DNA from: Rhodospirillales bacterium
Lineage (GTDB): Bacteria; Pseudomonadota; Alphaproteobacteria; Bin95
Length of the DNA: 64,000 nucleotides
Reading direction: 5' to 3'
Assembly (NCBI GenBank): GCA_038143065.1
Contig: JAYQLI010000035.1
Coordinates: 1,632,894 to 1,696,893 of the forward strand
The notes beneath the pieces were generated by a model. The model did no database searches, was not told the DNA's origin, and saw nothing but the letters and a program-made list of their open reading frames with translations. Position numbers and translations under genes: made by a program. This document shows, one piece after another, positions 1 to 64,000 of this stretch (its first letter is position 1; each line of letters opens with the position of its first letter).

Positions 1-677
1 TGCAAGCAGGTGCTAGTGGACGAGGTCAAAAATTCGCTGCACGTTGGGGGGAACTTCTTTTTACTGCACCGCCGCACCTTGCAGCTGCGACAGCGGCTTA
101 TAACAATCTTAAGTCTGCTGCCGAAGCCAATGGGCGGGATCCAAACAGTATGAAAATAGCCGCGTTAGGGTTTCCTATTGCCGCAGCAACTAAAGCGGAA
201 GCAGAAGACAAACGGGCTTTCTATGATACGCTACCAAATGAAGTGGATCAGCTATCCCTTCTATCAGAAGCTTTAAACTACGACTTTGGGAATAAAGGTT
301 TAGACGAACCTTTCACTGATTCTGAAATGGCTAGTGTTTCTGGTATGCAAACTATGAGAGACCGAGTTATTCAGGCTGGCTATCCAAATCCAACACCTCG
401 TGACTTTATGGAAGTTACACAACGTGGTCGTCTAAACCATGCATGGGTTGGAGGCCCAAAAGAAATAGCTGATATCATGGAAGAATGGTTCACAACGCCG
501 GCATGTGACGGCTTTGTAATTGGCCCTTCTTGGCTGCCAGGAAGCTTTGAGGATTTTGTTACTCACATAGTTCCAGAGCTTCAACGCAGAGGTCTGTATC
601 GCAAAGAATATTCTGGCACCACCCTCAGAGACCACCTGGGACTAGCAAAAGCCTCTGTGGGAGACTGGAAACTCTAA
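1..677 (+). CDS. Luciferase-like (LLM) flavin-dependent monooxygenase, NtaA/DmoA/DszA family, 5'-truncated by window edge
   Basis: Frame open from base 3 (QAGASGRGQKFAARW...); C-terminal motif DGF...IVPELQRRGLYRKEYSGTTLRDHLGL typical of the family. Confidence 0.85.
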   Translation, partial: QAGASGRGQKFAARWGELLFTAPPHLAAATAAYNNLKSAAEANGRDPNSMKIAALGFPIAAATKAEAEDKRAFYDTLPNEVDQLSLLSEALNYDFGNKGLDEPFTDSEMASVSGMQTMRDRVIQAGYPNPTPRDFMEVTQRGRLNHAWVGGPKEIADIMEEWFTTPACDGFVIGPSWLPGSFEDFVTHIVPELQRRGLYRKEYSGTTLRDHLGLAKASVGDWKL

Positions 678-695
678 AGACCGTTGTTAACGCGT

Positions 696-1396
696 CTAAC
701 GCATTGCCAAAAGAGATCCTAAACGCTCAGCGCAGTCAGCATCAAAAACACCATCAATTTGGGTTTGCCGATAGTGCCGTTGGAAGGCAGAAATGCATGC
801 GAGGGTATCTTGGTCCAAGGCACCAGTTTCTGGACAAGAATAGCCCCATTTTGCGAGCATGCGCTGAGCTTCTATTACACTAGGACGTTGTCCCTGCCGT
901 CTATTTGAAATTGCGTCAGGCCATAACCCTACACCCTCAGCGGCCAAGAATTCCCAAGGAAAAACTCACCCGGGTCGCGCTTTCGTCTTGGCGCAATATC
1001 GCTGTGGGCAAGCACATGCGCATGTGGAATAGAATAAGTTGAAATTAGGTGCTGCGATAAAGAAATAACCGCTTTAATTTGAGCATCGGCAAAAGGCCTT
1101 AATCCAAATTCATGGCCGGGATTAACAATTTCAATGCCTATTGAGGTATCATTGAGGCGATAATTGCCGCCCCAGAACGATTGGCCAGCGTGCCAAGCTC
1201 GATGCTCGTCAGCAACTAGATGAAAAATGGTTCCGTCAACCTCCACCAAATAATGGCTAGATACTTTTGATGCCGGGTTACAAAGCCTAGTTAAAGCGGC
1301 TGCACCCGATGACATGCCCGTATAGTGTAAAATCAGAAACTCAATGCTCTTACCGGAAGGTCTGTCATCGTAATTGGGCGAGGATGTTTCCAACAT
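696..1396 (-). CDS. N-acetylmuramoyl-L-alanine amidase (AmiD/AmpD-like) with C-terminal peptidoglycan-binding domain; frameshift near 960
   Basis: LILHYTGM, VSSHYLV, RAWHAG, SIGIEIVNPGH, HSDIAPRRKRDPGE motifs; ORF 696-947 gives AFQRHYR PG-binding part; break at A-run near 960. Confidence 0.88.
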
Positions 1397-3212
1397 TAAG
1401 CTACTTTTTCAGCCTTTTCAGAGAGGATTAACCACCGCTCCTCTGCTACTTCTAAATCGTCTCTAGATTTTATTAACCAGTCTGTAAGCTTGGAGTAACG
1501 ATCAGGATCGCGCGCATAGGCGTCAGGCTTTCCAAGGGCGTCTTCAATTCTTTTTATATCGTGCTCTAATTTAGCAATCCTAGAAGGCAACTCGTCCAAT
1601 TCGTATTGTTCTTTAAAAGTAAGGCCCTCTCGGTCCGCCTTTGGCTTTGGCAACGCCTTTTTCTTGTTTTCACCAGAGGCGCGGCGATCTTTTACACGAT
1701 CATCTCGTTGGCGCAGATAATCCTGATATCCGCCAACAAACTCTCGAGCTTGACCATCTCCTTCAAGGGCCACAATGCTAGCGACCGTGCGGTCAAGAAA
1801 GTCTCTATCATGGGACACAATAATAAGCGTACCACCAAATTCCCCAAGCGCATCTTCGAGCAGATCTAAGGTATCCATATCCAGATCGTTAGTCGGTTCA
1901 TCTAGAACCATTAGATCCGTGGGCGTGCAAGTAACTTTGCTAGTAAAAGTCGGTTACGCTCGCCACCCGAAAGGGTCGATATCGGACTTTTGACTTGATC
2001 AACATCAAAATTGAAATCCTTCAGGTAGCCGACTACATGCCGAGGGCGACCACGAACCATCACCTGGTCTCCCCCCATTGGACACATCCAACGCCAAAGT
2101 GTTTCAGCTAGGTCTAGACCAACACGCTTTTGATCAAAATATGCTGTTTCCAATGTTTTGGCGACTTGTACTTTCCCGGAATGTGGCTCTAAATCGCCAG
2201 TAAGCATCCTAATTAAAGTGGTCTTACCTGCTCCATTAGGACCGATGATACCAATACGATCGCCTTTAAGGATGCGAGTGCTGAAATTCTCAAATAAAAC
2301 TCGCTCTCCACTTGATGCATCAGGAATGGCAGCCCGAAGATCCTTGGCCTCGATAGCCATCCGAGACTTGGCCTCACCTTCGTTAATTTTTAGTTCCGGC
2401 CTGCGAGGCTTACCTAAAAGAGCAGACCTCGCGTCTCTCATATCATGCAGTCTGCTGAGGCGGCCCTGATTTCTTTTGCGCCGGGCTGTTACACCTCTCA
2501 GGAGCCAGCGTTTTTCCTGAGCCAACTTAGAGTCAAGCTTTTCTGCTGCTCTTGCCTCTTCCTCGAAGATTTGTTCCACCCAAGCATCAAACTCTCGAAA
2601 ACGTTTTTTTGCAGTTCTGAGTGTTCCTCGTTCAAGCCAAAACAAGCGCTGGGTCACGGCATCTAGGAAGGCACGGTCATGGCTAATTACAACTAGCGCA
2701 CCGCCAAAAGATAATATGAAATCCTCTAAATTCTGAATAGCAATCAGATCCAGATGGTTTGTAGGCTCATCTAGCAAAAGCACATCAGGGGGGCGAATAA
2801 GGGCGCGGGCGAGGCTAATCTTCCTGGCCTCGCCCCCGGATAATGAAGTGGCATCGCGCGAAGCGAGCTGCCGCACGCCAAAGCGATCTAGAGCTGCGCT
2901 TATTTCATAATCTTCAGGCGGCGCTTCTGGATCTGCTGAGGCCACATGATCCCATGCGGTTTCATTCGGCTTAAATACAGGCTCTTGAGGAAGCCATGCA
3001 ACCCGCGTCCCTGGTTGCAGAAAGCGCTCGCCGCCATCAGGCTCTATCGCACCAGCTAAAAGCTTCATTAACGTTGTTTTACCGCAGCCATTGCGCCCAA
3101 CCAGTGTGGCCCTCTCACCCGGCAATAACTGAAATTGAATATCGCTGAAAAGAGGATCAGGCCCGAAGCCAAGGCTAACGTCACGAAGTGCAATAATTGG
3201 CGGCTCAGCCAT
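1396..3212 (-). CDS. uup: ABC-F family ATPase (Uup-like); frameshift near 1920
   Basis: Two ABC domains (GRNGCGKT/LSGGE/LLLDEPTNHLD; GPNGAGKT/LSGGERNR/VLDEPTNDLD), GVTARRKRNQGRL linker, C-terminal coiled coil; two ORFs join with one base restored. Confidence 0.88.
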
Positions 3213-3263
3213 CAGTAAATCCGAAATGGGCAGTGAATAGATTTCACCGCCCGATATGCCGGC

Positions 3264-3767
3264 TTAGGAGACTGCCTTCAAGGGGGTGCGCGTTACTTTT
3301 GATGCATCACAACCTTCAATACGAATAAGCTTAGTTGGGCCAGCCCGATAAGGAGCATGGATTGCACCAACAGGATAGTGATGGGCATCACCAGGCTTCA
3401 TTACGTAGGTTTCAGTCTTCTCCACCAGGCCAGGCTCATCGCCCTTAGGAGGGGTTACCATTTCCCAATCAGTCATGCTGGTTTCACCAACTGCCTGGCC
3501 ATAAATCGCCCAGGTGGGGCCGTGATCGTGCGGGTAGCCTTGACGGGCATCGCTATATGAATGAGCGCATATACAAAATCCAAGCTCAGCGTCTTGGTAA
3601 ATTATTTCTCGGTCGGCTGTAGCGTTGCCAAGGTGTTTTTCAACAAATTCCTCATCTTTAAGGGCTTTCTGAACACATTCGGTAACCTTCTCTTGTCCCA
3701 AAATGCCGGGGTCTGCTTTAAGAGCAGCGCGACAGTCATCTGCAAATTGGTCGAGCGTATAAGCCAT
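3264..3767 (-). CDS. Cupin-fold protein, cysteine-dioxygenase-like
   Basis: PHDHG-TWAIY and GAIH cupin-like His motifs; RBS CAGGAG upstream of ATG. Confidence 0.65.
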   Translation of the reverse strand: MAYTLDQFADDCRAALKADPGILGQEKVTECVQKALKDEEFVEKHLGNATADREIIYQDAELGFCICAHSYSDARQGYPHDHGPTWAIYGQAVGETSMTDWEMVTPPKGDEPGLVEKTETYVMKPGDAHHYPVGAIHAPYRAGPTKLIRIEGCDASKVTRTPLKAVS

Positions 3768-4037
3768 GAAAAATCTCCTGCAGGCGAATAATTTTACGGA
3801 ATTCTATCCCGCCTATTAGTAAAGCTAAAGACGATTTTATCAGAATATATGGTCATGCCCCAACCAGGAGAAAAAGGCAAACAGCCCAATTCAATGCTTG
3901 TTTACATACTTAGACACAGCCACAGTTCATCTTTATTCTTCTAGGAAAGTTTTGGATTATCTAGGCCCACCTCAACAGGCTGGGGCCGCAAGATTTCCAA
4001 TAATTGTATTGTTTTAAAATCAAAGGAAATAATAAAA

Positions 4038-4455
4038 GTGCCAGATGTGGGCTTTAGAAAATGGCTAGGTCTGAATTACGAAAAATGGACGATGAGCAAG
4101 CCATCGTGTCGATAGATTTAGATGAAGATAAATGAATGTTCGTGGCGTTGCCCACGGTGGCATTGTTGCGTCTTTAGTTGATGTTGCAATGGGAACTGCA
4201 GCTGGCGGCGGAAATTACGACACTAGAAAGCGCCTGGTAGCAACACAAGAACTGAAAGTTAATTACCTCACTGGCGCAAAAGGCAATAGACTTACGGCCA
4301 CCGCTACTGTGATCCGTGCTGGAAGTCGTTCAATAGTCCTGTCGGGTGACGTAGTAACCGATTCTGGCCTCCATTGTGCAACAGCATTAGGGACATTTAT
4401 GACACGCAGGGTTTCTGAAGGTGATCCAGAACGCTTCCAGAATACTGAGACTTAA
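4038..4455 (+). CDS. PaaI family (hotdog) thioesterase; 5' part frameshifted
   Basis: NVRGVAHGGIVASLVDVAMG motif, TQELKVNYL; GTG at 4038 after AAGGA with apparent A-run indels near 4081 and 4130. Confidence 0.8.
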
Positions 4456-4496
4456 TTCAGAATTAATAGTAAATATTGGTACCGGAGGTAAAAGCG

Positions 4497-6145
4497 ATGA
4501 TCGATTTTAGCCACATCGAGCGTAATTACGACCTGGCAAAAACTTCCTACAGGTTACCAATTCCCGAAGAGTTTAATTTTGCTTACGACGTCATAGACAG
4601 AAGGGCGGCCAAAGCTGACAAAACAGCCCTGATAGCTATTGGACCGGATGGCAAAAAATCCAGCACCATGTCCTACTCCGACCTATCTCATCAGTCAGGT
4701 CAATTCGCTAACGCACTTAAAAATCTTGGTCTTTCTAAAGGTGATTTTGCGTGCGTGGTAATTGGGCGAATTCCAGAATGGTATAGTGTCCTTTTTGGCT
4801 GCATGAAACTCGGCGTGATTTCGATGCCCGGGACCAACTTACTAACTGCTAAAGACATCGCTTATAGAATCCAACAGTCTGGTGCAAAGGCCGCAATTGT
4901 AACGGCAGAGCACGTCGAAAAAGTCGATGCTATCAGGGACCAATGCCCTACACTAAAGCATTTAATAGTCATTGACCCCGAGCATTTGAATGAAGATTGG
5001 CTAGATTTTAAAAATCTTTGCGAAGCTGAAAGCTCAGAGATAGACCAAAAAGTGTTGGCCCTTTCAAATCCACTGACATGATGATGGCGTATTTTACGTC
5101 CGGCACTACCGCCCTGCCTAAGATGGTGCCTAGGGATTTTGGTTACGGACTCGCTCACGCAGCAACCGGCCTATTCTGGATGGATCTCCGTGAAACAGAC
5201 ATTCACTGGACTTTGACAGATACTGGTTGGGCAAAGGCCGCATGGGGAATGCTATTTCCGCAACTTTTACTTGGCTCAACGATTATTCTGTTTGATGGAA
5301 AGGGGCTAGATGTAGATCAGCACTTGCAGCTGATTCACGATTTTAAAGTAAGTACATTCTGCGCACCTCCAACAGCCTATCGCATGTTTGCACAAACTGA
5401 TTTGAAACAGTACGACCTATCAAGTTTACGTCGTTGTATGGGGGCAGGAGAGCCTCTGAACCCAGAAGTTATTCGATACTGGGAGGAACACACAGGCACA
5501 ATCATCGCAGATGGCTACGGTCAAACAGAAACAATCAACATCGTTGCCAATTTCCCTGGCCAGAAGACTAAATTTGGGTCCATGGGTCAGCCAGTTCCCG
5601 GGCTAGACGTAGCTGTCGTGAATGATGAAGGTAAACGGCTACCACCCGGAGAAGTTGGGCACATAGCAGTTAGAACTGAAACTAGCGATGGCATTTGGCC
5701 GCCAGGCCTCTTTGAAGGTTACTTAAAATCAGAGGGAGGGATTGACCGCAATGCTTTCCGCAATGGCTGGTATTACACCGGCGATACCGCTGAAACGGAT
5801 GAAGATGGCTATCTATGGTTTGTTGGCAGAGCAGATGACTTAATCTCATCCGCAGGCTACCGCATTAGTCCGTTTGAGGTGGAAAGTGCTCTTCTTGAGC
5901 ACCCTGCAGTAGCCGAAAGTGCAGTGATTGGCGCGCCTGACCTAACTCGTGGCCAAGTGGTGAAAGCATTTATCATTTTGGCTCGCGGTCACAACGGAAG
6001 CCCACAATTGGCTCAAGACATTCAGGACTTCTGTAAAAACCTAACAGCACCCTATAAATACCCACGGCAAATTGAATTTGTCTCTGAATTACCTAAAACT
6101 ATCAGCGGTAAGATCAGACGTGTAGAATTGCGAGAAGGAAATTAA
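4497..6145 (+). CDS. Short/medium-chain acyl-CoA synthetase (AMP-binding); frameshift near 5050-5078
   Basis: PEEFNFAYDVID N-terminus, YFTSGTT, DGYGQTET, YYTGD, GRADD, YKYPR, LPKTISGKIRR; RBS GGAGG at 4484. Confidence 0.88.
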
Positions 6146-7393
6146 GCAGCCGAATTTTTTGATGGAAGTAGATACTTCTTTGCACGCCAAAGTAGAAAAA
6201 CAGCAAGTGAGCCATTGATAAGGTTCCAACCTATCCCATTCAAGAATGCTGCTTGATAAGTGCCAGTTGCATCATGGATGACCCCCGACAAAAGGCCTCC
6301 TAAGGCCATACCAAAAAGAGTGAAGCTCATTACCGTTCCTATCCGCCAGCCTGCATCTTTCGCAGGGAAATTTTCCCGAACGATCAGAGCATAGGACGGT
6401 ACAATCCCTCCTTGAGATAAACCAAATATGAATGAGACCACATAGAGAGGAAACAGGCCATCGAAAGGCAGAAATAGTGTCAACGCAAATAGCTGCTGCA
6501 CTGAACCAAGAAGAAGCGTTCTGAAACCGCCTATCTTGTCAGAAATCCAACCAGAAATAAGCCTGCTCGCAACTCCAGCCGCCATCATAAGGGCAAGCAT
6601 ATTAGCGCCATGCACTGCACCAAGACCAAGATCTGAACAGAGTGCAACGATATGAACTTGGGGCATCGACATAGCGACACAACAGGCAACACCGGCCACA
6701 CACAACAATCCCTGTAATGTCTCTCGATGGAAACCAAGAGGTCGTTTTGGTGCCACAAACTGTCGTCCTGGTGTTATCTCATCTAAAGCGGAGGTTGACG
6801 ACGCAGCATAAGGGTAAGTGCCGGCATAGCCGATAAACAAAATAAACCAATAAACATCAATGCATCACGCCACCCTAAGGCGTCGATAAGTGCTTGAGTG
6901 ATAGGTGGCCAGATTGTTCCTGCGATATAGTTTCCAGAGATTACAATTCCAATTGCAAAACCACGGCGCTTCTCAAACCAGAGGGAAATATCGGCAACCA
7001 GAGGTGAGAATGTAGCAGCCGCTCCGAGAAAACCTATCGGCAGACCAAACGCAACAGCATAAACCCAAAAAGCCCCTGCAGCAGACGCTATCAGGAAACC
7101 AGAACCATAAATTAAACTCGCTATGAGGAGTATTCTGGCTGTATTCCAACGAGATGTTGCCCATCCATAAAAAATACCGCCCGCACCAAAACCAATCGTG
7201 AAAAGTGTATAAGGCAATGATGCCTCACCCTCGAAAGGCCAAATTCAGTAGCAACAGGAAGAAGCGCCACCGTACAGGCGTACATCCCAAAACCGCCAAT
7301 AGTCATTATGGCAAGCGCTGCCCACAGCCGGGCCCAAGCATACAGACCGTCCGTTTCAGAGGATTGAAAGTGCGTAAAAAACTTTTTTGACAT
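6142..7393 (-). CDS. MFS transporter (oxalate/formate-antiporter-like); two frameshifts
   Basis: Three consecutive hydrophobic ORFs; WFEKRRGFA and GWISDKIGG MFS motifs. Confidence 0.8.
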
Positions 7394-7513
7394 TAATGAC
7401 TACCGTTAAGATGAACTCGCTCAGTAGACTGCGAGACGTACATGCGCAATCAAAAATACAAATCGCAAACCTCTAAACACTGGCAATGCATCCGCTAGTG
7501 AAAGGGACTACCA

Positions 7514-8281
7514 ATGGCTGGCAGAATTGAAATAGAGAGAGATGATCGCGGAGTTGAAACTATTTGGCTCAACAATCAAGATCATCGAAACACCCTAAAC
7601 AATACTTTAATCGACGACATGGCCGCTGCCGTTCATCGGTCAAGTAGTGATGACCAATGCCATGTAATTATAATTCGTGGGCGTGGAGGTGTTTTCTGCG
7701 CGGGCAGAGAATTACGTGATCTTGCCGCTCTATTGGATGCTGACATTTCCTTAATCCAGGCAACTTATCACAGGCTAAGGATGCTGAATGAAGCACTATA
7801 TTTATGTCGAAAGCCAACAATCGCTGTTGTTGAAAAATATGCTTTTGGTGCAGGGGCTACTCTAGCAAGCTGGTGCGATATTGCTATTGCTGAAGATGAT
7901 GCTTCCTTTGCCTACCCAGAGGTTCGACACGGGATAGTACCCTCGCCAATTGTGATGGCTCTCAATCGTGGCGCGCCAAGGAAAGCAATAATGGATTTGA
8001 TCCTTACAGGGCGTCGCATAGACGGCCGGGAAGCCGCCCTCTGCCATATTATAACAAGGGCAGTAGCGAAGTCTGATTTGGAAACTAATGTTGAAGCGAC
8101 AATTTCAAATATACTCAAAGGTAGTCCAGACGCGATTGCCCGAACAAAGGACTTCATTGTTCACGCAGAAGATGCCAGCATGCGATCAGCGATGCTGTCA
8201 GCAGTCGATAGCATTTCGATAGGGCTAACTCATCCTGAAACACGGCGGCGTATTTCCGCTTTTTTAGCAGGAGCAAGATAG
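7514..8281 (+). CDS. Enoyl-CoA hydratase/isomerase family protein
   Basis: FCAGREL, KPTIAVV..AFGAG, FAYPEVRHGI crotonase motifs. Confidence 0.88.
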   Translation: MAGRIEIERDDRGVETIWLNNQDHRNTLNNTLIDDMAAAVHRSSSDDQCHVIIIRGRGGVFCAGRELRDLAALLDADISLIQATYHRLRMLNEALYLCRKPTIAVVEKYAFGAGATLASWCDIAIAEDDASFAYPEVRHGIVPSPIVMALNRGAPRKAIMDLILTGRRIDGREAALCHIITRAVAKSDLETNVEATISNILKGSPDAIARTKDFIVHAEDASMRSAMLSAVDSISIGLTHPETRRRISAFLAGAR

Positions 8282-8349
8282 GAAGGCATCCCAAAAAGTG
8301 AACTTGCACTGCACAGTAACAGCTGAATTATTTAGGACTAGCTGAATAA

Positions 8350-9198
8350 ATGAAAGTAGATCAAATAGCCGGCGCGCTCGGTGCAGACGTCACTGAGATT
8401 GATATCTCAGCGCCGCTTACAGATATCCAACTAAACGCAATAAAGGTGGCACTTTGGCAATATGGAGTGCTGGCATTTCGCAATCAAACCATATCACCAG
8501 CCCAACAGCTTTCCTTTGTAAAGCAATTCGGAGAAATCCATTACCACCCCCATGTAAAGGGCCTTCCAGAGCAACCAGAGGTCATGGAAATCTTAAAAAG
8601 AGAGGAAGATCTCCATAACTTTGGATCAGGCTGGCATACAGACCAGATGTTTACTCCAAAGCCTTCAAATTACACCTGTCTATATGCGAAAGAACTGCCT
8701 GATACTGGTGGTGATACACTGTATGCCTGCATGAGAAATGGCTTTCGGACATTATCACCCGCGATGCAGAAATTGGCTCAAACACTGAAAACGGAAAACC
8801 GTTCCTTTGCGGCACAACTTTCAGGGCGAAATCAAACTTCAGCTGGATATTTTGGAGCTGGGATGAGGACCCAAGAGGCGACAGCTGATGAAACCTTGAT
8901 CCAACATCCTGTTGTGCGAAAGCATCCTGAGACAAGCGATCCAGTTCTTTATATAGGTCTACACAGTATTAGGCTTGCTGGATTTACCGAAGATGAAAGT
9001 AAACCTCTCCTAGACTACTGGAAGGCACACCTTGTTGTCCCGGAGAACACAGCACGTCTGCGTTGGCAGCCTGGCACACTTGCCATTTGGGATAACCGAC
9101 TAGTGCTGCATAATGCGGTTAATGACTATCCTGGCAAACGCCGCCGCATGCACCGGATCACGGTTGCTGGAGAGGCAACACAAAGTTGGAAAGCTTGA
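8350..9198 (+). CDS. TauD/TfdA family Fe(II)/2-oxoglutarate dioxygenase
   Basis: WHTD (HxD), GGDTL, HPVVRKHPET, WDNR..LH, RRMHRITV. Confidence 0.92.
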   Translation: MKVDQIAGALGADVTEIDISAPLTDIQLNAIKVALWQYGVLAFRNQTISPAQQLSFVKQFGEIHYHPHVKGLPEQPEVMEILKREEDLHNFGSGWHTDQMFTPKPSNYTCLYAKELPDTGGDTLYACMRNGFRTLSPAMQKLAQTLKTENRSFAAQLSGRNQTSAGYFGAGMRTQEATADETLIQHPVVRKHPETSDPVLYIGLHSIRLAGFTEDESKPLLDYWKAHLVVPENTARLRWQPGTLAIWDNRLVLHNAVNDYPGKRRRMHRITVAGEATQSWKA

Positions 9199-9206
9199 GG
9201 AAAGCG

Positions 9207-10868
9207 ATGACTTCTAATCCCACAAATGTAGATCCAATCACAACATCTGTTATCCAGCATCGGTTGACTGCCATTGTCGAAGAAATGGGCGAAGCGATGC
9301 TTCGAACGTCTTATTCTCAGATACTGAATTCCTCACGGGATTTTTCTGCTGCTATGGTCGATAGCGACTGTCAGCTTGTAGCCCAGGCCGAGCATATACC
9401 GGTGCACGTTGGGGCGATGCCATGGGCGGCAAAGGCTGTAAGAGATTACTTTGGCGAGGACGTTAGTGAAGGCGATTTATTCCTCGTGAACGACCCCTAT
9501 TTGGGCTACGGCAGCCATCTCCCGGATGTCACCGTGTTTGCACCAGTATTTATTGAAGGAAGTGTAGCCTTTTGGACTATCAACCGAGCTCACCATTCAG
9601 ATATTGGTGGTTCAACCCACGGTGCCTACAACCCTTCAGCAACCGAGATATTTCACGAAGGCCTCCGTATACCACCCTTGCGACTTTGGGAGCGAGGTAA
9701 GCCAAAACAAGATTTACTCGACATGCTCGCAGCAAATGTGCGTCACCCGCGTGACTTTAAGGGCGATCTTGCTGCTCAAATTGGGTCTGTCAAACTTGGC
9801 GAGCGGAGACTAAAGGCACTCGTTGATGGATTTGGCGCAAAAGTTGTTCTTCAATCCTGCAGACAAATTTTGGATGGAGCAGAAGCTCGTGCGCGGGCGG
9901 AAATAGAAACTTGGAAAGACTGAAAATATTTTGGCGAGGCTACTCTAGATGACGATGGTCATGGCCGTGAAAATATCAAAATTCGCGCCAGTGTGACGGT
10001 GCAAGGTTCGAATGTTGAGGTAGACCTTTCAGATAGTGATCCTGAAAGTACCGCTTTCGTTAATTCCTCTTTCGCAAATATGCAGTCAGCTTGCGCACAA
10101 ACTCTTGCCTATTTGATCGACCCAACTATCCCAAAAAACGCGGGCGCATTCCGACCGATGAGTGTTATTGCGAAACAAGGCACTATTGTTTGGTCAAATG
10201 ATGGGCTGCCTGTAACTATGTGCACTAGTCATTGTTCAAACGAAATTATCGAGGCCATCATTGTCGCTTTGTCCGAAGCCTGTCCGGACAAAGCAATGGC
10301 TGGATGGGGCAGACGACTTCGCATTGCCATCAAAGGGGAAGATCCTCGCAACGGAAAAACTTTTATTTGGCATATGTTCCACGCTCGCCCTGGAGCTGGC
10401 GCCTCTCCTGGGGGTGATGGTTGGCACAATGCAGGTGAATGGCATTCAGCAGGAGGCCTAAAATTCGGCAGCGTGGAAGTGGCTGAAGCCCGCTTTCCTC
10501 TTCATTTTTGTCGGCATGAATTTAGGCCAAATTCAGGGGGAGCGGGTCAGTTTCGAGGCGGCACGGGTGTAGACATGGAAATGGTAGTTGAGACCTTAGG
10601 AGATGCTGTAGCTAATACCGCTGGCGATGGCCAACGTCATGGAGCTCGCGGTATTTTGGGTGGCTTAGATGGAGAGCCTCACTTCTATCGACAAAAGGGA
10701 AGCAACGGAATTGAGCTTCCCCTTCCCTCGAAAGCTACTGGCTTGCCGGTTAAGTCGGGGGACGTGTTTATAGTTTCATCTGGTGGAGGCGGCGGATGGG
10801 GACAGCCAAAAATGCGCACAGATGATTGTCACTCGGATGATCTGGCTGACGGCTTCGTAACAAATTAA
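9207..10868 (+). CDS. Hydantoinase B/5-oxoprolinase family protein; in-frame TGA at 9921-9923
   Basis: LRTSYS, RDFS, IPVHVG, NDPY..SHLPD, HHSDIGG, EGLRIPP, GGGGWG; ORFs 9186-9923 and 9993-10868 are in the same frame (WKD*KYFGEATLDDDG). Confidence 0.88.
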
Positions 10869-11787
10869 TGGTTCAAAAAATTGAGAGGTAAGCCAGCTTT
10901 TGGCCAATCGCCTCTCACTAATTTCCCGCAAAGGAAAGTGTTATGAAGGCCGTTTTAAGGTCCTCTCCACCAAAGCAAATATTAGTGACGTAGGGGTCAT
11001 CCATTGCAATATGCTCTATGGAGGAGCCATCCGGAGCGATCACTGTAATACCGCCATCCATCAAAGTTGCCACGCATATATTTCCATGGCTATCTACGGC
11101 AAGGCTATCAAAATTTCGAAAGCCTTGCGTTTGCCCGACTAAAAAACCGCCGTGTGGTGATGGCCAATCGCGTTTAATTAATTTACCCGGGCTCTCAATA
11201 TCAAACCCCCAAAGACGACCTGTTTGGGTCTCTGCAACATAAACCGTTTGTTCATCTGGGGAGAGGCCAACACCATTTGCTGTGATTATGGGATATGCGG
11301 CTTCTTCAATGTGTTTACCTTCGATTGTAGCGTAATAGAGACCTGACCGATCCCAATCTCTGTGACGTGTTTTACCTAAATCTGTGAACCAAAAACCGCC
11401 TTGCTTATCAAAAACAATGTCGTTTGGCCCACAAAGTTTATGTTCTCCGCAACTCTCATAGAGAATCTCAACACTACCAGTTTCAAGGTCAATCCGTTGT
11501 ATACTGCCGCCCTTGTAATAATCTGACTGACCGACTGGTCGCTTATTACCTAAACTATCAACGTGAAAAGCAAGACCTCCGTTGTTACAAACGTATACCG
11601 CGCCATCTGGACCAATTGCAGCTCCATTAGGACCTCCGCCTAACTCTGCAATTACTTCAACCACTCCAGCTGGCGTCACGCGGCTCAGCGTTCCTCTTTC
11701 AATCTCCACCAGTATGATGGAGCCATCTTGCATGGCAATTGGTCCCTCAGGGAAGCAAAGTCCCTCGGCAACGGTAGTTAACTGCAT
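10865..11787 (-). CDS. SMP-30/gluconolactonase/LRE family protein; frameshift near 10922
   Basis: GLCFPEGP, GPNG, GPNDIVFD, NGVGLSPD, DSLAVD, TNICFGG; alternate frame continues KLVRGDWPKAGLPLNFLNH to TAA at 10865. Confidence 0.88.
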
Positions 11788-11913
11788 ATCAAACTCCCAA
11801 AACTGAGATGATTATATGGTGAATAAAGTTACCTAGATATACCATAGGCCTTGACCCAAGCCCCTTAGCAAGCGACGGTCTTTTGATGCAAGAGGTTCAG
11901 GAGTTTAACCGCA

Positions 11914-13521
11914 ATGGCGGTCTTAGAGACAAGTATTAACCCCGTTCAAAAGCATTTCGCCAAAATGCCAATGAAATGGCTATCCTTGTAGAAGATCTGC
12001 GCAGCAAAGTGGCGAATGTTTCGGCAGGCGGCGGCGAAAAAGCAATGCAGCGACACCTTGAAAGAGGCAAGCTGGCACCCAGGGAGCGAGTACGTAGGCT
12101 CACAGATCCGGGTTCTGCGTTTTTAGAATTTTCTCAACTTGCAGCAGATGGGATGTACAATGGAGAGGCACCGGGTGCGGGAATAATTACAGGCATTGGC
12201 CGAATTATGGGTCGAGAATGCGTCGTTATTTGTAATGATGCGACCGTCAAAGGTGGCACCTACTACGCTATGACCGTTAAAAAACACTTGCGCGCCCAAG
12301 AAATTGCAATCGAAAACCACCTGCCATGTGTTTACCTTGTGGACAGTGGCGGTGCTAATCTACCCGAGCAAGATGAAGTTTTTCCTGACCGCTTTCACTT
12401 TGGTCGCAGCTTCAGAAATCAGGCAGTTATGTCCTCGAAGGGTATACCACAAATAGCTTGCGTAATGGGCTCTTGCACTGCGGGTGGTGCGTATGTGCCA
12501 GCCATGTGCGATGAATCTGTGATTGTTCGTAATCAGGGCACCATCTTCTTAGGGGGGCCTCCTCTCGTGAAGGCTGCAACCGGTGAAGTCGTTACAGCAG
12601 AGGACCTTGGAGGGGCAGATGTGCATGCACGCCGTTCAGGCGTTGTAGATCATTACGCTGCCAATGATGATCATGCTCTAGCAATTGTCAGACGGATCAT
12701 TTCAAACCTCAACCTCCTCAAACCCAGTGGGCCGGAAATTAAAGCTGCAAGAGAACCGCTTTATTCTCCATCAGAACTTTCTGGAGTTGTACCGACAGAT
12801 CTTCGCCAGCCCTACGACCCAAGAGAGGTAATTGCGCGTCTAGTCGATGGCAGTGAGTTTGACGAATTTAAAGCCCTGTACGGCACAACGCTTGTGACCG
12901 GCTTTGCTCGTCTATACGGCATTCCTGTCGGAATTGTTGCAAACAATGGTATACTTTTTTCAGAGAGCGCACTTAAAGGCGCACATTTTATTGAACTTTG
13001 TGGGCAGCGAGGCATCCCTCTAATTTTCTTACAAAACATCACAGGCTTCATGGTAGGTCAAAAATATGAAGCTGGCGGTATAGCGAAAGACGGCGCGAAA
13101 ATGGTCACCGCAGTGGCTACAGCGAATGTTCCAAAACTTACAATAATAATGGGTGGAAGTTTTGGGGCTGGCAATTACGCCATGTGCGGACGATCCTACG
13201 ATCCACGGTTCTTATTTATGTGGCCTAATGCGCGCATTTCAGTGATGGGTGGAGAGCAAGCTGCGAGTGTTTTAGCAACTGTCCGCCGCGATGGTTTAGA
13301 ACGACGTGGTGAGGAGTGGTCCGCAGAAGAAGAAGAGGCTTTTTAAAGCACCTGTCCGCCAGCAGTATGAAGATCAAGGACATCCTTATTACGCTTCTGC
13401 GCGGATATGGGATGATGGGATCATAGACCCTGCTGATAGCCGAAGGGTGCTAGGCCTAGCCCTTTCCGCTGCTCTTAATGCACCTATCGGGGAAACCCGA
13501 TTTGGTGTCTTCCGGATGTAA
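11914..13521 (+). CDS. liuB: 3-methylcrotonyl-CoA carboxylase, carboxyltransferase (beta) subunit; frameshifts near 11940 and 13342
   Basis: [46 protein letters not shown]-terminal FGVFRM. Confidence 0.92.
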
Positions 13522-13525
13522 TACG

Positions 13526-15513
13526 ATGATAAAGCGCCTTTTAATCGCCAACCGAGGCGAAATTGCCTGCCGCATAATTCGAACTTCCCGTGCAATGGGC
13601 ATTCAAACCATAGCCGTCTATTCTGAAGCTGATGCCAATGCCATGCATGTGAAGATGGCAGATACAGCACGTTTAATTGGCCCTGCAAGCGCATCTCATA
13701 GCTACCTTGTCATCGAAAAAATAATAGAGGCCGCTAAAGCAGAACAAGCTGACGCCATCCATCCTGGATATGGTTTTCTTTCAGAACGTGCTGCCTTTGC
13801 AGAAGCATGCGCAGCAGCCGGGCTCATTTTTGTTGGCCCGTCATCGGAAGCAATTCGCGCCATGGGTGATAAGGCACGAGCAAAGGCATTAATGGGAAAA
13901 GCAGGCGTGCCGCTTACGCCTGGTTACCACGGAGAAGATCAGGCTGATGAAACGCTTGAAATAGAGGCTCAGAAAATTGGCTTTCCAGTTTTGGTAAAAG
14001 CATCCGCCGGTGGAGGAGGCCGAGGGATGCGCATTGTCAAAAATTCAGAAGACCTCATGCCTGCAATTGATGCCGCAAGACGTGAAGCGACAGCTGCATT
14101 TGGTGATGGCACATTACTATTGGAACGTTATTTAGGCCGCCCACGCCACGTAGAAGTGCAAATTATGGCAGATAAGCATGGGAATGTACTTCATATGCAT
14201 GAGCGTGATTGCTCAATTCAACGACGCCATCAAAAAGTAATTGAGGAAGCGCCTGCCCCCAACCTTTCCAACGAAACTCGTAAACAATTGACGGATGCAG
14301 CGGTAGCGGCCGCAAAAGCGATTAATTACGTGGGGGCTGGAACGTGCGAATTTCTTGTCGACGAGGATGGTAGCCCTTACTTCATCGAAATGAATACAAG
14401 GATCCAAGTAGAACACCCAGTGACAGAGATGATTACTGGTCTTGACTTGATTGAGCTTCAACTTCGTGTCGCATCAGGAGAAAAACTCCCCTAAAACAAG
14501 AGGAGGTTCCTTGTTCTGGGTCAGCGATAGAGGCTCGATTATATGCGGAAGATCCAGAACGCGGCTTCCTTCCACAGACAGGAAGACTTGACGCCTTTAA
14601 AGTTCCAGAAATGCAAGAACGGGTACGGGTTGATACTGGGGTAGAGGCTGGTGACGTCATAACCGTTAATTATGACCCTATGATTGCAAAAGTGATTGCC
14701 TGGGGAGAAACAAGGGAGTTAGCTGCAACGAAACTAGCCGAAGCCCTTGCAAAAACAGAATTATCCGGCGTTTCCACTAATATCGATTTCTTAACTAAAA
14801 CGATAAGCCACCCTGCTTTTAGAGAGGCCGATCTCGACACACATTTTATCGACCGGCACGAGCCAGATTTGATTGGTAGCTCAGGCTCCGCACCAATTGA
14901 TGTCTTGGGAGCAGCTTTGGCACTGATGCTTGAAGAGCAACAAGAAAAAGCACGCGCGATCTCTGTCCCAGGACCGTGGGCCGAGAATGACGGCTTTAGA
15001 ATGAACCAGGACTTGGAGGAATTATTCCAATTCCGCAGCGGCGAAGAAGTTTTAAATTTGGCGATCGCGTGGAGGCAGGCAGGTCACGCTTTAATAGCAG
15101 ACACAGGCGAGGTGCCATTTTCCTACATGAAGCCCAAGAACGGTCAGGGAACATGGTTTGTCATTTGCGGCGAGCGCAGCTTCCAAGCTTATGTATCTCG
15201 GGCTGGGAACACCATAGTCGTGGGATTAGACGGACAGCGATGGTGCATCGAACCTTTAACCTTTGGCGCCATTAACAATATCGATGCAGGCGCAGGCTCT
15301 CTCTCAGCGCCTATGCCAGGTAAAATTGTACGGGTACATGTGACGGCCGGCACAAAAGTTAGGAAAGGTGATCCCCTAGTCGCTCTAGAAGCTATGAAGA
15401 TGGAGCATGTAATAACTGCTCCCAGTGTTGGCATTGTCAGCAACGTGAAATGTGCGATTGGCGATCAAGTAGAGGAAGGTGTAGAACTTGTTGCCTTTGA
15501 GGCTGAAGCATGA
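13526..15513 (+). CDS. liuD: 3-methylcrotonyl-CoA carboxylase, biotin carboxylase/BCCP (alpha) subunit; frameshift near 14490
   Basis: LIANRGEIA, HPGYGFLSE, ERDCSIQRRHQK, EMNTRIQVEHPVTE, YDPMIAK, biotinylation motif EAMKME. Confidence 0.92.
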
Positions 15514-16090
15514 CTAGACGACTAATTGTCGGGATCTCAGGCGCCTCTGGCGTCATATACGGCGTAAAATTACTTGAACTACTAAAGACTACTGATGTCG
15601 AAACTCATTTGGTGATGACTAAGTCGGCTGAGATCACACTTGCCTATGAAATGGATATGAAGGTTTCCAAGGTGAAGGCATTAGCTACTAAGGTCTACGG
15701 TCCAGATGACATAGCTGCAGCCATCTCATCAGGCTCATTTAAAACAGAAGGAATGGTTGTGGCTCCGTGCTCTATCCGCAGCCTCTCAGAAATTGCTTAC
15801 GGTCAAACAACAAGTCTTCTCACTCGTGCCGCTGACGTTGCTCTAAAAGAAAGAAGGCGAGTTGTTCTCCTTTTACGTGAAACCCCGCTTCATCTGGGAC
15901 ACATAAAAAGCATGGCGGCGGCAACCGAAGCTGGGGCAATCGTTATGCCCCTGTTCCAGCCTTCTACGCGCGTCCTAAAAATATTGACGAAATGGTTGAG
16001 CACACCGTTGGACGATCACTCGATCTCTTTGGAATTGAGACTGGCAGCGTCCGTCGTTGGGGAGAGGACGTCGGCAAAGGCGCCGGATAA
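15510..16090 (+). CDS. ubiX: UbiX family flavin prenyltransferase; frameshift near 15948
   Basis: VGISGASG, ISSGSF, VAPCS, RAADVALKERR, RETPL; alternate frame continues PPVPAFYARP...RRWGE to TAA at 16090; ATGA overlap with liuD. Confidence 0.92.
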
Positions 16091-16153
16091 GTACTTCTCG
16101 TTGTCCATGTGTTTCGATTATGCTGAAACGCAGCACATGGGAGCAAATAGCTT

Positions 16154-17869
16154 ATGCAATTTGACTACATAATCGTTGGGGGTGGATCTGCAGGTTCAAC
16201 ACTAGCAAATCGGCTCTCCGCCCGAAGCAACATTAAGGTTTTGTTACTGGAGGCAGGTGAGGACACTCCTCCAGGAGCAGAACCAGAAGAAATTTTGGAT
16301 AGCTACCCAGGCCGCGCCTATCTGAACAGCCGGTTCATTTGGAATGACCTACAGGTTACGACCGAAAATATTGCGCACAACCAACCTGACGCGCCAAAGC
16401 CACCTCTAAGAAAATATGAGCAAGCGCGCGTTCTTGGAGGAGGCTCTGCAATCAATGGCCAAATGGCGAATAGAGGGGCACCATCAGACTACAACGAATG
16501 GGAGGCCCGCGGCGCAAAAGGCTGGAATTGGGATTCCGTGCTGCCATTTTTCAAAAAAATCGAACACGATCTTGATTTTGATAATGAATGGCATGGTCAA
16601 GATGGCCATATTCCCGTTCGCCGCATCCCAGAAAACCAATGGAGCGGGCACGGGAAAGCCGTAGCTGCGGCATTTGCTGCCGCCGGATATGATTACCTTC
16701 CTGACCAAAATGGTGAGTTTAGGGATGGCTATTTTCCAATCACTATCTCCAATGCCAATGAAAAACGCGTTTCAGCAGCAATAGGGTATTTAAGTGCTGA
16801 TGTGCGAAAACGACCTAATTTAGAAATCTTCACGCGCACATCCGTTACCCAGCTACTATTCGAAGGACGGCGGTGTGTTGGTGTCTCTGCAATAGTAGAG
16901 GGAAAACAGCAGGAATTCCGTGGACGAGAGGTTATCTTGTCTTCTGGCGCCATTCACTCGCCCTCTCATCTGATGCGGGCGGGTATTGGCCCTGCGGGAC
17001 ATCTGAGAGATCTGGGAATTGAAGTGCTGCAACCGCTGGAAGGAGTAGGCAATCAATTAATGGATCACCCATCGGTTGCCTTAGCCGCCTTCATCAAACC
17101 TAATGCGCGTCGCATCAAGGGCGTAAATGCTACAGGCAGGCATTTACTAGTTGGGCTGCGCTATACTTCTTCGCTTCCTGATGTTCCACAAGGCGATATG
17201 TTCGTTGCGGTTGCTCATAAATCCGGATGGCATGCAGTCGGCGAACAAATTGCCTCAAAAATTCTCTTTGTTAATAAAACTTACTCAGAGACGGGTTATG
17301 TCCGCCTTAAAAGTAACAATTGGCAAACCGAACCAGATGTAGCCTTCAATCTTCTCTCTGACAGTCGTGCCCTTGAAAGACTTAAAGAGGGCGTTCGAAA
17401 GATGTTTGCCATCTACGCTATGGAAGAATTGAAAGCGGTTACGTCAGATCCATTCCCTGCAAGTTGGGGTGACAAGGTTCGTCAAATTAGTGCCGTAACG
17501 ACCAAGAATAAATTCATGACCCGTATTGCCTCTTTGATCATGGATGGCCCTGCCCCACTCCGCCGTTGGTTTCTGCATACCTATGTCATGGAAGGTGTAA
17601 CTATGCAGGATGTTCTTCAAGACGAAGCACAGTTAGAAAATTTCATCAAAACAACGACGGTGGGTGTCTGGCACGCGTCTTGCACATGCCGGATGGGAGA
17701 GGACAGTGACCCCATGGCAGTTACAGACAACGAAGGACGTGTCCGAGGGATTGAAGGGTTGCGCGTATGCGACGCCAGCCTTTTTCCCGTTGTGCCGTGC
17801 GCCAACACCAATTTTCCCACAATCATGACGGCTGAAAAAATTTCAGAGACTATTTTATCAAAAAGATAA
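16154..17869 (+). CDS. GMC family FAD oxidoreductase, HmfH-like
   Basis: GGGSAG, RVLGGGSAING, WHASCTCRMG, GLRVCDAS, ANTNFPT; EAGEDTPP..P.EILDSYP and DQNGEF.DG.FP resemble HmfH as I recall it. Confidence 0.88.
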   Translation: MQFDYIIVGGGSAGSTLANRLSARSNIKVLLLEAGEDTPPGAEPEEILDSYPGRAYLNSRFIWNDLQVTTENIAHNQPDAPKPPLRKYEQARVLGGGSAINGQMANRGAPSDYNEWEARGAKGWNWDSVLPFFKKIEHDLDFDNEWHGQDGHIPVRRIPENQWSGHGKAVAAAFAAAGYDYLPDQNGEFRDGYFPITISNANEKRVSAAIGYLSADVRKRPNLEIFTRTSVTQLLFEGRRCVGVSAIVEGKQQEFRGREVILSSGAIHSPSHLMRAGIGPAGHLRDLGIEVLQPLEGVGNQLMDHPSVALAAFIKPNARRIKGVNATGRHLLVGLRYTSSLPDVPQGDMFVAVAHKSGWHAVGEQIASKILFVNKTYSETGYVRLKSNNWQTEPDVAFNLLSDSRALERLKEGVRKMFAIYAMEELKAVTSDPFPASWGDKVRQISAVTTKNKFMTRIASLIMDGPAPLRRWFLHTYVMEGVTMQDVLQDEAQLENFIKTTTVGVWHASCTCRMGEDSDPMAVTDNEGRVRGIEGLRVCDASLFPVVPCANTNFPTIMTAEKISETILSKR

Positions 17870-17963
17870 ATAGCTTGAATTTCATACTCCGACGATAATT
17901 TCACGTTCAGCGCGCCTGATTGCCTGCAACTGCTGTAATTTATTGGGGTATAGAGCCAGTAAA

Positions 17964-19178
17964 TTATTGCGCTGGGACTAGATCAGGAGCTTTGGCCTCA
18001 CTGATAGGCCAATGAATTATTGCAGCAAAAATTCCTAAAACAGCTCCCATCCACCAAACCACGTCGTAGGACCCAGTGTAATCAAAAACCAGGCCACCAA
18101 GGTAAACCCCCGTAAAAGCGCCTACCTGGTGCCCAAGAAATACGAATCCAAAAAGCATACTCATGTATTGGGTACCAAACATACTTGCTACTACCGCTCC
18201 AGTGAGAGGAACTGTCGAAAGCCAAAAAAGACCCATGAAAGCGCAAAAGGCGTAGATTGTAATCTCACTAACTGGAGCCAACATAAGCCCAGAAATTGCA
18301 AAGAAGCGACCAATATAAATAAAAGTTAGCAATCTGGGCTTGTCTGTCTTTCCACCTAGAACTCCTGCCAGATAGGCTCCCAATATATTCACCACGCCTA
18401 CTAACATCAGAGCGTGCGCTCCAGTTCCTTCACGCAACCCTAAATCACTTACATATGCAGGAAGGTGAGTGCCGATAAACGACACGTGAAAACCACAAAC
18501 AAAGAAACCAATGATTAACAACACATAAGACCGGTGGCGAAAAGCCTGTTTTAACGCCTGACGAACGGTCAAGTTTGCGACCGCAGCAATCGTTAGACTG
18601 TCCTGGCGCCTACCACTCAATGGGACAGCTGCCAACAGAACTACTGAAGTCAAAAGGCCCAACATAAGGTATCCCCCCGACCAGCCAAACGTTTCAAGAA
18701 AAAATTGGGCCACCGGAAGAATTAGCAGCATTCCAGCAGAACCTCCCATAACAGCAACGCCCAATGCCCAACTACGTCTTTCCTCCGGCACCAGTTGAGC
18801 AACTGCGCCCATGGCAATAGCTTGTCCACATCCCGCTTGCGCCATACCAACCATCAATCCTGCCGTCAGCGTAAAGCTCACTGGGTCGGAACTTAATGAC
18901 ATCAATATTAGGCCCAATGCATAAAGCAAAGCACCTCCTACAATTACGCGGGAAGGACCAAACTTGTCCGCTAAGCCACCAAAAATTGGAGCAAATACTC
19001 CAACCATCAATGCTTGAACCGCTATTGCAAGGCCAAATTCTGCCCTACCCCAACCCACGTCTGACAACATCGGAACTTGATAAAGCGGTATCGAAACGCG
19101 AATACCGTTTGCGATCAAAACTGCAAGAGCGGCGGCACCTACAACCACCAAAATAGGCCAGCCATTTGTGCACTTCAT
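17964..19178 (-). CDS. MFS transporter
   Basis: About 12 hydrophobic segments, GGLADKFG, GFFVCGFH, WLSTVPLT, HQVGAF.G motifs. Confidence 0.88.
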   Translation of the reverse strand: MKCTNGWPILVVVGAAALAVLIANGIRVSIPLYQVPMLSDVGWGRAEFGLAIAVQALMVGVFAPIFGGLADKFGPSRVIVGGALLYALGLILMSLSSDPVSFTLTAGLMVGMAQAGCGQAIAMGAVAQLVPEERRSWALGVAVMGGSAGMLLILPVAQFFLETFGWSGGYLMLGLLTSVVLLAAVPLSGRRQDSLTIAAVANLTVRQALKQAFRHRSYVLLIIGFFVCGFHVSFIGTHLPAYVSDLGLREGTGAHALMLVGVVNILGAYLAGVLGGKTDKPRLLTFIYIGRFFAISGLMLAPVSEITIYAFCAFMGLFWLSTVPLTGAVVASMFGTQYMSMLFGFVFLGHQVGAFTGVYLGGLVFDYTGSYDVVWWMGAVLGIFAAIIHWPISEAKAPDLVPAQ

Positions 19179-19288
19179 TTTTGCCTCGCAAAGCTAATAT
19201 TAATCCAGGAAACGATGAGAAAAGTTTTCAGTTATCAAGTGTAATGCTAAAAAACTCTCTACAACAGGTGATTAGAGACAAGTGTATT

Positions 19289-19967
19289 TTATTCAGAGTA
19301 AATCATTTTCCTAGACATACCGCCATCGACTACAATGGTCTCGCCAGTCACAAAATCAGCACCAGCGAGATATAGAACAGAATTAGCTATATCAGCCACC
19401 TGCCCTACACGACCAACTGGATGCTGCTCATGGTCCGCTTGTATCAACCCTTCAGCGTCTGAGATCCAACCTGGAGCAATAGCGTTACATCGAATTTGAG
19501 GCCCCAGGCTGATAGCAAGGGCATGAGTTAAAGCAACAAGCCCTCCTTTGGCTGCCGCGTAGGCTTCTGTATTAGCTTCGGACATAAACGCCCTGGTAGA
19601 TGTAATATTTATGATAGAACTATTTTCATTCATTAGTGGCACAGCAGCACGGGTCATCAGAAACGCACCTGTCAGATGGCTATCGATAAAACTCTGCCAA
19701 TCTGAAAGAGCAAGATCCTCAATAGGCCCCATATGAGCGCCTTTGCGCCCTGCGCAATTCACTAAAAGATCCAGACTATCCCAACTAAGCCTCTCAAATG
19801 CAGATCTAACTGAGACTTCATCAGCTACATCACAAGCTATAGAAGACTGTTCATGAGACTTAGAGTTCAGGTCAAATGCACACACCCGCCAACCAGACTT
19901 GGCGTAATACATTAACGATCCCACTGCCAATAAGACCCTCGCCACCAGTTACTATGGCGCGCTTCAA
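19289..19967 (-). CDS. Short-chain dehydrogenase/reductase; frameshift near 19905
   Basis: TTG start overlapping upstream stop gives MKRAIVTGGEGLIG (Rossmann); YAAAKGG, NAIAPGWI, VDGG. Confidence 0.85.
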
Positions 19968-20415
19968 GAGTAGTAAATCACGACGGTCTCTGCGACCATT
20001 GCAGGACGATCTTGTCCTTCAATTTCAATTACACTCTCCGCTATTATTCGTACCCCATTGTTCGGCATATCGTCGGCCGCCTGAAGACTTTGACGCAATC
20101 GAACGCGTGAACCTGCGGGAACCATGTTAGTGAATCTCACCTTGTTACAACCGTAGTTTATGGCGTTCGTCATTTTTTCCACTGTAAAAACTGGCAGACC
20201 AGCAACCATCGACAAGGTTAAAAATCCATGAGCAATTGTTGACTTGGTAGGCAATTCCTTTTGTGCCCTTGCCTCATCGAGGTGGATCCATTGAAAGTCC
20301 CCGTAGCCTCAGCAAATGTATTGATACGTTCTTGGGTGACATCGACCCAGTCACTTACACCCAATTCTTGACCAATAAGGTCTTTAAATTCAGCTGGATG
20401 GGAAATAACGCGCAT
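19964..20415 (-). CDS. MaoC family dehydratase; frameshift near 20300
   Basis: GVSDW..VTQERI..FAEATG(D.QWIH.D), TIAHGFLTLS, NYGCNKVRF. Confidence 0.88.
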
Positions 20416-20456
20416 AGGTCCTCCAATTCGGTGGTAAATTTCTAATAAGCTCGAAC

Positions 20457-21629
20457 CTACTTGTAAGGATCCGCCGCATCACGCAGCCCATCACCAAGAA
20501 AGTTGAAAGCTAAAATTGTTAAAATCACGGGAACAACAGGAAGCATAAGCCACGGATACAGCGCAACTACATTAATATTCTGAGCTTCTGCCAAAAGCAC
20601 GCCCCAGGACGTAATCGGAGGCCGAAGACCAAGACCCAAAAATGAGAGGGCCGTCTCACCTAAAATCATACTCGGCACCGAAAGAGTGGCAGATGCGATC
20701 AAATGGCTAGAGAAACTTGGAAGCAGATGCCTCCCAATCACACGACTAGGTGAAGCCCCCATAAGTTGTGCTGCTTGGCAAAAATCTTCTTCACGAAGCG
20801 CTAAAAGTTTTGACCTAACAGCACGAGCTAAGCCCGTCCAATCTAAAAGCCCTAAAATAATAGTGATACCAAAATAAATCAGAATAGGAGACCAGGTGAT
20901 TGGTAGCGCTGCAGATAAGGCCATCCATAAGGGCAATTCGGGAAATGACCTCACCACCTCAATCATCCGCTGTACTGAGCTATCAACCCATCCACCGTAA
21001 TAGCCAGCTAAACCTCCCAACGTTATGCCTATTGCAAAGCTAATAATAATGCCGAAGAGACCAACTGTTAGAGAAATACGAGCTCCATAAACAATGCGAC
21101 TAAAAACATCGCGCCCCAAGCGGTCTGTACCAAGGAGAAATAAATTTCCATCTTTTGCTGGGCAAACAAAGTGAAACGAAGCTTTAAAAAGACCAAAATA
21201 ACTGTATTCGTCGCCCGAGCAAAAAAAACGGATTGGCTGTGGCCGAGATTTATCCTCAGAATAAATCCGCTGCATTTTTTTTAGATCAAGCTCTTTATTG
21301 TAGGCGTAAACAAAGGGGCCCAAGAATTCCCCTTCATGGAAAAAATGTATCTCCTGTGGTGGAGCGAACAACGCTTGGGTATTTCTGGTTTCCAGTGCGT
21401 ATGGCGCAACAGTCTCCGCAATAACAGCCATAAAATACATCAGCAGCAGAAATACTCCTGAAACTACTGCTAATTTATGACGCTTAAGCTTCCACCATAT
21501 GAGTTGCCATTGCGTTGCAAGATAATATCGTTCCTGCTCCGGCGTCAGTGCTTCAACTGAGTAGGGATCAAAGGGTTCTTTTGAGACATAATGCTCAAGC
21601 CGGTCTGCTGAGGTAGGAACTTTAGTCAT
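20457..21629 (-). CDS. Opp/Dpp-type ABC transporter permease (OppC-like)
   Basis: LGTDRLGRD, EDFCQAAQLMGAS (EAA loop), ETALSFLGLG, GDGLRDAADP. Confidence 0.92.
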   Translation of the reverse strand: MTKVPTSADRLEHYVSKEPFDPYSVEALTPEQERYYLATQWQLIWWKLKRHKLAVVSGVFLLLMYFMAVIAETVAPYALETRNTQALFAPPQEIHFFHEGEFLGPFVYAYNKELDLKKMQRIYSEDKSRPQPIRFFCSGDEYSYFGLFKASFHFVCPAKDGNLFLLGTDRLGRDVFSRIVYGARISLTVGLFGIIISFAIGITLGGLAGYYGGWVDSSVQRMIEVVRSFPELPLWMALSAALPITWSPILIYFGITIILGLLDWTGLARAVRSKLLALREEDFCQAAQLMGASPSRVIGRHLLPSFSSHLIASATLSVPSMILGETALSFLGLGLRPPITSWGVLLAEAQNINVVALYPWLMLPVVPVILTILAFNFLGDGLRDAADPYK

Positions 21630-22624
21630 TTGTCGTTCCCAGCACCTAGCCTGATGCGCGGATCAAGGGCTGCCAAGGCAATATCAGAGATTAAAACTCC
21701 AACTACCGTAAGCATTGCCAGAAACATGAGAAAGGAGCCAGCAAGGTACATGTCTTGACTTTGCAGTGCCTCAATTAGCATTGGCCCAGTTGTTGGTAAG
21801 GAAAGTACCATTGAAACGACGGCTGCACCGGACACTACTTGTGGTAGGAGATTGCCAATATCTGCAATAAATGGGTTCAAGGCCATTCTAAGGGGATATT
21901 TAATAAGGGCGCGCGTTGGCGTTAAACCCTTCGCGCGAGCAGTTGTCACATACTGCTTTTGAAGTTCGTCTAATAGATTTGCCCGCAGGCGACGGATCAT
22001 ACCTGCCGTACCTGAAGTACCGATTACAATGACTGGAACCCATAAGTGCTCTAGCACTGAAATAAATTTTCCATAACTTAAAGGCTGATCGATATACTGA
22101 GGGTCCATCAAACCGCCAATGGATATGCCAAAGTGGGCCTTTGCCAAATACATCATGACCAGAGCAAGTAAAAAGTTTGGCGTAGCTAATCCCAAAAAAC
22201 CAATAAAAGTTAGGGCATGGTCTCCAGGACTGTATTGATTGACCGCAGAATAAACCCCAATGGGGAACGCCATTGCCCAAGTAAATATTATTGTAGCAAA
22301 AGATAACACAAAGGATAAAAACAGCCGGTCGCCAACTACCTCTGAAACCGGGAGATCGTATTCAAAAGAATACCCAAAGTCGCCTTGCAGCATGCCCAAA
22401 AGCCAAACGCCATATTGCTCCCAGAGTGGCTTATTAAGACCATACTGCTCTCGCAAAAATTCAATTTTTGCTATGTTAGTGTCTTGGCCCTGCGCTTGAA
22501 GTTCTGCAATCTGGGTTGTCAAAAAATCACCCGGAGGAAGTTGGATGATGACAAAAACGAGCACGCTTATTGCGAGAAGCGTCGGGATCATAACCATCAA
22601 TCGGTAAGCTATATATTTCAGCAT
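21626..22624 (-). CDS. Opp/Dpp-type ABC transporter permease (OppB-like)
   Basis: LPPGD, GDFGYS, YVTTARAKGL, LDPRIR. Confidence 0.92.
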   Translation of the reverse strand: MLKYIAYRLMVMIPTLLAISVLVFVIIQLPPGDFLTTQIAELQAQGQDTNIAKIEFLREQYGLNKPLWEQYGVWLLGMLQGDFGYSFEYDLPVSEVVGDRLFLSFVLSFATIIFTWAMAFPIGVYSAVNQYSPGDHALTFIGFLGLATPNFLLALVMMYLAKAHFGISIGGLMDPQYIDQPLSYGKFISVLEHLWVPVIVIGTSGTAGMIRRLRANLLDELQKQYVTTARAKGLTPTRALIKYPLRMALNPFIADIGNLLPQVVSGAAVVSMVLSLPTTGPMLIEALQSQDMYLAGSFLMFLAMLTVVGVLISDIALAALDPRIRLGAGNDK

Positions 22625-22625
22625 A

Positions 22626-24535
22626 TCAACCGTCCGTTTTGCTCAGTGACAGCCAAAATGTATCTGGACGATATGAACCAAAATGCGCCCCTGGATCCCA
22701 GTTGTAATATCCCTCTGCAGGCAAATTTCTAAGACGAGCATTAGCAACGATTGGCTGCAATGCTCCAGAAATCAATCCAATGGTAAACACCTCATCATTG
22801 TACGTTCGGACCATGTCAGACCAGATTTTTTCTTTGCTTCAAAGGATGAAGCCACCCGCCAAGCAAAATAACGCTCAAGTTGCAGTTTAGCCGCTGAAAG
22901 ATCGACCGCCTGCCCCGCTGCTCCTTTGGTTTCTAAGTACTGACCCCACATTGGCCATTGCAGTTGTTGTTGAGATGTTGGAGCTAATTCAGCTGGGCTC
23001 ATTTCCGGACTTGCAAGACCATTTTGCAAGCCTGACCAAATAGCCATTTGGGTTTGTCCAGAAAACACACGATTTCTAAGCACTTCGCGCTGAAGTGGCT
23101 TCGTGTAAACCTTAATGCCTGCACGAAGCCAGGAGTCATGAATAAGCTGAAGCACGTCTGTCTCTTCCGTACTCTCGCCCGCCGTTTCAATGATTATTTC
23201 CGCTTTACGGCCATCAGGAAGAAGTCGGATACCGCCAGGTCCTAATTCAAGGCCAATTTCATCCAAAAGCGCATTTGCTTTTTCAATGTCAAATTCAGCG
23301 TAGGCATACGCCGATTTTTGATCATAAATCGGACTGCCAGGCAGAAGGGAATTATTTTGCGGTAGCCCAAGGCCAAAATAAACCACCTCATTAATTTCTT
23401 CTCTATTAGTAGCGAGAGAAAGTGCGCGCCTAAACCATACATCACGGAATAAATCGCGCCACGCGCGATCCTCGATATTGAGGTTAGGATACAAAGTGAG
23501 TTGAGAGCCCTTACCAGTGCGCCACAGGTGCGTTACGAAGCCATATTTTTCCTCATTTTGTTTTAAGAACGGCGTATCGTTGAAATTAAGATAACGTCCC
23601 TGTAGGTCTACTTCTCCACTTCCAGCCTTTGCTGGTATAAGTTTCCCAGCAACAATATCCATGTGCACTTCATCAATATATGGGAGTTGGAACCCATTAG
23701 TATCCACTCGATGATAGAAAGGGTTTCTCGAGAAAATGTAACGCTCTGCTGGTGGAGCTGTTTGAATGACCCAAGGCTGAAGTGTCGGTAGGTCCGGGTT
23801 ATCATTCTTGTAAGAATTATCTTTTCGATTGTGTAACGAAGCCCAATTCTGTCTGTTCTCCAAAGCCACCATCTCAGCCAGCTTGTCTGCTTCTTGATAC
23901 TTGGGATGGAATTTTTTGAGGTATGCGCTGGGCGCATAAATATAAAGAGGCGATGCTTTAGCTAAGGCAGGAATGAACTCAGGGTTTGGATGTTCCCAAG
24001 CAAAACGAATTTCGGTCTCTGAAATTATTTCTACAGTTGGCAAAGCTCCATCGACCAACATTTGCACTGGCGGACCTGCTGGAAAAAGCTCTTCATTGTT
24101 AGCCATATCCTCCCACCAATAGCGAAAATCCTCAGTGGTGAATGGATCCCCATTTGACCATCTGTGACCTTCCCTTAGGGTAAGAGTGAATATGCGCCCT
24201 TTTTCGACATTGAACTTCTTCAGGATATCAGATCTCAAAACGAGCTTGCTATCATAACCAATTAAGCGGGCATAACCGTAAACCACCATCTGCCTGACTT
24301 CTTTGGCCTTAGCCATCAGAATACGGATTGTGCCGCCTGACATTCCGATTGATGTACCCTCGCCTTCAAAAGTTGCAATCGCGGGATCCAAAGGGATGCG
24401 GTTGGCAATTGGAGGTAAAATTCCTTTGGTTACTGAGGCGGAGAAATAGTCTGCTTCCTTAAGCTCCAACGCATAAGAAAAGGTTGCTGATGCAACAGCA
24501 CAAAAACCAAGTAGAGTGAAAACTAGCAGACGCAT
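22626..24535 (-). CDS. ABC transporter substrate-binding protein, family 5; frameshift near 22830
   Basis: Signal peptide, LPPIANRIP, LREGHRWSNGDPFT, RNPFY, QLPYID, FRRALSLA.NR; C-terminus in ORF 22626-22814. Confidence 0.88.
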
Positions 24536-24540
24536 GGAAG

Positions 24541-26402
24541 TTAAACGCCCTCCAAATCAGTTGCCGCCACACGAACAAAATGTCCTGGCGCATGCTGGTG
24601 CATACGCGCGGGCTGACCAGGGGTTAACCTATACGGCTCCACCCAATTTTGTGGCTCTGAAGCGCGCTCATCCATCAGTTTGGAAAAGTCGAGAGGGCGG
24701 TCCAAGTTTGGTTCAGGTACGGCAGCTAGAAGGCCTTGTGTGTATGGGTGACGAGGGTCAGCAAAAAGATCCTCTTTTCTTGCTATTTCTACAAGACGTC
24801 CGGCACACATTACGGCAATGCGGTCCGCCATATAATCCACGACCGCAAGGTTATGCGAAACAAAAAGATACGTCAGACCTAATTTATCTTGCAGGTCTTT
24901 TAATAAATTTAAGATTTGAGCTTGGACTGATACATCAAGCGCAGAAACGGGCTCATCGCACAGCAAAAGTTCAGGCTTTAATGCTAGGGCACGGGCAATG
25001 CCAATCCTCTGTCGCTGCCCTCCAGAAAAACTATGGGGATAGCGAGAAAGATGCCGGTCATCTAAGCCGACAAGTTGCATAAGCTCACGAGCCATTTCCA
25101 ACTTGTAGGAAGGATCTCCAATGTTATGAATAACTAGTGGCTCAGTTAAAATTTCTCTAACCGTCATGCGCGGATTTAAAGCACTGAATGGGTCTTGAAA
25201 AACGTACTGCATTCTGCGGCGATAGGGAAAAAGATCCTTTGATCTAAGATTAGAGAGATCTATCTGGGTCCCTTCATCACCAAAAAAAACATTGCCCTCA
25301 TCTGGCTTAAGGGCACTCATTATCATCTTCGAAGTCGTTGACTTACCGCAACCAGATTCGCCTACAAGGCCCAAACACTCTCCTCGCCGAATTGCAAAGC
25401 TAACATCATCGACAGCAAGAAACGATTTTTGCTCTGCGCCTAGAGACCGACGTGACTTAAAGCGCTTGGTCAGTCCCTTCACTTCGAGCAATGGTAATTC
25501 ATCTGCTTTACCTAGCTGACCCGGAGTGTCCTCTAAAAGGTGCCCTGTCGCAGGTTTGATCTCACGAATTGGGCGAAGCCGCTCACCTTTTTTCATATCG
25601 AACCGCGGAACAGCGGCAAGCAGTGATTTCAAATAAGGATGTTCTGGACTTTGGAAAATCTCATCAACTGGTCCAGCTTCCATAACCTTGCCGTGATACA
25701 TGACAACGACTTCATCGGCGACATTGGCTACGACACCCAGGTCGTGGGTAATCATCATTACAGCCATACCAAGCTCGCCCTGAAGGTCCTTTATAAGTTT
25801 AAGGATCTGCGCTTGGATTGTGACGTCTAGAGCAGTCGTTGGTTCGTCAGCGATTAATAGGCTGGGTCGGCAAACTAGCGCCATTGCAATCATTGCACGC
25901 TGCCGCAGTCCCCCAGAAAGTTCAAATGGGTAAGCATCAACGGCACCTCTGGCGACGGGAAGCCCACCAAACCAAGCATTTCTTTCGTTAATCTTCTGGC
26001 TTCATTCTTTGATGCTTGGCGATGAAGCCTTAAGGCTTCTGAAATTTGATTCCCAATTGTGTGTACCGGTGAGAGAGAAGTCATCGGCTCTTGAAAGATA
26101 ATAGATATACTGCCGCCCCGGATGCGACGCATATGCTCTGTCTCTTGTCCAAGCGAGGCGATATCAACAGTTTCTTTTCCTGGTTCATGAAACAGGATTG
26201 ACCCATTAGTGATGGAAGCGTTCTTTGGAAGAATACCCATCACCGCCTGCGCTGTAACACTTTTGCCTGAACCAGATTCCCCCACTACAGCTGTTGTCTC
26301 ACCAGATTTTATTCGGAAAGACACATCATCAACCGCCGTAACAACACCGCCAGGGGCTGCAAATTCGATAGCTAAGTTTTTGATTTCTAGAAGCTTAGCC
26401 AT
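24541..26402 (-). CDS. Opp/Dpp-type ABC transporter ATP-binding protein with two fused ATPase domains; frameshift near 25945
   Basis: [29 protein letters not shown]; second domain [25 protein letters not shown]. Confidence 0.9.
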
Positions 26403-26410
26403 GATTTGAA

Positions 26411-26941
26411 TTAAGCCTCATTTTCCAACGCTGGACCAACAGTAAGACCTAATGCTGAAAAATTTTCTATTGTCACGGGTGACATCTGTACTTGACTAGA
26501 TTTTAAAGCTTCCACCACGAAACTAGAGAGCTTATCAAAGTCCTGGATCGTGGAGTCGATGCGCAAAACCCCACCTTCACAATGCAGTTTCATCTGCATC
26601 CAGCCCCCTTTCTCGTCGCCTACTGACAGTCGGCCTTTTTCTCTTCGCGTTGAGAAATACCGCAGATCAACTCTATCGATCCTATGCCAAGGCATTTTTA
26701 TAACTCTGGCACCTACTGAGCCAATCGCTTCATCAGTAACTAAGATAGCAGACTTATGTCTTCGCCAAGTTGAAAAGCCAAAACTTAAAAACATCAAAAC
26801 AATCGCGCCAAGAATAGTTGCGACGTAAGGGTTGCTCCAAGCAACAATCAGGGGAGTACTAAAAATTGCTACCCCCAAAAGGGACTGCATATAATCCTTA
26901 AAGAGCGCCTTGGTTGGGTAATAAAAATAATATTCCGACAC
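26411..26941 (-). CDS. Hypothetical membrane protein (two TM helices plus soluble domain)
   Basis: Open frame exactly filling the operon gap; two hydrophobic segments; GTG start at 26941 inferred. Confidence 0.7.
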   Translation of the reverse strand: MSEYYFYYPTKALFKDYMQSLLGVAIFSTPLIVAWSNPYVATILGAIVLMFLSFGFSTWRRHKSAILVTDEAIGSVGARVIKMPWHRIDRVDLRYFSTRREKGRLSVGDEKGGWMQMKLHCEGGVLRIDSTIQDFDKLSSFVVEALKSSQVQMSPVTIENFSALGLTVGPALENEA

Positions 26942-26948
26942 TGGTTTA

Positions 26949-27713
26949 TTACTCCACAAAGAGTGAGTCAGCATTTTTCCAATGCACACGGTTATCTGCA
27001 CTAAGAAAAGTCAAAACCTCAGAAAGAGCTTTCCAGGCGGTCTCATCCATAGCCAGATGGTGGGACAGAATACCGGTTGTCTCAGACAAATCAGCCTCAC
27101 CAGTCCGACGTGCAGCCAAATGACTGGCTATCTCTGCCGCAACTGTGTGCCCAGCTTTACCTACTTTACCTTCACGCCACGCAATAAGGTCAATATGAGT
27201 ATTGATTTGTTTTACTCCAGTAGCTGCAAAGCTCGAAGACCTTGGCTGGAATCTACTCAATCCGACTATACCACAGTTAAAGAGGCTCTGAACTGCAGGC
27301 GATGATATTCGGTTCCACGGGGGAGCCAAAACTGGCAGTGACTGGCCACCAAAAAGGTCCGCTATAACAGAGCGTCCATTTACTAAATCTCCAATAACAG
27401 TGTCCAAAGATCTTGTTTCTGGGAATTCGGACTTTTTACCTCCATTGTTTTCATGATTCAGATGCGCGTATCCGTGTTGGATAACTGACACGGCGCCTAA
27501 AGGCTCTAAATAGCGGGCAAGACCTGTTGTGGCTGACGCTGGAATCACAGCCAGAGCTAGGGGTATACAAGCCACATTTACCAAAGATAAAAGGCGATCA
27601 AGAGCAGGTGTCTGAATTGTTGCATCATCATCACGAAGCCAAAAGTCTGCTTGACGCCCCATTAGCGCCCATCGTGAAAGTTCAGTGTCTAAATTCTCCC
27701 ACCCAGATGGCAT
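26949..27713 (-). CDS. Polysaccharide deacetylase-like (NodB/CE4-like) protein
   Basis: FWLRDDDA, LAVIP, QHGYAH.NH, K.SEF, PPWNRI, HH motifs. Confidence 0.8.
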   Translation of the reverse strand: MPSGWENLDTELSRWALMGRQADFWLRDDDATIQTPALDRLLSLVNVACIPLALAVIPASATTGLARYLEPLGAVSVIQHGYAHLNHENNGGKKSEFPETRSLDTVIGDLVNGRSVIADLFGGQSLPVLAPPWNRISSPAVQSLFNCGIVGLSRFQPRSSSFAATGVKQINTHIDLIAWREGKVGKAGHTVAAEIASHLAARRTGEADLSETTGILSHHLAMDETAWKALSEVLTFLSADNRVHWKNADSLFVE

Positions 27714-27715
27714 TT

Positions 27716-28855
27716 TTAAGCACCCACCAGTTCTCGCAATATTCGAGCAGTCTCCTGAGCCCCATCAATCCTCACGCCCGCGGCAGAACTTGGAGGATTA
27801 TTAAGGGTTCTATCGATAGCCGCTGCAAGTTTTTCTGGGGAAAGGTCTTCCTCACGCACTAATTGCAACGCTCCTCTTGTTTGTAATGCTTCAGCACGCA
27901 ACGTCTGTTCTGTCTCTAAACCACCGGCGTAAGGAGCAATTACTGCACGCGCCCCAGCCGCCAATGTCTCCATTACTGTGTTATAACCTCCTTGAGAGAT
28001 GGAAAGCCGACATCGCTTAAGAAGGCTTGGAAAATCTTTGCGCGCCCGTTCAACTATCACTCCAGAGCTGGCCTGATGCCGCAGGTCTTCAAAAATTAAA
28101 TCCGAAAGATTATGTCCCACCAGAAACCGCCATCGTTCTCGGGCCACCTGGGTTAAAGCCCTTGCATCCATAGCCGCCCTCAGCAAGGGCTCAGCTACAG
28201 CACCTCCTCCAGCTGAGACCAAAATTTCATCCAAACCATCCTTACCGTTGGCTTCTTCTCGTTCGTCCACCACGTATCCTGTGTAGCGAACTTTGCTAGA
28301 AATCTCGTTCACATGGGGAAATGTGCGTTCAAAGGGAACTAGTTCGGGATCTCCGTGCACTAAGGTTAGATCATACCATGTTTTGATACGCACCAGCATT
28401 TCATCAAGTCGTTCTGGCTTTGCTGGAGCAACTAATATGTCACGAACCGAGGCGACGACCTTGCAGCCATCTCTTTTTGCTTCTTCCAATAGTGGTTCCA
28501 TCTCAAAGCGGAACTGCCGGCGGCCATACGGAAACAACTCTGTTAAAAGTATGTCTGGAGCAAAATCACGATACGTATTGAGAGTTGCCTCTTGTCGCCT
28601 TTTTTTCCAGTTATCATCAATTTGGCAGTCATTTGCATCGTGAAGCACTTTGAAAAAAATATCTATTGCTCGCGCAGATGGAAGTTGGACCAATTTTGCA
28701 TCACCAATATCAATTACAGAGGCTGGTTCACCCCCTGATGCGATAACAACATCCATTCCTGCTGATGTCATTGCCTTTGCTAAAGTTGCAGCCCTAGCTA
28801 AATGTCCAATTCCAAGTAAGTGCTGAACCCAAATAAGAACGCGTGGTCGTATCAC
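27716..28855 (-). CDS. GT-B glycosyltransferase (GT28 C-terminal/COG4671-like)
   Basis: VQHLLGIGHL, ELFPYGRR, SVRDIL, VSAGGG, SQGGYNT, EQTLRA. Confidence 0.88.
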   Translation of the reverse strand: MIRPRVLIWVQHLLGIGHLARAATLAKAMTSAGMDVVIASGGEPASVIDIGDAKLVQLPSARAIDIFFKVLHDANDCQIDDNWKKRRQEATLNTYRDFAPDILLTELFPYGRRQFRFEMEPLLEEAKRDGCKVVASVRDILVAPAKPERLDEMLVRIKTWYDLTLVHGDPELVPFERTFPHVNEISSKVRYTGYVVDEREEANGKDGLDEILVSAGGGAVAEPLLRAAMDARALTQVARERWRFLVGHNLSDLIFEDLRHQASSGVIVERARKDFPSLLKRCRLSISQGGYNTVMETLAAGARAVIAPYAGGLETEQTLRAEALQTRGALQLVREEDLSPEKLAAAIDRTLNNPPSSAAGVRIDGAQETARILRELVGA

Positions 28856-29451
28856 AATTCAGGATCCCAATCTAACGGCACATCAAGCGCCTGCACATTT
28901 AGGTCCCCATTAGGTGAGATCCGAAGTAAATTGTATGTTCCATGAGCTCCCTTTACTGGTGGCTTTCCCATAAAATCCCAACCAGTAGCCAAAGCAACAG
29001 CCGCACGGATTACCCCCGATGTGTCACGGCAACTACCGGCCTACTCTTTCCAGCAAGTTCAGCAAAAAACGGTTTTAGGCGATTTTGAACCATCCGCGGG
29101 CTTTCACCACCAGGCGGCAGAAAAGTCTAAGCCACGGGTTTCATTCTCATGAAAATCAGAACCAAGAGTTTCTGAAAGTTCATTGCGCGTCCGCCCTTCC
29201 CAGTCTCCCCAGTCCATCTCGATGATACGATCATCCTTGGCGACATTTCTACCAGCAAGCACCCTAGCAGTTCTCATTGTTCGACCAAGAGGACTAGAAA
29301 CCCAATCAAATCCTGAAAATGCCTTAGGTGGTGCCCACGTCTGCAGCATCGCCTCACCTTCTTCAGATAAAGGGGTATCTCTGCGTCCTTGCAAGCGGCC
29401 TTCGGCATTCCAAGTGGTAGGAGCATGACGAATAAGGACAAGTAGGGTCAT
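28852..29451 (-). CDS. Histidine phosphatase (phosphoglycerate mutase family); frameshifts near 29105 and 29015
   Basis: LIRHA.T.WN...RLQG..D.PL, SSPL.R..T, EMDWGDWEG; downstream frames give GES and VTH.G; TGA at 28852 overlaps next start. Confidence 0.82.
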
Positions 29452-30584
29452 AGAATTCCAGTCCTGGAAAGTATTGTTTCAAGACGCAAGCTCGCGGCCT
29501 CAAGCGATTGTTTATCTCTAACTCTTATGTGAGCTGCGGAGGAATATGAAGCACGCCGATCATCATCATGAATTAATACATCAATCGCGTTTGCAAAAGC
29601 AGAAGCATCGTTGTTTCTGACTAATGTTCCTGAAAGTCCGTCCTCCACGACAGCTGGCACACCGCCCGTTTCACAGGCCACCACAGGTAAACCACTTGCC
29701 TGAGCTTCCAGCATTGCCATTCCAAACGCTTCACCATGCGCTGGCCACACCATGCAATCCGAAGCTGCATAGAATTTAGCTAAATCCGAATCATCTCTCT
29801 CACCCGCAAAAATTACTCGACCCATAGTCGCTGCTTGAAGGGTTTCTCGGATGACATCACGATTAGGGCCGTCACCAACGACTACAAGACGCCAGTCTCG
29901 GTCTGGCCTCAATTGTCCCAAAGCGTCTGCTAATTTGATGTATGAGATTGTTTTTTCACCATCACGCATCATCCCTACTGCTAATAACCACATTGCGTTG
30001 GCGGGAATGCCCAACTCATTTGATAGGTCTGCCCGGTATGCGTCTCGCTCTATTTCGTATTTGAGATAGGGCTCAATATCCAAAAAGGGTGGAAATAAAA
30101 TTAATTTCCCAGGGTCTTCTACTAATGGCTCGAGACACGGTATGTCATTAGGGTTCAGACAAAGGACAGCTGAAGCTGCAGCCACACAATCAGCAACCCG
30201 CTGATGGGAGATATTCCATGGCCCATCGGCTCGCTTTGGAGCAAAACTTGCTTCAGCAACAATATAAGGAATGCCGAGAGTAGCTGCTGCTTCAGGTCCC
30301 AACCAATCCGCCGCCTTGTAGTACAGGTGATAAGTAAACCAAATATCAGCGCCATTCGATCCAAGCTCACGAACTGCCCGTTGAGCCAACCAGGGACCAA
30401 GGCTTGCCATGCGTGCCTGACGCAATTGATTACCTGCCGCATCACGACTTCTGAAACGGCTCGCTAGCGGAGTTTCAATGTTGATGCGCCTAAAAAGCTG
30501 CTGAAATAAACGTGCGATCCTACGATCGCCAGAAGGTACAGGATGCCCTGGAGGCTTAAGTGGAGCGTAGAAGGCGGCGCGCAT
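29448..30584 (-). CDS. GT4 family glycosyltransferase
   Basis: FYAPLKPP.HPVPSGDRR, TYHLYYKA.DW.G, EAFGMAMLEAQASGLPVV. Confidence 0.9.
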   Translation of the reverse strand: MRAAFYAPLKPPGHPVPSGDRRIARLFQQLFRRINIETPLASRFRSRDAAGNQLRQARMASLGPWLAQRAVRELGSNGADIWFTYHLYYKAADWLGPEAAATLGIPYIVAEASFAPKRADGPWNISHQRVADCVAAASAVLCLNPNDIPCLEPLVEDPGKLILFPPFLDIEPYLKYEIERDAYRADLSNELGIPANAMWLLAVGMMRDGEKTISYIKLADALGQLRPDRDWRLVVVGDGPNRDVIRETLQAATMGRVIFAGERDDSDLAKFYAASDCMVWPAHGEAFGMAMLEAQASGLPVVACETGGVPAVVEDGLSGTLVRNNDASAFANAIDVLIHDDDRRASYSSAAHIRVRDKQSLEAASLRLETILSRTGIL

Positions 30585-30587
30585 TCA

Positions 30588-31847
30588 CTATGTACCATGC
30601 TCTTTTGCCGTACCGATAGATTGCCGAATAAGAGCAGCCACTGCGTCAGCACCAGCACCAGAATCAAACTCATTTCGGATACAAATTTCTGATGCACGTC
30701 CTAGACGAAGCCTTCTATCTGGCTGGGTAATCATTGTTTTTAGTGCGTGAGCTAGACTGGAAGAGTCAGATGGCTCCACTAAAAGGCCTGTTTCACCATC
30801 TCGAATGAATTCTGGAATTGCAGACACATTTGTTGCAACAGAAGATAAACCTTGAGTGGCCGCCTCCATTAATACGTTTGGCAGGCCATCTCTGTCACCG
30901 TCGCCAGCAATCTTTGATGGCAAGACAAATAAATCTGCAGCTCTGTAGGCCTCAATAACTTCTGATTGAGCCATCGCTCCCGACCATTCGATATGACCTG
31001 CTATGCCAAGTGCCTTTGCATCCGACTTTAGTTTAGGCAGTAAAGGGCCTCCTCCTACATGACGCATTCTCCAATGAAGCTCACTAGGTAAAGCTGCCAA
31101 CGCAACCAAAAGATCATCAAGGCCTTTTTTTTCTACGGCTCGGCATACAGTTAGAATTTCGACAGGATGTGTTGGATCAGAACCGTTAGTTAGTGGACGA
31201 GGTGGTGCAGTTGGGAAACGAGACAACTCCAAGCCATGATAAACAAGACTGATCCTGTTAGAACTAGTTCCAGAGTCGACTGCAAGTTGCTTTAGATGCG
31301 CCGCACCGACATTCGTGCATGTAATGGCCCAGTCGCATGCCGAAAGCTTCTCCTGAAGATCCCAATCCGCTGACGTCCATATGTCCTTAGCATGCGCGGA
31401 AACGCTCCAAGGCTTCATAGTGATTGCCGCCGCATAACGCGCAACAGAGGCTGGCGTGTGCAGAAAATGCGCATAAATGAGTGATATGTCAGAGGGCATT
31501 TCTGCAGCTAAAACTAGGGCCTGCCCAAAGCGCCTAACCCGATTGGGAGTAAAATCACGGATTAAATCTTTCAGAAATAATCGCACAGCTTTTCGATAAG
31601 AAGGCAGTCGCCGAACGATCCACCACGCGCGACAGACCCGTCTAACTTCTTGATGCAGATACTCAGGAAGGTAAATTACTTCGGCTTCAATTTCATCATG
31701 GATTGGGTGGCGATATTTATCCGTTGGATGGCGCATAGAAAAAAGCCGAAGCTTAATTCCTCGTTGCTCCAATGCTCTAATTTCCTGGGCAATGAATGTT
31801 TCAGAAAGGCGCGGATAACCTTTCAGCAGGACCGCGATTTCAGCCAT
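30588..31847 (-). CDS. GT4 family glycosyltransferase
   Basis: LKGYPRLSETFI, AHFLHTP, SAHAKDIW, RAVEKKG, DRDGLPNVLMEA; ATG at 31847 preferred over the ORF-track start. Confidence 0.9.
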   Translation of the reverse strand: MAEIAVLLKGYPRLSETFIAQEIRALEQRGIKLRLFSMRHPTDKYRHPIHDEIEAEVIYLPEYLHQEVRRVCRAWWIVRRLPSYRKAVRLFLKDLIRDFTPNRVRRFGQALVLAAEMPSDISLIYAHFLHTPASVARYAAAITMKPWSVSAHAKDIWTSADWDLQEKLSACDWAITCTNVGAAHLKQLAVDSGTSSNRISLVYHGLELSRFPTAPPRPLTNGSDPTHPVEILTVCRAVEKKGLDDLLVALAALPSELHWRMRHVGGGPLLPKLKSDAKALGIAGHIEWSGAMAQSEVIEAYRAADLFVLPSKIAGDGDRDGLPNVLMEAATQGLSSVATNVSAIPEFIRDGETGLLVEPSDSSSLAHALKTMITQPDRRLRLGRASEICIRNEFDSGAGADAVAALIRQSIGTAKEHGT

Positions 31848-31851
31848 TTGC

Positions 31852-33093
31852 TTATTCGCCTGAACCAGCCAGCCGAAGTCTGCTGCTTCGACCTTTATCA
31901 AACGACCTTCCAACGAGACGCTTGACACTTTCAAGTCCATCTAACAGGCCTGGCACAACGCTATCTGATGGGCGTGATTGATGAGAAAGCTGTCGCAGCG
32001 CTGTGGCCATATCTCGTGCATCTCGGGGGCCATCACCATCCAGCATACCAACCAAACCAATCGCTGATGCTCTACTGGCACGGATGTGTTGTTCCGTCCT
32101 TGGACGGGTGCGCGGCATAATTATGGCGCGCTTATCAAAGGAGAGAATTTCGCAGAAGGTATTGTAACCACCCATAGCTACCACACCAGCTGCTTCAGCA
32201 ATAACTGCTTCCATATTCGCATCAAAAGTGATGGCATCAACGGCCTTTAAATTTGAGACACGCTCGCGAAAGTCTCGCTGCCGATCAAGGCTCATAAATG
32301 GCCCAAAAACTATAAGCGCACGAGGACGAAGGCCTGGTTCTCGCTCATAGGCTCGAAGTACCCAATCGACTAAAGCTTCCCCGTCACCGCCACCTCCAGG
32401 TGTCACTAATATGAATGGTTCACTAGCGACAGACGGCTCCTCTAGCGAGGCTGAATAGCTTGACGCCTCTCGCCGCAAATAGCCTGTATAGGTAATTTTC
32501 CGACCAACTGATGCTGGCGTGGCAAGGCCTTCTAAAGGATCGCAGATGTGTGGCAAGCCATAGACCCAAATTTCATCATAAAGGTCCTGCAAAGCAGGCA
32601 TGGCTTTCTTGCGTTCCCACTCTGGAGCCAATTGATCGGGATCATCCATTACGTCGCGCAGACCAAGGACTAAGCGCGTTCCATTGGATTTCAGAAGTTT
32701 CAGTGTTTCTTCTGCCTCACCTCGTAATCCTAGGGGCTCTTTATCAACGATGAAGATGTCAGGATCAAACTCCTCCGCCGTATGCCGGATAATTGACGCG
32801 CGCAGAGCCAATGTATGCTCTGGCGCCAGATCAAGCATATGACTGGTGTAATCGCCATTAGACAGCTTGATCATGCCTGGCACACGAACAAAATCCACAC
32901 GAGGACCAAAATCAAAACTGCCGATAATTGGCGAACCCGATAAAATTAAAACCGATAAATCTTCGTATTGTTCTACCAATGCATTAGCTATAGCCCGACA
33001 GCGCCTGAGATGCCCTAAACCAAAACTATCGTGGCTGTATATTAGAATGCGATGGCCGCCAGCGCGGCGCATGAGCGTCGATTTCGGGCTCAT
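31852..33093 (-). CDS. GT-B glycosyltransferase (COG4671-like)
   Basis: YSHDSFGLGHLRR, VDKEPLGLRGE, GLRDVMD, GGGGDG, MGGYNTFCE, EQHIRA; start 33093 (after GGGGAG) or 33117. Confidence 0.88.
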   Translation of the reverse strand: MSPKSTLMRRAGGHRILIYSHDSFGLGHLRRCRAIANALVEQYEDLSVLILSGSPIIGSFDFGPRVDFVRVPGMIKLSNGDYTSHMLDLAPEHTLALRASIIRHTAEEFDPDIFIVDKEPLGLRGEAEETLKLLKSNGTRLVLGLRDVMDDPDQLAPEWERKKAMPALQDLYDEIWVYGLPHICDPLEGLATPASVGRKITYTGYLRREASSYSASLEEPSVASEPFILVTPGGGGDGEALVDWVLRAYEREPGLRPRALIVFGPFMSLDRQRDFRERVSNLKAVDAITFDANMEAVIAEAAGVVAMGGYNTFCEILSFDKRAIIMPRTRPRTEQHIRASRASAIGLVGMLDGDGPRDARDMATALRQLSHQSRPSDSVVPGLLDGLESVKRLVGRSFDKGRSSRLRLAGSGE

Positions 33094-33298
33094 CTTTTCT
33101 CGACTCCCCGCCGCCAATCCCGGTGTTTACGCAATTCTATGCTTGGTTATGTCGCATAGCGTTATGCTTATCTATCCGCAAAGTACCTTTGTGGGCAAGG
33201 TTACAATTATTCAGGTTGCATTACGCCGTTTCACTGGAATGACCAATGCGCTAGAATGATGAGCCTTCCAATGGAATGACTGCTTGGGAATAGGTGGC

Positions 33299-34135
33299 AT
33301 GAGTACAACTGGCTTGATGGCAGGTAAACGCGGCTTGATCATGGGCGTAGCTAATGATCGCTCACTAGCCTGGGGTATCGCAAAGGCGTGTGTTGATGCA
33401 GGCGCAGAAGTTGCCTTCACCTATCAGGGTGAAGCCCTTGAAAAGCGAGTAAGGCCGCTTGCAGAAGAAGCGGGGGCTAAATTAGTTCTCCCCGCCGATG
33501 TTACGGATAATGCAAGTATGGATGCAGCTTTTCAGGCAATTAAGGACGAGTGGGGAACACTTGATTTTGCAGTTCACGCAATTGCCTTTTCAGACAAAAA
33601 TGAGCTGAAAGGCCGCTATGCCGACACGTCCAGAGAAAATTTCATTCGAAGTATGGATATTTCCTGCTTTTCCTTCACGGACATGTGTCGCCGCGCATCG
33701 GAATTAATGCCCAACGGCGGTTGTTTAGTAACGCTAACGTATCTTGGGGCAGAGCGCGTCATGCCTCACTACAATGTTATGGGGGTAGCTAAGGCCGCTC
33801 TAGAAGCTAGCGTTCGATACCTGGCTGCAGATTTTGGCAGCGTAGGAATACGTGTTAACGCCATTTCAGCCGGTCCAGTAAAAACTCTTGCTGCCTCAGG
33901 AATAGGTGATTTCCGCTATATTCTGAAATGGAATGAGTTAAATGCTCCTATGGAGCGCAATATTACCATAGATGACGTGGGTGGGGCTGGCCTTTACCTT
34001 CTATCAGACCTCGGCTCGGGTGTAACAGGGGAAGTCCATCACGTTGACGGCGGCTATCACTCCGTCGGAATGTTAAACACGCGGAACGCAAGGGGCGTCT
34101 CGGCTCTACTCGCTGACTTCAAAGAAAAAGAATAG
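33299..34135 (+). CDS. fabI: Enoyl-ACP reductase FabI
   Basis: GKRGLIMGVAN..SLAWGIA, YNVMGVAKAALEASVRYLA, NAISAGP.KTLAA. Confidence 0.96.
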   Translation: MSTTGLMAGKRGLIMGVANDRSLAWGIAKACVDAGAEVAFTYQGEALEKRVRPLAEEAGAKLVLPADVTDNASMDAAFQAIKDEWGTLDFAVHAIAFSDKNELKGRYADTSRENFIRSMDISCFSFTDMCRRASELMPNGGCLVTLTYLGAERVMPHYNVMGVAKAALEASVRYLAADFGSVGIRVNAISAGPVKTLAASGIGDFRYILKWNELNAPMERNITIDDVGGAGLYLLSDLGSGVTGEVHHVDGGYHSVGMLNTRNARGVSALLADFKEKE

Positions 34136-34138
34136 TTA

Positions 34139-35275
34139 ATGGCAGGCAACAGTTTTGGGGACGCATTTCGATTTACCTCGTGGGGAGAAAGCCACGGACC
34201 AGCTATTGGCTGTGTGATAGATGGTTGCCCTCCCGGCATACAGTTGGATGCTGCCACTGATCTGCAGCCCTTCCTTGACAAGCGTCGTCCAGGAACCTCT
34301 CGCTTTGTAACTCAAAGACGCGAACCCGATGAGGCAAAAATCCTCTCAGGTGTATTCGAAGGACGAACGACAGGCACCCCCATCGCTGTTGTGATAGAAA
34401 ATACCGACCAGCGATCTCGTGATTATTCTGACATAGCAAGACAATACCGGCCTGGTCATGCTGACTTTGCTTATGACGCAAAGTATGGAGTTGGAACCCG
34501 CGACTATCGCGGTGGGGGACGTTCCTCTGCAAGAGAAACCGCTATGCGGGTTGCTGCAGGCGCTGTAGCCCGGAAGGCACTAAGCTCTATTCTTGGTTCT
34601 ACATTCTCAATTAGAGGTTCAGTGGTCCAAATTGGGTCAGATCAGATTGATCGCGCCAACTGGGATTGGAATGGAACTGATAATAATCCTTTCTTTTGCC
34701 CAGATGCCGATGCAGCTAAGCGATGGAAAACATTAGTAGATTCTGCCCGAAAAGATGGATCATCCTTAGGAGCAATCCTGGAGGTGGTTGCTGAAGGAAT
34801 TCCTGCCGGCCTTGGCGAACCCATATATGGGAAACTCGACAGTGATGTTGCTGCGGCACTTATGAGCATCAACGCGGTAAAAGGAGTTGAGATTGGTGAT
34901 GGTTTTGCATCTGCTGCTCAGCGTGGCGAGGAAGCTCATGACGCTATGCGCCCATCCAATACTGGCGGCGTGGTGTTTGAAACGAATCACGCGGGTGGGG
35001 TACTAGGCGGTATTTCAACTGGCCAGCCTCTGATTGCCCGCTTCGCAGTAAAACCTACGAGCTCAATTCTAATTCCTCGGCCCAGTGTTGATGCGGACGG
35101 AAAAGCGATTGAAGTAAGAACCAAAGGGCGCCATGACCCATGCGTAGGTATTCGGGCAGCACCTATTGGTGAAGCAATGGTAGCGGTAGTCTTACTCGAC
35201 CATTTAATTCGACAAAGAGGGCTTCGAGGTTCCGAATGGCTAGTTGACAACTCTAAAACCCAGATGGGTTTGTGA
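34139..35275 (+). CDS. aroC: Chorismate synthase
   Basis: [48 protein letters not shown]. Confidence 0.97.
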
Positions 35276-35297
35276 TGCAAAATGCGGAATGGAGCCA

Positions 35298-36914
35298 ATG
35301 ACGCTCAATTTCGAGGGTCACACAACCACTAGCGTTTTTGACGAGGCTGCAGAACGCTGGCCAGACAATGAACTCTTTGCACTTCCAAGCGATCCAACGC
35401 GTCCATATTACCCCGAAGGCTATAGCGTTTCATTTGTCGGAGCTAAATGCAACGTCGATCAATACAAAGCGGCCCTATCAGATGCAGGATATGGGAATGG
35501 ACACCGAATAACCTGCTTACTTGCAAATCGACCTGAAATTATGTGGTTGAAACTCGCGATGAATGGCATTGGTGTCTCGTGGGTACCCATCAATCCTGAC
35601 TATCGACCATCTGAGCTCGCTTATGTCCTAGCTGATTCTGCCGCCGATCTTATTGTCATCGGCAGAGAATTTATTGATCTCGCACAAGCAGCTTTAGAGC
35701 AACTTGACAAAGCTCCACCCATCCTTGTGTTAGGCGAGAAATTTAGGCCGCCGTCGCCTAACCGCCCTGCACCACTGAGTGGGATGCCAACCCCAAAAGG
35801 AGAAGCCAGTCTTCTCTATACCTCCGGGACCACTGGTCGACCTAAAGGATGCATTCTCTCTCACGAGTATGAACTAAGCGTCGGCCACTGGTATGCTGAG
35901 ATAGGCGGACAGTTAAACATTCGAGAGGGCGAGGAACGCGTTTATAATCCCCTGCCTCTTTTTCACTTAAATGCGGCCATTGTTCTGTTCTTTGGAATGG
36001 TTCTAACAGGGAATTGTCATATCTCAACGGCTCGTTTTAGTCGCTCCCGCTGGTGGGATGAAATTTCTGAAACTAGGGCGACTGGCTGTCATTACCTTGG
36101 CATTGTGGTGCCTTCTTTAATGAACGACCCACCCTCACAAAATGACCAGAGGCATGGTTTGCGATGGGCGGCTGGCGCTGGAGTAGAACCGTCTCTGCAT
36201 CGCCCTTTTGAAGAGCGATTTGGCTTTCCACTAATAGAGATTTGGGGAATGACAGAGTTCTGCCGAATATTGGCAGACGCCCATGAACCAAGGAGTATCG
36301 ATACTCGCGCAATGGGTCGCCCCAGACCAGGGTTCGACGCACGCGTAGTTGATGAGGACGACAAAGATGTTCCATTTGGCACCCCTGGAGAAATGATCGT
36401 CCGTCACTCTGAAGAAACTCCGCGCCGCCATGCATTTTCTGGCTATCTGAATCTCCCAGAGGAAACTGAGAAAGCCTGGCGTGGCGGCTGGTTTCATACT
36501 GGGGATACAGTTACCCAGGACGAGACCGGGATGCTTTATTTTGTGGACCGCAAAAAGAATATTATTCGTCGCTCAGGCGAAAATATTGCGGCAGCCGAAA
36601 TCGAGGCATGCTTACAGCCGTTGCCAGAAGTAGACGCAATTGCCGTTATGCCAATTGAGGATGAACTTCGGGACGAAGAGGTACTGGCTTGCATTGTTGC
36701 AAATGGAACAGCAGACAATGCCCTGGCATGAAAGTTATTCGAGCACTGCTTCGAACATCTAGCCTATTTTAAGGCGCCTGGCTGGATACTTTTCCTGGAC
36801 GAAATTCCTGTAACGGGCACCCAGAAAATACAGAAGCACATGATCTTCCAAGAGGGCGAAGACCCGCGCCAACACCCTCACATTCACGATTTTAGAAATC
36901 TCAAACGGCGCTAA
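35298..36914 (+). CDS. AMP-dependent CoA ligase (CaiC crotonobetaine/carnitine-CoA ligase-like); in-frame TGA at 36729-36731
   Basis: LYTSGTTGRPKG, PLFH, WGMTE, WFHTGD, DRKKNIIRRSGENI; same frame continues ...LAYFKAPGW...PVTGTQKIQK to TAA at 36914. Confidence 0.88.
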
Positions 36915-36949
36915 TTAACGAATATAGCTTACGACTCAGAACCTTCTTT

Positions 36950-38548
36950 TTAAGAAAAGACGATGTGACGATACCCATCTTCTTTAACTTTATCGCAAAA
37001 TTCTCGGTACGCTGGATGACCACCACTATACCGCATGATCCTGGGCTTGCGTTTGTGAGCCAGGTTCCTGTTGACGCCAGTCATCCAAGAACCGATCTCA
37101 TTCATCAGGAGACCTTCCCCAAGGGAAAGCACGTGGTTGGTCCATTCATCCATCGCAAGTTCACTAGTTTGAACATTACGTTTATTGTTTTGAACGGCGT
37201 GTGAAATTAAATCACTTACCCATTCCACGCTGTACTCTGCAGTCCTCGTATAATTGCCCAAACCGCTGTGCGGACCCATACAAATGAACATATTAGGGAA
37301 ATCAGCAACGAGCACGCCTAGGTATGTGACAGGACCATCATCCCATAATTCACGCAATTCCTTACCATTGATGCCCTTGATATCGATGCGCTCAAAAGCA
37401 CCAGTAATTGCGTCGAAACCAGTAGCGTAAATAATTATATCTAACTCTATATCACCTTCTTTTGTTCGTATCCCTTCTGGGATGATCTCTAAAATTGGGT
37501 TTTCATTGATATCGATTAGCTGAACGTTTTCTTTATTGTATGTCTCGTAGTACCGCGTTTCCTGAGGTACTCGGCGCGTCCCAAATCCATGATCTTTGGG
37601 GATTAATTTTTCCGCAATAATTGGATCATTGACGCGACCACGTATTTTTTCTGCTAGGAACTCGCTCATCATAGTGTTGGCTGTTCGATCCGTGAGCATG
37701 TCCTTAAAGTTACCTTGCCAAATTCCAAAGCCGGGCTCCGCGTAGAGCTTCTCCCAAAAAGCTATTCGTTCCTCATCGGTAACTTCAAAGGTTGAACGGG
37801 GGTCAGTGGAATGGATGTAACATCCAGGTGTTTGTGTACACAGTTCCAAAATTTCGTCGTAATTCTTTTTAATTTGCTCCATCCGATCCTTTGGGATCTT
37901 TTTGTTGTGCAATGGAGTGCACCAATTCGGAGTACGCTGAAAAACAGTCAAATTGCCAACAATCTTTGCAATCTCTGGAATGATTTGGACAGCCGTAGCA
38001 CCAGTTCCAATGATGCCAACCCTTTTTCCAGTTAAATCAACTTCAGACTGAGGCCATTTATGGGTGTGGTAGGAAATTCCTTTGTATGTATCTACGCCAG
38101 GAATGTCAGGCATTACTGCTGCGGAGAGGATCCCAACTGCGGGAACAAAGAAACGACAAGTATATTGTTTGCCGTCCTCCGTAGTTAGGTTCCAGAGGCT
38201 CTCTTTTTCATCAAAGTGAGCGCTTTTGACCATTGTGTTGAAGTCTATGGAGGACATCAGATCGAACTTGTCTGCGACATAATTCAAATATTTTTCGGTT
38301 TCAGGCTGAGGAGAAAAGTCTTCCGTCCAGTCCCACTCTTCTAAAAGCTCCTTCGAGAAAGAATAGCCGTAGGTCCAGCTTTCAGAGTCAAACCTGGCCC
38401 CTGGATATCGGTTCCAATACCAAGTGCCGCCAATCTTAGGAGCGGCCTATAGGCATCTGCCCTTGAGGCCCATTTCTTTGACTTTGTGTATCTGATACAA
38501 GCCAGCTACACCGGCGCCCACGATTATTACATCATATTCAGTAGACAT
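36950..38548 (-). CDS. Baeyer-Villiger monooxygenase (cyclohexanone monooxygenase family); in-frame TAG at 38447-38449
   Basis: ATG 38548 gives DVIIVGAGVAG, GGTWYWNRYPGARFDSES, Y.G..YHT..WP fingerprint, GTGATAVQ, ATGFDA. Confidence 0.9.
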
Positions 38549-38717
38549 TTTCTGAACTTTTCTCTCTCGAACATAACGAAAATTGGTGTTTCAAACTTAA
38601 TGTTAGGTAAACCCTATTGTGGGTTCAAGGGCAGCACATTGAGTGGCAGCCCCATCAATATGAGCTATGACCATATTCAGCAGGCTTGAAATTATACAAT
38701 TCCTGATTGGAAAAGTG

Positions 38718-39980
38718 TTAATGCGCGACAGCCGCTGCCCCATGCTCGTCAATCAGATATCCTGTTTCAAAGCGACTTAAGGTAAATGGAGCATTGATTT
38801 GGTGCGGCTCACCATTTGCGATCGTATGAGCTAAAGTCCAGCCAGATGAGGGGGTCGCCTTAAAGCCTCCAGTTCCCCATCCACAATTGATGAAAAGGCC
38901 TGGTACCGGCGTCAAACCGATAATTGGTGATGCGTCAGGACAAACATCTACAATGCCTGCCCAAGTTCGAAGAACACGAACGCTACTGAACATTGGGAAG
39001 AGCTCGCAGGCCGCCGCCATTTGTTCTTCAATAATGTGGAGGGCTCCACGCTGCGTGTACGAAGTGTAGGGATCAATCCCCGCCCCCAAAACTAGCTCGC
39101 CCTTATCCGACTGGCTTACGTAAACATGAACCTGGTTGGACATCACAACGCAATCAAGCACTGGTCTCAGAGGTTCCGATACAAGGGCTTGCAATGGATG
39201 ACTTTCAATAGGCAGCCTAAATCCAGCCATCTCCGCAAGAACACTCGAATGGCCGGCAGTTACAAGCGCTCCCTTCTTTGCTCGAATAGTTCCACGGGTA
39301 GTTTCAACCCCCTCAAAAGACCCATCCGCTCTGCGCAAAATACTAGTCACTTCAGCATTTTCGATAATATCGACACCTAGCCGGTCTGCAGCTCTTGCAT
39401 AACCCCAGACGACCGCGTCGTGCCGCGCAGTACCTCCGCGACGCTGCAATGTCGCTCCAAGAACTGGCCATCTTTTTTCAGATGAAATATCAATGAGGGG
39501 GCAGAACGCTTTCACACCATCTGCATCGAGCCACTCTGCATCTATGCCGTTAAGATTATTAGCGTTAACGCGTCTCACACTCTCACGGACGTCATGCAAA
39601 GTGTGCGCTAAATTGAGCACGCCGCGCTGACTGAACATAACGTTCACATTCAAGTCTTGGGACAAACCTTCCCAGAGCTTTAAACCATGCTCGTAAATGG
39701 CTGCACTTTCATCCCAAAGGTAATTTGATCGAACAATTGTGGTATTTCGACCAGCGTTGCCCCCGCCAATCCAACCTTTTTCAACTACCGCTACATTTGT
39801 GATGCCGTGCAACTTTGCGAGGTAATACGCCGTCGCGAGACCGTGCCCGCCGCCACCTACAATGATTACATCATAGTAAGACTTTGGCTCGGGGTTTCGG
39901 CGCCAAGGCTTCCACCCCTTATTCCCGCCCAGCGCTTCACGAAGAATACGCCAGGCTGAAAAACGATCGTCCTGCATCAA
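38718..39980 (-). CDS. soxB: Sarcosine oxidase subunit beta family protein
   Basis: [53 protein letters not shown]-terminal HGAAAVAH. Confidence 0.92.
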
Positions 39981-39990
39981 CGAAGATTAA

Positions 39991-41289
39991 TCAGTGATAA
40001 ACCAACGTCGGAAGCCATGTTGCGATTGATGGCGCGGCGATCAGAATGAGGATCATTGCCAACATAGCAACAACGAATGGTGTTGCACCTAGAGCGACGT
40101 CGTTGAACTTACCACCGCGATCTCGAATACCTTGTACGACATACAGATTAACACCGATTGGAGGCGTAATGAGTGCCGCTTCCATCAAAATCGTGATGAG
40201 AATTCCAAACCAAACATCCGAAAACTCTGGAACACCAAGTGCCATAACAATTGGGAACACCACCGGAATCGTCGTCAGCATCATCGACAGCGTTTCCATG
40301 AACATGCCGAGAAGCAAATAGAAAAAGACGATGAGCAATATTGTCTGGATAGGTGTAAGGCCTAGCTCGGCGATAAAGTTAAGCATCGCTTGTGTGATGC
40401 CCATAAAGCCCAACACAAAATTCAAGAAAATAGCAGCAAAGACGATAATCATAATCATCGCCGTAGTACGCATGGTTCCCTCGAATGCTTCTAGAAGCAT
40501 TTTGACGTTCAGTGACTTAAAATAGGCTGCGATGAGCAGTGACATCACCACGCCGATTGAGGCTGCTTCTGTTGGCGTAGCAACACCAGCATAAATCGAT
40601 CCAACTACGGCAGAAAACAACACAATTGGAGGAAGAAGGGCTGGCAACGTGCTGATCCGCTGGCCCCAACTCGTCTGAACCTTCTCGCCGCCCCAATCTT
40701 TTCTGTAAAGGCACGCAATGGCAATAACACCCATAAATAGAAGTGCTAAAATTATGCCAGGGATGATGCCTGCGAGATAAAGCTCTGGGACAGATGTATC
40801 GGTCAGCAGACCGTAAAGGATCATGTTAATCGATGGAGGCACTAAGATACCCAAAGTACCGCCGGCGGCGAGCGACCCTAAGAATAGGCTCTCGTTGTAT
40901 TTGCGTTTCTCAATTTCTGGATAAGCCACGGTTCCAACTGTTGCTGCCGTTGCCACACTAGATCCAGAGGAAGCAGCAAAGATGGTGCAAGAGCCAATGT
41001 TAGCGTGCATGAGACCGCCAGGTAGCCAAGACAGCCATTGGATGACTGCACCGTACATACGGCGTGCAATCCCAGCGCGAAGCATAATCTCTCCAAGCAG
41101 GATAAACATTGGAACAGCAACAAGGATAAATTCCTTTGATTTATCCCAAACAATTTCACCTATGCCGAGCGTTAAACGCCCATCCATAGCGATCTCGTCC
41201 AGTACAAAGCTGAGGATGCCCAGCACCGCCGCTACAGGGACAGCGGCGACAACTAAAATCAAAAGTCCGATCAGGATCCACGCAACCAT
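39991..41289 (-). CDS. dctM: TRAP transporter large permease
   Basis: LVAVPMFIL, SGSSVATAAT, AAGGTLGILVPPS, TPTEAA, ITPPIGVNL. Confidence 0.93.
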   Translation of the reverse strand: MVAWILIGLLILVVAAVPVAAVLGILSFVLDEIAMDGRLTLGIGEIVWDKSKEFILVAVPMFILLGEIMLRAGIARRMYGAVIQWLSWLPGGLMHANIGSCTIFAASSGSSVATAATVGTVAYPEIEKRKYNESLFLGSLAAGGTLGILVPPSINMILYGLLTDTSVPELYLAGIIPGIILALLFMGVIAIACLYRKDWGGEKVQTSWGQRISTLPALLPPIVLFSAVVGSIYAGVATPTEAASIGVVMSLLIAAYFKSLNVKMLLEAFEGTMRTTAMIMIIVFAAIFLNFVLGFMGITQAMLNFIAELGLTPIQTILLIVFFYLLLGMFMETLSMMLTTIPVVFPIVMALGVPEFSDVWFGILITILMEAALITPPIGVNLYVVQGIRDRGGKFNDVALGATPFVVAMLAMILILIAAPSIATWLPTLVYH

Positions 41290-41292
41290 CGA

Positions 41293-41895
41293 TCAGGCTC
41301 CCTTCGCCTTGCTGGCTTCCATTACATCGATACCAGCAGTTTCTTCCTCAACCACTTCATCGATTGATGGAACACCGGCAATCTTGCGAACTAAATCAAA
41401 ATTTCTTTGGAGAAGCGCCACAAGCGCATAGAGGGTAACGAAAATCAAAACACAGAAGAATACGACCAGCCCCATCGCCCAGAAAAATTGCGGTATCCAT
41501 TGAGGAGTTTCAAGCGTCGTAATCGATACGGAACCCAACTCCCAGCTTTCAAGAAAAGCAAGAACTGCAGTCGAGGTCATGAACCACATGTAATAAAGGA
41601 GTAAGGCCAACCCCACTACGTCCAACGTCGCAGATACTGGCCGCGGAAGTAAATTATAAAGCGCATCAATTCTCACATTTGATCGATGCATCAGGGTGTA
41701 GGAATAGGCCCACGTAGTCGAAGCGGCAAATACGTATCCAGAAATTTCGTCCGATCCACTCATGGTAATACCGAGAAATTTCCGACAAAGAACGTCGATT
41801 GTCACAATAACCGCAGCTACCATCAGTGCGGCACCGCCAGCCCAAACCAGCCAACGAGAGAGTGTTTCCAATCTAGCGTGTATTGCTGCCATCAT
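41293..41895 (-). CDS. dctQ: TRAP transporter small permease
   Basis: Four TM helices, DV..R, DEI, NVRID; lies between dctP and dctM. Confidence 0.9.
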   Translation of the reverse strand: MMAAIHARLETLSRWLVWAGGAALMVAAVIVTIDVLCRKFLGITMSGSDEISGYVFAASTTWAYSYTLMHRSNVRIDALYNLLPRPVSATLDVVGLALLLYYMWFMTSTAVLAFLESWELGSVSITTLETPQWIPQFFWAMGLVVFFCVLIFVTLYALVALLQRNFDLVRKIAGVPSIDEVVEEETAGIDVMEASKAKGA

Positions 41896-41943
41896 CGCTT
41901 GAGCCCTCCAGGCTTAAACCAAAAAACTGCTACTTTATAGGAA

Positions 41944-41978
41944 GGGGGCGCCGCGCACTTTGAGGACGCGGCGCCCCC
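41944..41978 (-). terminator. GC-rich hairpin after dctP (mRNA-stabilising or attenuating stem-loop)
   Basis: Perfect 12-bp inverted repeat GGGGGCGCCGCG (41944-41955) / CGCGGCGCCCCC (41967-41978) with an 11-nt loop; only a weak U-tract follows. Confidence 0.7.
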
Positions 41979-42014
41979 AGTCTCATAAAGTGACAAATCT
42001 GAACAGTAAGCTAC

Positions 42015-43088
42015 TTACTTAAGCTTAGCTGTCAGGCCTGCCATCTTACCAAGGGTCGCATTCCACTCATCGACGCACTTCTGGGTTCCGCAACGCTTCG
42101 CCCAACGTGCAACAACGACGTTCTCAACAACATCCTTGAGCTTATCTTTGTCAGCACCCTTGATCTCGATTGGGGTCATGTTGCCTGGCTTGCCAAGATC
42201 ACAAGGACCTTGAGCATTACAGTCCATGCCCCGCTGATCGTTAACGCGGGTTGCCTTCCACATTGCATCGTAAAGAGGTGACATTTGGTCGGACATAAGC
42301 TTCTGCCCCTCAGCCCCAAGGCTATTCCAAGCTTTGTTGTTCATAGCCAAGAATGAGGATGCATATCCGAGACGAACCCGAATGTTGTGGGTAACAACCT
42401 GCCACCACTTTGCATTGTAGGCAGGCAACGTGCCTGTCACGCCGCAGTCGGCGACACCCTTTTGAAGGGCAGGTACAACTTCCGCAAACGCGATGGTTAC
42501 AGCTGAACCACCAACGCCCTCGATGACATCACCAAGAGTGGTTGAATAGGTGCGGATTTTCTTACCCTTGAGGTCAGCAAGCGACACATTGGTGTTGCTG
42601 CGGTCGCCCAAGTTGCACCAGAATTGCTGACTTGGCCATGCATACAAGAGGAGAAGCTTTGAATTGTATTTCTCATTGAACTCACGAGCGATAATAGGCT
42701 CATAAGCGTTCAGAGCCTTCTCATAAGTTGCTACGTCCTGGAATACGCCTGCAAGGTCAGCGCCCTCAATTGCGGGCGAGTCCTGAGCGACATAACCCGT
42801 AACACCGTGAACGGCGTCATATGTGCCAATTTTGAGAAGCTTCATAATTTCGAAACCAGACAAACCAACTTCGGTTTGAGACTTCGCATTAGCGGTGTAC
42901 TTACCGCCAGAAACCTTTGGAAGGGTCTCATTCCAGAAAGGGCCTTCACGCTCTTTCCAGTGATCAAGGAAGCCCCAGGTACCAACGACCGTGAACTTCT
43001 TTGCCTTTAATTCGGCTTGGGCAGCGCCCCCACCGACGGCGAGGCCGAGTGCAACAGCACCTGCCATAGCCAGTTTTAATGCTTTCAT
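42015..43088 (-). CDS. dctP: TRAP transporter substrate-binding protein
   Basis: Signal peptide, DLKGKKIR, FAEVVPALQKGVADC; RBS CAGGAG. Confidence 0.92.
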   Translation of the reverse strand: MKALKLAMAGAVALGLAVGGGAAQAELKAKKFTVVGTWGFLDHWKEREGPFWNETLPKVSGGKYTANAKSQTEVGLSGFEIMKLLKIGTYDAVHGVTGYVAQDSPAIEGADLAGVFQDVATYEKALNAYEPIIAREFNEKYNSKLLLLYAWPSQQFWCNLGDRSNTNVSLADLKGKKIRTYSTTLGDVIEGVGGSAVTIAFAEVVPALQKGVADCGVTGTLPAYNAKWWQVVTHNIRVRLGYASSFLAMNNKAWNSLGAEGQKLMSDQMSPLYDAMWKATRVNDQRGMDCNAQGPCDLGKPGNMTPIEIKGADKDKLKDVVENVVVARWAKRCGTQKCVDEWNATLGKMAGLTAKLK

Positions 43089-43171
43089 AAAAAATCTCCT
43101 GTTCTACTAACGGACTATGTTATAGCCCAAACAAACGCGTTTTTCCAAGGAGTTAACCTTTAGAACGCCTC

Positions 43172-44007
43172 TTACGCAGACCAGCGCATGCTGACTGCAT
43201 CACTTAATCCGTCCCCAATCAGCATCGCACCGGGGGGTGTGTGATGCAAATAGGTGGACGGGCATTTTGCAGGACGAGCTGAGGAGTAACCCCGCAAGCC
43301 CAAAAAACAGGTACTTCACCTTCTCGAATTTCAACCGCATCACCCCAATCAGGTGCCATCACATCATTGATACCAATGGCACTTGGATCGCCAATGTGCA
43401 GTGGGGCTCCATGAGCAGCCTTGAAGCGTGATGTAATTTCAATAGCCTTCAATGCGTCTGATGGTTTCATAGGGCGCATTGAACATACTGTATTGCCAGT
43501 GAATGCGCCAACTGGCCGACATGGGATATTGGTAGCGTACATTGGGACAGTTGCCCCTGTCTCGATATGCCTGAGGCCAATGCCGGCTTTCATAAGGGCA
43601 TCCTCAAAACTAAAGGAACAGCCAAGCACAAATCCTACATAATCATCCTGCCAAAGGGCACTAATATCAGACACTGTCTCCGATAATTCACCATCTCTAT
43701 AAACATTGTAGCTTGGTGCATCCGTGCGAATATCAACATCATCACCCATGTCGGGAAGCATGGGATCACCAGGGGCAGTCATTGCCACTACAGGGCAGGG
43801 CTTTGGGTTTCGATGGCAGAAAATTGCAAATTCAAGGGCCAAATCCTTAGGCAAAACTGCCAAGTTTCCTTGCAGGCGGCCAAGTGCCATCCCAGCAGTA
43901 TGACTAGTATGGATCCCCGCACGGATCAGACGCCGTGCCGCTACAGGCGAAACGCTTGGGTCCTCTGCGCTGTGCTGCGACAATTGAATTGGCTTGGCGA
44001 CGCTCAT
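43172..44007 (-). CDS. DUF1445/D-glutamate-cyclase-like putative hydro-lyase; frameshift near 43232
   Basis: HTAGMA.G..Q.NL, FC.RNPKPCP, DIRTD.P.Y, GCSFSFE, SMRP, HGAP.HIG, PVFWACGVTPQ, ITH.PG.ML; G-run indel near 43232. Confidence 0.88.
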
Positions 44008-44110
44008 ATCGCTCCCTTATGCTATCTGCTTCGGAGTTAGAACGGATATTGCCGCGTACTCCAAAACAGTGCAACAGAAGCAACAACTTTTCTCACCGTG
44101 GAGATTAAAA

Positions 44111-45016
44111 ATGGGCGAGGCTATAGGTTTTATCGGCGTTGGCGCTATGGGTGGCCCCATGTGCAAACGCCTAATTGGTGCAGGTTATGAGGTAACTGCC
44201 TTCGACCCAAACTCTTCTGCTCTAGATGTGATTGTCGCGGCCGGCGCAAAGCGGGCGGGGAGCACAAGAGAGCTAGCTGACAGTGTGGAGGTTATCTTTG
44301 TAAGCCTTCCAACACCTCCAATCGTCAAGGCGGTAGCGGAGGAAGCTATGCAAGGCTCAAAATTGAAGCTTCTAATCGATCTATCGACAACTGGTCCTCG
44401 CGCCGCTCAAGACATTGGTGAGATGCTTAACTCAAACGGCGTGGAAATGCTGGACAGCCCCGTCTCTGGTGGGGTTGGAGGAGCTGAGAAAGGCACTCTA
44501 GCTGTAATGGTCTCTGGCCCGGAAGCTCACTGGGGAAAATGGAAACCTGCACTGCAAGCAATTGGCCACAATGCCTTCTTTGTCGGCGAAACGCAGGGGC
44601 ACGGTCAAATGATGAAATTGATCAACAACCTCCTGTCAGCTACAGCCATGGTCGCGAGCGCCGAGGCCTTTGCTCTCGGCGCAAAAGCAGGCCTGGATCC
44701 TGACGTAATGGTAAATGTAATTAATGCGGGTTCGGGCGCTAACACTGCCGTCCGAGATAAGTTTCCAAAGTCAGTTCTGACTAGAACCTTCGACTATGGA
44801 TTTCGAACAGAGCTTATGTACAAGGACGTCAAACTCTGTCTTGAAGAAGCTGAAGCAATGGGAACGCCGATGTGGGTTGGTCAACCCGTTAAGCAGTGGT
44901 GGTCCCTTGCTCTGGCGCGCGGTGGTGTTACAGAAGATTTTTCCAACATCATGCGATACGTTGAAGAGCAGGCAGGCGTAGAGGTTCGTACGCGCAAGAA
45001 CCATCCAAAACCCTGA
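44111..45016 (+). CDS. 3-hydroxyisobutyrate/2-hydroxy-3-oxopropionate dehydrogenase family NAD(P)-dependent oxidoreductase
   Basis: GFIGVGAMG, DSPVSGG..GA..GTL, KLINN, F...LMYKD. Confidence 0.9.
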   Translation: MGEAIGFIGVGAMGGPMCKRLIGAGYEVTAFDPNSSALDVIVAAGAKRAGSTRELADSVEVIFVSLPTPPIVKAVAEEAMQGSKLKLLIDLSTTGPRAAQDIGEMLNSNGVEMLDSPVSGGVGGAEKGTLAVMVSGPEAHWGKWKPALQAIGHNAFFVGETQGHGQMMKLINNLLSATAMVASAEAFALGAKAGLDPDVMVNVINAGSGANTAVRDKFPKSVLTRTFDYGFRTELMYKDVKLCLEEAEAMGTPMWVGQPVKQWWSLALARGGVTEDFSNIMRYVEEQAGVEVRTRKNHPKP

Positions 45017-45156
45017 ACCTAATTTTAAAACGCCCCACTGTCCTCTTCGATGCCAAATACATCACAATTGGATCAGCGGAGCTCTTTAAACTGTAACTGG
45101 AAAATACAGCGTCGCTGGCTTCGTGATGCTGAAATCTTAAAACTTGGAGACCCAAA

Positions 45157-45471
45157 ATGATTGTTGACGTGCGCTGCTACAGCATAACACCACGTAAGAT
45201 GAAAACTTACCTTGAGACCTTCGAAAAGTATGCATTGCCCGTTCAGGAAAGAGCAGGAATGAACTTGCTAGGCTATTTTGTTCATAGCGTCGGAAGCCTC
45301 AATAAAGTTACGCACCTATGGGGCTTCAACAGCCTGGCACATATGGAAGCAGTGAGAGCAAAACGTGACGCCGACCCTGCATGGGCCGAATATCTTGGAA
45401 AAACAGAGGGAATGGTGCAGGCGCAGGAAAACAGCATAACTACTCCAGCACCCTTCTCGCCTATTAAGTAA
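45157..45471 (+). CDS. NIPSNAP family protein
   Basis: R.Y, LLGYF...G.LN.V.HLW.F, DPAW, P.PFSP; RBS GGAG. Confidence 0.88.
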   Translation: MIVDVRCYSITPRKMKTYLETFEKYALPVQERAGMNLLGYFVHSVGSLNKVTHLWGFNSLAHMEAVRAKRDADPAWAEYLGKTEGMVQAQENSITTPAPFSPIK

Positions 45472-45555
45472 GCTGAGGGCCTCCACTCAAGACTTACTTG
45501 AACTCGGTAACGGGGATGCCTTCCAGTTACCATATGACTAGGAAGGCTACCTCCC

Positions 45556-46841
45556 CTGCCTCGCATTACTGAAAAAACTGCACCTCCAGGCGTTCCGTTC
45601 AATCTACCTTTCTATTACGGATGGGCCATCGTAGCGTGCGCCTTTGCAACAATGGCGGTCGGCGTAAATGCGCGCACGGCTTTCTCCCTTTTATATCCAG
45701 CTATCTTGGCGGAATTTAATTGGGCTCGCGGAGAAACAGCCGGAGCTTTCGCCTTAGGTTTTATTTTCGCTGCCGCAATGGGGCCCTTTACGGGCGCACT
45801 ACTGACACGCTTTGGGCCGCGCGTCGTCATGCCTCTTGGGTCAGTGATGATGGCGGCAGGCATCGCTTCAACGACGTGGATCTCTCAACCCTGGATGCTG
45901 TATCCAAGCTTTGGAATGCTGGTTGTCGGCGGCAGCACCATTCTGGGTTATATCGGCGACAGCGCTACACTGCCGCTGTGGTTTCAGAAAAGACGCGGCC
46001 TTGCCGTAGGAATAGCTTTTGCTGGTGTTGGCGTTGGCGCAATGGTCGTGCTGCCATTAACTTCTTGGATCATTCAGGGAAGTGGATGGCGAGATGCGTG
46101 CTGGGCCATTGCAGCTATAATTATTTTCTCTTAATTCCCCTCAACCTAATCGTACAGCGCCGAAGTCCCGAAGACCTGGGTCTCTTGCCAGATGGAGCAA
46201 ACTCGGAAGCAGTTAAACAAGGGGAAAAACCGAAACCATCCCCAGCGGGCCCTTCACTGCGCGACGCTCTCAAAATGCGAACATTTTGGTTCTTCGCCGC
46301 ATCGACCTTTGGAATGCTTTGGTGCTGGTATGCAGTCCAAGTACACCAAACGCAGTACCTTTTGGATAAAGGTTTTGATCCAGCAATTGCAACCTTGGCA
46401 CTCTCCCTTGTCAGTGTCTTTGGCGTAGCGGGCCAAATCAATGGCGGTTGGATGTCAGACAAATTAGGACGTGAAGGCGCGTGGACTATCGGCTTGCTAG
46501 GGTTTGCAGGCTGCTATGCCGCTTTATTTCTGATGAGCTCAAATACCTCCCCTCTAATTCTGTGGGGAATGGTAATCATGCAGGGCTTAATTGGTTATGG
46601 AGTGACCGCTATCTTTGCCAGCGCTCCAGCTGATGTCTTTCAGGGCAGGAGTTTCTCAACAATCTTTGGAACATTGAGTATTTTCTCATCCCTTGGCGGG
46701 GGAATTGGTCCTTACGTAACCGGTTTAATTTATGACCTAGATGGCGACTACTCTCGCGCATTCCTGATTTGCATTGGGTGGTGCGCCGTAAGCATCCTTA
46801 CAATGTGGCTCGCCGCACCAAGACGGTACAGACGCCGCTAG
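45556..46841 (+). CDS. MFS transporter; frameshift near 46125, start uncertain
   Basis: PFYYGW, EFNWARG, WFQKRRGLAVG, PEDLGLLPDG, GWMSDKLGR. Confidence 0.82.
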
Positions 46842-46846
46842 TACCT

Positions 46847-48043
46847 CTAAATCCCCGAGAGGCTTTTAATGGCATCAGCGCCGTAACCAAGGCCAGATAG
46901 AATTTCTTCATTATGTTGACCGGGTTGAGGTGGCGGTGAAGTTAAGCGGCCACCACCATGCTCAAGTCGAAAACCCGTACTCGCTAACGTCATTGGACCA
47001 AAACGCGTTTCAACAGTTTGCAGTATGTCACGATGCTGAAGCTGAGGATGTTTAACAATCTCATCGATCGTCCAAATCGATGCGCATGGCGCACCCCCAT
47101 CTGTTAAACGCTTTTCCCACCCGACAGCATCATCACGAGCTAGAACGGTTTCGATCTCCATCCTGAGAGCCTGCTCATTTGAAAGTCGATCATCCCAAGT
47201 CTTGAAGCGGGGATCCTCGTTGAGACGCTCTAATCCAAGTGTCTTTAATAGCGCTTCATATTGTCGGTCATTATTGACTGCAAGAAGCAACCAACCATGC
47301 TTTACGCGAAACAAGTTGGCTGTTGGACGACGGCTAACTGCCTGATTTCCCATTTGGCGCTGTTTGTGGCCAGCGACCGTATATTCCGCAACCGCTGGCG
47401 AAAGAAAAGCTAATGTAGCATCCAGCATTGCCACATCCACCATCTGACCTTTTCCAGTATGCGTACGCTGATAAAGAGCACTAGCTACTGCAAAAGCTGC
47501 CGTCATTCCGCCAATAGCATCACACACGGCAAAGCCTGCCCGCGTCGGCCCCATTTCCTCGTGGCCGGTCAAAGACATTATGCCACTCATTGCCTGGATC
47601 TTACCGTCATATGCGGCCGTCTGACTGTCAGGGCCGTTATGGCCAAAGCCGGAAACGGCGCAGTAGATAATCTTCGGATTGATTTGCTTAAGGGCATCAT
47701 AGCCCAAACCCAAACGATCCATCACGCCAGGTCTAAAATTCTCCATGACTACATCAGTTTCAGCAATAAGTTTTTGGCAAACCTCAATGGCTGTTGGATT
47801 TTTTAGATCGAGGGTCAAATTTCTTTTATTGGCATTAACGCAGGCCCACATCGGAGCCATACCCCTCTCCGCCCAATCCGGCGCAGGGGGCGAGAAACGC
47901 ATATCTTCACCGCCAGGTTTCTCGACTTTAATTACATCTGCACCCAGCAATGCAAGCTGATAACTTCCAAAGGGACCAGCAAATACTTGAGTGAAGTCTA
48001 GTATCTTGATCCCATCAAAGGGACGAGCACCTGGCGCCGTCAT
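46847..48043 (-). CDS. Family III (CaiB/BaiF) CoA-transferase
   Basis: GIKILDFTQVFAGP, LGADVIKVE, NANKR..LDLK, ENFRPGVM..LGLGY, SGFG, catalytic Asp region GFAVCDAIGG, PPQPGQH; ATGA overlap with the upstream selenoprotein. Confidence 0.93.
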   Translation of the reverse strand: MTAPGARPFDGIKILDFTQVFAGPFGSYQLALLGADVIKVEKPGGEDMRFSPPAPDWAERGMAPMWACVNANKRNLTLDLKNPTAIEVCQKLIAETDVVMENFRPGVMDRLGLGYDALKQINPKIIYCAVSGFGHNGPDSQTAAYDGKIQAMSGIMSLTGHEEMGPTRAGFAVCDAIGGMTAAFAVASALYQRTHTGKGQMVDVAMLDATLAFLSPAVAEYTVAGHKQRQMGNQAVSRRPTANLFRVKHGWLLLAVNNDRQYEALLKTLGLERLNEDPRFKTWDDRLSNEQALRMEIETVLARDDAVGWEKRLTDGGAPCASIWTIDEIVKHPQLQHRDILQTVETRFGPMTLASTGFRLEHGGGRLTSPPPQPGQHNEEILSGLGYGADAIKSLSGI

Positions 48044-48972
48044 GCAGCATCTCCTTCACGTTTTGCTTTTGCTATTTCCTTTCCCCTATCAAACTCCGCT
48101 TTCAAACGAATGATTTCCTTAGGAGAAAGCTTCTCCACGTTAGAATAATCCTCCTTCCAAGTAGGATTTTCAGACCAACGAATAGGGTTCTGCCAAGTGG
48201 TCATAGGACCAGGTGCATTAGCCAAAAGGTCGAGTGCATAACCAAGGGTTAAATACTGACTTTCCTGATCGTGCGGCCGTCCACTGGGGTTCCCGAGTGG
48301 AAAATCACTGAACAGAAAACGGGGAGCCCCAACGTATTCAACAATATCTTTCGCACAGCCCATAATGACTGTTGGTATTCCTGCTTGCTCTAAAGCTCGT
48401 GCAATCAGACACACGGTCTGATGGCAAACGGGTCAATTAGCAGCTAAGACGGCAACATCCGCCTTATCTTCTTGCGTCCGTCTAACGATTTCTTGGGCAT
48501 CTACCTCGATGGTAACACGGTGACTTCTGTTGGTCGGAGCTCCATGGAACCGAGGTGCCACCTCGCCAATGCGTCCCTCTTCTGCCATTCGCCTCAACAT
48601 AGGCAGCGGGAACCAAACTCCTGGGTCTTCCTGGCTGGTGTGTTTCCGATCTATACCGATGTGAGAAATTCTTAGATCGTGGTCTTCATCACTAGCGCCA
48701 GAGTAGACTTCATAGAATTTAGCCTTTGAGTTGTATGCACTCCACGGGCCCTGATCTCCAGCCTCGGGATTGTAAGGAGCGGCCGTTGTCACCAAAGTAA
48801 CGCGGCTTTCCTGCAAAGGCTTCTTTAGAGGAGAGAACGGGGCATCAGCATAGTGACCCCACTCATAAGGCTTCCCATAACCAAGAGTTACATAGTAGTC
48901 GCGGATCCGTTGCAAGTATCGGATCGGCTGGTCATCAGCTAGCGCAAAGCCGTAAGGGTTGTCATCAGACAT
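48040..48972 (-). CDS. Selenoprotein, glycine/sarcosine/betaine/D-proline reductase selenoprotein B (GrdB/PrdB)-like; Sec (TGA) at 48433-48435
   Basis: ORFs 48433-49188 and 48040-48414 are in one frame separated only by TGA, reading VAVLAAN-U-PVCHQTV (UxxC); PrdB-like features KPLQESRVTLVTTA, FPL..L..M..EG.IG, ARALE.AGIPTV, FP.G.P.G; ATG 48972 after GGAGG; SECIS-like hairpin follows; 310 aa, U180. Confidence 0.88.
48398..48432 (-). promoter_or_regulatory. Bacterial SECIS-like stem-loop directly 3' of the Sec UGA
   Basis: mRNA reads UGA CCCGUU UGC C AUCAGAC [CGUGU] GUCUGAU U GCA CG: perfect 7-bp upper stem, 5-nt G-containing loop beginning 17 nt after UGA, 3-bp lower stem. Confidence 0.78.
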
Positions 48973-49084
48973 TCCAACCTCCTCTCTTTTCATTTGAGAC
49001 CCTACAGCATGTAAAAGTAACTGGAAAAGTGTTTGCTGCTGTGCTTCGATTAAATTTATAACCTCAAAACTGGAGGAAAAGGCC

Positions 49085-49939
49085 ATGACATATCGGCATA
49101 TCGAAGCAACTCCGATCTCAGGTGCGCTCGGCGCTCTAATCACTCGCGCTGATCTCTCCCAACTAAATGACGATGTATTCCAGGACATTCATCAGGCATT
49201 TCTGGAATACCAGGTCATATTTTTTCGTGACCAAGATATCACGCCTGAGCAGCAAATTGACTTGGCACGACGCTTTGGGGAAATCCATCACCACCCCTAC
49301 ATGAAGGGTATGGACGAGTACCCTGACATCTTGGAAATCCTGAAGGAGCCAGGTGACAGTTATACCTTTGGAGCCGCTTGGCACTCAGACCAAATGTTCA
49401 ATCCTTCCCCCGCAAAAGCCACCATGCTTTATGCCAAGGAAACACCCTCAGTTGGCGGGGATACTATGTTCTCGAGCATGTACAAAGCCTATGACGGCCT
49501 GTCGGACGCAATGCGCGATATGCTTAAAACGGTTAAAACGTTCAACGTAGGCGATCGATTTAAAAACATGGGCGGAGGCGCCCGATCAGAGCGTTATGCA
49601 GGCAATCCAAAAATGGCGAATAAGGTTCGCGATCCTGGCAATCTGATTACGGAGTCTCATCACCCACTTTTTAGGACCCATCCCGAAACAGGACGTAAAG
49701 CTCTCTACATAGGCAGTCACACGCAAGGTCTAGAGGGAATGCGGAGTGAAGAAGCAGACCCTATCGTTGACTACCTTAGAACGCATTCAATTAGGCCAGA
49801 GTACTTATGTCGTTTCCAATGGAAACCCGGTTCTTTGGCGCTTTGGGACAATAGGTGCGTCCAACATTACGCGGTTCCCGACTACAATGAACGTCGGCGG
49901 ATGCACAGGATTACTATTGCAGGTGACGTACCAGTCTAG
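49085..49939 (+). CDS. TauD/TfdA family Fe(II)/2-oxoglutarate dioxygenase
   Basis: WHSD, GGDTMF, HPLFRTHPETGRKALY, WDNRCVQH, RRMHRITIAGD. Confidence 0.92.
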   Translation: MTYRHIEATPISGALGALITRADLSQLNDDVFQDIHQAFLEYQVIFFRDQDITPEQQIDLARRFGEIHHHPYMKGMDEYPDILEILKEPGDSYTFGAAWHSDQMFNPSPAKATMLYAKETPSVGGDTMFSSMYKAYDGLSDAMRDMLKTVKTFNVGDRFKNMGGGARSERYAGNPKMANKVRDPGNLITESHHPLFRTHPETGRKALYIGSHTQGLEGMRSEEADPIVDYLRTHSIRPEYLCRFQWKPGSLALWDNRCVQHYAVPDYNERRRMHRITIAGDVPV

Positions 49940-49944
49940 GGCTT

Positions 49945-51675
49945 TTAATTTCCTCTGAGAGCAGCCGTAGCTTTTGCATCTATTTTGCCATCAACATCTA
50001 CAACGACTTTGTAGTGGTCTAGCGCAGCCTCAACGGTAACTAGACCATTGGCTACGTCTCGAGATATAGCGGTGAGGTCACGAGCAGTTGCCTCACCAAG
50101 GCCTCCACCGCCAGGCATCTGCAGAACAAGTCGTTCGCCACTTGGAACAGTCTGTCGTCCCTTACCTTTCAGCACCTGCCCAGATTGCAAACCTATCGTG
50201 CCCACCGCTCCTGAGCCGCCACCATCCCTACCTCTTGGTGGATGAATCACCCGATCAAACATGCTGGAAATGGCAAAAGGCGCACCTTGCGCGTGCTCTA
50301 TTTCCATTATCTGACCAACTCCACCGCGATACTGGCCAGCTCCGCCTGAGTCTGGACGGTATTCCTTCTTCCAGAAAACCAAGGGGGCAATGGTCTCATT
50401 GACCTCTACAGGCGTATTACGCACACCAGACGGAAAGGCAGTTGCATCTAGGCCATCCTTTTCTGGCCTAGCCCCAGCTCCACCCGTATGAAAAACATTC
50501 ATCGCAAAAGGGCGGGCTTGGCCATAATCTCCATCAACAACACCGTGCCCCCCCATAAGAACAGGGTTCCAAAGACACGAAGTGCCCTCCGCAGGGCTCC
50601 TTTCTGGCGCTATCTGATGCAAACACCCCAATACAACATCCGGCAACATCTGCCCTGTCACATGACGGGCGGTAACAGCTGCGGGGTGAGGCGCATTCAA
50701 TATACATCCAGAGGGCGCCGTTATCTTTACTGCCTCCAGAGACCCCGCATTGTTAGGCACGCGGTTACCCACAACACAACGGACACCAAAGCTTGCATAG
50801 GCCTCAGTGTAGGTCATTGGCACGTTAATCCCATAGCCAGAGACAGGTGAAGTGCCGCTAAAATCTACCTCTATCGTATCATCTGTGATCGTCATTGTGG
50901 CAACGATATCAACATGTTTTTCGTAGCCATCTATACGCATAGAATTTTTGTAAACGCCTTTTGGCAACTTTGCGATTTCGTCCGCCATTCCCTTTCGGCT
51001 TGAAGTGATAATGTGTTCAGCGAGAGGCTCAATCGAGGCCATCTCAAACTCATCCATCATCGCAACTAGCCTGCGCGAGCCAACATCATTGCAGGCAACT
51101 AATGAGTAAAGATCTCCCTCGACTTCGACAGGATTTCTATTGTTGGCGGCTATAATATCGAGGACCGTGCGGTTCATACGACCACCCTCAGCCAGCCTCA
51201 TAATTGGGATGTTGATACCCTCTTCATAAACTTGTCGACCATCAGCACCAAAACCCCTGCCACCAATGTCTGCAACGTGCGTAGTACAGGCAAAGAGCGC
51301 CACAATTTCACCATTACGCCATGTGGGGGTTACGACTGTAAAATCATTCAGGTGCCCTGTGCCCAACCAAGGGTCATTGGTAAGGAAAACGTCACCTTCT
51401 GACATCGTCTCCAGAGGAAATTTTTCTATGAAGTGACGGACCGAAGCGGCCATAGCATTCACATGACCAGGCGTACCCGTGACAGCCTGAGCTAACATCC
51501 GCCCGCTCGGATCATAAACCCCAGCAGAGATGTCACCCGCTTCACGTGCGGAAGTTGAGAAAGCTGTTCGAATTAGCGTCTGCGCCTGTTCTTCAACAAC
51601 TGATAGAAGGCGGTTCCATTGGATCTGCATTCCAATACGGTCAAGAACATTAGTTTTAGAGTGAGAACCTGACAT
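49945..51675 (-). CDS. Hydantoinase B/5-oxoprolinase family protein
   Basis: LIRTAFS..ARE.GD, GTPGH, NDPW.GTGHLND, HVADIGG, YEEG..IP, PGGGG.G. Confidence 0.92.
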   Translation of the reverse strand: MSGSHSKTNVLDRIGMQIQWNRLLSVVEEQAQTLIRTAFSTSAREAGDISAGVYDPSGRMLAQAVTGTPGHVNAMAASVRHFIEKFPLETMSEGDVFLTNDPWLGTGHLNDFTVVTPTWRNGEIVALFACTTHVADIGGRGFGADGRQVYEEGINIPIMRLAEGGRMNRTVLDIIAANNRNPVEVEGDLYSLVACNDVGSRRLVAMMDEFEMASIEPLAEHIITSSRKGMADEIAKLPKGVYKNSMRIDGYEKHVDIVATMTITDDTIEVDFSGTSPVSGYGINVPMTYTEAYASFGVRCVVGNRVPNNAGSLEAVKITAPSGCILNAPHPAAVTARHVTGQMLPDVVLGCLHQIAPERSPAEGTSCLWNPVLMGGHGVVDGDYGQARPFAMNVFHTGGAGARPEKDGLDATAFPSGVRNTPVEVNETIAPLVFWKKEYRPDSGGAGQYRGGVGQIMEIEHAQGAPFAISSMFDRVIHPPRGRDGGGSGAVGTIGLQSGQVLKGKGRQTVPSGERLVLQMPGGGGLGEATARDLTAISRDVANGLVTVEAALDHYKVVVDVDGKIDAKATAALRGN

Positions 51676-53774
51676 TAATTCGTCTCCCCCTTGGCTGTCA
51701 TAACAATGTAATCACGCTCATCGATGTGAGCTTGAAAAGTTGAAGCAACGACAGTCGTTGTCTGAGGTTCAACAATGAGGGCGGGGCCAGAGATCCGAGA
51801 ACCAGGCTTCAACTCAAATCTATCGAAAAGACCAGCGGTCACAAATTCTTGCTGCGTCGCGTCGAACAGCTCCCTCGTCTGAGTTGGCGCCGTAAAATCA
51901 GCATCAAGGACCACCTCTTCCAAACTCTTCGAACTCGAAGACTTCCCAGTAGATACAGTCAAAGTCCAGCTAAGAATTTCTGGTTGCATTCCAGGAACAG
52001 TCTGTCCGTAAAGTGCGGTGTAGGCCTCATTAAAACTCTCAAGAAGATTTTGATTATCTTCTTGAACCAAAGGCCTATCTGGTAGCGGCACAGTAATCTC
52101 ATGCCCCTGACCCACATACCGCATGTAGGCGAGGCGCGTTTCTGTAAGTTTAGCTCCAACAGCTCCCGCCTCGACAACAGCCCTAGCCTCACGGCTCATA
52201 TCCTCTAAAAGTCGGTTAGCTCCATTCGCATCAAAACCATCGAGCCTCGTGTAACGGCTTCTAACTACTTCATATGAAATTGGTGCACGAAGAAAACCAA
52301 CGGCAGATCCCACACCCGCTCCACTCGGAACAATTACTCGATTAAGTCCGAGCTTTTCCGCAAGCCTTGAAGCGTGCAAAGGGGCCGCGCCTCCGAAGGC
52401 AATCATTGTCCGTTCAGCAATATCTTTGCCCCATTCAATCGCATGAACGCGCGCCGCATTAGCCATGTTTTCGTCGACGATTTCAGCAATAGCAAAGGCG
52501 GCTAAGGGTGTAGGCATGTTCAGCGGCCTACCAACTTCGGCATGGATAGCATCTCCCGCCTTTTCTGGAACCAAACGAACATTGCCACCAGCAAAGCGCT
52601 CAGGAGAAATTTTTCCCAAGGTGACATCGGCATCCGTTACAGATGGTTGTGTTCCTCCGAGGTCATAGCATGCCGGTCCAGGATGCGAGCCTGCACTTTC
52701 AGGTCCTACTTCAAGACGCCCCATGCCATCGACATGCGCCAAACTTCCTCCACCCGCACCAATCTCAACCATCTCAATGGCAGGAATGCGTACTGGCAAG
52801 CCACTACCTTTTAGATTTCGATAGGCACGTGCAACTTCAAAAGTACGCGTCGAAAGTGGCTGCCCATCGTCAATTAGACAGATCTTTGCTGTAGTTCCTC
52901 CCATGTCATAGGAAACAACACGGTCAAGACCAGCCTCACCAGCCACCTCTGCCGCAAGAATTGCTCCTCCAGCCGGACCCGACTCGACCAACCTGATTGG
53001 AAAACGAATTGCATTTTCTAACGTCGTCAAACCACCGCCCGACGTCATAAGCAAAAAGGGACAATCAAAACCCATGTCCCTTAATCGGGCATCTAGAGCG
53101 GTAAGATAGGCAGCCATTTTGGGCTGGACATATGCATTAGCGCAGGTTGTGGACTGACGCTCGTACTCACGGATCTCTGGACAAACTTCCGAGGAAATCG
53201 AGACAGGCAAATCGGGAAAGGCCGATTTAACAATTTCACGCACCCGTTCCTCATGAGCAGGGTTCGCGTAAGCGTGCAGTAAGCCGACGGCGAGTGCTTC
53301 GATGTGATACTTTTCAATTAATGGAAGAACTGCTCGGACGCTTTCCTCATCCAACTCAATTAATGGATCACCTGCCACATTCATCCGCTCTCGTACTGGC
53401 CAACGCAGCTCTCTCGGAGCCAGTGGCAAAGGACGATCAATCATGATGTCGTACTGCTCGAAACGGTTTTCTAGCGCCATTTCCACAGCATCACGGTGGC
53501 CTTGAGTAGTTAGGAGAGCAATTTTTGCACCTTTACGCTCAATAATGGCATTTGTGGCCAGTGTGGTTCCGTGGATTAGTAGGCCAACAGCACCAGGAGT
53601 GATATTCGCTTCAGCCAACGCCTTTGCAACGCCATCTAAAACGCCCTCCTCTGGGGCGGATGGAGTGGTTAGAACCTTGGCCGTTGTTTGATTACTGCCA
53701 TGCTGCAAGACCACATCAGTAAAAGTTCCACCTATATCAACTGCAAGACGGACGTCACTTTTAGCCGTTGCCAT
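51675..53774 (-). CDS. Hydantoinase A/5-oxoprolinase family ATP-dependent subunit
   Basis: VDIGGTFTD, HGTTLATN, ESGPAGG, DMGGTT, IGAGGGS, GP.SAG..PGPACY, AFGGA, MRYVGQG.E. Confidence 0.93.
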   Translation of the reverse strand: MATAKSDVRLAVDIGGTFTDVVLQHGSNQTTAKVLTTPSAPEEGVLDGVAKALAEANITPGAVGLLIHGTTLATNAIIERKGAKIALLTTQGHRDAVEMALENRFEQYDIMIDRPLPLAPRELRWPVRERMNVAGDPLIELDEESVRAVLPLIEKYHIEALAVGLLHAYANPAHEERVREIVKSAFPDLPVSISSEVCPEIREYERQSTTCANAYVQPKMAAYLTALDARLRDMGFDCPFLLMTSGGGLTTLENAIRFPIRLVESGPAGGAILAAEVAGEAGLDRVVSYDMGGTTAKICLIDDGQPLSTRTFEVARAYRNLKGSGLPVRIPAIEMVEIGAGGGSLAHVDGMGRLEVGPESAGSHPGPACYDLGGTQPSVTDADVTLGKISPERFAGGNVRLVPEKAGDAIHAEVGRPLNMPTPLAAFAIAEIVDENMANAARVHAIEWGKDIAERTMIAFGGAAPLHASRLAEKLGLNRVIVPSGAGVGSAVGFLRAPISYEVVRSRYTRLDGFDANGANRLLEDMSREARAVVEAGAVGAKLTETRLAYMRYVGQGHEITVPLPDRPLVQEDNQNLLESFNEAYTALYGQTVPGMQPEILSWTLTVSTGKSSSSKSLEEVVLDADFTAPTQTRELFDATQQEFVTAGLFDRFELKPGSRISGPALIVEPQTTTVVASTFQAHIDERDYIVMTAKGETN

Positions 53775-53864
53775 TCCGCACACCTTCCCTCAGAAGAAAT
53801 TCCGCGCCAGACTGTCGCCTGATGCGCATTGGAGCGCAAGTTTTTGTAGACGAAAAAGGTTAAC

Positions 53865-54515
53865 ATGAAATTTTTTCTGAACCTGGACACAAACATCCTT
53901 CACGATGACGAAGATCGCGTATTTGACCTCATGGCAAGACGATGGCGTCGAGCAGCACCTTCGGCCACCGGAGGAAAACAGATAAATGTCCAGGATGCAT
54001 GTCGATGGCTACAACGACAGGAAGCTCATACAATGCGAGCCCCTATTGCTGTTATTGGTCCTTCAGATACAAGTCCCAGCCAAATTGAAAAGGCGGAGGC
54101 TCTAGGGTCAGGAATTGCCAATCTTGGTCTAGCCCTTCTGTGCGATGGGCGTGCTGGTGTAGCAACCGCTGCAGCTAAAGGCGCAAAAGAAGCTGGCGGT
54201 TCCGTCTTGGGCATTTTTCCAGAAGCTGATTGGCGAGATGCCAATCCGTATGTAACTTTCAGCCTGGCAATTGGACCTGGCTCCGCACCCTACGCAGCGA
54301 TAGCAAATGCAAGCCTCTGTGTATTAGCTGTTGGCGGTGGGTACGACACCCTTTGCGGGATTGCGCACGCAAAGCACTTAGGCCGTAAAACATTCACTAT
54401 TGATGGTGCATCACAAGTAAAAGACTTTCCCGCAATTGATGGCATCGATGAAGCCCTCGATGCCATCTCCAATGTTGCATTAAATACGGACGGTGCAGAA
54501 CCTACTTGGCGCTAG
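53865..54515 (+). CDS. SLOG/LOG-superfamily (TIGR00725-like) Rossmann-fold protein with N-terminal extension
   Basis: IAVIG, AE.LG..IA..G, GV..AAAKGAKEAGG..LGI.P, AVGGGY.TL. Confidence 0.72.
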   Translation: MKFFLNLDTNILHDDEDRVFDLMARRWRRAAPSATGGKQINVQDACRWLQRQEAHTMRAPIAVIGPSDTSPSQIEKAEALGSGIANLGLALLCDGRAGVATAAAKGAKEAGGSVLGIFPEADWRDANPYVTFSLAIGPGSAPYAAIANASLCVLAVGGGYDTLCGIAHAKHLGRKTFTIDGASQVKDFPAIDGIDEALDAISNVALNTDGAEPTWR

Positions 54516-54526
54516 GCTAGAAGCGA

Positions 54527-55714
54527 TCAGGCGGCTCTCTCTATTGCAACTGCCGTGGCTTCACCACCACCAATGCAAATCGCGGCTACACCCTTCTTTA
54601 CGTCATTCTTCTGCATTGCTGTAATCAAGGCTGCAATAATGCGACCTCCAGAAGCACCAACTGGATGGCCGAGAGCGCACGCGCCTCCGTGCACGTTTAC
54701 CTTGTCTGCCGGCAAGTCAAATTCACGCATAGCTGCCATGGGCACTACAGCAAAGGCTTCATTAATTTCGTAGAGGCCCACCTCATCTTTAGACCAGCCT
54801 GTCTTATCGAATAGTTTTTGCATTGCACCTACGGGCGCAGTGGTAAACCAACGCGGGGCCTGGCTGTGAGTGGTATGTGTAACAATAGTAGCTAAAGGTG
54901 TTAGGCCACGTCTTTCAGCTTCCGAGCGACGCATCAGAACAAGAGCGGCTGCACCATCTGAAATGGAAGATGAATTCGCAGGCGTCACAGTGCCGTCCTT
55001 AGAGAAGGCAGGGCGCAAGCTAGGAATCTTTTCAATATTTGCAGAAAAGGGCTGTTCATCCCGTTCTACAGTGACCTCTCCTTTACGAGTTTTGAGAGTA
55101 TAGGGGACTAATTCATCCTTAAATGAGCCGTCCTCATTTGCCTGCTTCGCACGAGTTAAACTCCGGATGGCATACTCATCTTGCTGCTCACGCGTGAACT
55201 GATAATGCTGAGCCGTCGCTTCGGCAAAATGCCCCATTAATTGACCGGGCTCGTATGCATCCTCAAGTCCGTCCCAAAACATGGCATCAAGAAATTGGCC
55301 ATGGCCCATGCGCATCCCATGGCGCGCTTTTTGAACCATGTATGGGATGTTTGTCATGCTCTCAAAACCGCCGGTAACGGCAACATTGATTGAGCCTGCC
55401 ATTAGTCCATCATAGCCTTGCATAGTTGCCTTCATGCCTGAACCACAAAGCTTATTTATTGTGGTAGCTCCTGTAGCTTCGGGGATCCCTGCATAAATTG
55501 ATGCCTGTCTGGCTGGACCCTGGCGTTGCCCGTGAGGAAGAACGCATCCCATTACAACCTCATCAACATCTGCGGATGCTACACCTGCGCGGGATAGCGC
55601 CGCCTTCATGGCAGCTGCTCCCAATTCAGGGCCAGTCGCATCTGCCAGCACACCATTAAAGCCGCCCATTGGGGTGCGGGCCATACCAACGATGACTACG
55701 GGATCTGCGCTCAT
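54527..55714 (-). CDS. Acetyl-CoA C-acyltransferase (thiolase)
   Basis: RTPMG, NKLCGSG, NSSSISDGAAA, EINEAFA, GHPVGASG, CIGGG. Confidence 0.95.
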   Translation of the reverse strand: MSADPVVIVGMARTPMGGFNGVLADATGPELGAAAMKAALSRAGVASADVDEVVMGCVLPHGQRQGPARQASIYAGIPEATGATTINKLCGSGMKATMQGYDGLMAGSINVAVTGGFESMTNIPYMVQKARHGMRMGHGQFLDAMFWDGLEDAYEPGQLMGHFAEATAQHYQFTREQQDEYAIRSLTRAKQANEDGSFKDELVPYTLKTRKGEVTVERDEQPFSANIEKIPSLRPAFSKDGTVTPANSSSISDGAAALVLMRRSEAERRGLTPLATIVTHTTHSQAPRWFTTAPVGAMQKLFDKTGWSKDEVGLYEINEAFAVVPMAAMREFDLPADKVNVHGGACALGHPVGASGGRIIAALITAMQKNDVKKGVAAICIGGGEATAVAIERAA

Positions 55715-55760
55715 CTTACTCTCCTAAACTAAAAATCTCGAGGGACTATAAGCGGTGGAC

Positions 55761-56264
55761 TTAAAGCTCGCCACCTAATGTTTTTGAATAAAAGTATTCG
55801 ATGGATTTAGAGAGGTCTTCCAACTCTCTGGTTCGGCCATCCTTAAAGTAACCCAAATGCTCATAAAAACTATGCGCGTCCTCAAATCTAGTATCCGTCC
55901 AAAGGACTATCCTTTTTGCTCCACGATCGGCAGCGTGTTCCTCGGCCAAACTCATTAAACTGCTGCCGAGGCCCGCTCGTCGGAGATTTGGATGGATATA
56001 CATTTTTGTTACCTCCCACGCCCCACCAACTTCGCCAGCCGGAGCAACGGCAACTGAGCCAATAACGATATCGTCAGAGAGGGCACACCACGCTATTCCG
56101 CCCTTTTCCTCATAGTCTGAAGAAATCGTATCCAGCCAAGCCATTTCACCATATCTGTCGAAGATGCAGCCCTCATATTCGGACCAACAAAGTTGAATAA
56201 GCTGCCCTACAAGGTCTCCATCCTCATCACGAGCAGGCCTGACTACAATTGTGGTATCGGTCAT
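55761..56264 (-). CDS. GNAT family N-acetyltransferase
   Basis: MYIHP.LRRAGLG motif A, LWTDTRF..AH.FY..LGY. Confidence 0.88.
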   Translation of the reverse strand: MTDTTIVVRPARDEDGDLVGQLIQLCWSEYEGCIFDRYGEMAWLDTISSDYEEKGGIAWCALSDDIVIGSVAVAPAGEVGGAWEVTKMYIHPNLRRAGLGSSLMSLAEEHAADRGAKRIVLWTDTRFEDAHSFYEHLGYFKDGRTRELEDLSKSIEYFYSKTLGGEL

Positions 56265-57688
56265 CAGAGCAACACTACTGCAGCGAGCCCTAGAAAGGCG
56301 AAAAAGCCGAAAACGTCCGTGACGGTGGTTAGCAAAACCGTGGATGCGATAGCTGGATCCACTTTAATGCGCTCTAAGAATACTGGGATCACTGCCCCGA
56401 AAAAACCTGCCGAGATGAGGTTCCCGATCATCGCTACAGCTATCACAAGACCCAAAACTAGATCAGAAAACCATATTCCGGCCATTATGCCAGCTATAAC
56501 GGCAAGGACAGCGCCATTAACCGCGGCAACTAGCACTTCCTTACCAATGAGCCGCACCGCATTACTGCGTGAGAGTTCACGCGTTGAAAGCGCTCTGACC
56601 ACTACAGTCAATGTTTGCGTTCCAGCATTACCTCCCATAGAGGCGACTATCGGCATTAATACCGCCAGCGCTACAATTTCCTGAATTGTGGCGTCAAAAA
56701 GTGAGATTACCAGCGAGGCGAGCACTGCCGTTATTAAATTTATTAACAGCCAAGGGAAGCGAGATTTCATAGTCTGAAAGGCTGCTCGGTATAAATCGTC
56801 TCCAGAGAGGCCACCGAGCCGCATCACATCCTCTTCATGCTCCTCATCGATAACATCAACAATATCGTCAATGGTAACCACACCGATCAAGCAACCTCGA
56901 CTATCAACGACGGGAGCTGACACAAGATCTTGGCGGCGGAAAACATTAGCGAGAGCCTCCTGGTCCATATCCACTGGCACAGGCGTTAAATCCGTAGACA
57001 TGATATCTTGAACATGAACGCCTCGACGGCTCTTTAAGAGACGCGATAATGGAAGCGCACCCAAGGGCCTATGGCGCGGATCAACGATAAAAATATCATA
57101 AAAATCATCTGGGACGTCTGGACTGGAGCGCATAAAATCAATCGCATCACCAACTGTCCAAAACGCGGGTATGGCAAGCAGCTCACGCTGCATCAGACGA
57201 CCGGCTGACTCTTCCTCGTACTCAAGCCCTCGCCTGATAAGAACACTATCAGCTTCAGGAAGGCGAGCTAGAACCTCTTCGCGCTCATCTTCATCAAGAT
57301 CAGCAATGATCTCGATGGCATCGTCCGTATCGAGTGCACTGACGGCAGTCGCCAATTCTTCCGGCTCAAGATGCTCTAGAACTGCCTCACGCAGATCCTC
57401 GTCGACTTCAGCGAACGTTTCTGGGTCAACAACATCTTTAACAGTGGCAACAAGCGAATCGCGACGTTCGGGGTCTAACGCCTCAAACAAGTCGGCAATG
57501 TCAGCTGCCCACATGTCAGAAACGCTGGCACGGAGCCAAGCCTCATCGCCCGCATCGAGACGCTCAACAACCTCCCCAATAAAACCAGAGGTCACGCCCT
57601 CACGATCAACCGATTCTGAAGAAATTTGCTGTAATTCTGAGCTTTCGTCCGCCCCAGTGGCGGGATTCTCTTCGACCGCCATGGCCAT
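56264..57688 (-). CDS. mgtE: Magnesium transporter MgtE
   Basis: MgtE N-domain, SAGRLM, CBS pair, ASMGGNAGTQ, DPAIAS..LTTVTD. Confidence 0.96.
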   Translation of the reverse strand: MAMAVEENPATGADESSELQQISSESVDREGVTSGFIGEVVERLDAGDEAWLRASVSDMWAADIADLFEALDPERRDSLVATVKDVVDPETFAEVDEDLREAVLEHLEPEELATAVSALDTDDAIEIIADLDEDEREEVLARLPEADSVLIRRGLEYEEESAGRLMQRELLAIPAFWTVGDAIDFMRSSPDVPDDFYDIFIVDPRHRPLGALPLSRLLKSRRGVHVQDIMSTDLTPVPVDMDQEALANVFRRQDLVSAPVVDSRGCLIGVVTIDDIVDVIDEEHEEDVMRLGGLSGDDLYRAAFQTMKSRFPWLLINLITAVLASLVISLFDATIQEIVALAVLMPIVASMGGNAGTQTLTVVVRALSTRELSRSNAVRLIGKEVLVAAVNGAVLAVIAGIMAGIWFSDLVLGLVIAVAMIGNLISAGFFGAVIPVFLERIKVDPAIASTVLLTTVTDVFGFFAFLGLAAVVLL

Positions 57689-57723
57689 CTCCGCTTCGCC
57701 AAAGGACTGAAAGCCTAAGTAAA

Positions 57724-57811
57724 TGGTGCGGTCGAGAAGACTCGAACTTCCACGGGATATTATCCCACAGCGACCTCAACGCTGCGCGTCTACCAATTCC
57801 GCCACGACCGC
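57724..57811 (-). tRNA. tRNA-Leu (anticodon GAG), encoded CCA
   Basis: Reverse complement GCGGTCGTGGCGGAATTGGTAGACGCGCAGCGTTGAGGTCGCTGTGGGATAATATCCCGTGGAAGTTCGAGTCTTCTCGACCGCACCA folds into a cloverleaf with long variable arm and TTCGA T-loop. Confidence 0.96.
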
Positions 57812-57860
57812 TTATGTTCGGTGTAGTAAAAACCTTACCGAAGGTGAGAGCGGATAGCAG

Positions 57861-58532
57861 ATGTGCGATAAGGGATCAAGCAGGCTTCAAATAGATTGGC
57901 GCGTTGATGATAGGGTCATAGCCTATCCAGACGCTGTGGAAGCAATGGAGACACGCGTAGCAGGGATCCGTGATAGCTCTGCATCCGAGTTAATATGGCT
58001 AACCGAGCACCCACCCCTTTACACGGCTGGGTCAAGCGCTGACCCAGCAGAGTTAATAAGTCCAGACCGTTTTCCTGTGTTTCAAACTGGTCGCGGCGGC
58101 AAACACACCTATCACGGTCCTGGACAACGTATCGCCTACGTCATGATGGATCTGAAGGCACGCAACTCGGACGTAAGAAAGTATGTTAGAGCCCTCGAAG
58201 AGTGGATAATTCTTACGCTGGCGCGGTTTGCAGTGAAGGGTGAACGCAGAGAGGGCCGAATCGGTGTCTGGGTAGTTCTTCCAGGAAAACAGGAAGCCAA
58301 AATAGCAGCCATCGGCGTTCGAGTGCGCCGTTGGGTGACCCTGCACGGCCTAAGCATAAACGTCGATCCGGATCTTTCACATTACGGCGGCATAATTCCC
58401 TGCGGCATCAGTGACTTTGGCGTCACGTCCCTTGCGGCCTTGGGCCAGTTTCCAACAATTCCTGAAGTAGACATGGCTCTGAAAGAAACGTTCCCCCAGG
58501 CATTTGCGGAATTTGGGGTTGGTGAAGGATGA
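57861..58532 (+). CDS. lipB: Lipoyl(octanoyl) transferase
   Basis: [37 protein letters not shown]. Confidence 0.95.
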
Positions 58533-58691
58533 CCGTGAACACAGGTCGATAATTTTTAGAAATAATGCAGGGCTTCTGGGCCAAATGCCTCGCGGGTTCC
58601 CCAAAAATTATAATCGCAAACATTTATCTCGCTTATGGACGGCAGACGCCCTACTTACCTAAAATGCTGTCTTAACATTGGAGCAGGCAAA

Positions 58692-60863
58692 ATGGTCGAG
58701 AGAATTTCCGCAGGTGGATTACAAGTTGCTAAACCTCTTCACGATTTTATTCAAACAGAGGCTCTACCTGGGTCAGGCGTCGATGCAACCGCTTTCTGGG
58801 ACGCGTTAGGCAACCTCATTCACGACTTAGCTCCTAAGAACCGTGCACTTCTTGCAAAGCGAGAAGAGCTGCAATAGCAAATAGATAATTGGCACAACGC
58901 TCGCAGGGGTCAGCCTCATGACCACAATGCCTACGTAAAGTTTCTTGGCGAGATTGGGTATCTTGTGCCTGAAGGAGCCGACTTCAATATCGACACGCCA
59001 GATGTTGATGATGAAATCGCGACGATTGCTGGTCCGCAACTTGTAGTTCCAGTTATGAACGCGCGTTATGCTCTCAATGCAGCCAATGCGCGCTGGGGAA
59101 GCCTTTATGATGCGTTGTATGGCACTGATGCAATTTCTGAAGATGACGGCGCAACCCGTGCCGGTGGCTACAATCCAACACGCGGCTCGAAGGTTATAGG
59201 TTGGGCCCGGGAATTCTTGGATGCGTCATGCCCACTTTCTAGTGGCAGCCATAAAGACGCTACTGAATATGTGATAGATAGCAGCACCCTCTCAGTAAAA
59301 ATGAGCGATGGTTCTACTAGTGGTCTGAAAGACGTGGGCGCCTTTGCCGGCTTCAGAGGTGATGCGGCCAACCCTTCTGCAATCCTCTTACGAAATAACA
59401 GCCTTCACGTCGAAATTTCAATCGACCGCAGCCACCCAATTGGCAAAGATGATAAGGCTGGCATTGCTGACGTAGTGTTAGAGTCTGCCATCACAACGAT
59501 CATGGATCTTGAAGATTCAATCGCGGCTGTGGATGCAGAAGACAAGGCTGACGCTTACCGAAATTGGTTAGGTCTGTTGAGTGGCGACCTTGAAGACTCT
59601 TTCGAGAAGGGTGGGTCGATGATGACCCGTAAGCTCAATCCAGACAGAGAGTACAAGGGGGCAGACGGACAAAATCTAACTTTGCCTGGTCGATCCTTGA
59701 TGCTTGTGCGGAATGTTGGCCACCTTATGACCAACCCAGCGGTTCTAGATAGGGATGGCGCAGAAGCACCTGAAGGCCTCCTTGATGCGATGATCACGGG
59801 GCTTATTTCCCTTCATGACGGTAAAGGTGCTAATGGCCTAAAGAATAGCCGCAAGGGTTCTCTTTACGTTGTAAAACCTAAAATGCATGGACCAGAAGAA
59901 GTTGCCTTTGCTAATGAAATTTTTGGTCGTGTCGAAGACGCACTAGGAATGAAGCGCAACACAATCAAGATGGGCATCATGGATGAGGAACGCCGCACAT
60001 CGGCTAACCTCAAAGAGTGTATCCGTGCAGCCAAAAGCCGAGTTGCATTCATCAACACCGGGTTCCTAGACCGCACAGGCGACGAGATGCATACGTCCAT
60101 GGAAGCAGGTCCAATGATCCGAAAGGCAGACATGAAGGGAACCAAATGGATCGCTGCCTACGAAAATAGAAACGTTGATATTGGCATTGAAGCTGGCCTA
60201 CCCGGCCGCGCTCAAATCGGTAAAGGTATGTGGGCGATGCCGGACCTTATGGCCGATATGCTTGATCAAAAAATTGGTCATCCAAAATCAGGTGCCAATA
60301 CGGCTTGGGTACCATCACCAACTGCTGCAACTTTGCACGCGACCCACTACCATCAGGTAAATGTGCCGTCTCTGCAGAAAACATTAGCGTCACGTGGACG
60401 TGGCAGCTTAGATGATATGCTAACCATACCTGTGGCTGATCGACCAAATTGGTCAGACGAAGAAATCCGACAAGAACTAGACAATAATGCCCAAGGAATT
60501 CTTGGATATGTTGTCCGCTGGGTAGACCAAGGTGTTGGCTGCTCTAAAGTTCCTGACATTAATGACATAGGCTTGATGGAAGACCGCGCCACGTGCCGTA
60601 TTTCCAGCCAGCACATTGCAAATTGGCTCCACCATGGTGTTTGTACACGCGAGCAAGTGGAGACAACTATGCAGCGAATGGCTACAGTAGTGGACCGCCA
60701 AAACTCTGGTGATCCAGCTTATAGGCCTATGGCACCAAGCTTTGATGGTGTTGCATACAAGGCCGCGTGCGATCTTGTATTCGAGGGAACCTCCCAGCCA
60801 TCTGGGTACACCGAGCCTGTACTCCACCGTCGTCGCCTCGAGAGAAAGGCGCAGCATAGATAG
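58692..60863 (+). CDS. glcB: Malate synthase G; in-frame TAG at 58875-58877
   Basis: [72 protein letters not shown]; upstream ORF is in the same frame (REELQ*QIDNWH). Confidence 0.95.
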
Positions 60864-60894
60864 AAGGTAAACACACGACTTTGTTTTAGGCCGC

Positions 60895-61086
60895 CTAGCG
60901 TTTAGTTGAAACTGCGCGAGTGCGTTTCCACGTTAGCGCGGCCATAATACCAGCGCCGACGATTAAGACACCCAAAACACCGAGGCTTATAACAGCATGA
61001 CCGAGGTGTAGGTGTAAATCTACTCCATCATGTGCAGAAGCCACTGTTGGAACAAACAAAGCAGCGAGAGATATCAAACGTTTCAT
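60895..61086 (-). CDS. Small His-rich membrane protein at the end of the urease operon
   Basis: 63 aa: signal peptide ending ASA-H, HDGVDLHLHLGH, one TM helix, basic tail; TAATG overlap with ureG stop. Confidence 0.65.
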   Translation of the reverse strand: MKRLISLAALFVPTVASAHDGVDLHLHLGHAVISLGVLGVLIVGAGIMAALTWKRTRAVSTKR

Positions 61087-61726
61087 TAAGCGGCACTCCC
61101 ATTATGGTTGGCATCTAATCCACCAGCTTCAACAATAAAGTTAACGATAGTTTCAAGGCCTTCGCCTGCTTTCAGGTTTGTAAAGACGAAAGGCCTATCA
61201 CCCCTCATACGCTCAGTATCACTTTTCATGATGTCTAAATTGGCCCCCACCAGAGGCGCCAGATCGGTCTTATTAATAATGAGGAGATCTGAACGGGTGA
61301 TACCTGGCCCTCCTTTCCGTGGAATTTTTTCACCTGCTGCAACGTCAATCACATAAAGGGTTAAGTCAGCCAACTCTGGGCTGAAAGTTGCCGCCAAATT
61401 ATCTCCGCCTGACTCAATGAGGCATAATTCTGCCATTGGAAATTTGCCACTCATGTCTGCGATTGCAGATAAATTAATTGATGCATCCTCACGAATGGCA
61501 GTGTGAGGGCACCCCCAGTTTCAACACCCTCAATTCTTTCAGGTGGCAATGCCCCTGTACGCGTTAGGATCATCTGATCTTCTTTAGTGTAGATATCATT
61601 TGTAATTACAAAGAGATCATAATCATCACGCAATGCCTTACAGAGGGATTCACAAAGCGCTGTTTTGCCAGATCCGACGTGACCACCAATTCCAACCCGA
61701 AGAGGGCCGTGTTGAGACAAGCTCAT
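61086..61726 (-). CDS. ureG: Urease accessory GTPase UreG; frameshift near 61515
   Basis: RVGIGG.VGSGKT, TNDIYT.ED, GVETGG(CPH), [31 protein letters not shown]. Confidence 0.95.
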
Positions 61727-62393
61727 GATCTAAAAATCCTCGTGTATTGAGTTTCATGTTTCATCGAGTGAACATCGAGCATTGGAGTTGCAGTCCATAG
61801 GCTCTCAATATCGTCAACCCCTCCACCGCATCTGCAACTGATTGTTCCAGTGATGCAATTGTGCGCTGGCCATCTGTTTGACCGAGAGGCACTAATCTTA
61901 CGCCCGCAGAGACGATATTTGCGATAAAGGCTTGCATGTAGAGGGATAAAGCTACCTCCAGGGGCGCATCATGTACTCCCGCAACAAAACCAGCAGCGAC
62001 AGGCAGTGGTGGACGTATTTTAAGTTCATTCTGGAAGTTAATAATTTCTACTCTTGGCCAAACAGAGGCGATCGTTTTTAAGAAAGCCTCGCCTTGCATA
62101 TCACTTTCAAGTGTCAATTCAGCCGTTGTCGACCATGCTGCCGCTTCACTCGCTAACGCGGCCGCCAACACAGGATAGTTAGCCAATCCGTGAGCTGTTT
62201 TAAAAAATGCCGCCTCTGTTCTTCCAGAGCCAAATAACAAAAGGTCCTGCAGCCACTTGGTTAATGTTGAGCGGTCGAAAACATCGCCAGCCTCGATCGC
62301 CGCTTCTAAGCCGTGGCTGTAGGAAAAAGCACCTATTGGAAAGGCGGGCGAAAACCAAGTCTGCAGTTTGAGTAAGGTTTGGGCATCAATCAT
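61723..62393 (-). CDS. ureF: Urease accessory protein UreF; frameshift near 61815
   Basis: [32 protein letters not shown]; alternate frame ends [11 protein letters not shown] with stop overlapping ureG start. Confidence 0.93.
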
Positions 62394-62883
62394 GATGATG
62401 ATGCCCCCCGTGGTCATAGCCATGCTCATGGTCATGATCATGGCCTTGAGCGTGCCCTCCATAAGCCCCACCCTCAGGCTGAAAAGGTTCTTCAACCCTC
62501 TTAGTATTCCCGCCAAGGCCTCGCACCATATCCTCCAATACATGGTCGGGCCGAATTAATATTCGGCCTTCCTGCACTTCCGCTGGAGTGTGTCTATTGC
62601 CCAAATGCCATGCTAGCTTCATTAGCGTCAGAATATCTGGAGCGGTAACCTCAATTAGCTTTTCTGGTTTAGCTACTATTTTAAACCAACGACCGTCGCT
62701 TGCGCACAGGCCATCTCCATTAGCCATTGCTACTGCTTTAGATAGGTCAAGTAATAGGTATTCACCACTTTCAGCGCGGAGCCTAATTCGGCGACGATGA
62801 CGTTCATCAAAGTCTAACAGAATTTCTGCCACTGATTGACCTGGCCACTGGCCAACTGGAGCGTGTTTGGTTGACGTTAACAT
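62386..62883 (-). CDS. ureE: Urease nickel chaperone UreE
   Basis: R.RRR..L, LAWHLGNRH, DHVL..M..GLG, PFQPEGGAY, His-rich tail. Confidence 0.95.
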   Translation of the reverse strand: MLTSTKHAPVGQWPGQSVAEILLDFDERHRRRIRLRAESGEYLLLDLSKAVAMANGDGLCASDGRWFKIVAKPEKLIEVTAPDILTLMKLAWHLGNRHTPAEVQEGRILIRPDHVLEDMVRGLGGNTKRVEEPFQPEGGAYGGHAQGHDHDHEHGYDHGGHHHHD

Positions 62884-64000
62884 TAGAAAAGGAAGTACCG
62901 CTGGGCCATAGAAACTACCTCTGCGGGTTCGCAGGTGAGGAGTGCACCATCCGCCTTAACTTCGTAAGTCTCTGGGTCAACTTCAATTGATGGGGTTAAG
63001 TCATTTAACTTCATTGATGCTTTGGAAATATTTCTCACTCCTTTGACTGGCAGCAATTGCTTGTCCACTTCATGGCCAAAATTTAAACCTGCTTCACTAA
63101 CAAAGGTGATGCTGGTGCGAGAGCGTGCCTTTCCATACGCGCCAAACATTGGTCGATAGAGCTCTGGTTGAGGTGTTGGAATAGAAGCATTGGGGTCGCC
63201 CATCACTGCAGCAGCAATCATCCCACCCTTCACTACTAGGTCAGGTTTAACGCCAAAAAATGCGGGCGACCAAATCACTAAATCGGCTAACTTACCAACC
63301 TCTACAGATCCAATATGGTCGGACATGCCATGAGTAATGGCTGGATTTATTGTATACTTTGCGATGTAGCGACGAGCGCGAAGATTATCATTTTCACCAG
63401 TTTCACCTGACAATCGCCCAAATTGCTTTTTCATTTTATCAGCTGTCTGCCAGGTGCGGATCAGCTCCTCTCCCACACGTCCCATCGCCTGACTATCAGA
63501 AGCAATAATCGAGAATGCGCCCATGTCATGCAGAATATCTTCAGCTGCAATAGTTTCCTTTCGGATACGGCTTTCGGCGAATGCAATATCTTCAGGGATT
63601 TTAGGATCCAGGTGGTGGCAGACCATTAACATGTCGAGGTGCTCATCAACTGTATTAACAGTGAATGGTCTAGTGGGGTTTGTTGAAGAAGGTATTACGT
63701 TTTGGAGACCACAAACCTTGATGATATCTGGGGCATGACCACCGCCAGCACCCTCAGTATGAAATGCATGAATTGTCCTACCATCGATTGCTCGAACGGT
63801 ATCTTCAACAAACCCAGACTCATTCAGCGTGTCAGTATGGATCATCACTTGGATATCCATGTCATCTGCCACGCTGAGGCATGTATCTATTGCGGCAGGT
63901 GTAGTGCCCCAATCTTCATGTAACTTGAGCGCACAAGCTCCTGCGTTAATTTGGTCAACTAGGGGTGTCGCCGATGAAGCGTTTCCCTTACCAGAAAAAC
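62883..64000 (-). CDS. ureC: Urease subunit alpha, 5' part beyond window edge
   Basis: [60 protein letters not shown]-terminal AQRYFLF. Confidence 0.97.

Follow-up and report, generated by a model that had tools for sequence, protein, structure and literature searches.

A probable selenoprotein of the PrdB/GrdB superfamily, encoded across an in-frame UGA in an uncultured alphaproteobacterium

On the minus strand of the 64,000-nucleotide stretch of DNA analysed here (the window), a reading frame runs from an ATG at 48972-48970 to a TGA stop at 48042-48040 and is interrupted by one other stop only, a TGA at 48433-48435, its codon 180. Is this codon a nonsense mutation that has inactivated the gene, an artefact of sequencing or assembly, or a codon for selenocysteine (Sec) in a gene that is intact? 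A previous reading of the window, made from the sequence alone, had favoured the last of these, and we recover the frame, its single interruption, the GGAGG ahead of the start and the Cys three codons beyond the TGA (in the motif N-U-P-V-C-H) as that sequence-only reading had described them. The elements on which the argument turns are the following.

48040..48972, minus strand: predicted coding sequence of a PrdB/GrdB-superfamily selenoprotein of 310 residues (U180, C183, C206), stop codon included, with a single internal TGA
48433..48435, minus strand: UGA codon 180, putatively read as Sec; aligns with an invariant Cys, and TGA recurs in relatives
48424..48426, minus strand: codon of Cys183, candidate resolving Cys of UxxC; invariant across the 21 sequences aligned
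48978..48982, minus strand: Shine-Dalgarno sequence GGAGG, 5 bases before the ATG at 48972, read off the sequence
48398..48430, minus strand: putative SECIS-type hairpin, from RNAfold and a comparison of Sec and Cys forms

Homologues aligned to the protein begin within a few residues of M1. On the evidence set out below, which is comparative, we consider it very likely that UGA 180 of the predicted 310-residue protein is a selenocysteine codon and that the gene is intact. This confidence does not extend to the chemistry that we propose for the protein, which is much less certain.

The UGA codon and its surroundings in related genes

Read through the internal TGA, the protein has at least 8000 homologues, the best of them 68% identical over the full length. 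N179, C180, P181, C183, H184 and Q185 are invariant among 21 aligned homologues, and the column that the TGA occupies, which had been taken for a catalytic Cys/Sec position, is indeed that of the invariant first Cys in N-C-P-V-C-H-Q. A helix of the type AR..E..GIPT had been expected to follow the UxxC motif; AlphaFold2 predicts a helix at residues 181-196 and then a strand at 201-205. At the level of codons, 80 related loci of other species, drawn from a species-representative collection, have either Cys or TGA at this column (TGC in 48, TGT in 8, TGA in 24), so that Cys forms make up the majority (56/80).

Among closer kin the gene is present in all 24 genomes of the same family, and exactly one TGA is found in 62 of the 63 matches listed, across 28 genomes. 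Sister species at 96%, 91% and 70-76% identity have TGA throughout. Across nine comparisons, pN/pS ranges from 0.08 to 0.34 after the TGA, as against 0.04 to 0.27 before it, which argues that the part beyond the TGA is translated; the 130 codons downstream are under purifying selection. Genomes of this uncultured alphaproteobacterial family hold two to four paralogues of the gene each; one paralogue of this protein family appears decayed, with a frameshift and an additional stop. In more distant paralogues (L118-L121, about 35% identity, one TGA each) a motif search found no U-P-x-C.

In E. coli fdhF the SECIS is a hairpin within the coding sequence, right after the UGA, with a small apical loop that contains G-U. 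A hairpin had been claimed immediately downstream of the TGA here, and we find one at 48430-48398: its upper stem, AUCAGAC/GUCUGAU, pairs 48422-48416 with 48410-48404, a lower stem flanks it, and the apical loop, CGUGU at 48415-48411, places a G in a small loop. Like the fdhF element, it is intragenic, starts its upper stem 10-11 bases past the UGA and has G-U in the loop; it differs in the sequence of the stem, in its five-base loop (CGUGA or CGUGU) and in having no obvious bulged U.

Taken by itself, the 76-nt stretch from the window does not fold significantly better than its shuffles (z -1.5; 19 of 200 shuffles equal it), and an Rfam scan of 48330-48480 returned chance-level matches only (E 1.3 and 4); the hairpin draws its support from a comparison across genes. 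All 23 Sec forms have the core CAGAC-N5-GUCUG, as against 1/56 Cys forms, and CAGAC-N5-GU(C/U)UG follows the TGA in all 46 distinct Sec-form genes, a set that takes in paralogues only 41-48% identical in protein. The Val codon is GTG in every one of the 23 Sec forms and in three of the 56 Cys forms, and the codon after it is AGT or TGT in 23/23 Sec forms, with AGT in 3/56 Cys forms. The hairpin is thus made by synonymous codon choices and kept where TGA stands. Just ahead of the core stem lies a base that covaries with the one opposite (U-A or C-G), and mean minimum free energy is lower for Sec than for Cys forms (-19.0 versus -16.6 kcal/mol; Mann-Whitney p 0.027) despite a lower G+C in the Sec forms.

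Note that conservation of the hairpin at the nucleotide level is partly driven by the protein, owing to its overlap with the strongly conserved peptide PVCHQTV, and that true compensatory changes are few. In a distant paralogue of the same genome a stem GCGC/GCGC closes the same loop, CGUGU; this pairing was read by eye, and RNAfold gave no such structure. The TGA and hairpin together span 39 nearly invariant bases, which could serve to find and annotate members of the family.

Host genome and the reading of the UGA

The genome is a metagenome-assembled one (97.6% complete, 5.5% contamination) from estuarine and marine samples. The Sec genes whose presence was to be checked (selA, selB, selC and selD) are represented by selA (468 bits), selB (435 bits) and selD (280 bits), all above their curated cut-offs, and by a tRNA-SeC with anticodon tca, found by ARAGORN. 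The same genome encodes a haem-copper oxidase subunit I (544 bits). The organism had been called apparently aerobic; a capacity for aerobic respiration is borne out by this gene, which does not establish a lifestyle.

Independent support for the TGA itself comes from assembled contigs, rather than raw reads, and from the sister species. Contigs of three other DNA studies and of one RNA library bridge 48433-48435, and among the differences listed for them (there are 38 more) none lies within 48398-48435; the nearest of those listed, at 48397 and 48393, are synonymous. Contigs of run X10 give no cover at 48802-48965.

Might the TGA still be an inactivating nonsense mutation, so that at most an N-terminal fragment of 179 residues is made? 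There is something to be said for this, as the same genome has nonsense codons in otherwise intact genes (a TGA at 9921-9923 in a hydantoinase B gene and a TAG at 58875-58877 in malate synthase G) and the decayed paralogue belongs to the same family. However, in the sister genome, at 96% identity, the hydantoinase B codon reads GGA (Gly), in contrast to the TGA studied here, which is conserved at its column both in the listed matches from kin genomes and in 24 of the 80 loci elsewhere. Purifying selection on the 130 downstream codons and a hairpin that synonymous choices maintain only in genes with the TGA also argue against decay, and we regard a pseudogene as very improbable. If instead the TGA were an error for TGC or TGT, the gene would be an ordinary Cys form, which is the commoner form in the species-representative collection, and the genome is, after all, a metagenome bin. 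Against this stand the bridging contigs of three other studies, with no change at the codon among the differences listed, the TGA in sister species at all three levels of identity, and the presence of a hairpin specific to Sec forms; the chance of such an error is close to negligible.

A third scenario accepts read-through and denies selenium: UGA might be decoded as Trp or Gly, or by a suppressor tRNA, or the Sec machinery might place Cys at this position. An open frame alone cannot identify the inserted residue, and the Sec machinery can insert Cys when selenium is short. But the gene's own terminator is a TGA, overlapping the ATG of the next gene, and other genes of the window also stop at TGA (at 41293-41295 in the case of the DctQ gene), from which it follows that the organism uses UGA as a stop. 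Moreover, aligned homologues have Cys at this position, and neither Trp nor Gly, and the genome holds a complete Sec machinery. Read-through of these kinds is, in our judgement, highly improbable. Under the selenocysteine reading, the ribosome would decode UGA 180 as Sec, with the hairpin a few bases downstream acting as a bacterial SECIS and recruiting SelB with Sec-tRNA(Sec); the second TGA, 130 codons on and without such a hairpin, would bring about termination. The product would be a stand-alone protein of 310 residues, with a PrdB-sized core (about residues 45-251) extended at both termini.

Family, gene neighbourhood and possible function

To which family does the protein belong? It matches PF07355 (GRDB) with 26.8 bits against a gathering cut-off of 22, residues 47-177 aligning to positions 217-345 of a 347-position profile that stops just ahead of the Sec. 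Its best NCBIfam match is PrdB (TIGR04483; 82.1 bits, 4e-23); residues 45-251 align to positions 19-219 of its 238-position profile, and the score falls far short of the equivalog cut-off, 300. TIGR01918 scores 58.7 bits, under its cut-off of 65.45, with only profile positions 221-416 of 431 aligned, and the UGSC family NF041046 reaches 17 bits (cut-off 125) over residues 150-204 only, a likeness limited to the surroundings of the redox motif. The label PrdB/GrdB-like therefore stands at the level of the superfamily, through PF07355, and does not stand in the sense of a PrdB or GrdB orthologue, given the cut-offs missed. Structure adds little. A sequence search of solved structures found no relative (best E-value 0.21, irrelevant), Foldseek returned nothing from the PDB at E <= 0.001, and a wider comparison with VIA-align retrieved generic three-layer alpha/beta proteins only, of the LacI or periplasmic-binding type and SDRs (best match Z 11.1 over residues 51-272). 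For the predicted structure, these matches give no functional lead and are not evidence for a new fold.

Two neighbouring genes bear on function.

46847..48043, minus strand: family III CoA-transferase gene (PF02515, 387 bits)
49085..49939, plus strand: divergent TauD/TfdA-type 2-oxoglutarate dioxygenase gene (PF02668, 227 bits)

The ATG of the CoA-transferase gene overlaps the stop of the selenoprotein gene (ATGA, 48043-48040), an arrangement that suggests translational coupling of the two. A family III CoA-transferase lies downstream in 33 of the 80 related loci, directly so in 32, and in 4/10 loci of the same genus; the TauD-type gene is the divergent neighbour in 10/10 same-genus loci and also in L013-L015. 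We scanned neighbours with Pfam in 15 loci and then in six (two of the six, L013 and L100, repeat genomes that had been counted before). Outside the CoA-transferase and TauD-type pairings, the neighbours in scanned loci are unrelated housekeeping or otherwise varied genes, and since they vary by locus they do not reveal a pathway. A promoter and terminator scan of 46600-49300 yielded no more sites than shuffled sequence.

Could the protein nonetheless be a true B subunit of D-proline or glycine/betaine reductase, working in a Stickland-type complex? The best NCBIfam match and the UxxC motif (U180-P-V-C183) speak for it, and many homologues are named 'D-proline reductase (dithiol) PrdB' in source databases. 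Every score against the reductase families, however, falls under the curated cut-off. PF09338 (PrdA/GrdE) and PF04723 (GrdA) have no match in this 97.6%-complete genome, although neither search had a positive control, the control genomes (14 of them for PF09338) being equally silent, and no PrdA/GrdE or GrdA gene lies beside the selenoprotein gene, either in the window or at any of the 19 loci with neighbours scanned. The organism has a haem-copper oxidase. Finally, GrdB is described, in the portions available of a recent review (PMC13188914), with a UxxCxxC motif, which is absent here because residue 186 is Thr (U180, C183, T186). We therefore hold this alternative to be quite improbable. Seen from the sequence, the selenoprotein is unlikely to reduce proline or glycine, and the lack of a detected PrdA/GrdE gene together with the coupled CoA-transferase gene makes a Stickland-type role probably the wrong one.

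The protein shares with clostridial PrdB (TIGR04483) the Sec in UxxC and a core domain of similar size; it differs in about 45 extra N-terminal and about 60 extra, helical C-terminal residues, in having CoA-transferase and TauD-type dioxygenase genes rather than prd genes as neighbours (no PrdA was found, in a search without positive control), and in a host with a gene for aerobic respiration. With GrdB, GrdF and GrdH (TIGR01917, NF040794, NF040795) it shares PF07355 and a Sec at the equivalent position; of these proteins, about 430 residues long, only the C-terminal half is matched, the UxxCxxC motif is missing, and no GrdA was found, again in a search lacking a positive control.

What, then, might the protein do? 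By analogy with PrdB, U180 and C183 would form a redox pair at the N-terminus of the predicted helix, the selenolate would attack an electrophilic carbon beside the carbonyl of a small substrate, Cys183 would resolve the selenium adduct to a selenenyl-sulfide, and a dithiol such as thioredoxin would re-reduce it. Chemistry, reductant and substrate are all inferred from this analogy, whereas recoding signals, genes for the Sec machinery, conservation and membership of the superfamily are shown by the sequences. The adjoining CoA-transferase gene suggests that the selenoprotein may act on, or feed, a CoA-activated acid. More tentatively still, and with the balance of probability against us, we propose that stand-alone PrdB-like proteins of aerobic Alpha- and Betaproteobacteria, with Sec or Cys, are no Stickland reductases and constitute an uncharacterised class of pyruvoyl-free selenol/thiol reductases that work with a family III CoA-transferase and cleave reductively beside the carbonyl of a CoA-activated or lactam substrate, Sec being ancestral. 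On the same doubtful proposal, the substrate in the window might come from the metabolism of 5-oxoproline, D-glutamate or glutarate, a theme taken from the D-glutamate cyclase and oxoprolinase-type hydantoinase A/B genes nearby and from the CoA-transferase, which among curated families is nearest to succinate-glutarate CoA-transferase. If it were true, some soil lineages would have swapped Sec for Cys.

The surprise in this gene was overrated: as far as the sections available of two marine surveys show, UxxC 'PrdB' selenoproteins were already listed for ocean metagenomes, with 42 Sec genes of 'proline reductase PrdB' in the Sargasso Sea (Zhang, Fomenko and Gladyshev 2005, PMC1088965) and 235 PrdB Sec genes plus 110 Cys homologues in GOS (Zhang and Gladyshev 2008, PMC2398784). 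In those sections the pfam07355 UxxC 'PrdB' counts as one of the most abundant families of selenoproteins in metagenomes of the surface ocean and bears the PrdB label without operon context or further function. Our protein resembles these entries in pfam07355, in UxxC with Sec, in a bacterial SECIS and in an origin in oxygenated marine water (PMC1088965, PMC2398784), and likely belongs to the same subfamily, the match being one of described features, not of sequence; the selenoprotein here thus adds a member to a family published in 2005 and 2008. The abundance of that family in ocean metagenomes has been on record for twenty years, under a borrowed label, 'proline reductase'. The review cited above describes the retention of selenoproteins as rare among aerobic bacteria (PMC13188914). 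Ordinary gene callers split or truncate the gene and its paralogues, and reading them correctly adds selenoproteins to organisms with aerobic respiration genes.

In our literature search no experimental work on stand-alone PrdB-like proteins of aerobes came up, nor any test of their function. The Cys homologues of Bradyrhizobium, Hyphomicrobium, Variovorax and others are 61-69% identical over the full length, share the motif NCPVCHQ and often have the same CoA-transferase directly downstream; they differ in having TGC or TGT for TGA, and the hairpin in only 1/56. The recurring CoA-transferase partner and the presence of Cys homologues in culturable Bradyrhizobium offer a practical route to function. 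In their source database the Cys homologues go by the name 'glycine/sarcosine/betaine reductase selenoprotein B family protein'.

The reading frame and the protein

Read through its single internal stop, the gene encodes a PrdB/GrdB-like product of 310 residues with the motif N179-U180-P-V-C183-H-Q, which an ordinary ORF listing splits into 48433..49188 and 48040..48414. The relevant features are:

48972-48970 (ATG) to 48042-48040 (TGA), minus strand: selenoprotein frame, interrupted only by TGA 48433-48435 (codon 180)
48982-48978, minus strand: ribosome-binding site GGAGG, 5 bases before the ATG
48430-48398, minus strand: hairpin with upper stem AUCAGAC/GUCUGAU, loop CGUGU and a short flanking lower stem

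The sequence-only reading had described a single frame, a GGAGG, a lone TGA and a Cys three codons on, and every one of these details was correct when we re-read the sequence.

The Pfam match to PF07355 (GRDB) covers residues 47-177 and scores 26.8 bits (cut-off 22); the profile stops just short of the selenocysteine (Sec). The top NCBIfam match, PrdB (D-proline reductase subunit, TIGR04483), reaches 82 bits against 300, aligning residues 45-251 with profile positions 19-219 of 238. TIGR01918, the subfamily model, scores 58.7 against 65.45, and alignments to the models of glycine/sarcosine/betaine reductase protein B (GrdB/F/H) are confined to the models' C-terminal halves. Because only the first of these scores (PF07355) lies above its cut-off, while TIGR04483 and TIGR01918 lie below theirs, we place the protein in the PF07355 superfamily; its core, the size of PrdB, is extended at both termini, and it is not orthologous to the characterised enzymes. 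Homologues number at least 8000 in a word-index search, which scores full-length products and hence favours forms with Cys at position 180; they are around 312 residues long and up to 68% identical. Invariant in an alignment of 21 sequences are N179, C180, P181, C183, H184 and Q185, along with a third Cys, C206. Sequence comparison linked the protein to no solved structure, and fold searches with the AlphaFold2 model (mean pLDDT 76, pTM 0.79), a predicted alpha/beta sandwich in which the U/C motif opens helix 181-196, gave generic alpha/beta matches only.

Codon 180 as a selenocysteine codon

The proposal that this TGA encodes Sec was, in our reading, right: machinery, recurrence of the codon, hairpin, downstream constraint and independent contigs, five lines of evidence in all, concur. 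The host genome (4.63 Mb, 52 contigs, 47.3% G+C, 97.6% complete, 5.5% contaminated) was searched for selA, selB, selC and selD, and contains adjacent selA and selB, selD, and a tRNA-SeC with anticodon tca. The tRNA gene (contig C35, 2209072-2209168) lies 1.6 Mb from selB (C35:592829-594709) and is not nested in it; passages of PMC9312934 and PMC13188914 cite such nesting for some Alphaproteobacteria (Mukai 2021).

Across 80 homologous loci from one-per-species genomes, the codon-180 column holds TGA (24), TGC (48) or TGT (8), that is, a Cys codon or TGA throughout; a strict motif placed 78 of these, and L022 and L068, resolved separately, both carry TGA. Among the host and 40 kin, the gene was matched in 28 of 41 genomes, including 24/24 of the same family, where genomes have one to four matches, mostly two to three. 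Exactly one TGA is present in 62 of the 63 matches listed, the exception being G033:C14. Nine comparisons with Sec-form orthologues gave pN/pS values of 0.04-0.27 upstream of the TGA and 0.08-0.34 downstream, which shows that the downstream part is translated.

Nor is the TGA an artefact: the codon is spanned by contigs assembled from three further DNA studies and from an RNA library (the RNA-library contig is not by itself evidence of transcription). No change falls within 48398-48435 among the differences listed, which come from contigs rather than raw reads and leave a further 38 differences outside the listing; the nearest listed ones, at 48397 and 48393, are both synonymous third positions.

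The case for the hairpin is comparative, since the window's hairpin on its own does not differ significantly from shuffled sequence (z -1.5) and no Rfam model matches the region. Its core, CAGAC-N5-GUCUG, is present in 23/23 Sec forms and 1/56 Cys forms. The peptide PVCHQTVSL is common to many Cys forms too, so that the contrast lies in synonymous codon choice: GTG serves as the Val codon in 23/23 Sec forms versus 3/56 Cys forms, and the codon after it is AGT in 22 Sec forms (TGT in the window) versus 3/56 Cys forms. Just before the core stem, the base and its pairing partner change together (CAU with A, CAC with G, one U-G wobble). Over all loci the core occurs in 46/46 distinct Sec-form genes, one of them a G-U wobble variant, including paralogues at 41-48% protein identity.

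Three other contigs from one estuary metagenome (sequencing run X8; one contig is 4968 bases long) match the window over only 39 bases, 48397-48436, exactly the TGA plus hairpin, and diverge on either side. We read these as other genes in the same community carrying a near-identical recoding element.

Other nonsense codons, paralogues and Sec/Cys history

Two further genes in the window contain in-frame stops:

9126-10865, plus strand: second hydantoinase B/oxoprolinase gene, TGA 9921-9923 in the middle of a single Pfam domain
58614-60863, plus strand: malate synthase G, TAG 58875-58877 in the N-terminal domain, the PF20656 match spanning the stop

As a control, TGA 9921-9923 aligns with no Cys and is GGA (Gly) in a 96%-identical sister genome (L127). 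It has the appearance of a nonsense mutation of recent origin, or of an error in assembly, rather than of a Sec codon; this is the pattern of accidental nonsense, and the TGA at codon 180 behaves in the opposite way. The malate synthase G gene may be a pseudogene or an error.

Two paralogues lie elsewhere on C35. A third GRDB-superfamily gene (2092632-2093258, minus strand; 34% identical) has an intact frame, one TGA and a U-P-N-C motif, and is probably another selenoprotein; by eye, a different stem, GCGC/GCGC, surrounds the same loop CGUGU, a pairing that RNAfold did not return. The other paralogue (2335039-2335840, minus strand) retains the TGA and canonical hairpin, but a frameshift and one additional stop interrupt its N-terminal half. 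The corresponding gene of sister genome G008 (L117) is intact, and we interpret the host's version as either a copy in decay or a product of misassembly.

On a FastTree phylogeny of 108 rows (52 Sec, 56 Cys; five rows repeat genomes already represented), a quick method with long branches flagged, three state changes suffice. Because the deep paralogue branches are all Sec and the Cys forms fall mostly within a single large group of Bradyrhizobium and its allies, the unrooted tree is consistent with Sec being the older state and Cys having replaced it later. Cys forms 63-66% identical to the window's gene also occur on contigs titled Streptomycetaceae (L038), Frankia sp. RB7 (L041) and Akkermansiaceae (L085). 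L041 is placed among Bradyrhizobium-titled loci, and L038 and L085 join Casimicrobiaceae and Hyphomicrobiales MAG loci in a mixed Cys clade; mis-binning, contamination or gene transfer may explain these contigs.

Known relatives, gene neighbours and possible function

Passages of two marine surveys list UxxC 'Proline reductase (PrdB)' genes: 42 Sec genes, the third most abundant selenoprotein family, in the Sargasso Sea (PMC1088965), and, under pfam07355, 235 Sec genes plus 110 Cys homologues from 38 GOS samples (PMC2398784). The window's gene is hence a new example of a type already seen in metagenomes, and the surveys' supplementary tables may already hold identical subfamily entries. As excerpted, a 2006 genome survey gives Alphaproteobacteria one selenoprotein family only, naming FdhA as the sole selenoprotein of Sec-decoding members (PMC1794560), and a 2026 review has aerobic bacteria seldom keeping selenoproteins (PMC13188914). 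The finding holds up and is of an ordinary kind in this field, a selenoprotein correctly spotted and split by gene callers. Modestly new are the strictness with which paralogues conserve the TGA-plus-hairpin signature, the presence of multiple copies, uniformly in the Sec state, in an uncultured estuarine/marine alphaproteobacterial family, and a CoA-transferase as recurring partner.

The neighbours are:

48043-48040 (ATGA), minus strand: start of a family III CoA-transferase gene (PF02515, 387 bits), its ATG overlapping the selenoprotein stop
38718-39980: DAO-type flavoprotein
39991-43088: TRAP transporter DctPQM
43219-44007: D-glutamate cyclase
49945-53783: hydantoinase/oxoprolinase A and B

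Of the 80 loci, 33 have a CoA-transferase III gene downstream, immediately so in 32; Hyphomicrobium, several Alphaproteobacteria and a Variovorax are among them. The 33 are not all independent, since many come from Bradyrhizobium, and contig ends truncate some loci. Within the window's genus the CoA-transferase is found at 4/10 loci, and a divergent TauD-type dioxygenase at 10/10; other neighbours are unrelated between the loci scanned. The literature searched yielded no experimentally tested function for the PrdB-like family. Searches of the host, run without a positive control, found no gene for the pyruvoyl partner PrdA/GrdE (PF09338) or for selenoprotein A, GrdA (PF04723); a haem-copper oxidase is present. 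By analogy, we favour a putative selenol/thiol reductase that would use PrdB-like chemistry and whose substrate is probably neither proline nor glycine. The nearest curated family of the CoA-transferase is succinate-glutarate CoA-transferase (270 bits, cut-off 750), and the wider neighbourhood, which also includes a thiolase gene, hints at most at a connection with the metabolism of 5-oxoproline, D-glutamate or glutarate. Several genes flanking the selenoprotein at 38718-44007 and 49945-53783 share a cyclic/D-amino-acid theme.

What the first reader, a model, noticed from the sequence alone, without database searches (positions are those of the whole stretch)
46847..49939. Candidate new system: stand-alone Sec 'reductase B' translationally coupled to a family III CoA-transferase, divergent from TauD
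Seen: the selenoprotein stop overlaps the CoA-transferase start (ATGA, 48040-48043), and a TauD gene is transcribed divergently about 110 bp away. No PrdA/GrdE pyruvoyl proprotein, GrdA, GrdC/D or thioredoxin system appears in the window. Established: PrdB/GrdB normally work in anaerobic Stickland complexes, where Sec attacks a C-N bond of an activated substrate. Inference: CoA-thioester formation might replace pyruvoyl activation, allowing Sec-mediated C-N or C-S cleavage of an onium or imino-acid substrate (betaine-, carnitine-, proline- or sulfonium-type) in an aerobe. I know of no described pathway with this pairing; the substrate is unknown.
Basis: inference. Interest (0 to 1): 0.8.

Follow-up and report, generated by a model that had tools for sequence, protein, structure and literature searches.

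The report
Selenoprotein B-like reductase with dedicated CoA-transferase
A real selenocysteine gene of the long-known but still function-less "PrdB-like" family sits in a two-gene unit with its own CoA-transferase, a pairing that recurs in many bacteria and gives a first testable clue to what this abundant family does.

Summary
Window 48040-48972 (-) encodes a 310-aa GrdB/PrdB-family protein. It has one in-frame TGA (48433-48435) in a U-P-V-C motif and a SECIS hairpin. Its stop overlaps the ATG of a family III CoA-transferase (ATGA, 48040-48043). A TauD-family gene diverges 112 bp upstream. The genome has selA, selB, selD and tRNA-Sec. No PrdA/GrdE or GrdA match was found.

The selenoprotein itself is not new. 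It belongs to the "PrdB" UxxC family reported from ocean metagenomes in 2005 and 2008, and this scan has met it before on other DNA. Most homologues carry Cys.

What looks undescribed is the linkage. Seeding on the transferase, 29 of 35 metagenome orthologues (>=50% identity) have the GrdB-like gene directly upstream, against 0 of 35 paralogues. In 401 sampled genomes of the class, all 8 with the transferase orthologue also have the GrdB-like gene, and 6 are adjacent. The reverse does not hold: only 5 of 42 dereplicated GrdB-like groups have an adjacent transferase. Nineteen protein clusters fuse the domain to an acyl-CoA synthetase. The TauD link is confined to four loci.

A CoA-thioester-dependent reductive cleavage is plausible but untested.

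The parts
48040..48972 (-). Gene for a 310-aa stand-alone GrdB/PrdB-family selenoprotein (here called GRDBL). It starts at the ATG at 48972 behind a GAGAGGAGG ribosome-binding site.
   Evidence: Homologues of about 310-320 aa are 63-69% identical over the full length. The AlphaFold model has mean pLDDT 90.8.
48433..48435 (-). In-frame TGA read as selenocysteine (U180) in the motif N-U-P-V-C-H-Q.
   Evidence: The same column is Cys in 13 of 13 aligned homologues. Among 80 genome loci it is TGA in 15, and TGC or TGT in 64. selA, selB, selD and tRNA-Sec are present.
48404..48422 (-). SECIS-type hairpin: AUCAGAC-CGUGU-GUCUGAU, a 7-bp stem with a 5-nt loop, starting 13 nt after the U of UGA.
   Evidence: Read. 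The same hairpin (6-7 bp) is present in 15 of 15 TGA-form loci. In 62 of 64 Cys-form loci at most 2 bp can form at that place, even where the encoded peptide is identical.
46847..48043 (-). Family III CoA-transferase (398 aa), translationally coupled to the selenoprotein gene.
   Evidence: Pfam CoA_transf_3, E 1e-115. It is below every NCBIfam equivalog cut-off. The closest solved relatives are formyl-CoA transferase, YfdE and succinate-hydroxymethylglutarate CoA-transferase. Asp175 is invariant.
48040..48043 (-). ATGA overlap: the stop of the selenoprotein gene and the start of the CoA-transferase gene.
48973..49084 (.). 112-bp divergent intergenic region between the selenoprotein gene and the TauD-family gene.
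   Evidence: An alignment with the three related loci shows only the ribosome-binding site as clearly conserved.
49085..49939 (+). TauD/TfdA-family 2-oxoglutarate dioxygenase (284 aa), transcribed divergently.
   Evidence: Pfam TauD, E 5e-67. The taurine dioxygenase equivalog scores 229.9 bits against a cut-off of 313. Orthologues 81-82% identical sit in the same divergent position in L015-L017.

Best explanation
The locus is a two-gene operon. It encodes (i) a genuine selenocysteine-containing, stand-alone member of the GrdB/PrdB (Pfam GRDB) family and (ii) a family III CoA-transferase dedicated to it.

Shown here: UGA-180 has a conserved SECIS hairpin, and the genome has the full Sec machinery. 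The genome has no match to the pyruvoyl subunit (PrdA/GrdE) or to GrdA, the canonical reductase partners. The transferase orthologue is almost always next to, and always co-occurs with, a GrdB-like gene. The same domain is fused to acyl-CoA synthetases in other bacteria.

Inferred: the transferase converts a small carboxylate into its CoA thioester. Its nearest solved relatives handle oxalate, succinate or glutarate, so the substrate is probably a substituted dicarboxylate-like acid. This acid would carry a leaving group on the alpha carbon. Sec180 then attacks that carbon and expels the leaving group, which could be an amine or sulfite. Cys183 resolves the selenoether as a Se-S bond and releases the shortened or unsubstituted acyl-CoA. 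A general thiol system such as thioredoxin re-reduces the Se-S bond. This is GrdB/PrdB chemistry in which the thioester stands in for pyruvoyl activation and for GrdA/GrdC.

My odds: real selenoprotein about 0.95; functional coupling of the two genes about 0.8; the reductive C-alpha-X cleavage of an acyl-CoA about 0.3. The confidence given is for the whole statement.
For: Sec decoding:
- One in-frame TGA lies at the Cys column of the family.
- The hairpin is present in 15 of 15 TGA forms. In 62 of 64 Cys forms at most 2 bp can form there.
- selB, selD, selA and tRNA-Sec are present.
- Metatranscriptome contigs of four studies cover the gene. Two of them span the TGA.

Coupling:
- The genes overlap in ATGA.
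- A 57-63% identical transferase lies directly downstream in 31 of 80 genome loci, and a 33-34% identical one in 2 more.
- This adjacency needs at least 4 gains or losses on the GrdB-like tree.
- Seeding on the transferase in metagenomes: of 35 orthologues (>=50% identity) with at least 300 nt of upstream sequence, 29 have the GrdB-like gene directly upstream. Of 35 paralogues (<50% identity), none has.
- In 401 evenly drawn genomes of the class, 8 have the orthologue (>=52% identity). All 8 also have the GrdB-like gene, which is present in only 26 of 401. Six of the 8 are adjacent, all as TGA forms.
- Two further, different family III transferases (32-34% identical) follow the gene in L067/L081 and in G560.
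- RNA-library contigs of two studies bridge the gene junction.

CoA theme:
- 19 of the 30 longer proteins found are seamless acyl-CoA-synthetase + GrdB-like fusions of about 800 aa.
- An enoyl-CoA hydratase lies directly downstream in the sister clade, 4 loci, with an acyl-CoA ligase 2.7-3.7 kb further on in two of them.

Not canonical:
- No PF09338 or PF04723 match in the genome.
- PrdB and GrdB equivalog scores are far below their cut-offs.

Other:
- In the model, U-P-V-C sits at the N-terminus of helix 181-196, after strand 173-177.
- A thioredoxin reductase exists elsewhere in the genome.
- The organism can respire oxygen: it has COX1.
Against: - No substrate, product or reductant was tested. 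The chemistry is extrapolated from GrdB/PrdB, whose mechanism I recall rather than tested.
- The GrdB-like gene usually stands alone. At 90% identity, 29 of 42 groups have no adjacent CoA enzyme, 5 have the transferase adjacent, 2 have it nearby, 2 have an enoyl-CoA hydratase, and 4 loci are too short to judge.
- One Bradyrhizobium genome and one Ramlibacter genome carry the gene while their best transferase match is only 35-37% identical.
- The window's three closest relatives lack the transferase downstream.
- The two genomes of the window's own family have the transferase orthologue (57-67% identical) unlinked.
- Twelve stand-alone orthologues of the fused acyl-CoA synthetase have no GrdB-like gene within 1.5 kb.
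- A second kind of fusion is to a kinase-like domain, not a CoA enzyme.
- Fold searches gave only generic Rossmann-like matches, best Z 9.6, so the structure adds nothing on function.
Confidence: 0.35

Rival explanations
1. The GrdB-like protein is a general UxxC/CxxC thiol-selenol oxidoreductase. Its core job has nothing to do with CoA esters; it might be a redox or repair function on a small disulfide or a protein. The CoA-transferase, ligase, hydratase and kinase partners are lineage-specific add-ons or mere operon neighbours.
For: Most loci are monocistronic and lie among housekeeping genes such as SLT, ClpA/ClpS, Lnt-YbeY-PhoH-MiaB and cbb3 oxidase. At 90% identity, 29 of 42 groups lack any CoA neighbour. 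Some genomes lack the transferase orthologue. The 2005 Sargasso Sea paper lists the family among thiol-dependent redox selenoproteins with a UXXC motif (passages read).
Against: The transferase orthologue is found only together with the gene, in 8 of 8 genomes, and is mostly adjacent to it (29 of 35 and 6 of 8). Three different family III transferase groups were recruited next to it. There are 19 seamless acyl-CoA-synthetase fusion clusters. A purely generic redox protein would not be expected to gather carboxylate-activating partners repeatedly.
Confidence: 0.3
2. The unit serves organosulfonate or sulfur scavenging. The leaving group is sulfite rather than an amine; for example, a sulfo-carboxylate such as sulfoacetate is activated to its CoA ester and reductively desulfonated. 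The divergent TauD-family dioxygenase is a co-regulated partner.
For: TauD-family orthologues (81-82% identical) sit divergently beside the gene in the window and in L015-L017, in otherwise different surroundings. The second Sec-containing GrdB-like paralogue of this genome lies near a TauE/SafE sulfite exporter and a molybdopterin (sulfite-oxidase-type) oxidoreductase. The transferase's nearest solved relatives act on small dicarboxylates, which sulfo-carboxylates resemble (inference).
Against: In the 401-genome class sample, 4 genomes other than the window's have the TauD orthologue (>=55% identity). In none of these 4 is it next to the GrdB-like gene. No TauD was found in the 80 transferase-seeded metagenome loci. 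The genome has at least 25 TauD paralogues, so some proximity is expected by chance. The TauD scores below the taurine dioxygenase cut-off.
Confidence: 0.15
3. It is an ordinary component B of a Stickland-type D-proline, glycine, sarcosine or betaine reductase whose partners lie elsewhere.
For: There is Pfam GRDB and PrdB/GrdB-model similarity and a UxxC motif.
Against: No PrdA/GrdE or GrdA match was found in a 97.6% complete genome. PrdB scores 82 bits against a cut-off of 300, and the subfamily model TIGR01918 scores 58.7 against 65.45. The protein has family-specific N- and C-terminal extensions around the PrdB-like core, residues 45-251. The host has a haem-copper oxidase and many oxygen-dependent dioxygenases.
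Confidence: 0.02
4. The TGA is a true stop, so the gene is split or dead and there is no selenoprotein.
For: By table 11 the frame is interrupted. A third GrdB-like copy in this genome does look degenerate.
Against: Conservation continues at full strength past the TGA. The SECIS hairpin is specific to TGA forms. The Sec machinery is complete. TGA occupies the same column in 15 other genome loci and in 5 further adjacent pairs of the class sample.
Confidence: 0.02

Closest known systems
Marine 'proline reductase PrdB' UxxC selenoprotein family (Zhang, Fomenko and Gladyshev 2005, PMC1088965; Zhang and Gladyshev 2008, PMC2398784)
   Same: Both show Pfam GRDB homology, Sec in a UxxC motif, a bacterial SECIS, occurrence in aerobic marine or estuarine bacteria, and Cys homologues. 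The window stretch is itself held by estuary and marine metagenomes. The 2005 paper counts 42 such genes in the Sargasso Sea, and the 2008 paper 235 in GOS (passages read).
   Different: In the passages I read, those papers list the family and its motif but give no function, no partner and no gene context. I did not compare the window protein directly with their sequences. The conserved CoA-transferase partner and the ligase fusions are added here.
D-proline reductase PrdB with PrdA (Clostridium sticklandii, C. difficile)
   Same: It is the best NCBIfam model hit (TIGR04483, E 4e-23, residues 45-251) and shares the UxxC active-site motif. The Sec-Cys reductive C-N cleavage chemistry is presumed to be the same (recalled).
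   Different: The score is 82 bits against a cut-off of 300. No match to the pyruvoyl subunit PrdA was found in the genome. The protein has about 45 extra N-terminal and 60 extra C-terminal residues. The host is aerobic. The partner is a CoA-transferase.
Glycine/sarcosine/betaine reductase component B (GrdB/GrdF/GrdH) with GrdA, GrdC and GrdD
   Same: The C-terminal domain is homologous (TIGR01917/01918, NF040794/5; E 1e-13 to 5e-16) and carries Sec in UxxC.
   Different: Only the C-terminal 200 or so positions of the roughly 430-aa GrdB models match. No GrdA or GrdE match was found. If the hypothesis is right, the product would leave as an acyl-CoA instead of acetyl phosphate.
Family III CoA-transferases of the YfdE / formyl-CoA transferase / SUGCT group
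   Same: Full-length Pfam match. E-values of 4e-69 to 1e-63 to solved members. The conserved Asp aligns with the family's conserved Asp.
   Different: It is below every equivalog cut-off (best 269.9 against 750). It forms its own orthologue group, about 60% identical from Bradyrhizobium to this genome, defined by its position behind a GrdB-like gene.

Membership tests
Pfam GRDB (PF07355) | Score at or above the gathering threshold | tested here: met
   26.8 bits against a cut-off of 22; residues 47-177 match model positions 217-345.
D-proline reductase PrdB (TIGR04483 equivalog) | Score at or above the curated cut-off | tested here: not met
   82.1 bits against 300.
Glycine/betaine/sarcosine/D-proline reductase selenoprotein B subfamily (TIGR01918) | Score at or above the curated cut-off | tested here: not met
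   58.7 bits against 65.45.
Canonical Prd/Grd reductase complexes | Pyruvoyl proprotein PrdA/GrdE encoded in the genome | tested here: not met
   No PF09338 match in the 97.6% complete genome. The family rang in none of the 14 control genomes, so the search's sensitivity is unverified.
Canonical glycine reductase complex | Selenoprotein A (GrdA) encoded in the genome | tested here: not met
   No PF04723 match, with the same caveat about the controls.
Canonical Prd/Grd reductase complexes | GrdC/GrdD or PrdC encoded in the genome | not tested
   No search was run for these families.
GrdB/PrdB-type selenoproteins | Sec (or Cys) in a UxxC motif | tested here: met
   U180-P-V-C183. The column is Cys in 13 of 13 aligned homologues. 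The UxxC motif for GrdB and PrdB is taken from the review PMC13188914 (passages read).
Marine 'PrdB' UxxC selenoprotein family (2005/2008 surveys) | GRDB homology, UxxC with Sec, and a SECIS downstream | tested here: met
   Direct comparison with the papers' sequences was not done.
Bacterial selenoprotein gene | SECIS hairpin shortly after the UGA, specific to UGA forms | tested here: met
   The window has a 7-bp stem starting 13 nt after the UGA. The hairpin is present in 15 of 15 TGA forms. In 62 of 64 Cys forms at most 2 bp can form there. No Rfam family matched the region at gathering score.
Bacterial selenoprotein gene | selA, selB, selC and selD present in the genome | tested here: met
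Family III CoA-transferase (PF02515) | Full-length domain and conserved catalytic Asp | tested here: met
   387 bits, model positions 2-366 of 366. Asp175 is invariant in 22 orthologues and aligns with the conserved Asp of three solved members. The catalytic role of that Asp is recalled, not tested.
CaiB (L-carnitine CoA-transferase) and other named transferase equivalogs | Score at or above the equivalog cut-off | tested here: not met
   CaiB 131.4 against 413; succinate-glutarate 269.9 against 750; oxalate 260.6 against 522.
Taurine dioxygenase TauD (NF007104 equivalog) | Score at or above the equivalog cut-off | tested here: not met
   229.9 against 313. The Pfam TauD family itself is met, E 5e-67.

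The most novel reading that the evidence does not exclude
The abundant stand-alone 'PrdB-like' Sec/Cys proteins of aerobic marine and soil Proteobacteria are the catalytic core of a minimal reductase that needs no pyruvoyl subunit, GrdA or GrdC. A carboxylate with a heteroatom on C-alpha is first made into a CoA thioester. Candidates are glycine, an N-substituted glycine such as sarcosine or betaine, or a sulfo-carboxylate such as sulfoacetate. The activation is done by a dedicated family III CoA-transferase or by a fused acyl-CoA synthetase. The Sec/Cys-Cys pair then reductively cleaves the C-alpha-N or C-alpha-S bond and yields acetyl-CoA (or another plain acyl-CoA) directly. This would be an oxygen-tolerant counterpart of Stickland reductases.
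Probability: 0.2. Interest if true: 0.85.

Novelty: new variant of a known kind. Interest (0 to 1): 0.6.

Why it matters
The 'PrdB' selenoprotein was the third most abundant selenoprotein family in the Sargasso Sea survey (42 genes) and among the top families in GOS (235 genes). I found no function for it in the papers read or in the library searches.

The family is large. At least 585 stretches in species-representative genomes encode a relative.

A conserved, dedicated CoA-transferase partner and recurrent acyl-CoA-synthetase fusions turn 'unknown redox protein' into a bench-testable hypothesis: offer acyl-CoA substrates plus a thiol reductant. Natural Cys forms in culturable Bradyrhizobium make the test easy.

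If the reductive C-alpha-X cleavage is right, it would add an aerobic route for breaking C-N or C-S bonds of osmolytes or sulfonates. It would also explain why selenium is spent on this enzyme in the ocean.

Tried and rejected
- Complex prediction. Every time the queue was full. The job never ran, so there is no result of any kind on binding.
- Sequence search of solved structures with the family profile: nothing meaningful, best E 0.32.
- Foldseek against PDB: no match with E <= 0.001.
- VIA-align wide search: only generic Rossmann-like, LacI-type and SDR folds, best Z 9.6 with rmsd 3.0 over 133 residues. No conclusion on fold novelty or function can be drawn from this.
- Rfam at gathering score: only one tRNA in the window.
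- Single-sequence MFE fold of the SECIS region: z -1.87, and it did not pick the conserved hairpin. The comparative test replaced it.
- Protein atlas: the recoded protein was not accepted. The natural Cys homologue P0059 returned only its own family.
- Apparent CoA_transf_3 'fusions' P0282, P0297 and P0299, and the LysR 'fusion' P0295, are frameshifted gene calls, not fusions.
- Several 50%-cluster representatives are likewise frameshift junk.
- The NHL (P0281) and Cpn60 (P0300) 'fusions' were not examined.
- I looked for a third conserved gene next to the pair and found none. Upstream genes differ between contexts.
- The intergenic alignment with L015-L017 shows no clear operator.
- The promoter and terminator scan was no better than shuffled sequence.
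- Stand-alone orthologues of the fused ligase: 12 of 12 loci have no GrdB-like gene within 1.5 kb.
- RNA-run contigs cannot show transcript ends, strand or expression level.


Full report
**1. What is in the sequence**

On the minus strand, table 11 gives two ORFs in the same frame, 48433-49188 and 48040-48414, separated by a single TGA at 48433-48435. With TGA read as Sec the frame is continuous. The likely start is the ATG at 48972, directly behind GAGAGGAGG. That gives a 310-aa protein with the motif A-N-U-P-V-C-H-Q-T-V-C. Its stop TGA (48040-48042) overlaps the ATG (48041-48043) of a 398-aa ORF at 46847-48043, so the ATGA overlap is real.

A 284-aa ORF on the plus strand (49085-49939) starts 112 bp from the selenoprotein start. 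Pfam names the three proteins GRDB (26.8 bits, cut-off 22), CoA_transf_3 (E 1e-115) and TauD (E 5e-67). NCBIfam places the first nearest to PrdB (E 4e-23, 82 bits against a cut-off of 300). It is below the cut-off of every selenoprotein B model. The transferase and the dioxygenase are also below every equivalog cut-off.

The flanking genes converge on this unit: a hydantoinase B/A pair at 49945-53783 (-) and an MFS transporter at 45720-46841 (+). The operon is therefore just the two genes.

**2. Is the TGA a selenocysteine codon?**

Yes, with high confidence. Four lines of evidence agree.
- The genome has selB, selD and selA above their cut-offs, and a tRNA-Sec with anticodon tca.
- In an alignment with 13 full-length homologues the TGA column is Cys in all 13, and conservation continues undiminished to the C-terminus.
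- Among 80 loci from species-representative genomes the same codon is TGA in 15, TGC in 56 and TGT in 8. In one locus, L070, my pattern did not find the motif.
- Thirteen nucleotides after the U of UGA the window can form a 7-bp hairpin with a 5-nt loop (48404-48422). The same hairpin, 6-7 bp, is present in 15 of 15 TGA-form loci. Among 64 Cys-form loci, 62 can form at most 2 bp there, one forms 4 bp and one forms 7 bp. This holds even where they encode the identical peptide HQTVSL with other codons.

Contigs assembled from metatranscriptome libraries of four studies (salt marsh and seawater) cover the locus at mostly 90-95% likeness. Two of them span the TGA. Such contigs show presence in RNA libraries, not a transcript.

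**3. What family is it, and is that known?**

The family is very large. The best 120 are 63-69% identical and 305-348 aa long. At least 585 stretches in the genome collection encode a relative. The family is nevertheless tight: most members fall into a single 50%-identity cluster.

Earlier notes of this scan pointed me to two papers, of which I read passages.
- Zhang, Fomenko and Gladyshev 2005 (PMC1088965) list 'Proline reductase PrdB' with a UXXC motif as the third most abundant selenoprotein family of the Sargasso Sea.
- The GOS analysis (PMC2398784) lists 235 selenoprotein and 110 Cys sequences.

Neither passage gives a function or a partner. A 2026 review (PMC13188914, passages read) treats only the canonical GrdB and PrdB. 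The selenoprotein as such is therefore known, and the scan has met it before on other DNA.

It is not a canonical Stickland component. No match to PF09338 (PrdA/GrdE) or PF04723 (GrdA) exists in the 97.6% complete genome. Those families rang in no control genome, so the sensitivity of the search is unverified. GrdC/D and PrdC were not searched. The host has a haem-copper oxidase and at least 25 TauD-family dioxygenase paralogues, so it lives with oxygen. A thioredoxin reductase is present 1.24 Mb away.

**4. Is the CoA-transferase linkage conserved?**

This is the core of the finding, and the answer depends on which gene one starts from.

*Starting from the GrdB-like gene* (the 80 best genome loci):
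- A transferase lies directly downstream in 33 loci. It is 57-63% identical to the window's in 31 of them and 33-34% identical in 2.
- A transferase lies 2-6 kb away in 2 loci.
- An enoyl-CoA hydratase lies directly downstream in 4 loci.
- Nothing CoA-related is adjacent in 37 loci.
- Four loci are too short to judge.

Many of these loci are Bradyrhizobium. Dereplicated at 90% identity, the 81 rows (window included) form 42 groups: 5 with an adjacent transferase, 2 with one nearby, 2 with the hydratase, 29 with none and 4 too short. On a careful maximum-likelihood tree the adjacency needs 4 gains or losses, and 4 in all bootstrap trees.

The window's own clade is the window plus L015-L017 (support 100/98). 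In it only the window has the transferase. The three relatives have housekeeping genes downstream. Whole genomes can hold the gene without the transferase orthologue. One Bradyrhizobium genome and one Ramlibacter genome have best transferase matches of 35% and 37%.

*Starting from the transferase* the picture is sharp. I scanned metagenome contigs with the transferase alignment and kept loci with at least 300 nt of upstream sequence.
- Of 35 loci whose transferase is at least 50% identical to the window's, 29 have a GrdB-like gene directly upstream. One more has it 1 kb away.
- Of 35 loci with 38-46% identical paralogues, none has one.
- The 16 of these GrdB-like genes that show the motif all carry Cys.

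In an evenly drawn sample of 401 genomes of the class:
- The GrdB-like gene is present in 26 (22 of 308 genera).
- The transferase orthologue (>=52% identity) is present in 8.
- All 8 also have the GrdB-like gene.
- In 6 of the 8 the two genes are adjacent, with gaps of 29-189 nt (overlapping in the window). All 6 are TGA forms.
- The two exceptions are the two genomes of the window's own family.

In one of those exceptions, G560, the GrdB-like gene is instead followed by a different family III transferase (32% identical). It sits in a cluster with an SDR and a PrpD/MmgE-family gene. Another different transferase (33-34% identical) follows the gene in L067 and L081. No third gene is conserved beside the pair.

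My reading: the transferase orthologue is a dedicated accessory of the GrdB-like protein, while that protein also works without it. RNA-library contigs of two studies bridge the junction of the two genes.

**5. Further links to carboxylate activation**

A search for longer proteins found 30.
- Nineteen are clusters of about 776-829 aa (one partial, 694 aa) that combine an AMP-binding acyl-CoA-synthetase domain with a C-terminal GrdB-like domain. The one I read, P0277, runs seamlessly from one domain into the other and keeps N-C-P-V-C-H-Q. Its N-terminal half scores best with fatty-acid and acyl-CoA ligase models.
- Four clusters of about 655 aa carry a C-terminal kinase-like domain: Pfam fructosamine-kinase/APH, with a weak hit to methylthioribose kinase.
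- Three apparent CoA-transferase fusions and one LysR fusion are frameshifted gene calls. They only confirm adjacency.

The fused ligase also exists as a stand-alone orthologue. None of 12 such loci has a GrdB-like gene within 1.5 kb, and no listed match in 401 genomes of the phylum spans both halves. The fusion is therefore real but confined to few lineages.

**6. The TauD link**

TauD-family orthologues (81-82% identical) sit divergently beside the gene in L015-L017, whose other neighbours differ from the window's and from each other. In the class sample the TauD orthologue (>=55% identity) occurs in 4 other genomes and is not adjacent in any of them. None appears in the 80 transferase-seeded loci. 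The link is real but narrow.

A hint in the same direction comes from this genome's second Sec-containing GrdB-like paralogue (441 aa, motif V-U-P-N-C). It lies near a TauE/SafE sulfite exporter, a molybdopterin oxidoreductase and an enoyl-CoA hydratase.

**7. Structure**

With a 35-sequence alignment, AlphaFold gives a confident model (mean pLDDT 90.8, pTM 0.90). U180-P-V-C183 sits at the N-terminus of helix 181-196, after strand 173-177. This is the usual place of a redox-active CxxC (recalled). No solved structure is close:
- The sequence profile search found nothing.
- Foldseek found nothing at E <= 0.001.
- The wide structural search gave only generic Rossmann-like folds, best Z 9.6.

The transferase is an ordinary family III enzyme. 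Its conserved Asp is in place, and it is closest to formyl-CoA transferase, YfdE and succinate-hydroxymethylglutarate CoA-transferase.

**8. How it most likely works**

*Shown:*
- It is a Sec enzyme of the GrdB/PrdB family.
- The genome has no match to the canonical partners PrdA/GrdE or GrdA.
- It has a dedicated CoA-transferase, or in other lineages a fused ligase.

*Inferred:* the partner makes the CoA thioester of a small acid that carries a leaving group on C-alpha. Sec180 displaces that group. Cys183 resolves the selenoether to a Se-S bond and releases the plain acyl-CoA. A general thiol system re-reduces the enzyme.

Whether the bond is C-N (glycine-type substrates) or C-S (sulfo-carboxylates) cannot be told from sequence. 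The main rival is a CoA-independent redox role, favoured by the many stand-alone loci.

**9. Novelty and literature**

I found no paper that links this family to CoA-transferases or ligases. The searches were:
- 'PrdB-like / GrdB-like / selenoprotein B-like';
- 'selenoprotein B + CoA-transferase + Bradyrhizobium';
- 'PrdB + CoA transferase + selenoprotein';
- 'GrdB + CoA-transferase + homolog';
- 'reductase selenoprotein B + Proteobacteria + aerobic + unknown function';
- 'PF07355 / IPR010187 / COG5275 / glycine reductase family protein'.

The library does not hold most subscription journals, and I saw no supplements.

**Verdict:** a known selenoprotein family with a newly documented, conserved functional context, that is, a new variant of a known kind. 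The mechanism is a hypothesis.

Noticed in passing
Own genome G000:C35:2092095-2093420 (L187:4596-5921, minus strand): A second GrdB-like selenoprotein gene: about 441 aa by the longest frame, with one in-frame TGA in the motif L-P-V-U-P-N-C. It is 34% identical to the window protein. It lies between an enoyl-CoA hydratase and a Zn-dependent dehydrogenase, near a TauE/SafE sulfite exporter, an amidohydrolase and a molybdopterin oxidoreductase.
   Followed up: partly
Own genome G000:C35:2335039-2335840 (L188:5039-5840, minus strand): A third GrdB-like copy. It has TGA in *PVCHQTVSL, but its N-terminal half is in another frame and contains an in-frame stop. It is probably a pseudogene or an assembly error. 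It lies beside DinB_2 and histidine-specific methyltransferase (EgtD-like) genes.
   Followed up: partly
Whole genome G000: The genome is unusually rich in paralogues. tblastn finds at least 40 family III CoA-transferase loci (best 45% identical to the window's) and at least 25 TauD-family loci in 4.6 Mb.
   Followed up: no
Genomes behind L015 and L017 (G003, G004): These relatives carry 4 and 5 GrdB-like genes respectively, each with one in-frame TGA. The family has expanded as selenoproteins within single genomes.
   Followed up: no
window 49945-53783 (-) and 43219-44007 (-): The window holds a hydantoinase/oxoprolinase B+A pair (best but sub-threshold match: caprolactamase) and a D-glutamate-cyclase-family 'putative hydro-lyase' on either side of the operon. 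A 56% identical hydro-lyase homologue also lies 2.5 kb from the GrdB-like gene in G560 (L190:11317-12066).
   Followed up: partly
P0272-P0275 (about 655-660 aa), from the protein database: Seamless fusions of an N-terminal GrdB-like domain (Cys form) with a C-terminal kinase-like domain: fructosamine-kinase/APH in Pfam, with a weak methylthioribose-kinase match. They may point to a second, phosphorylation-based way of activating the substrate.
   Followed up: partly
L020, L021, L043, L072 (sister clade of the window's clade): A conserved same-strand run of NHL-repeat, SMP-30/gluconolactonase-like (in 3 of the 4), glyoxalase/VOC, Sec GrdB-like and enoyl-CoA hydratase genes, with an acyl-CoA synthetase 2.7-3.7 kb further on in L020 and L021. 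An NHL-repeat gene also follows the GrdB-like gene in L087.
   Followed up: no
G414:C14:7282-8193 and G634:C125:3216-4127 (class sample): GrdB-like matches lie inside open frames of 809 and 777 aa with no stop. They are probably acyl-CoA-synthetase fusions in assembled genomes.
   Followed up: no
window 57727-57811 (-): A tRNA gene, the only Rfam match in the window at gathering score.
   Followed up: no
G000:C35:594751-596061 (selA match): The selA match is reported with one TAA inside the matched span. This may be only the boundary with the adjacent selB gene.
   Followed up: no
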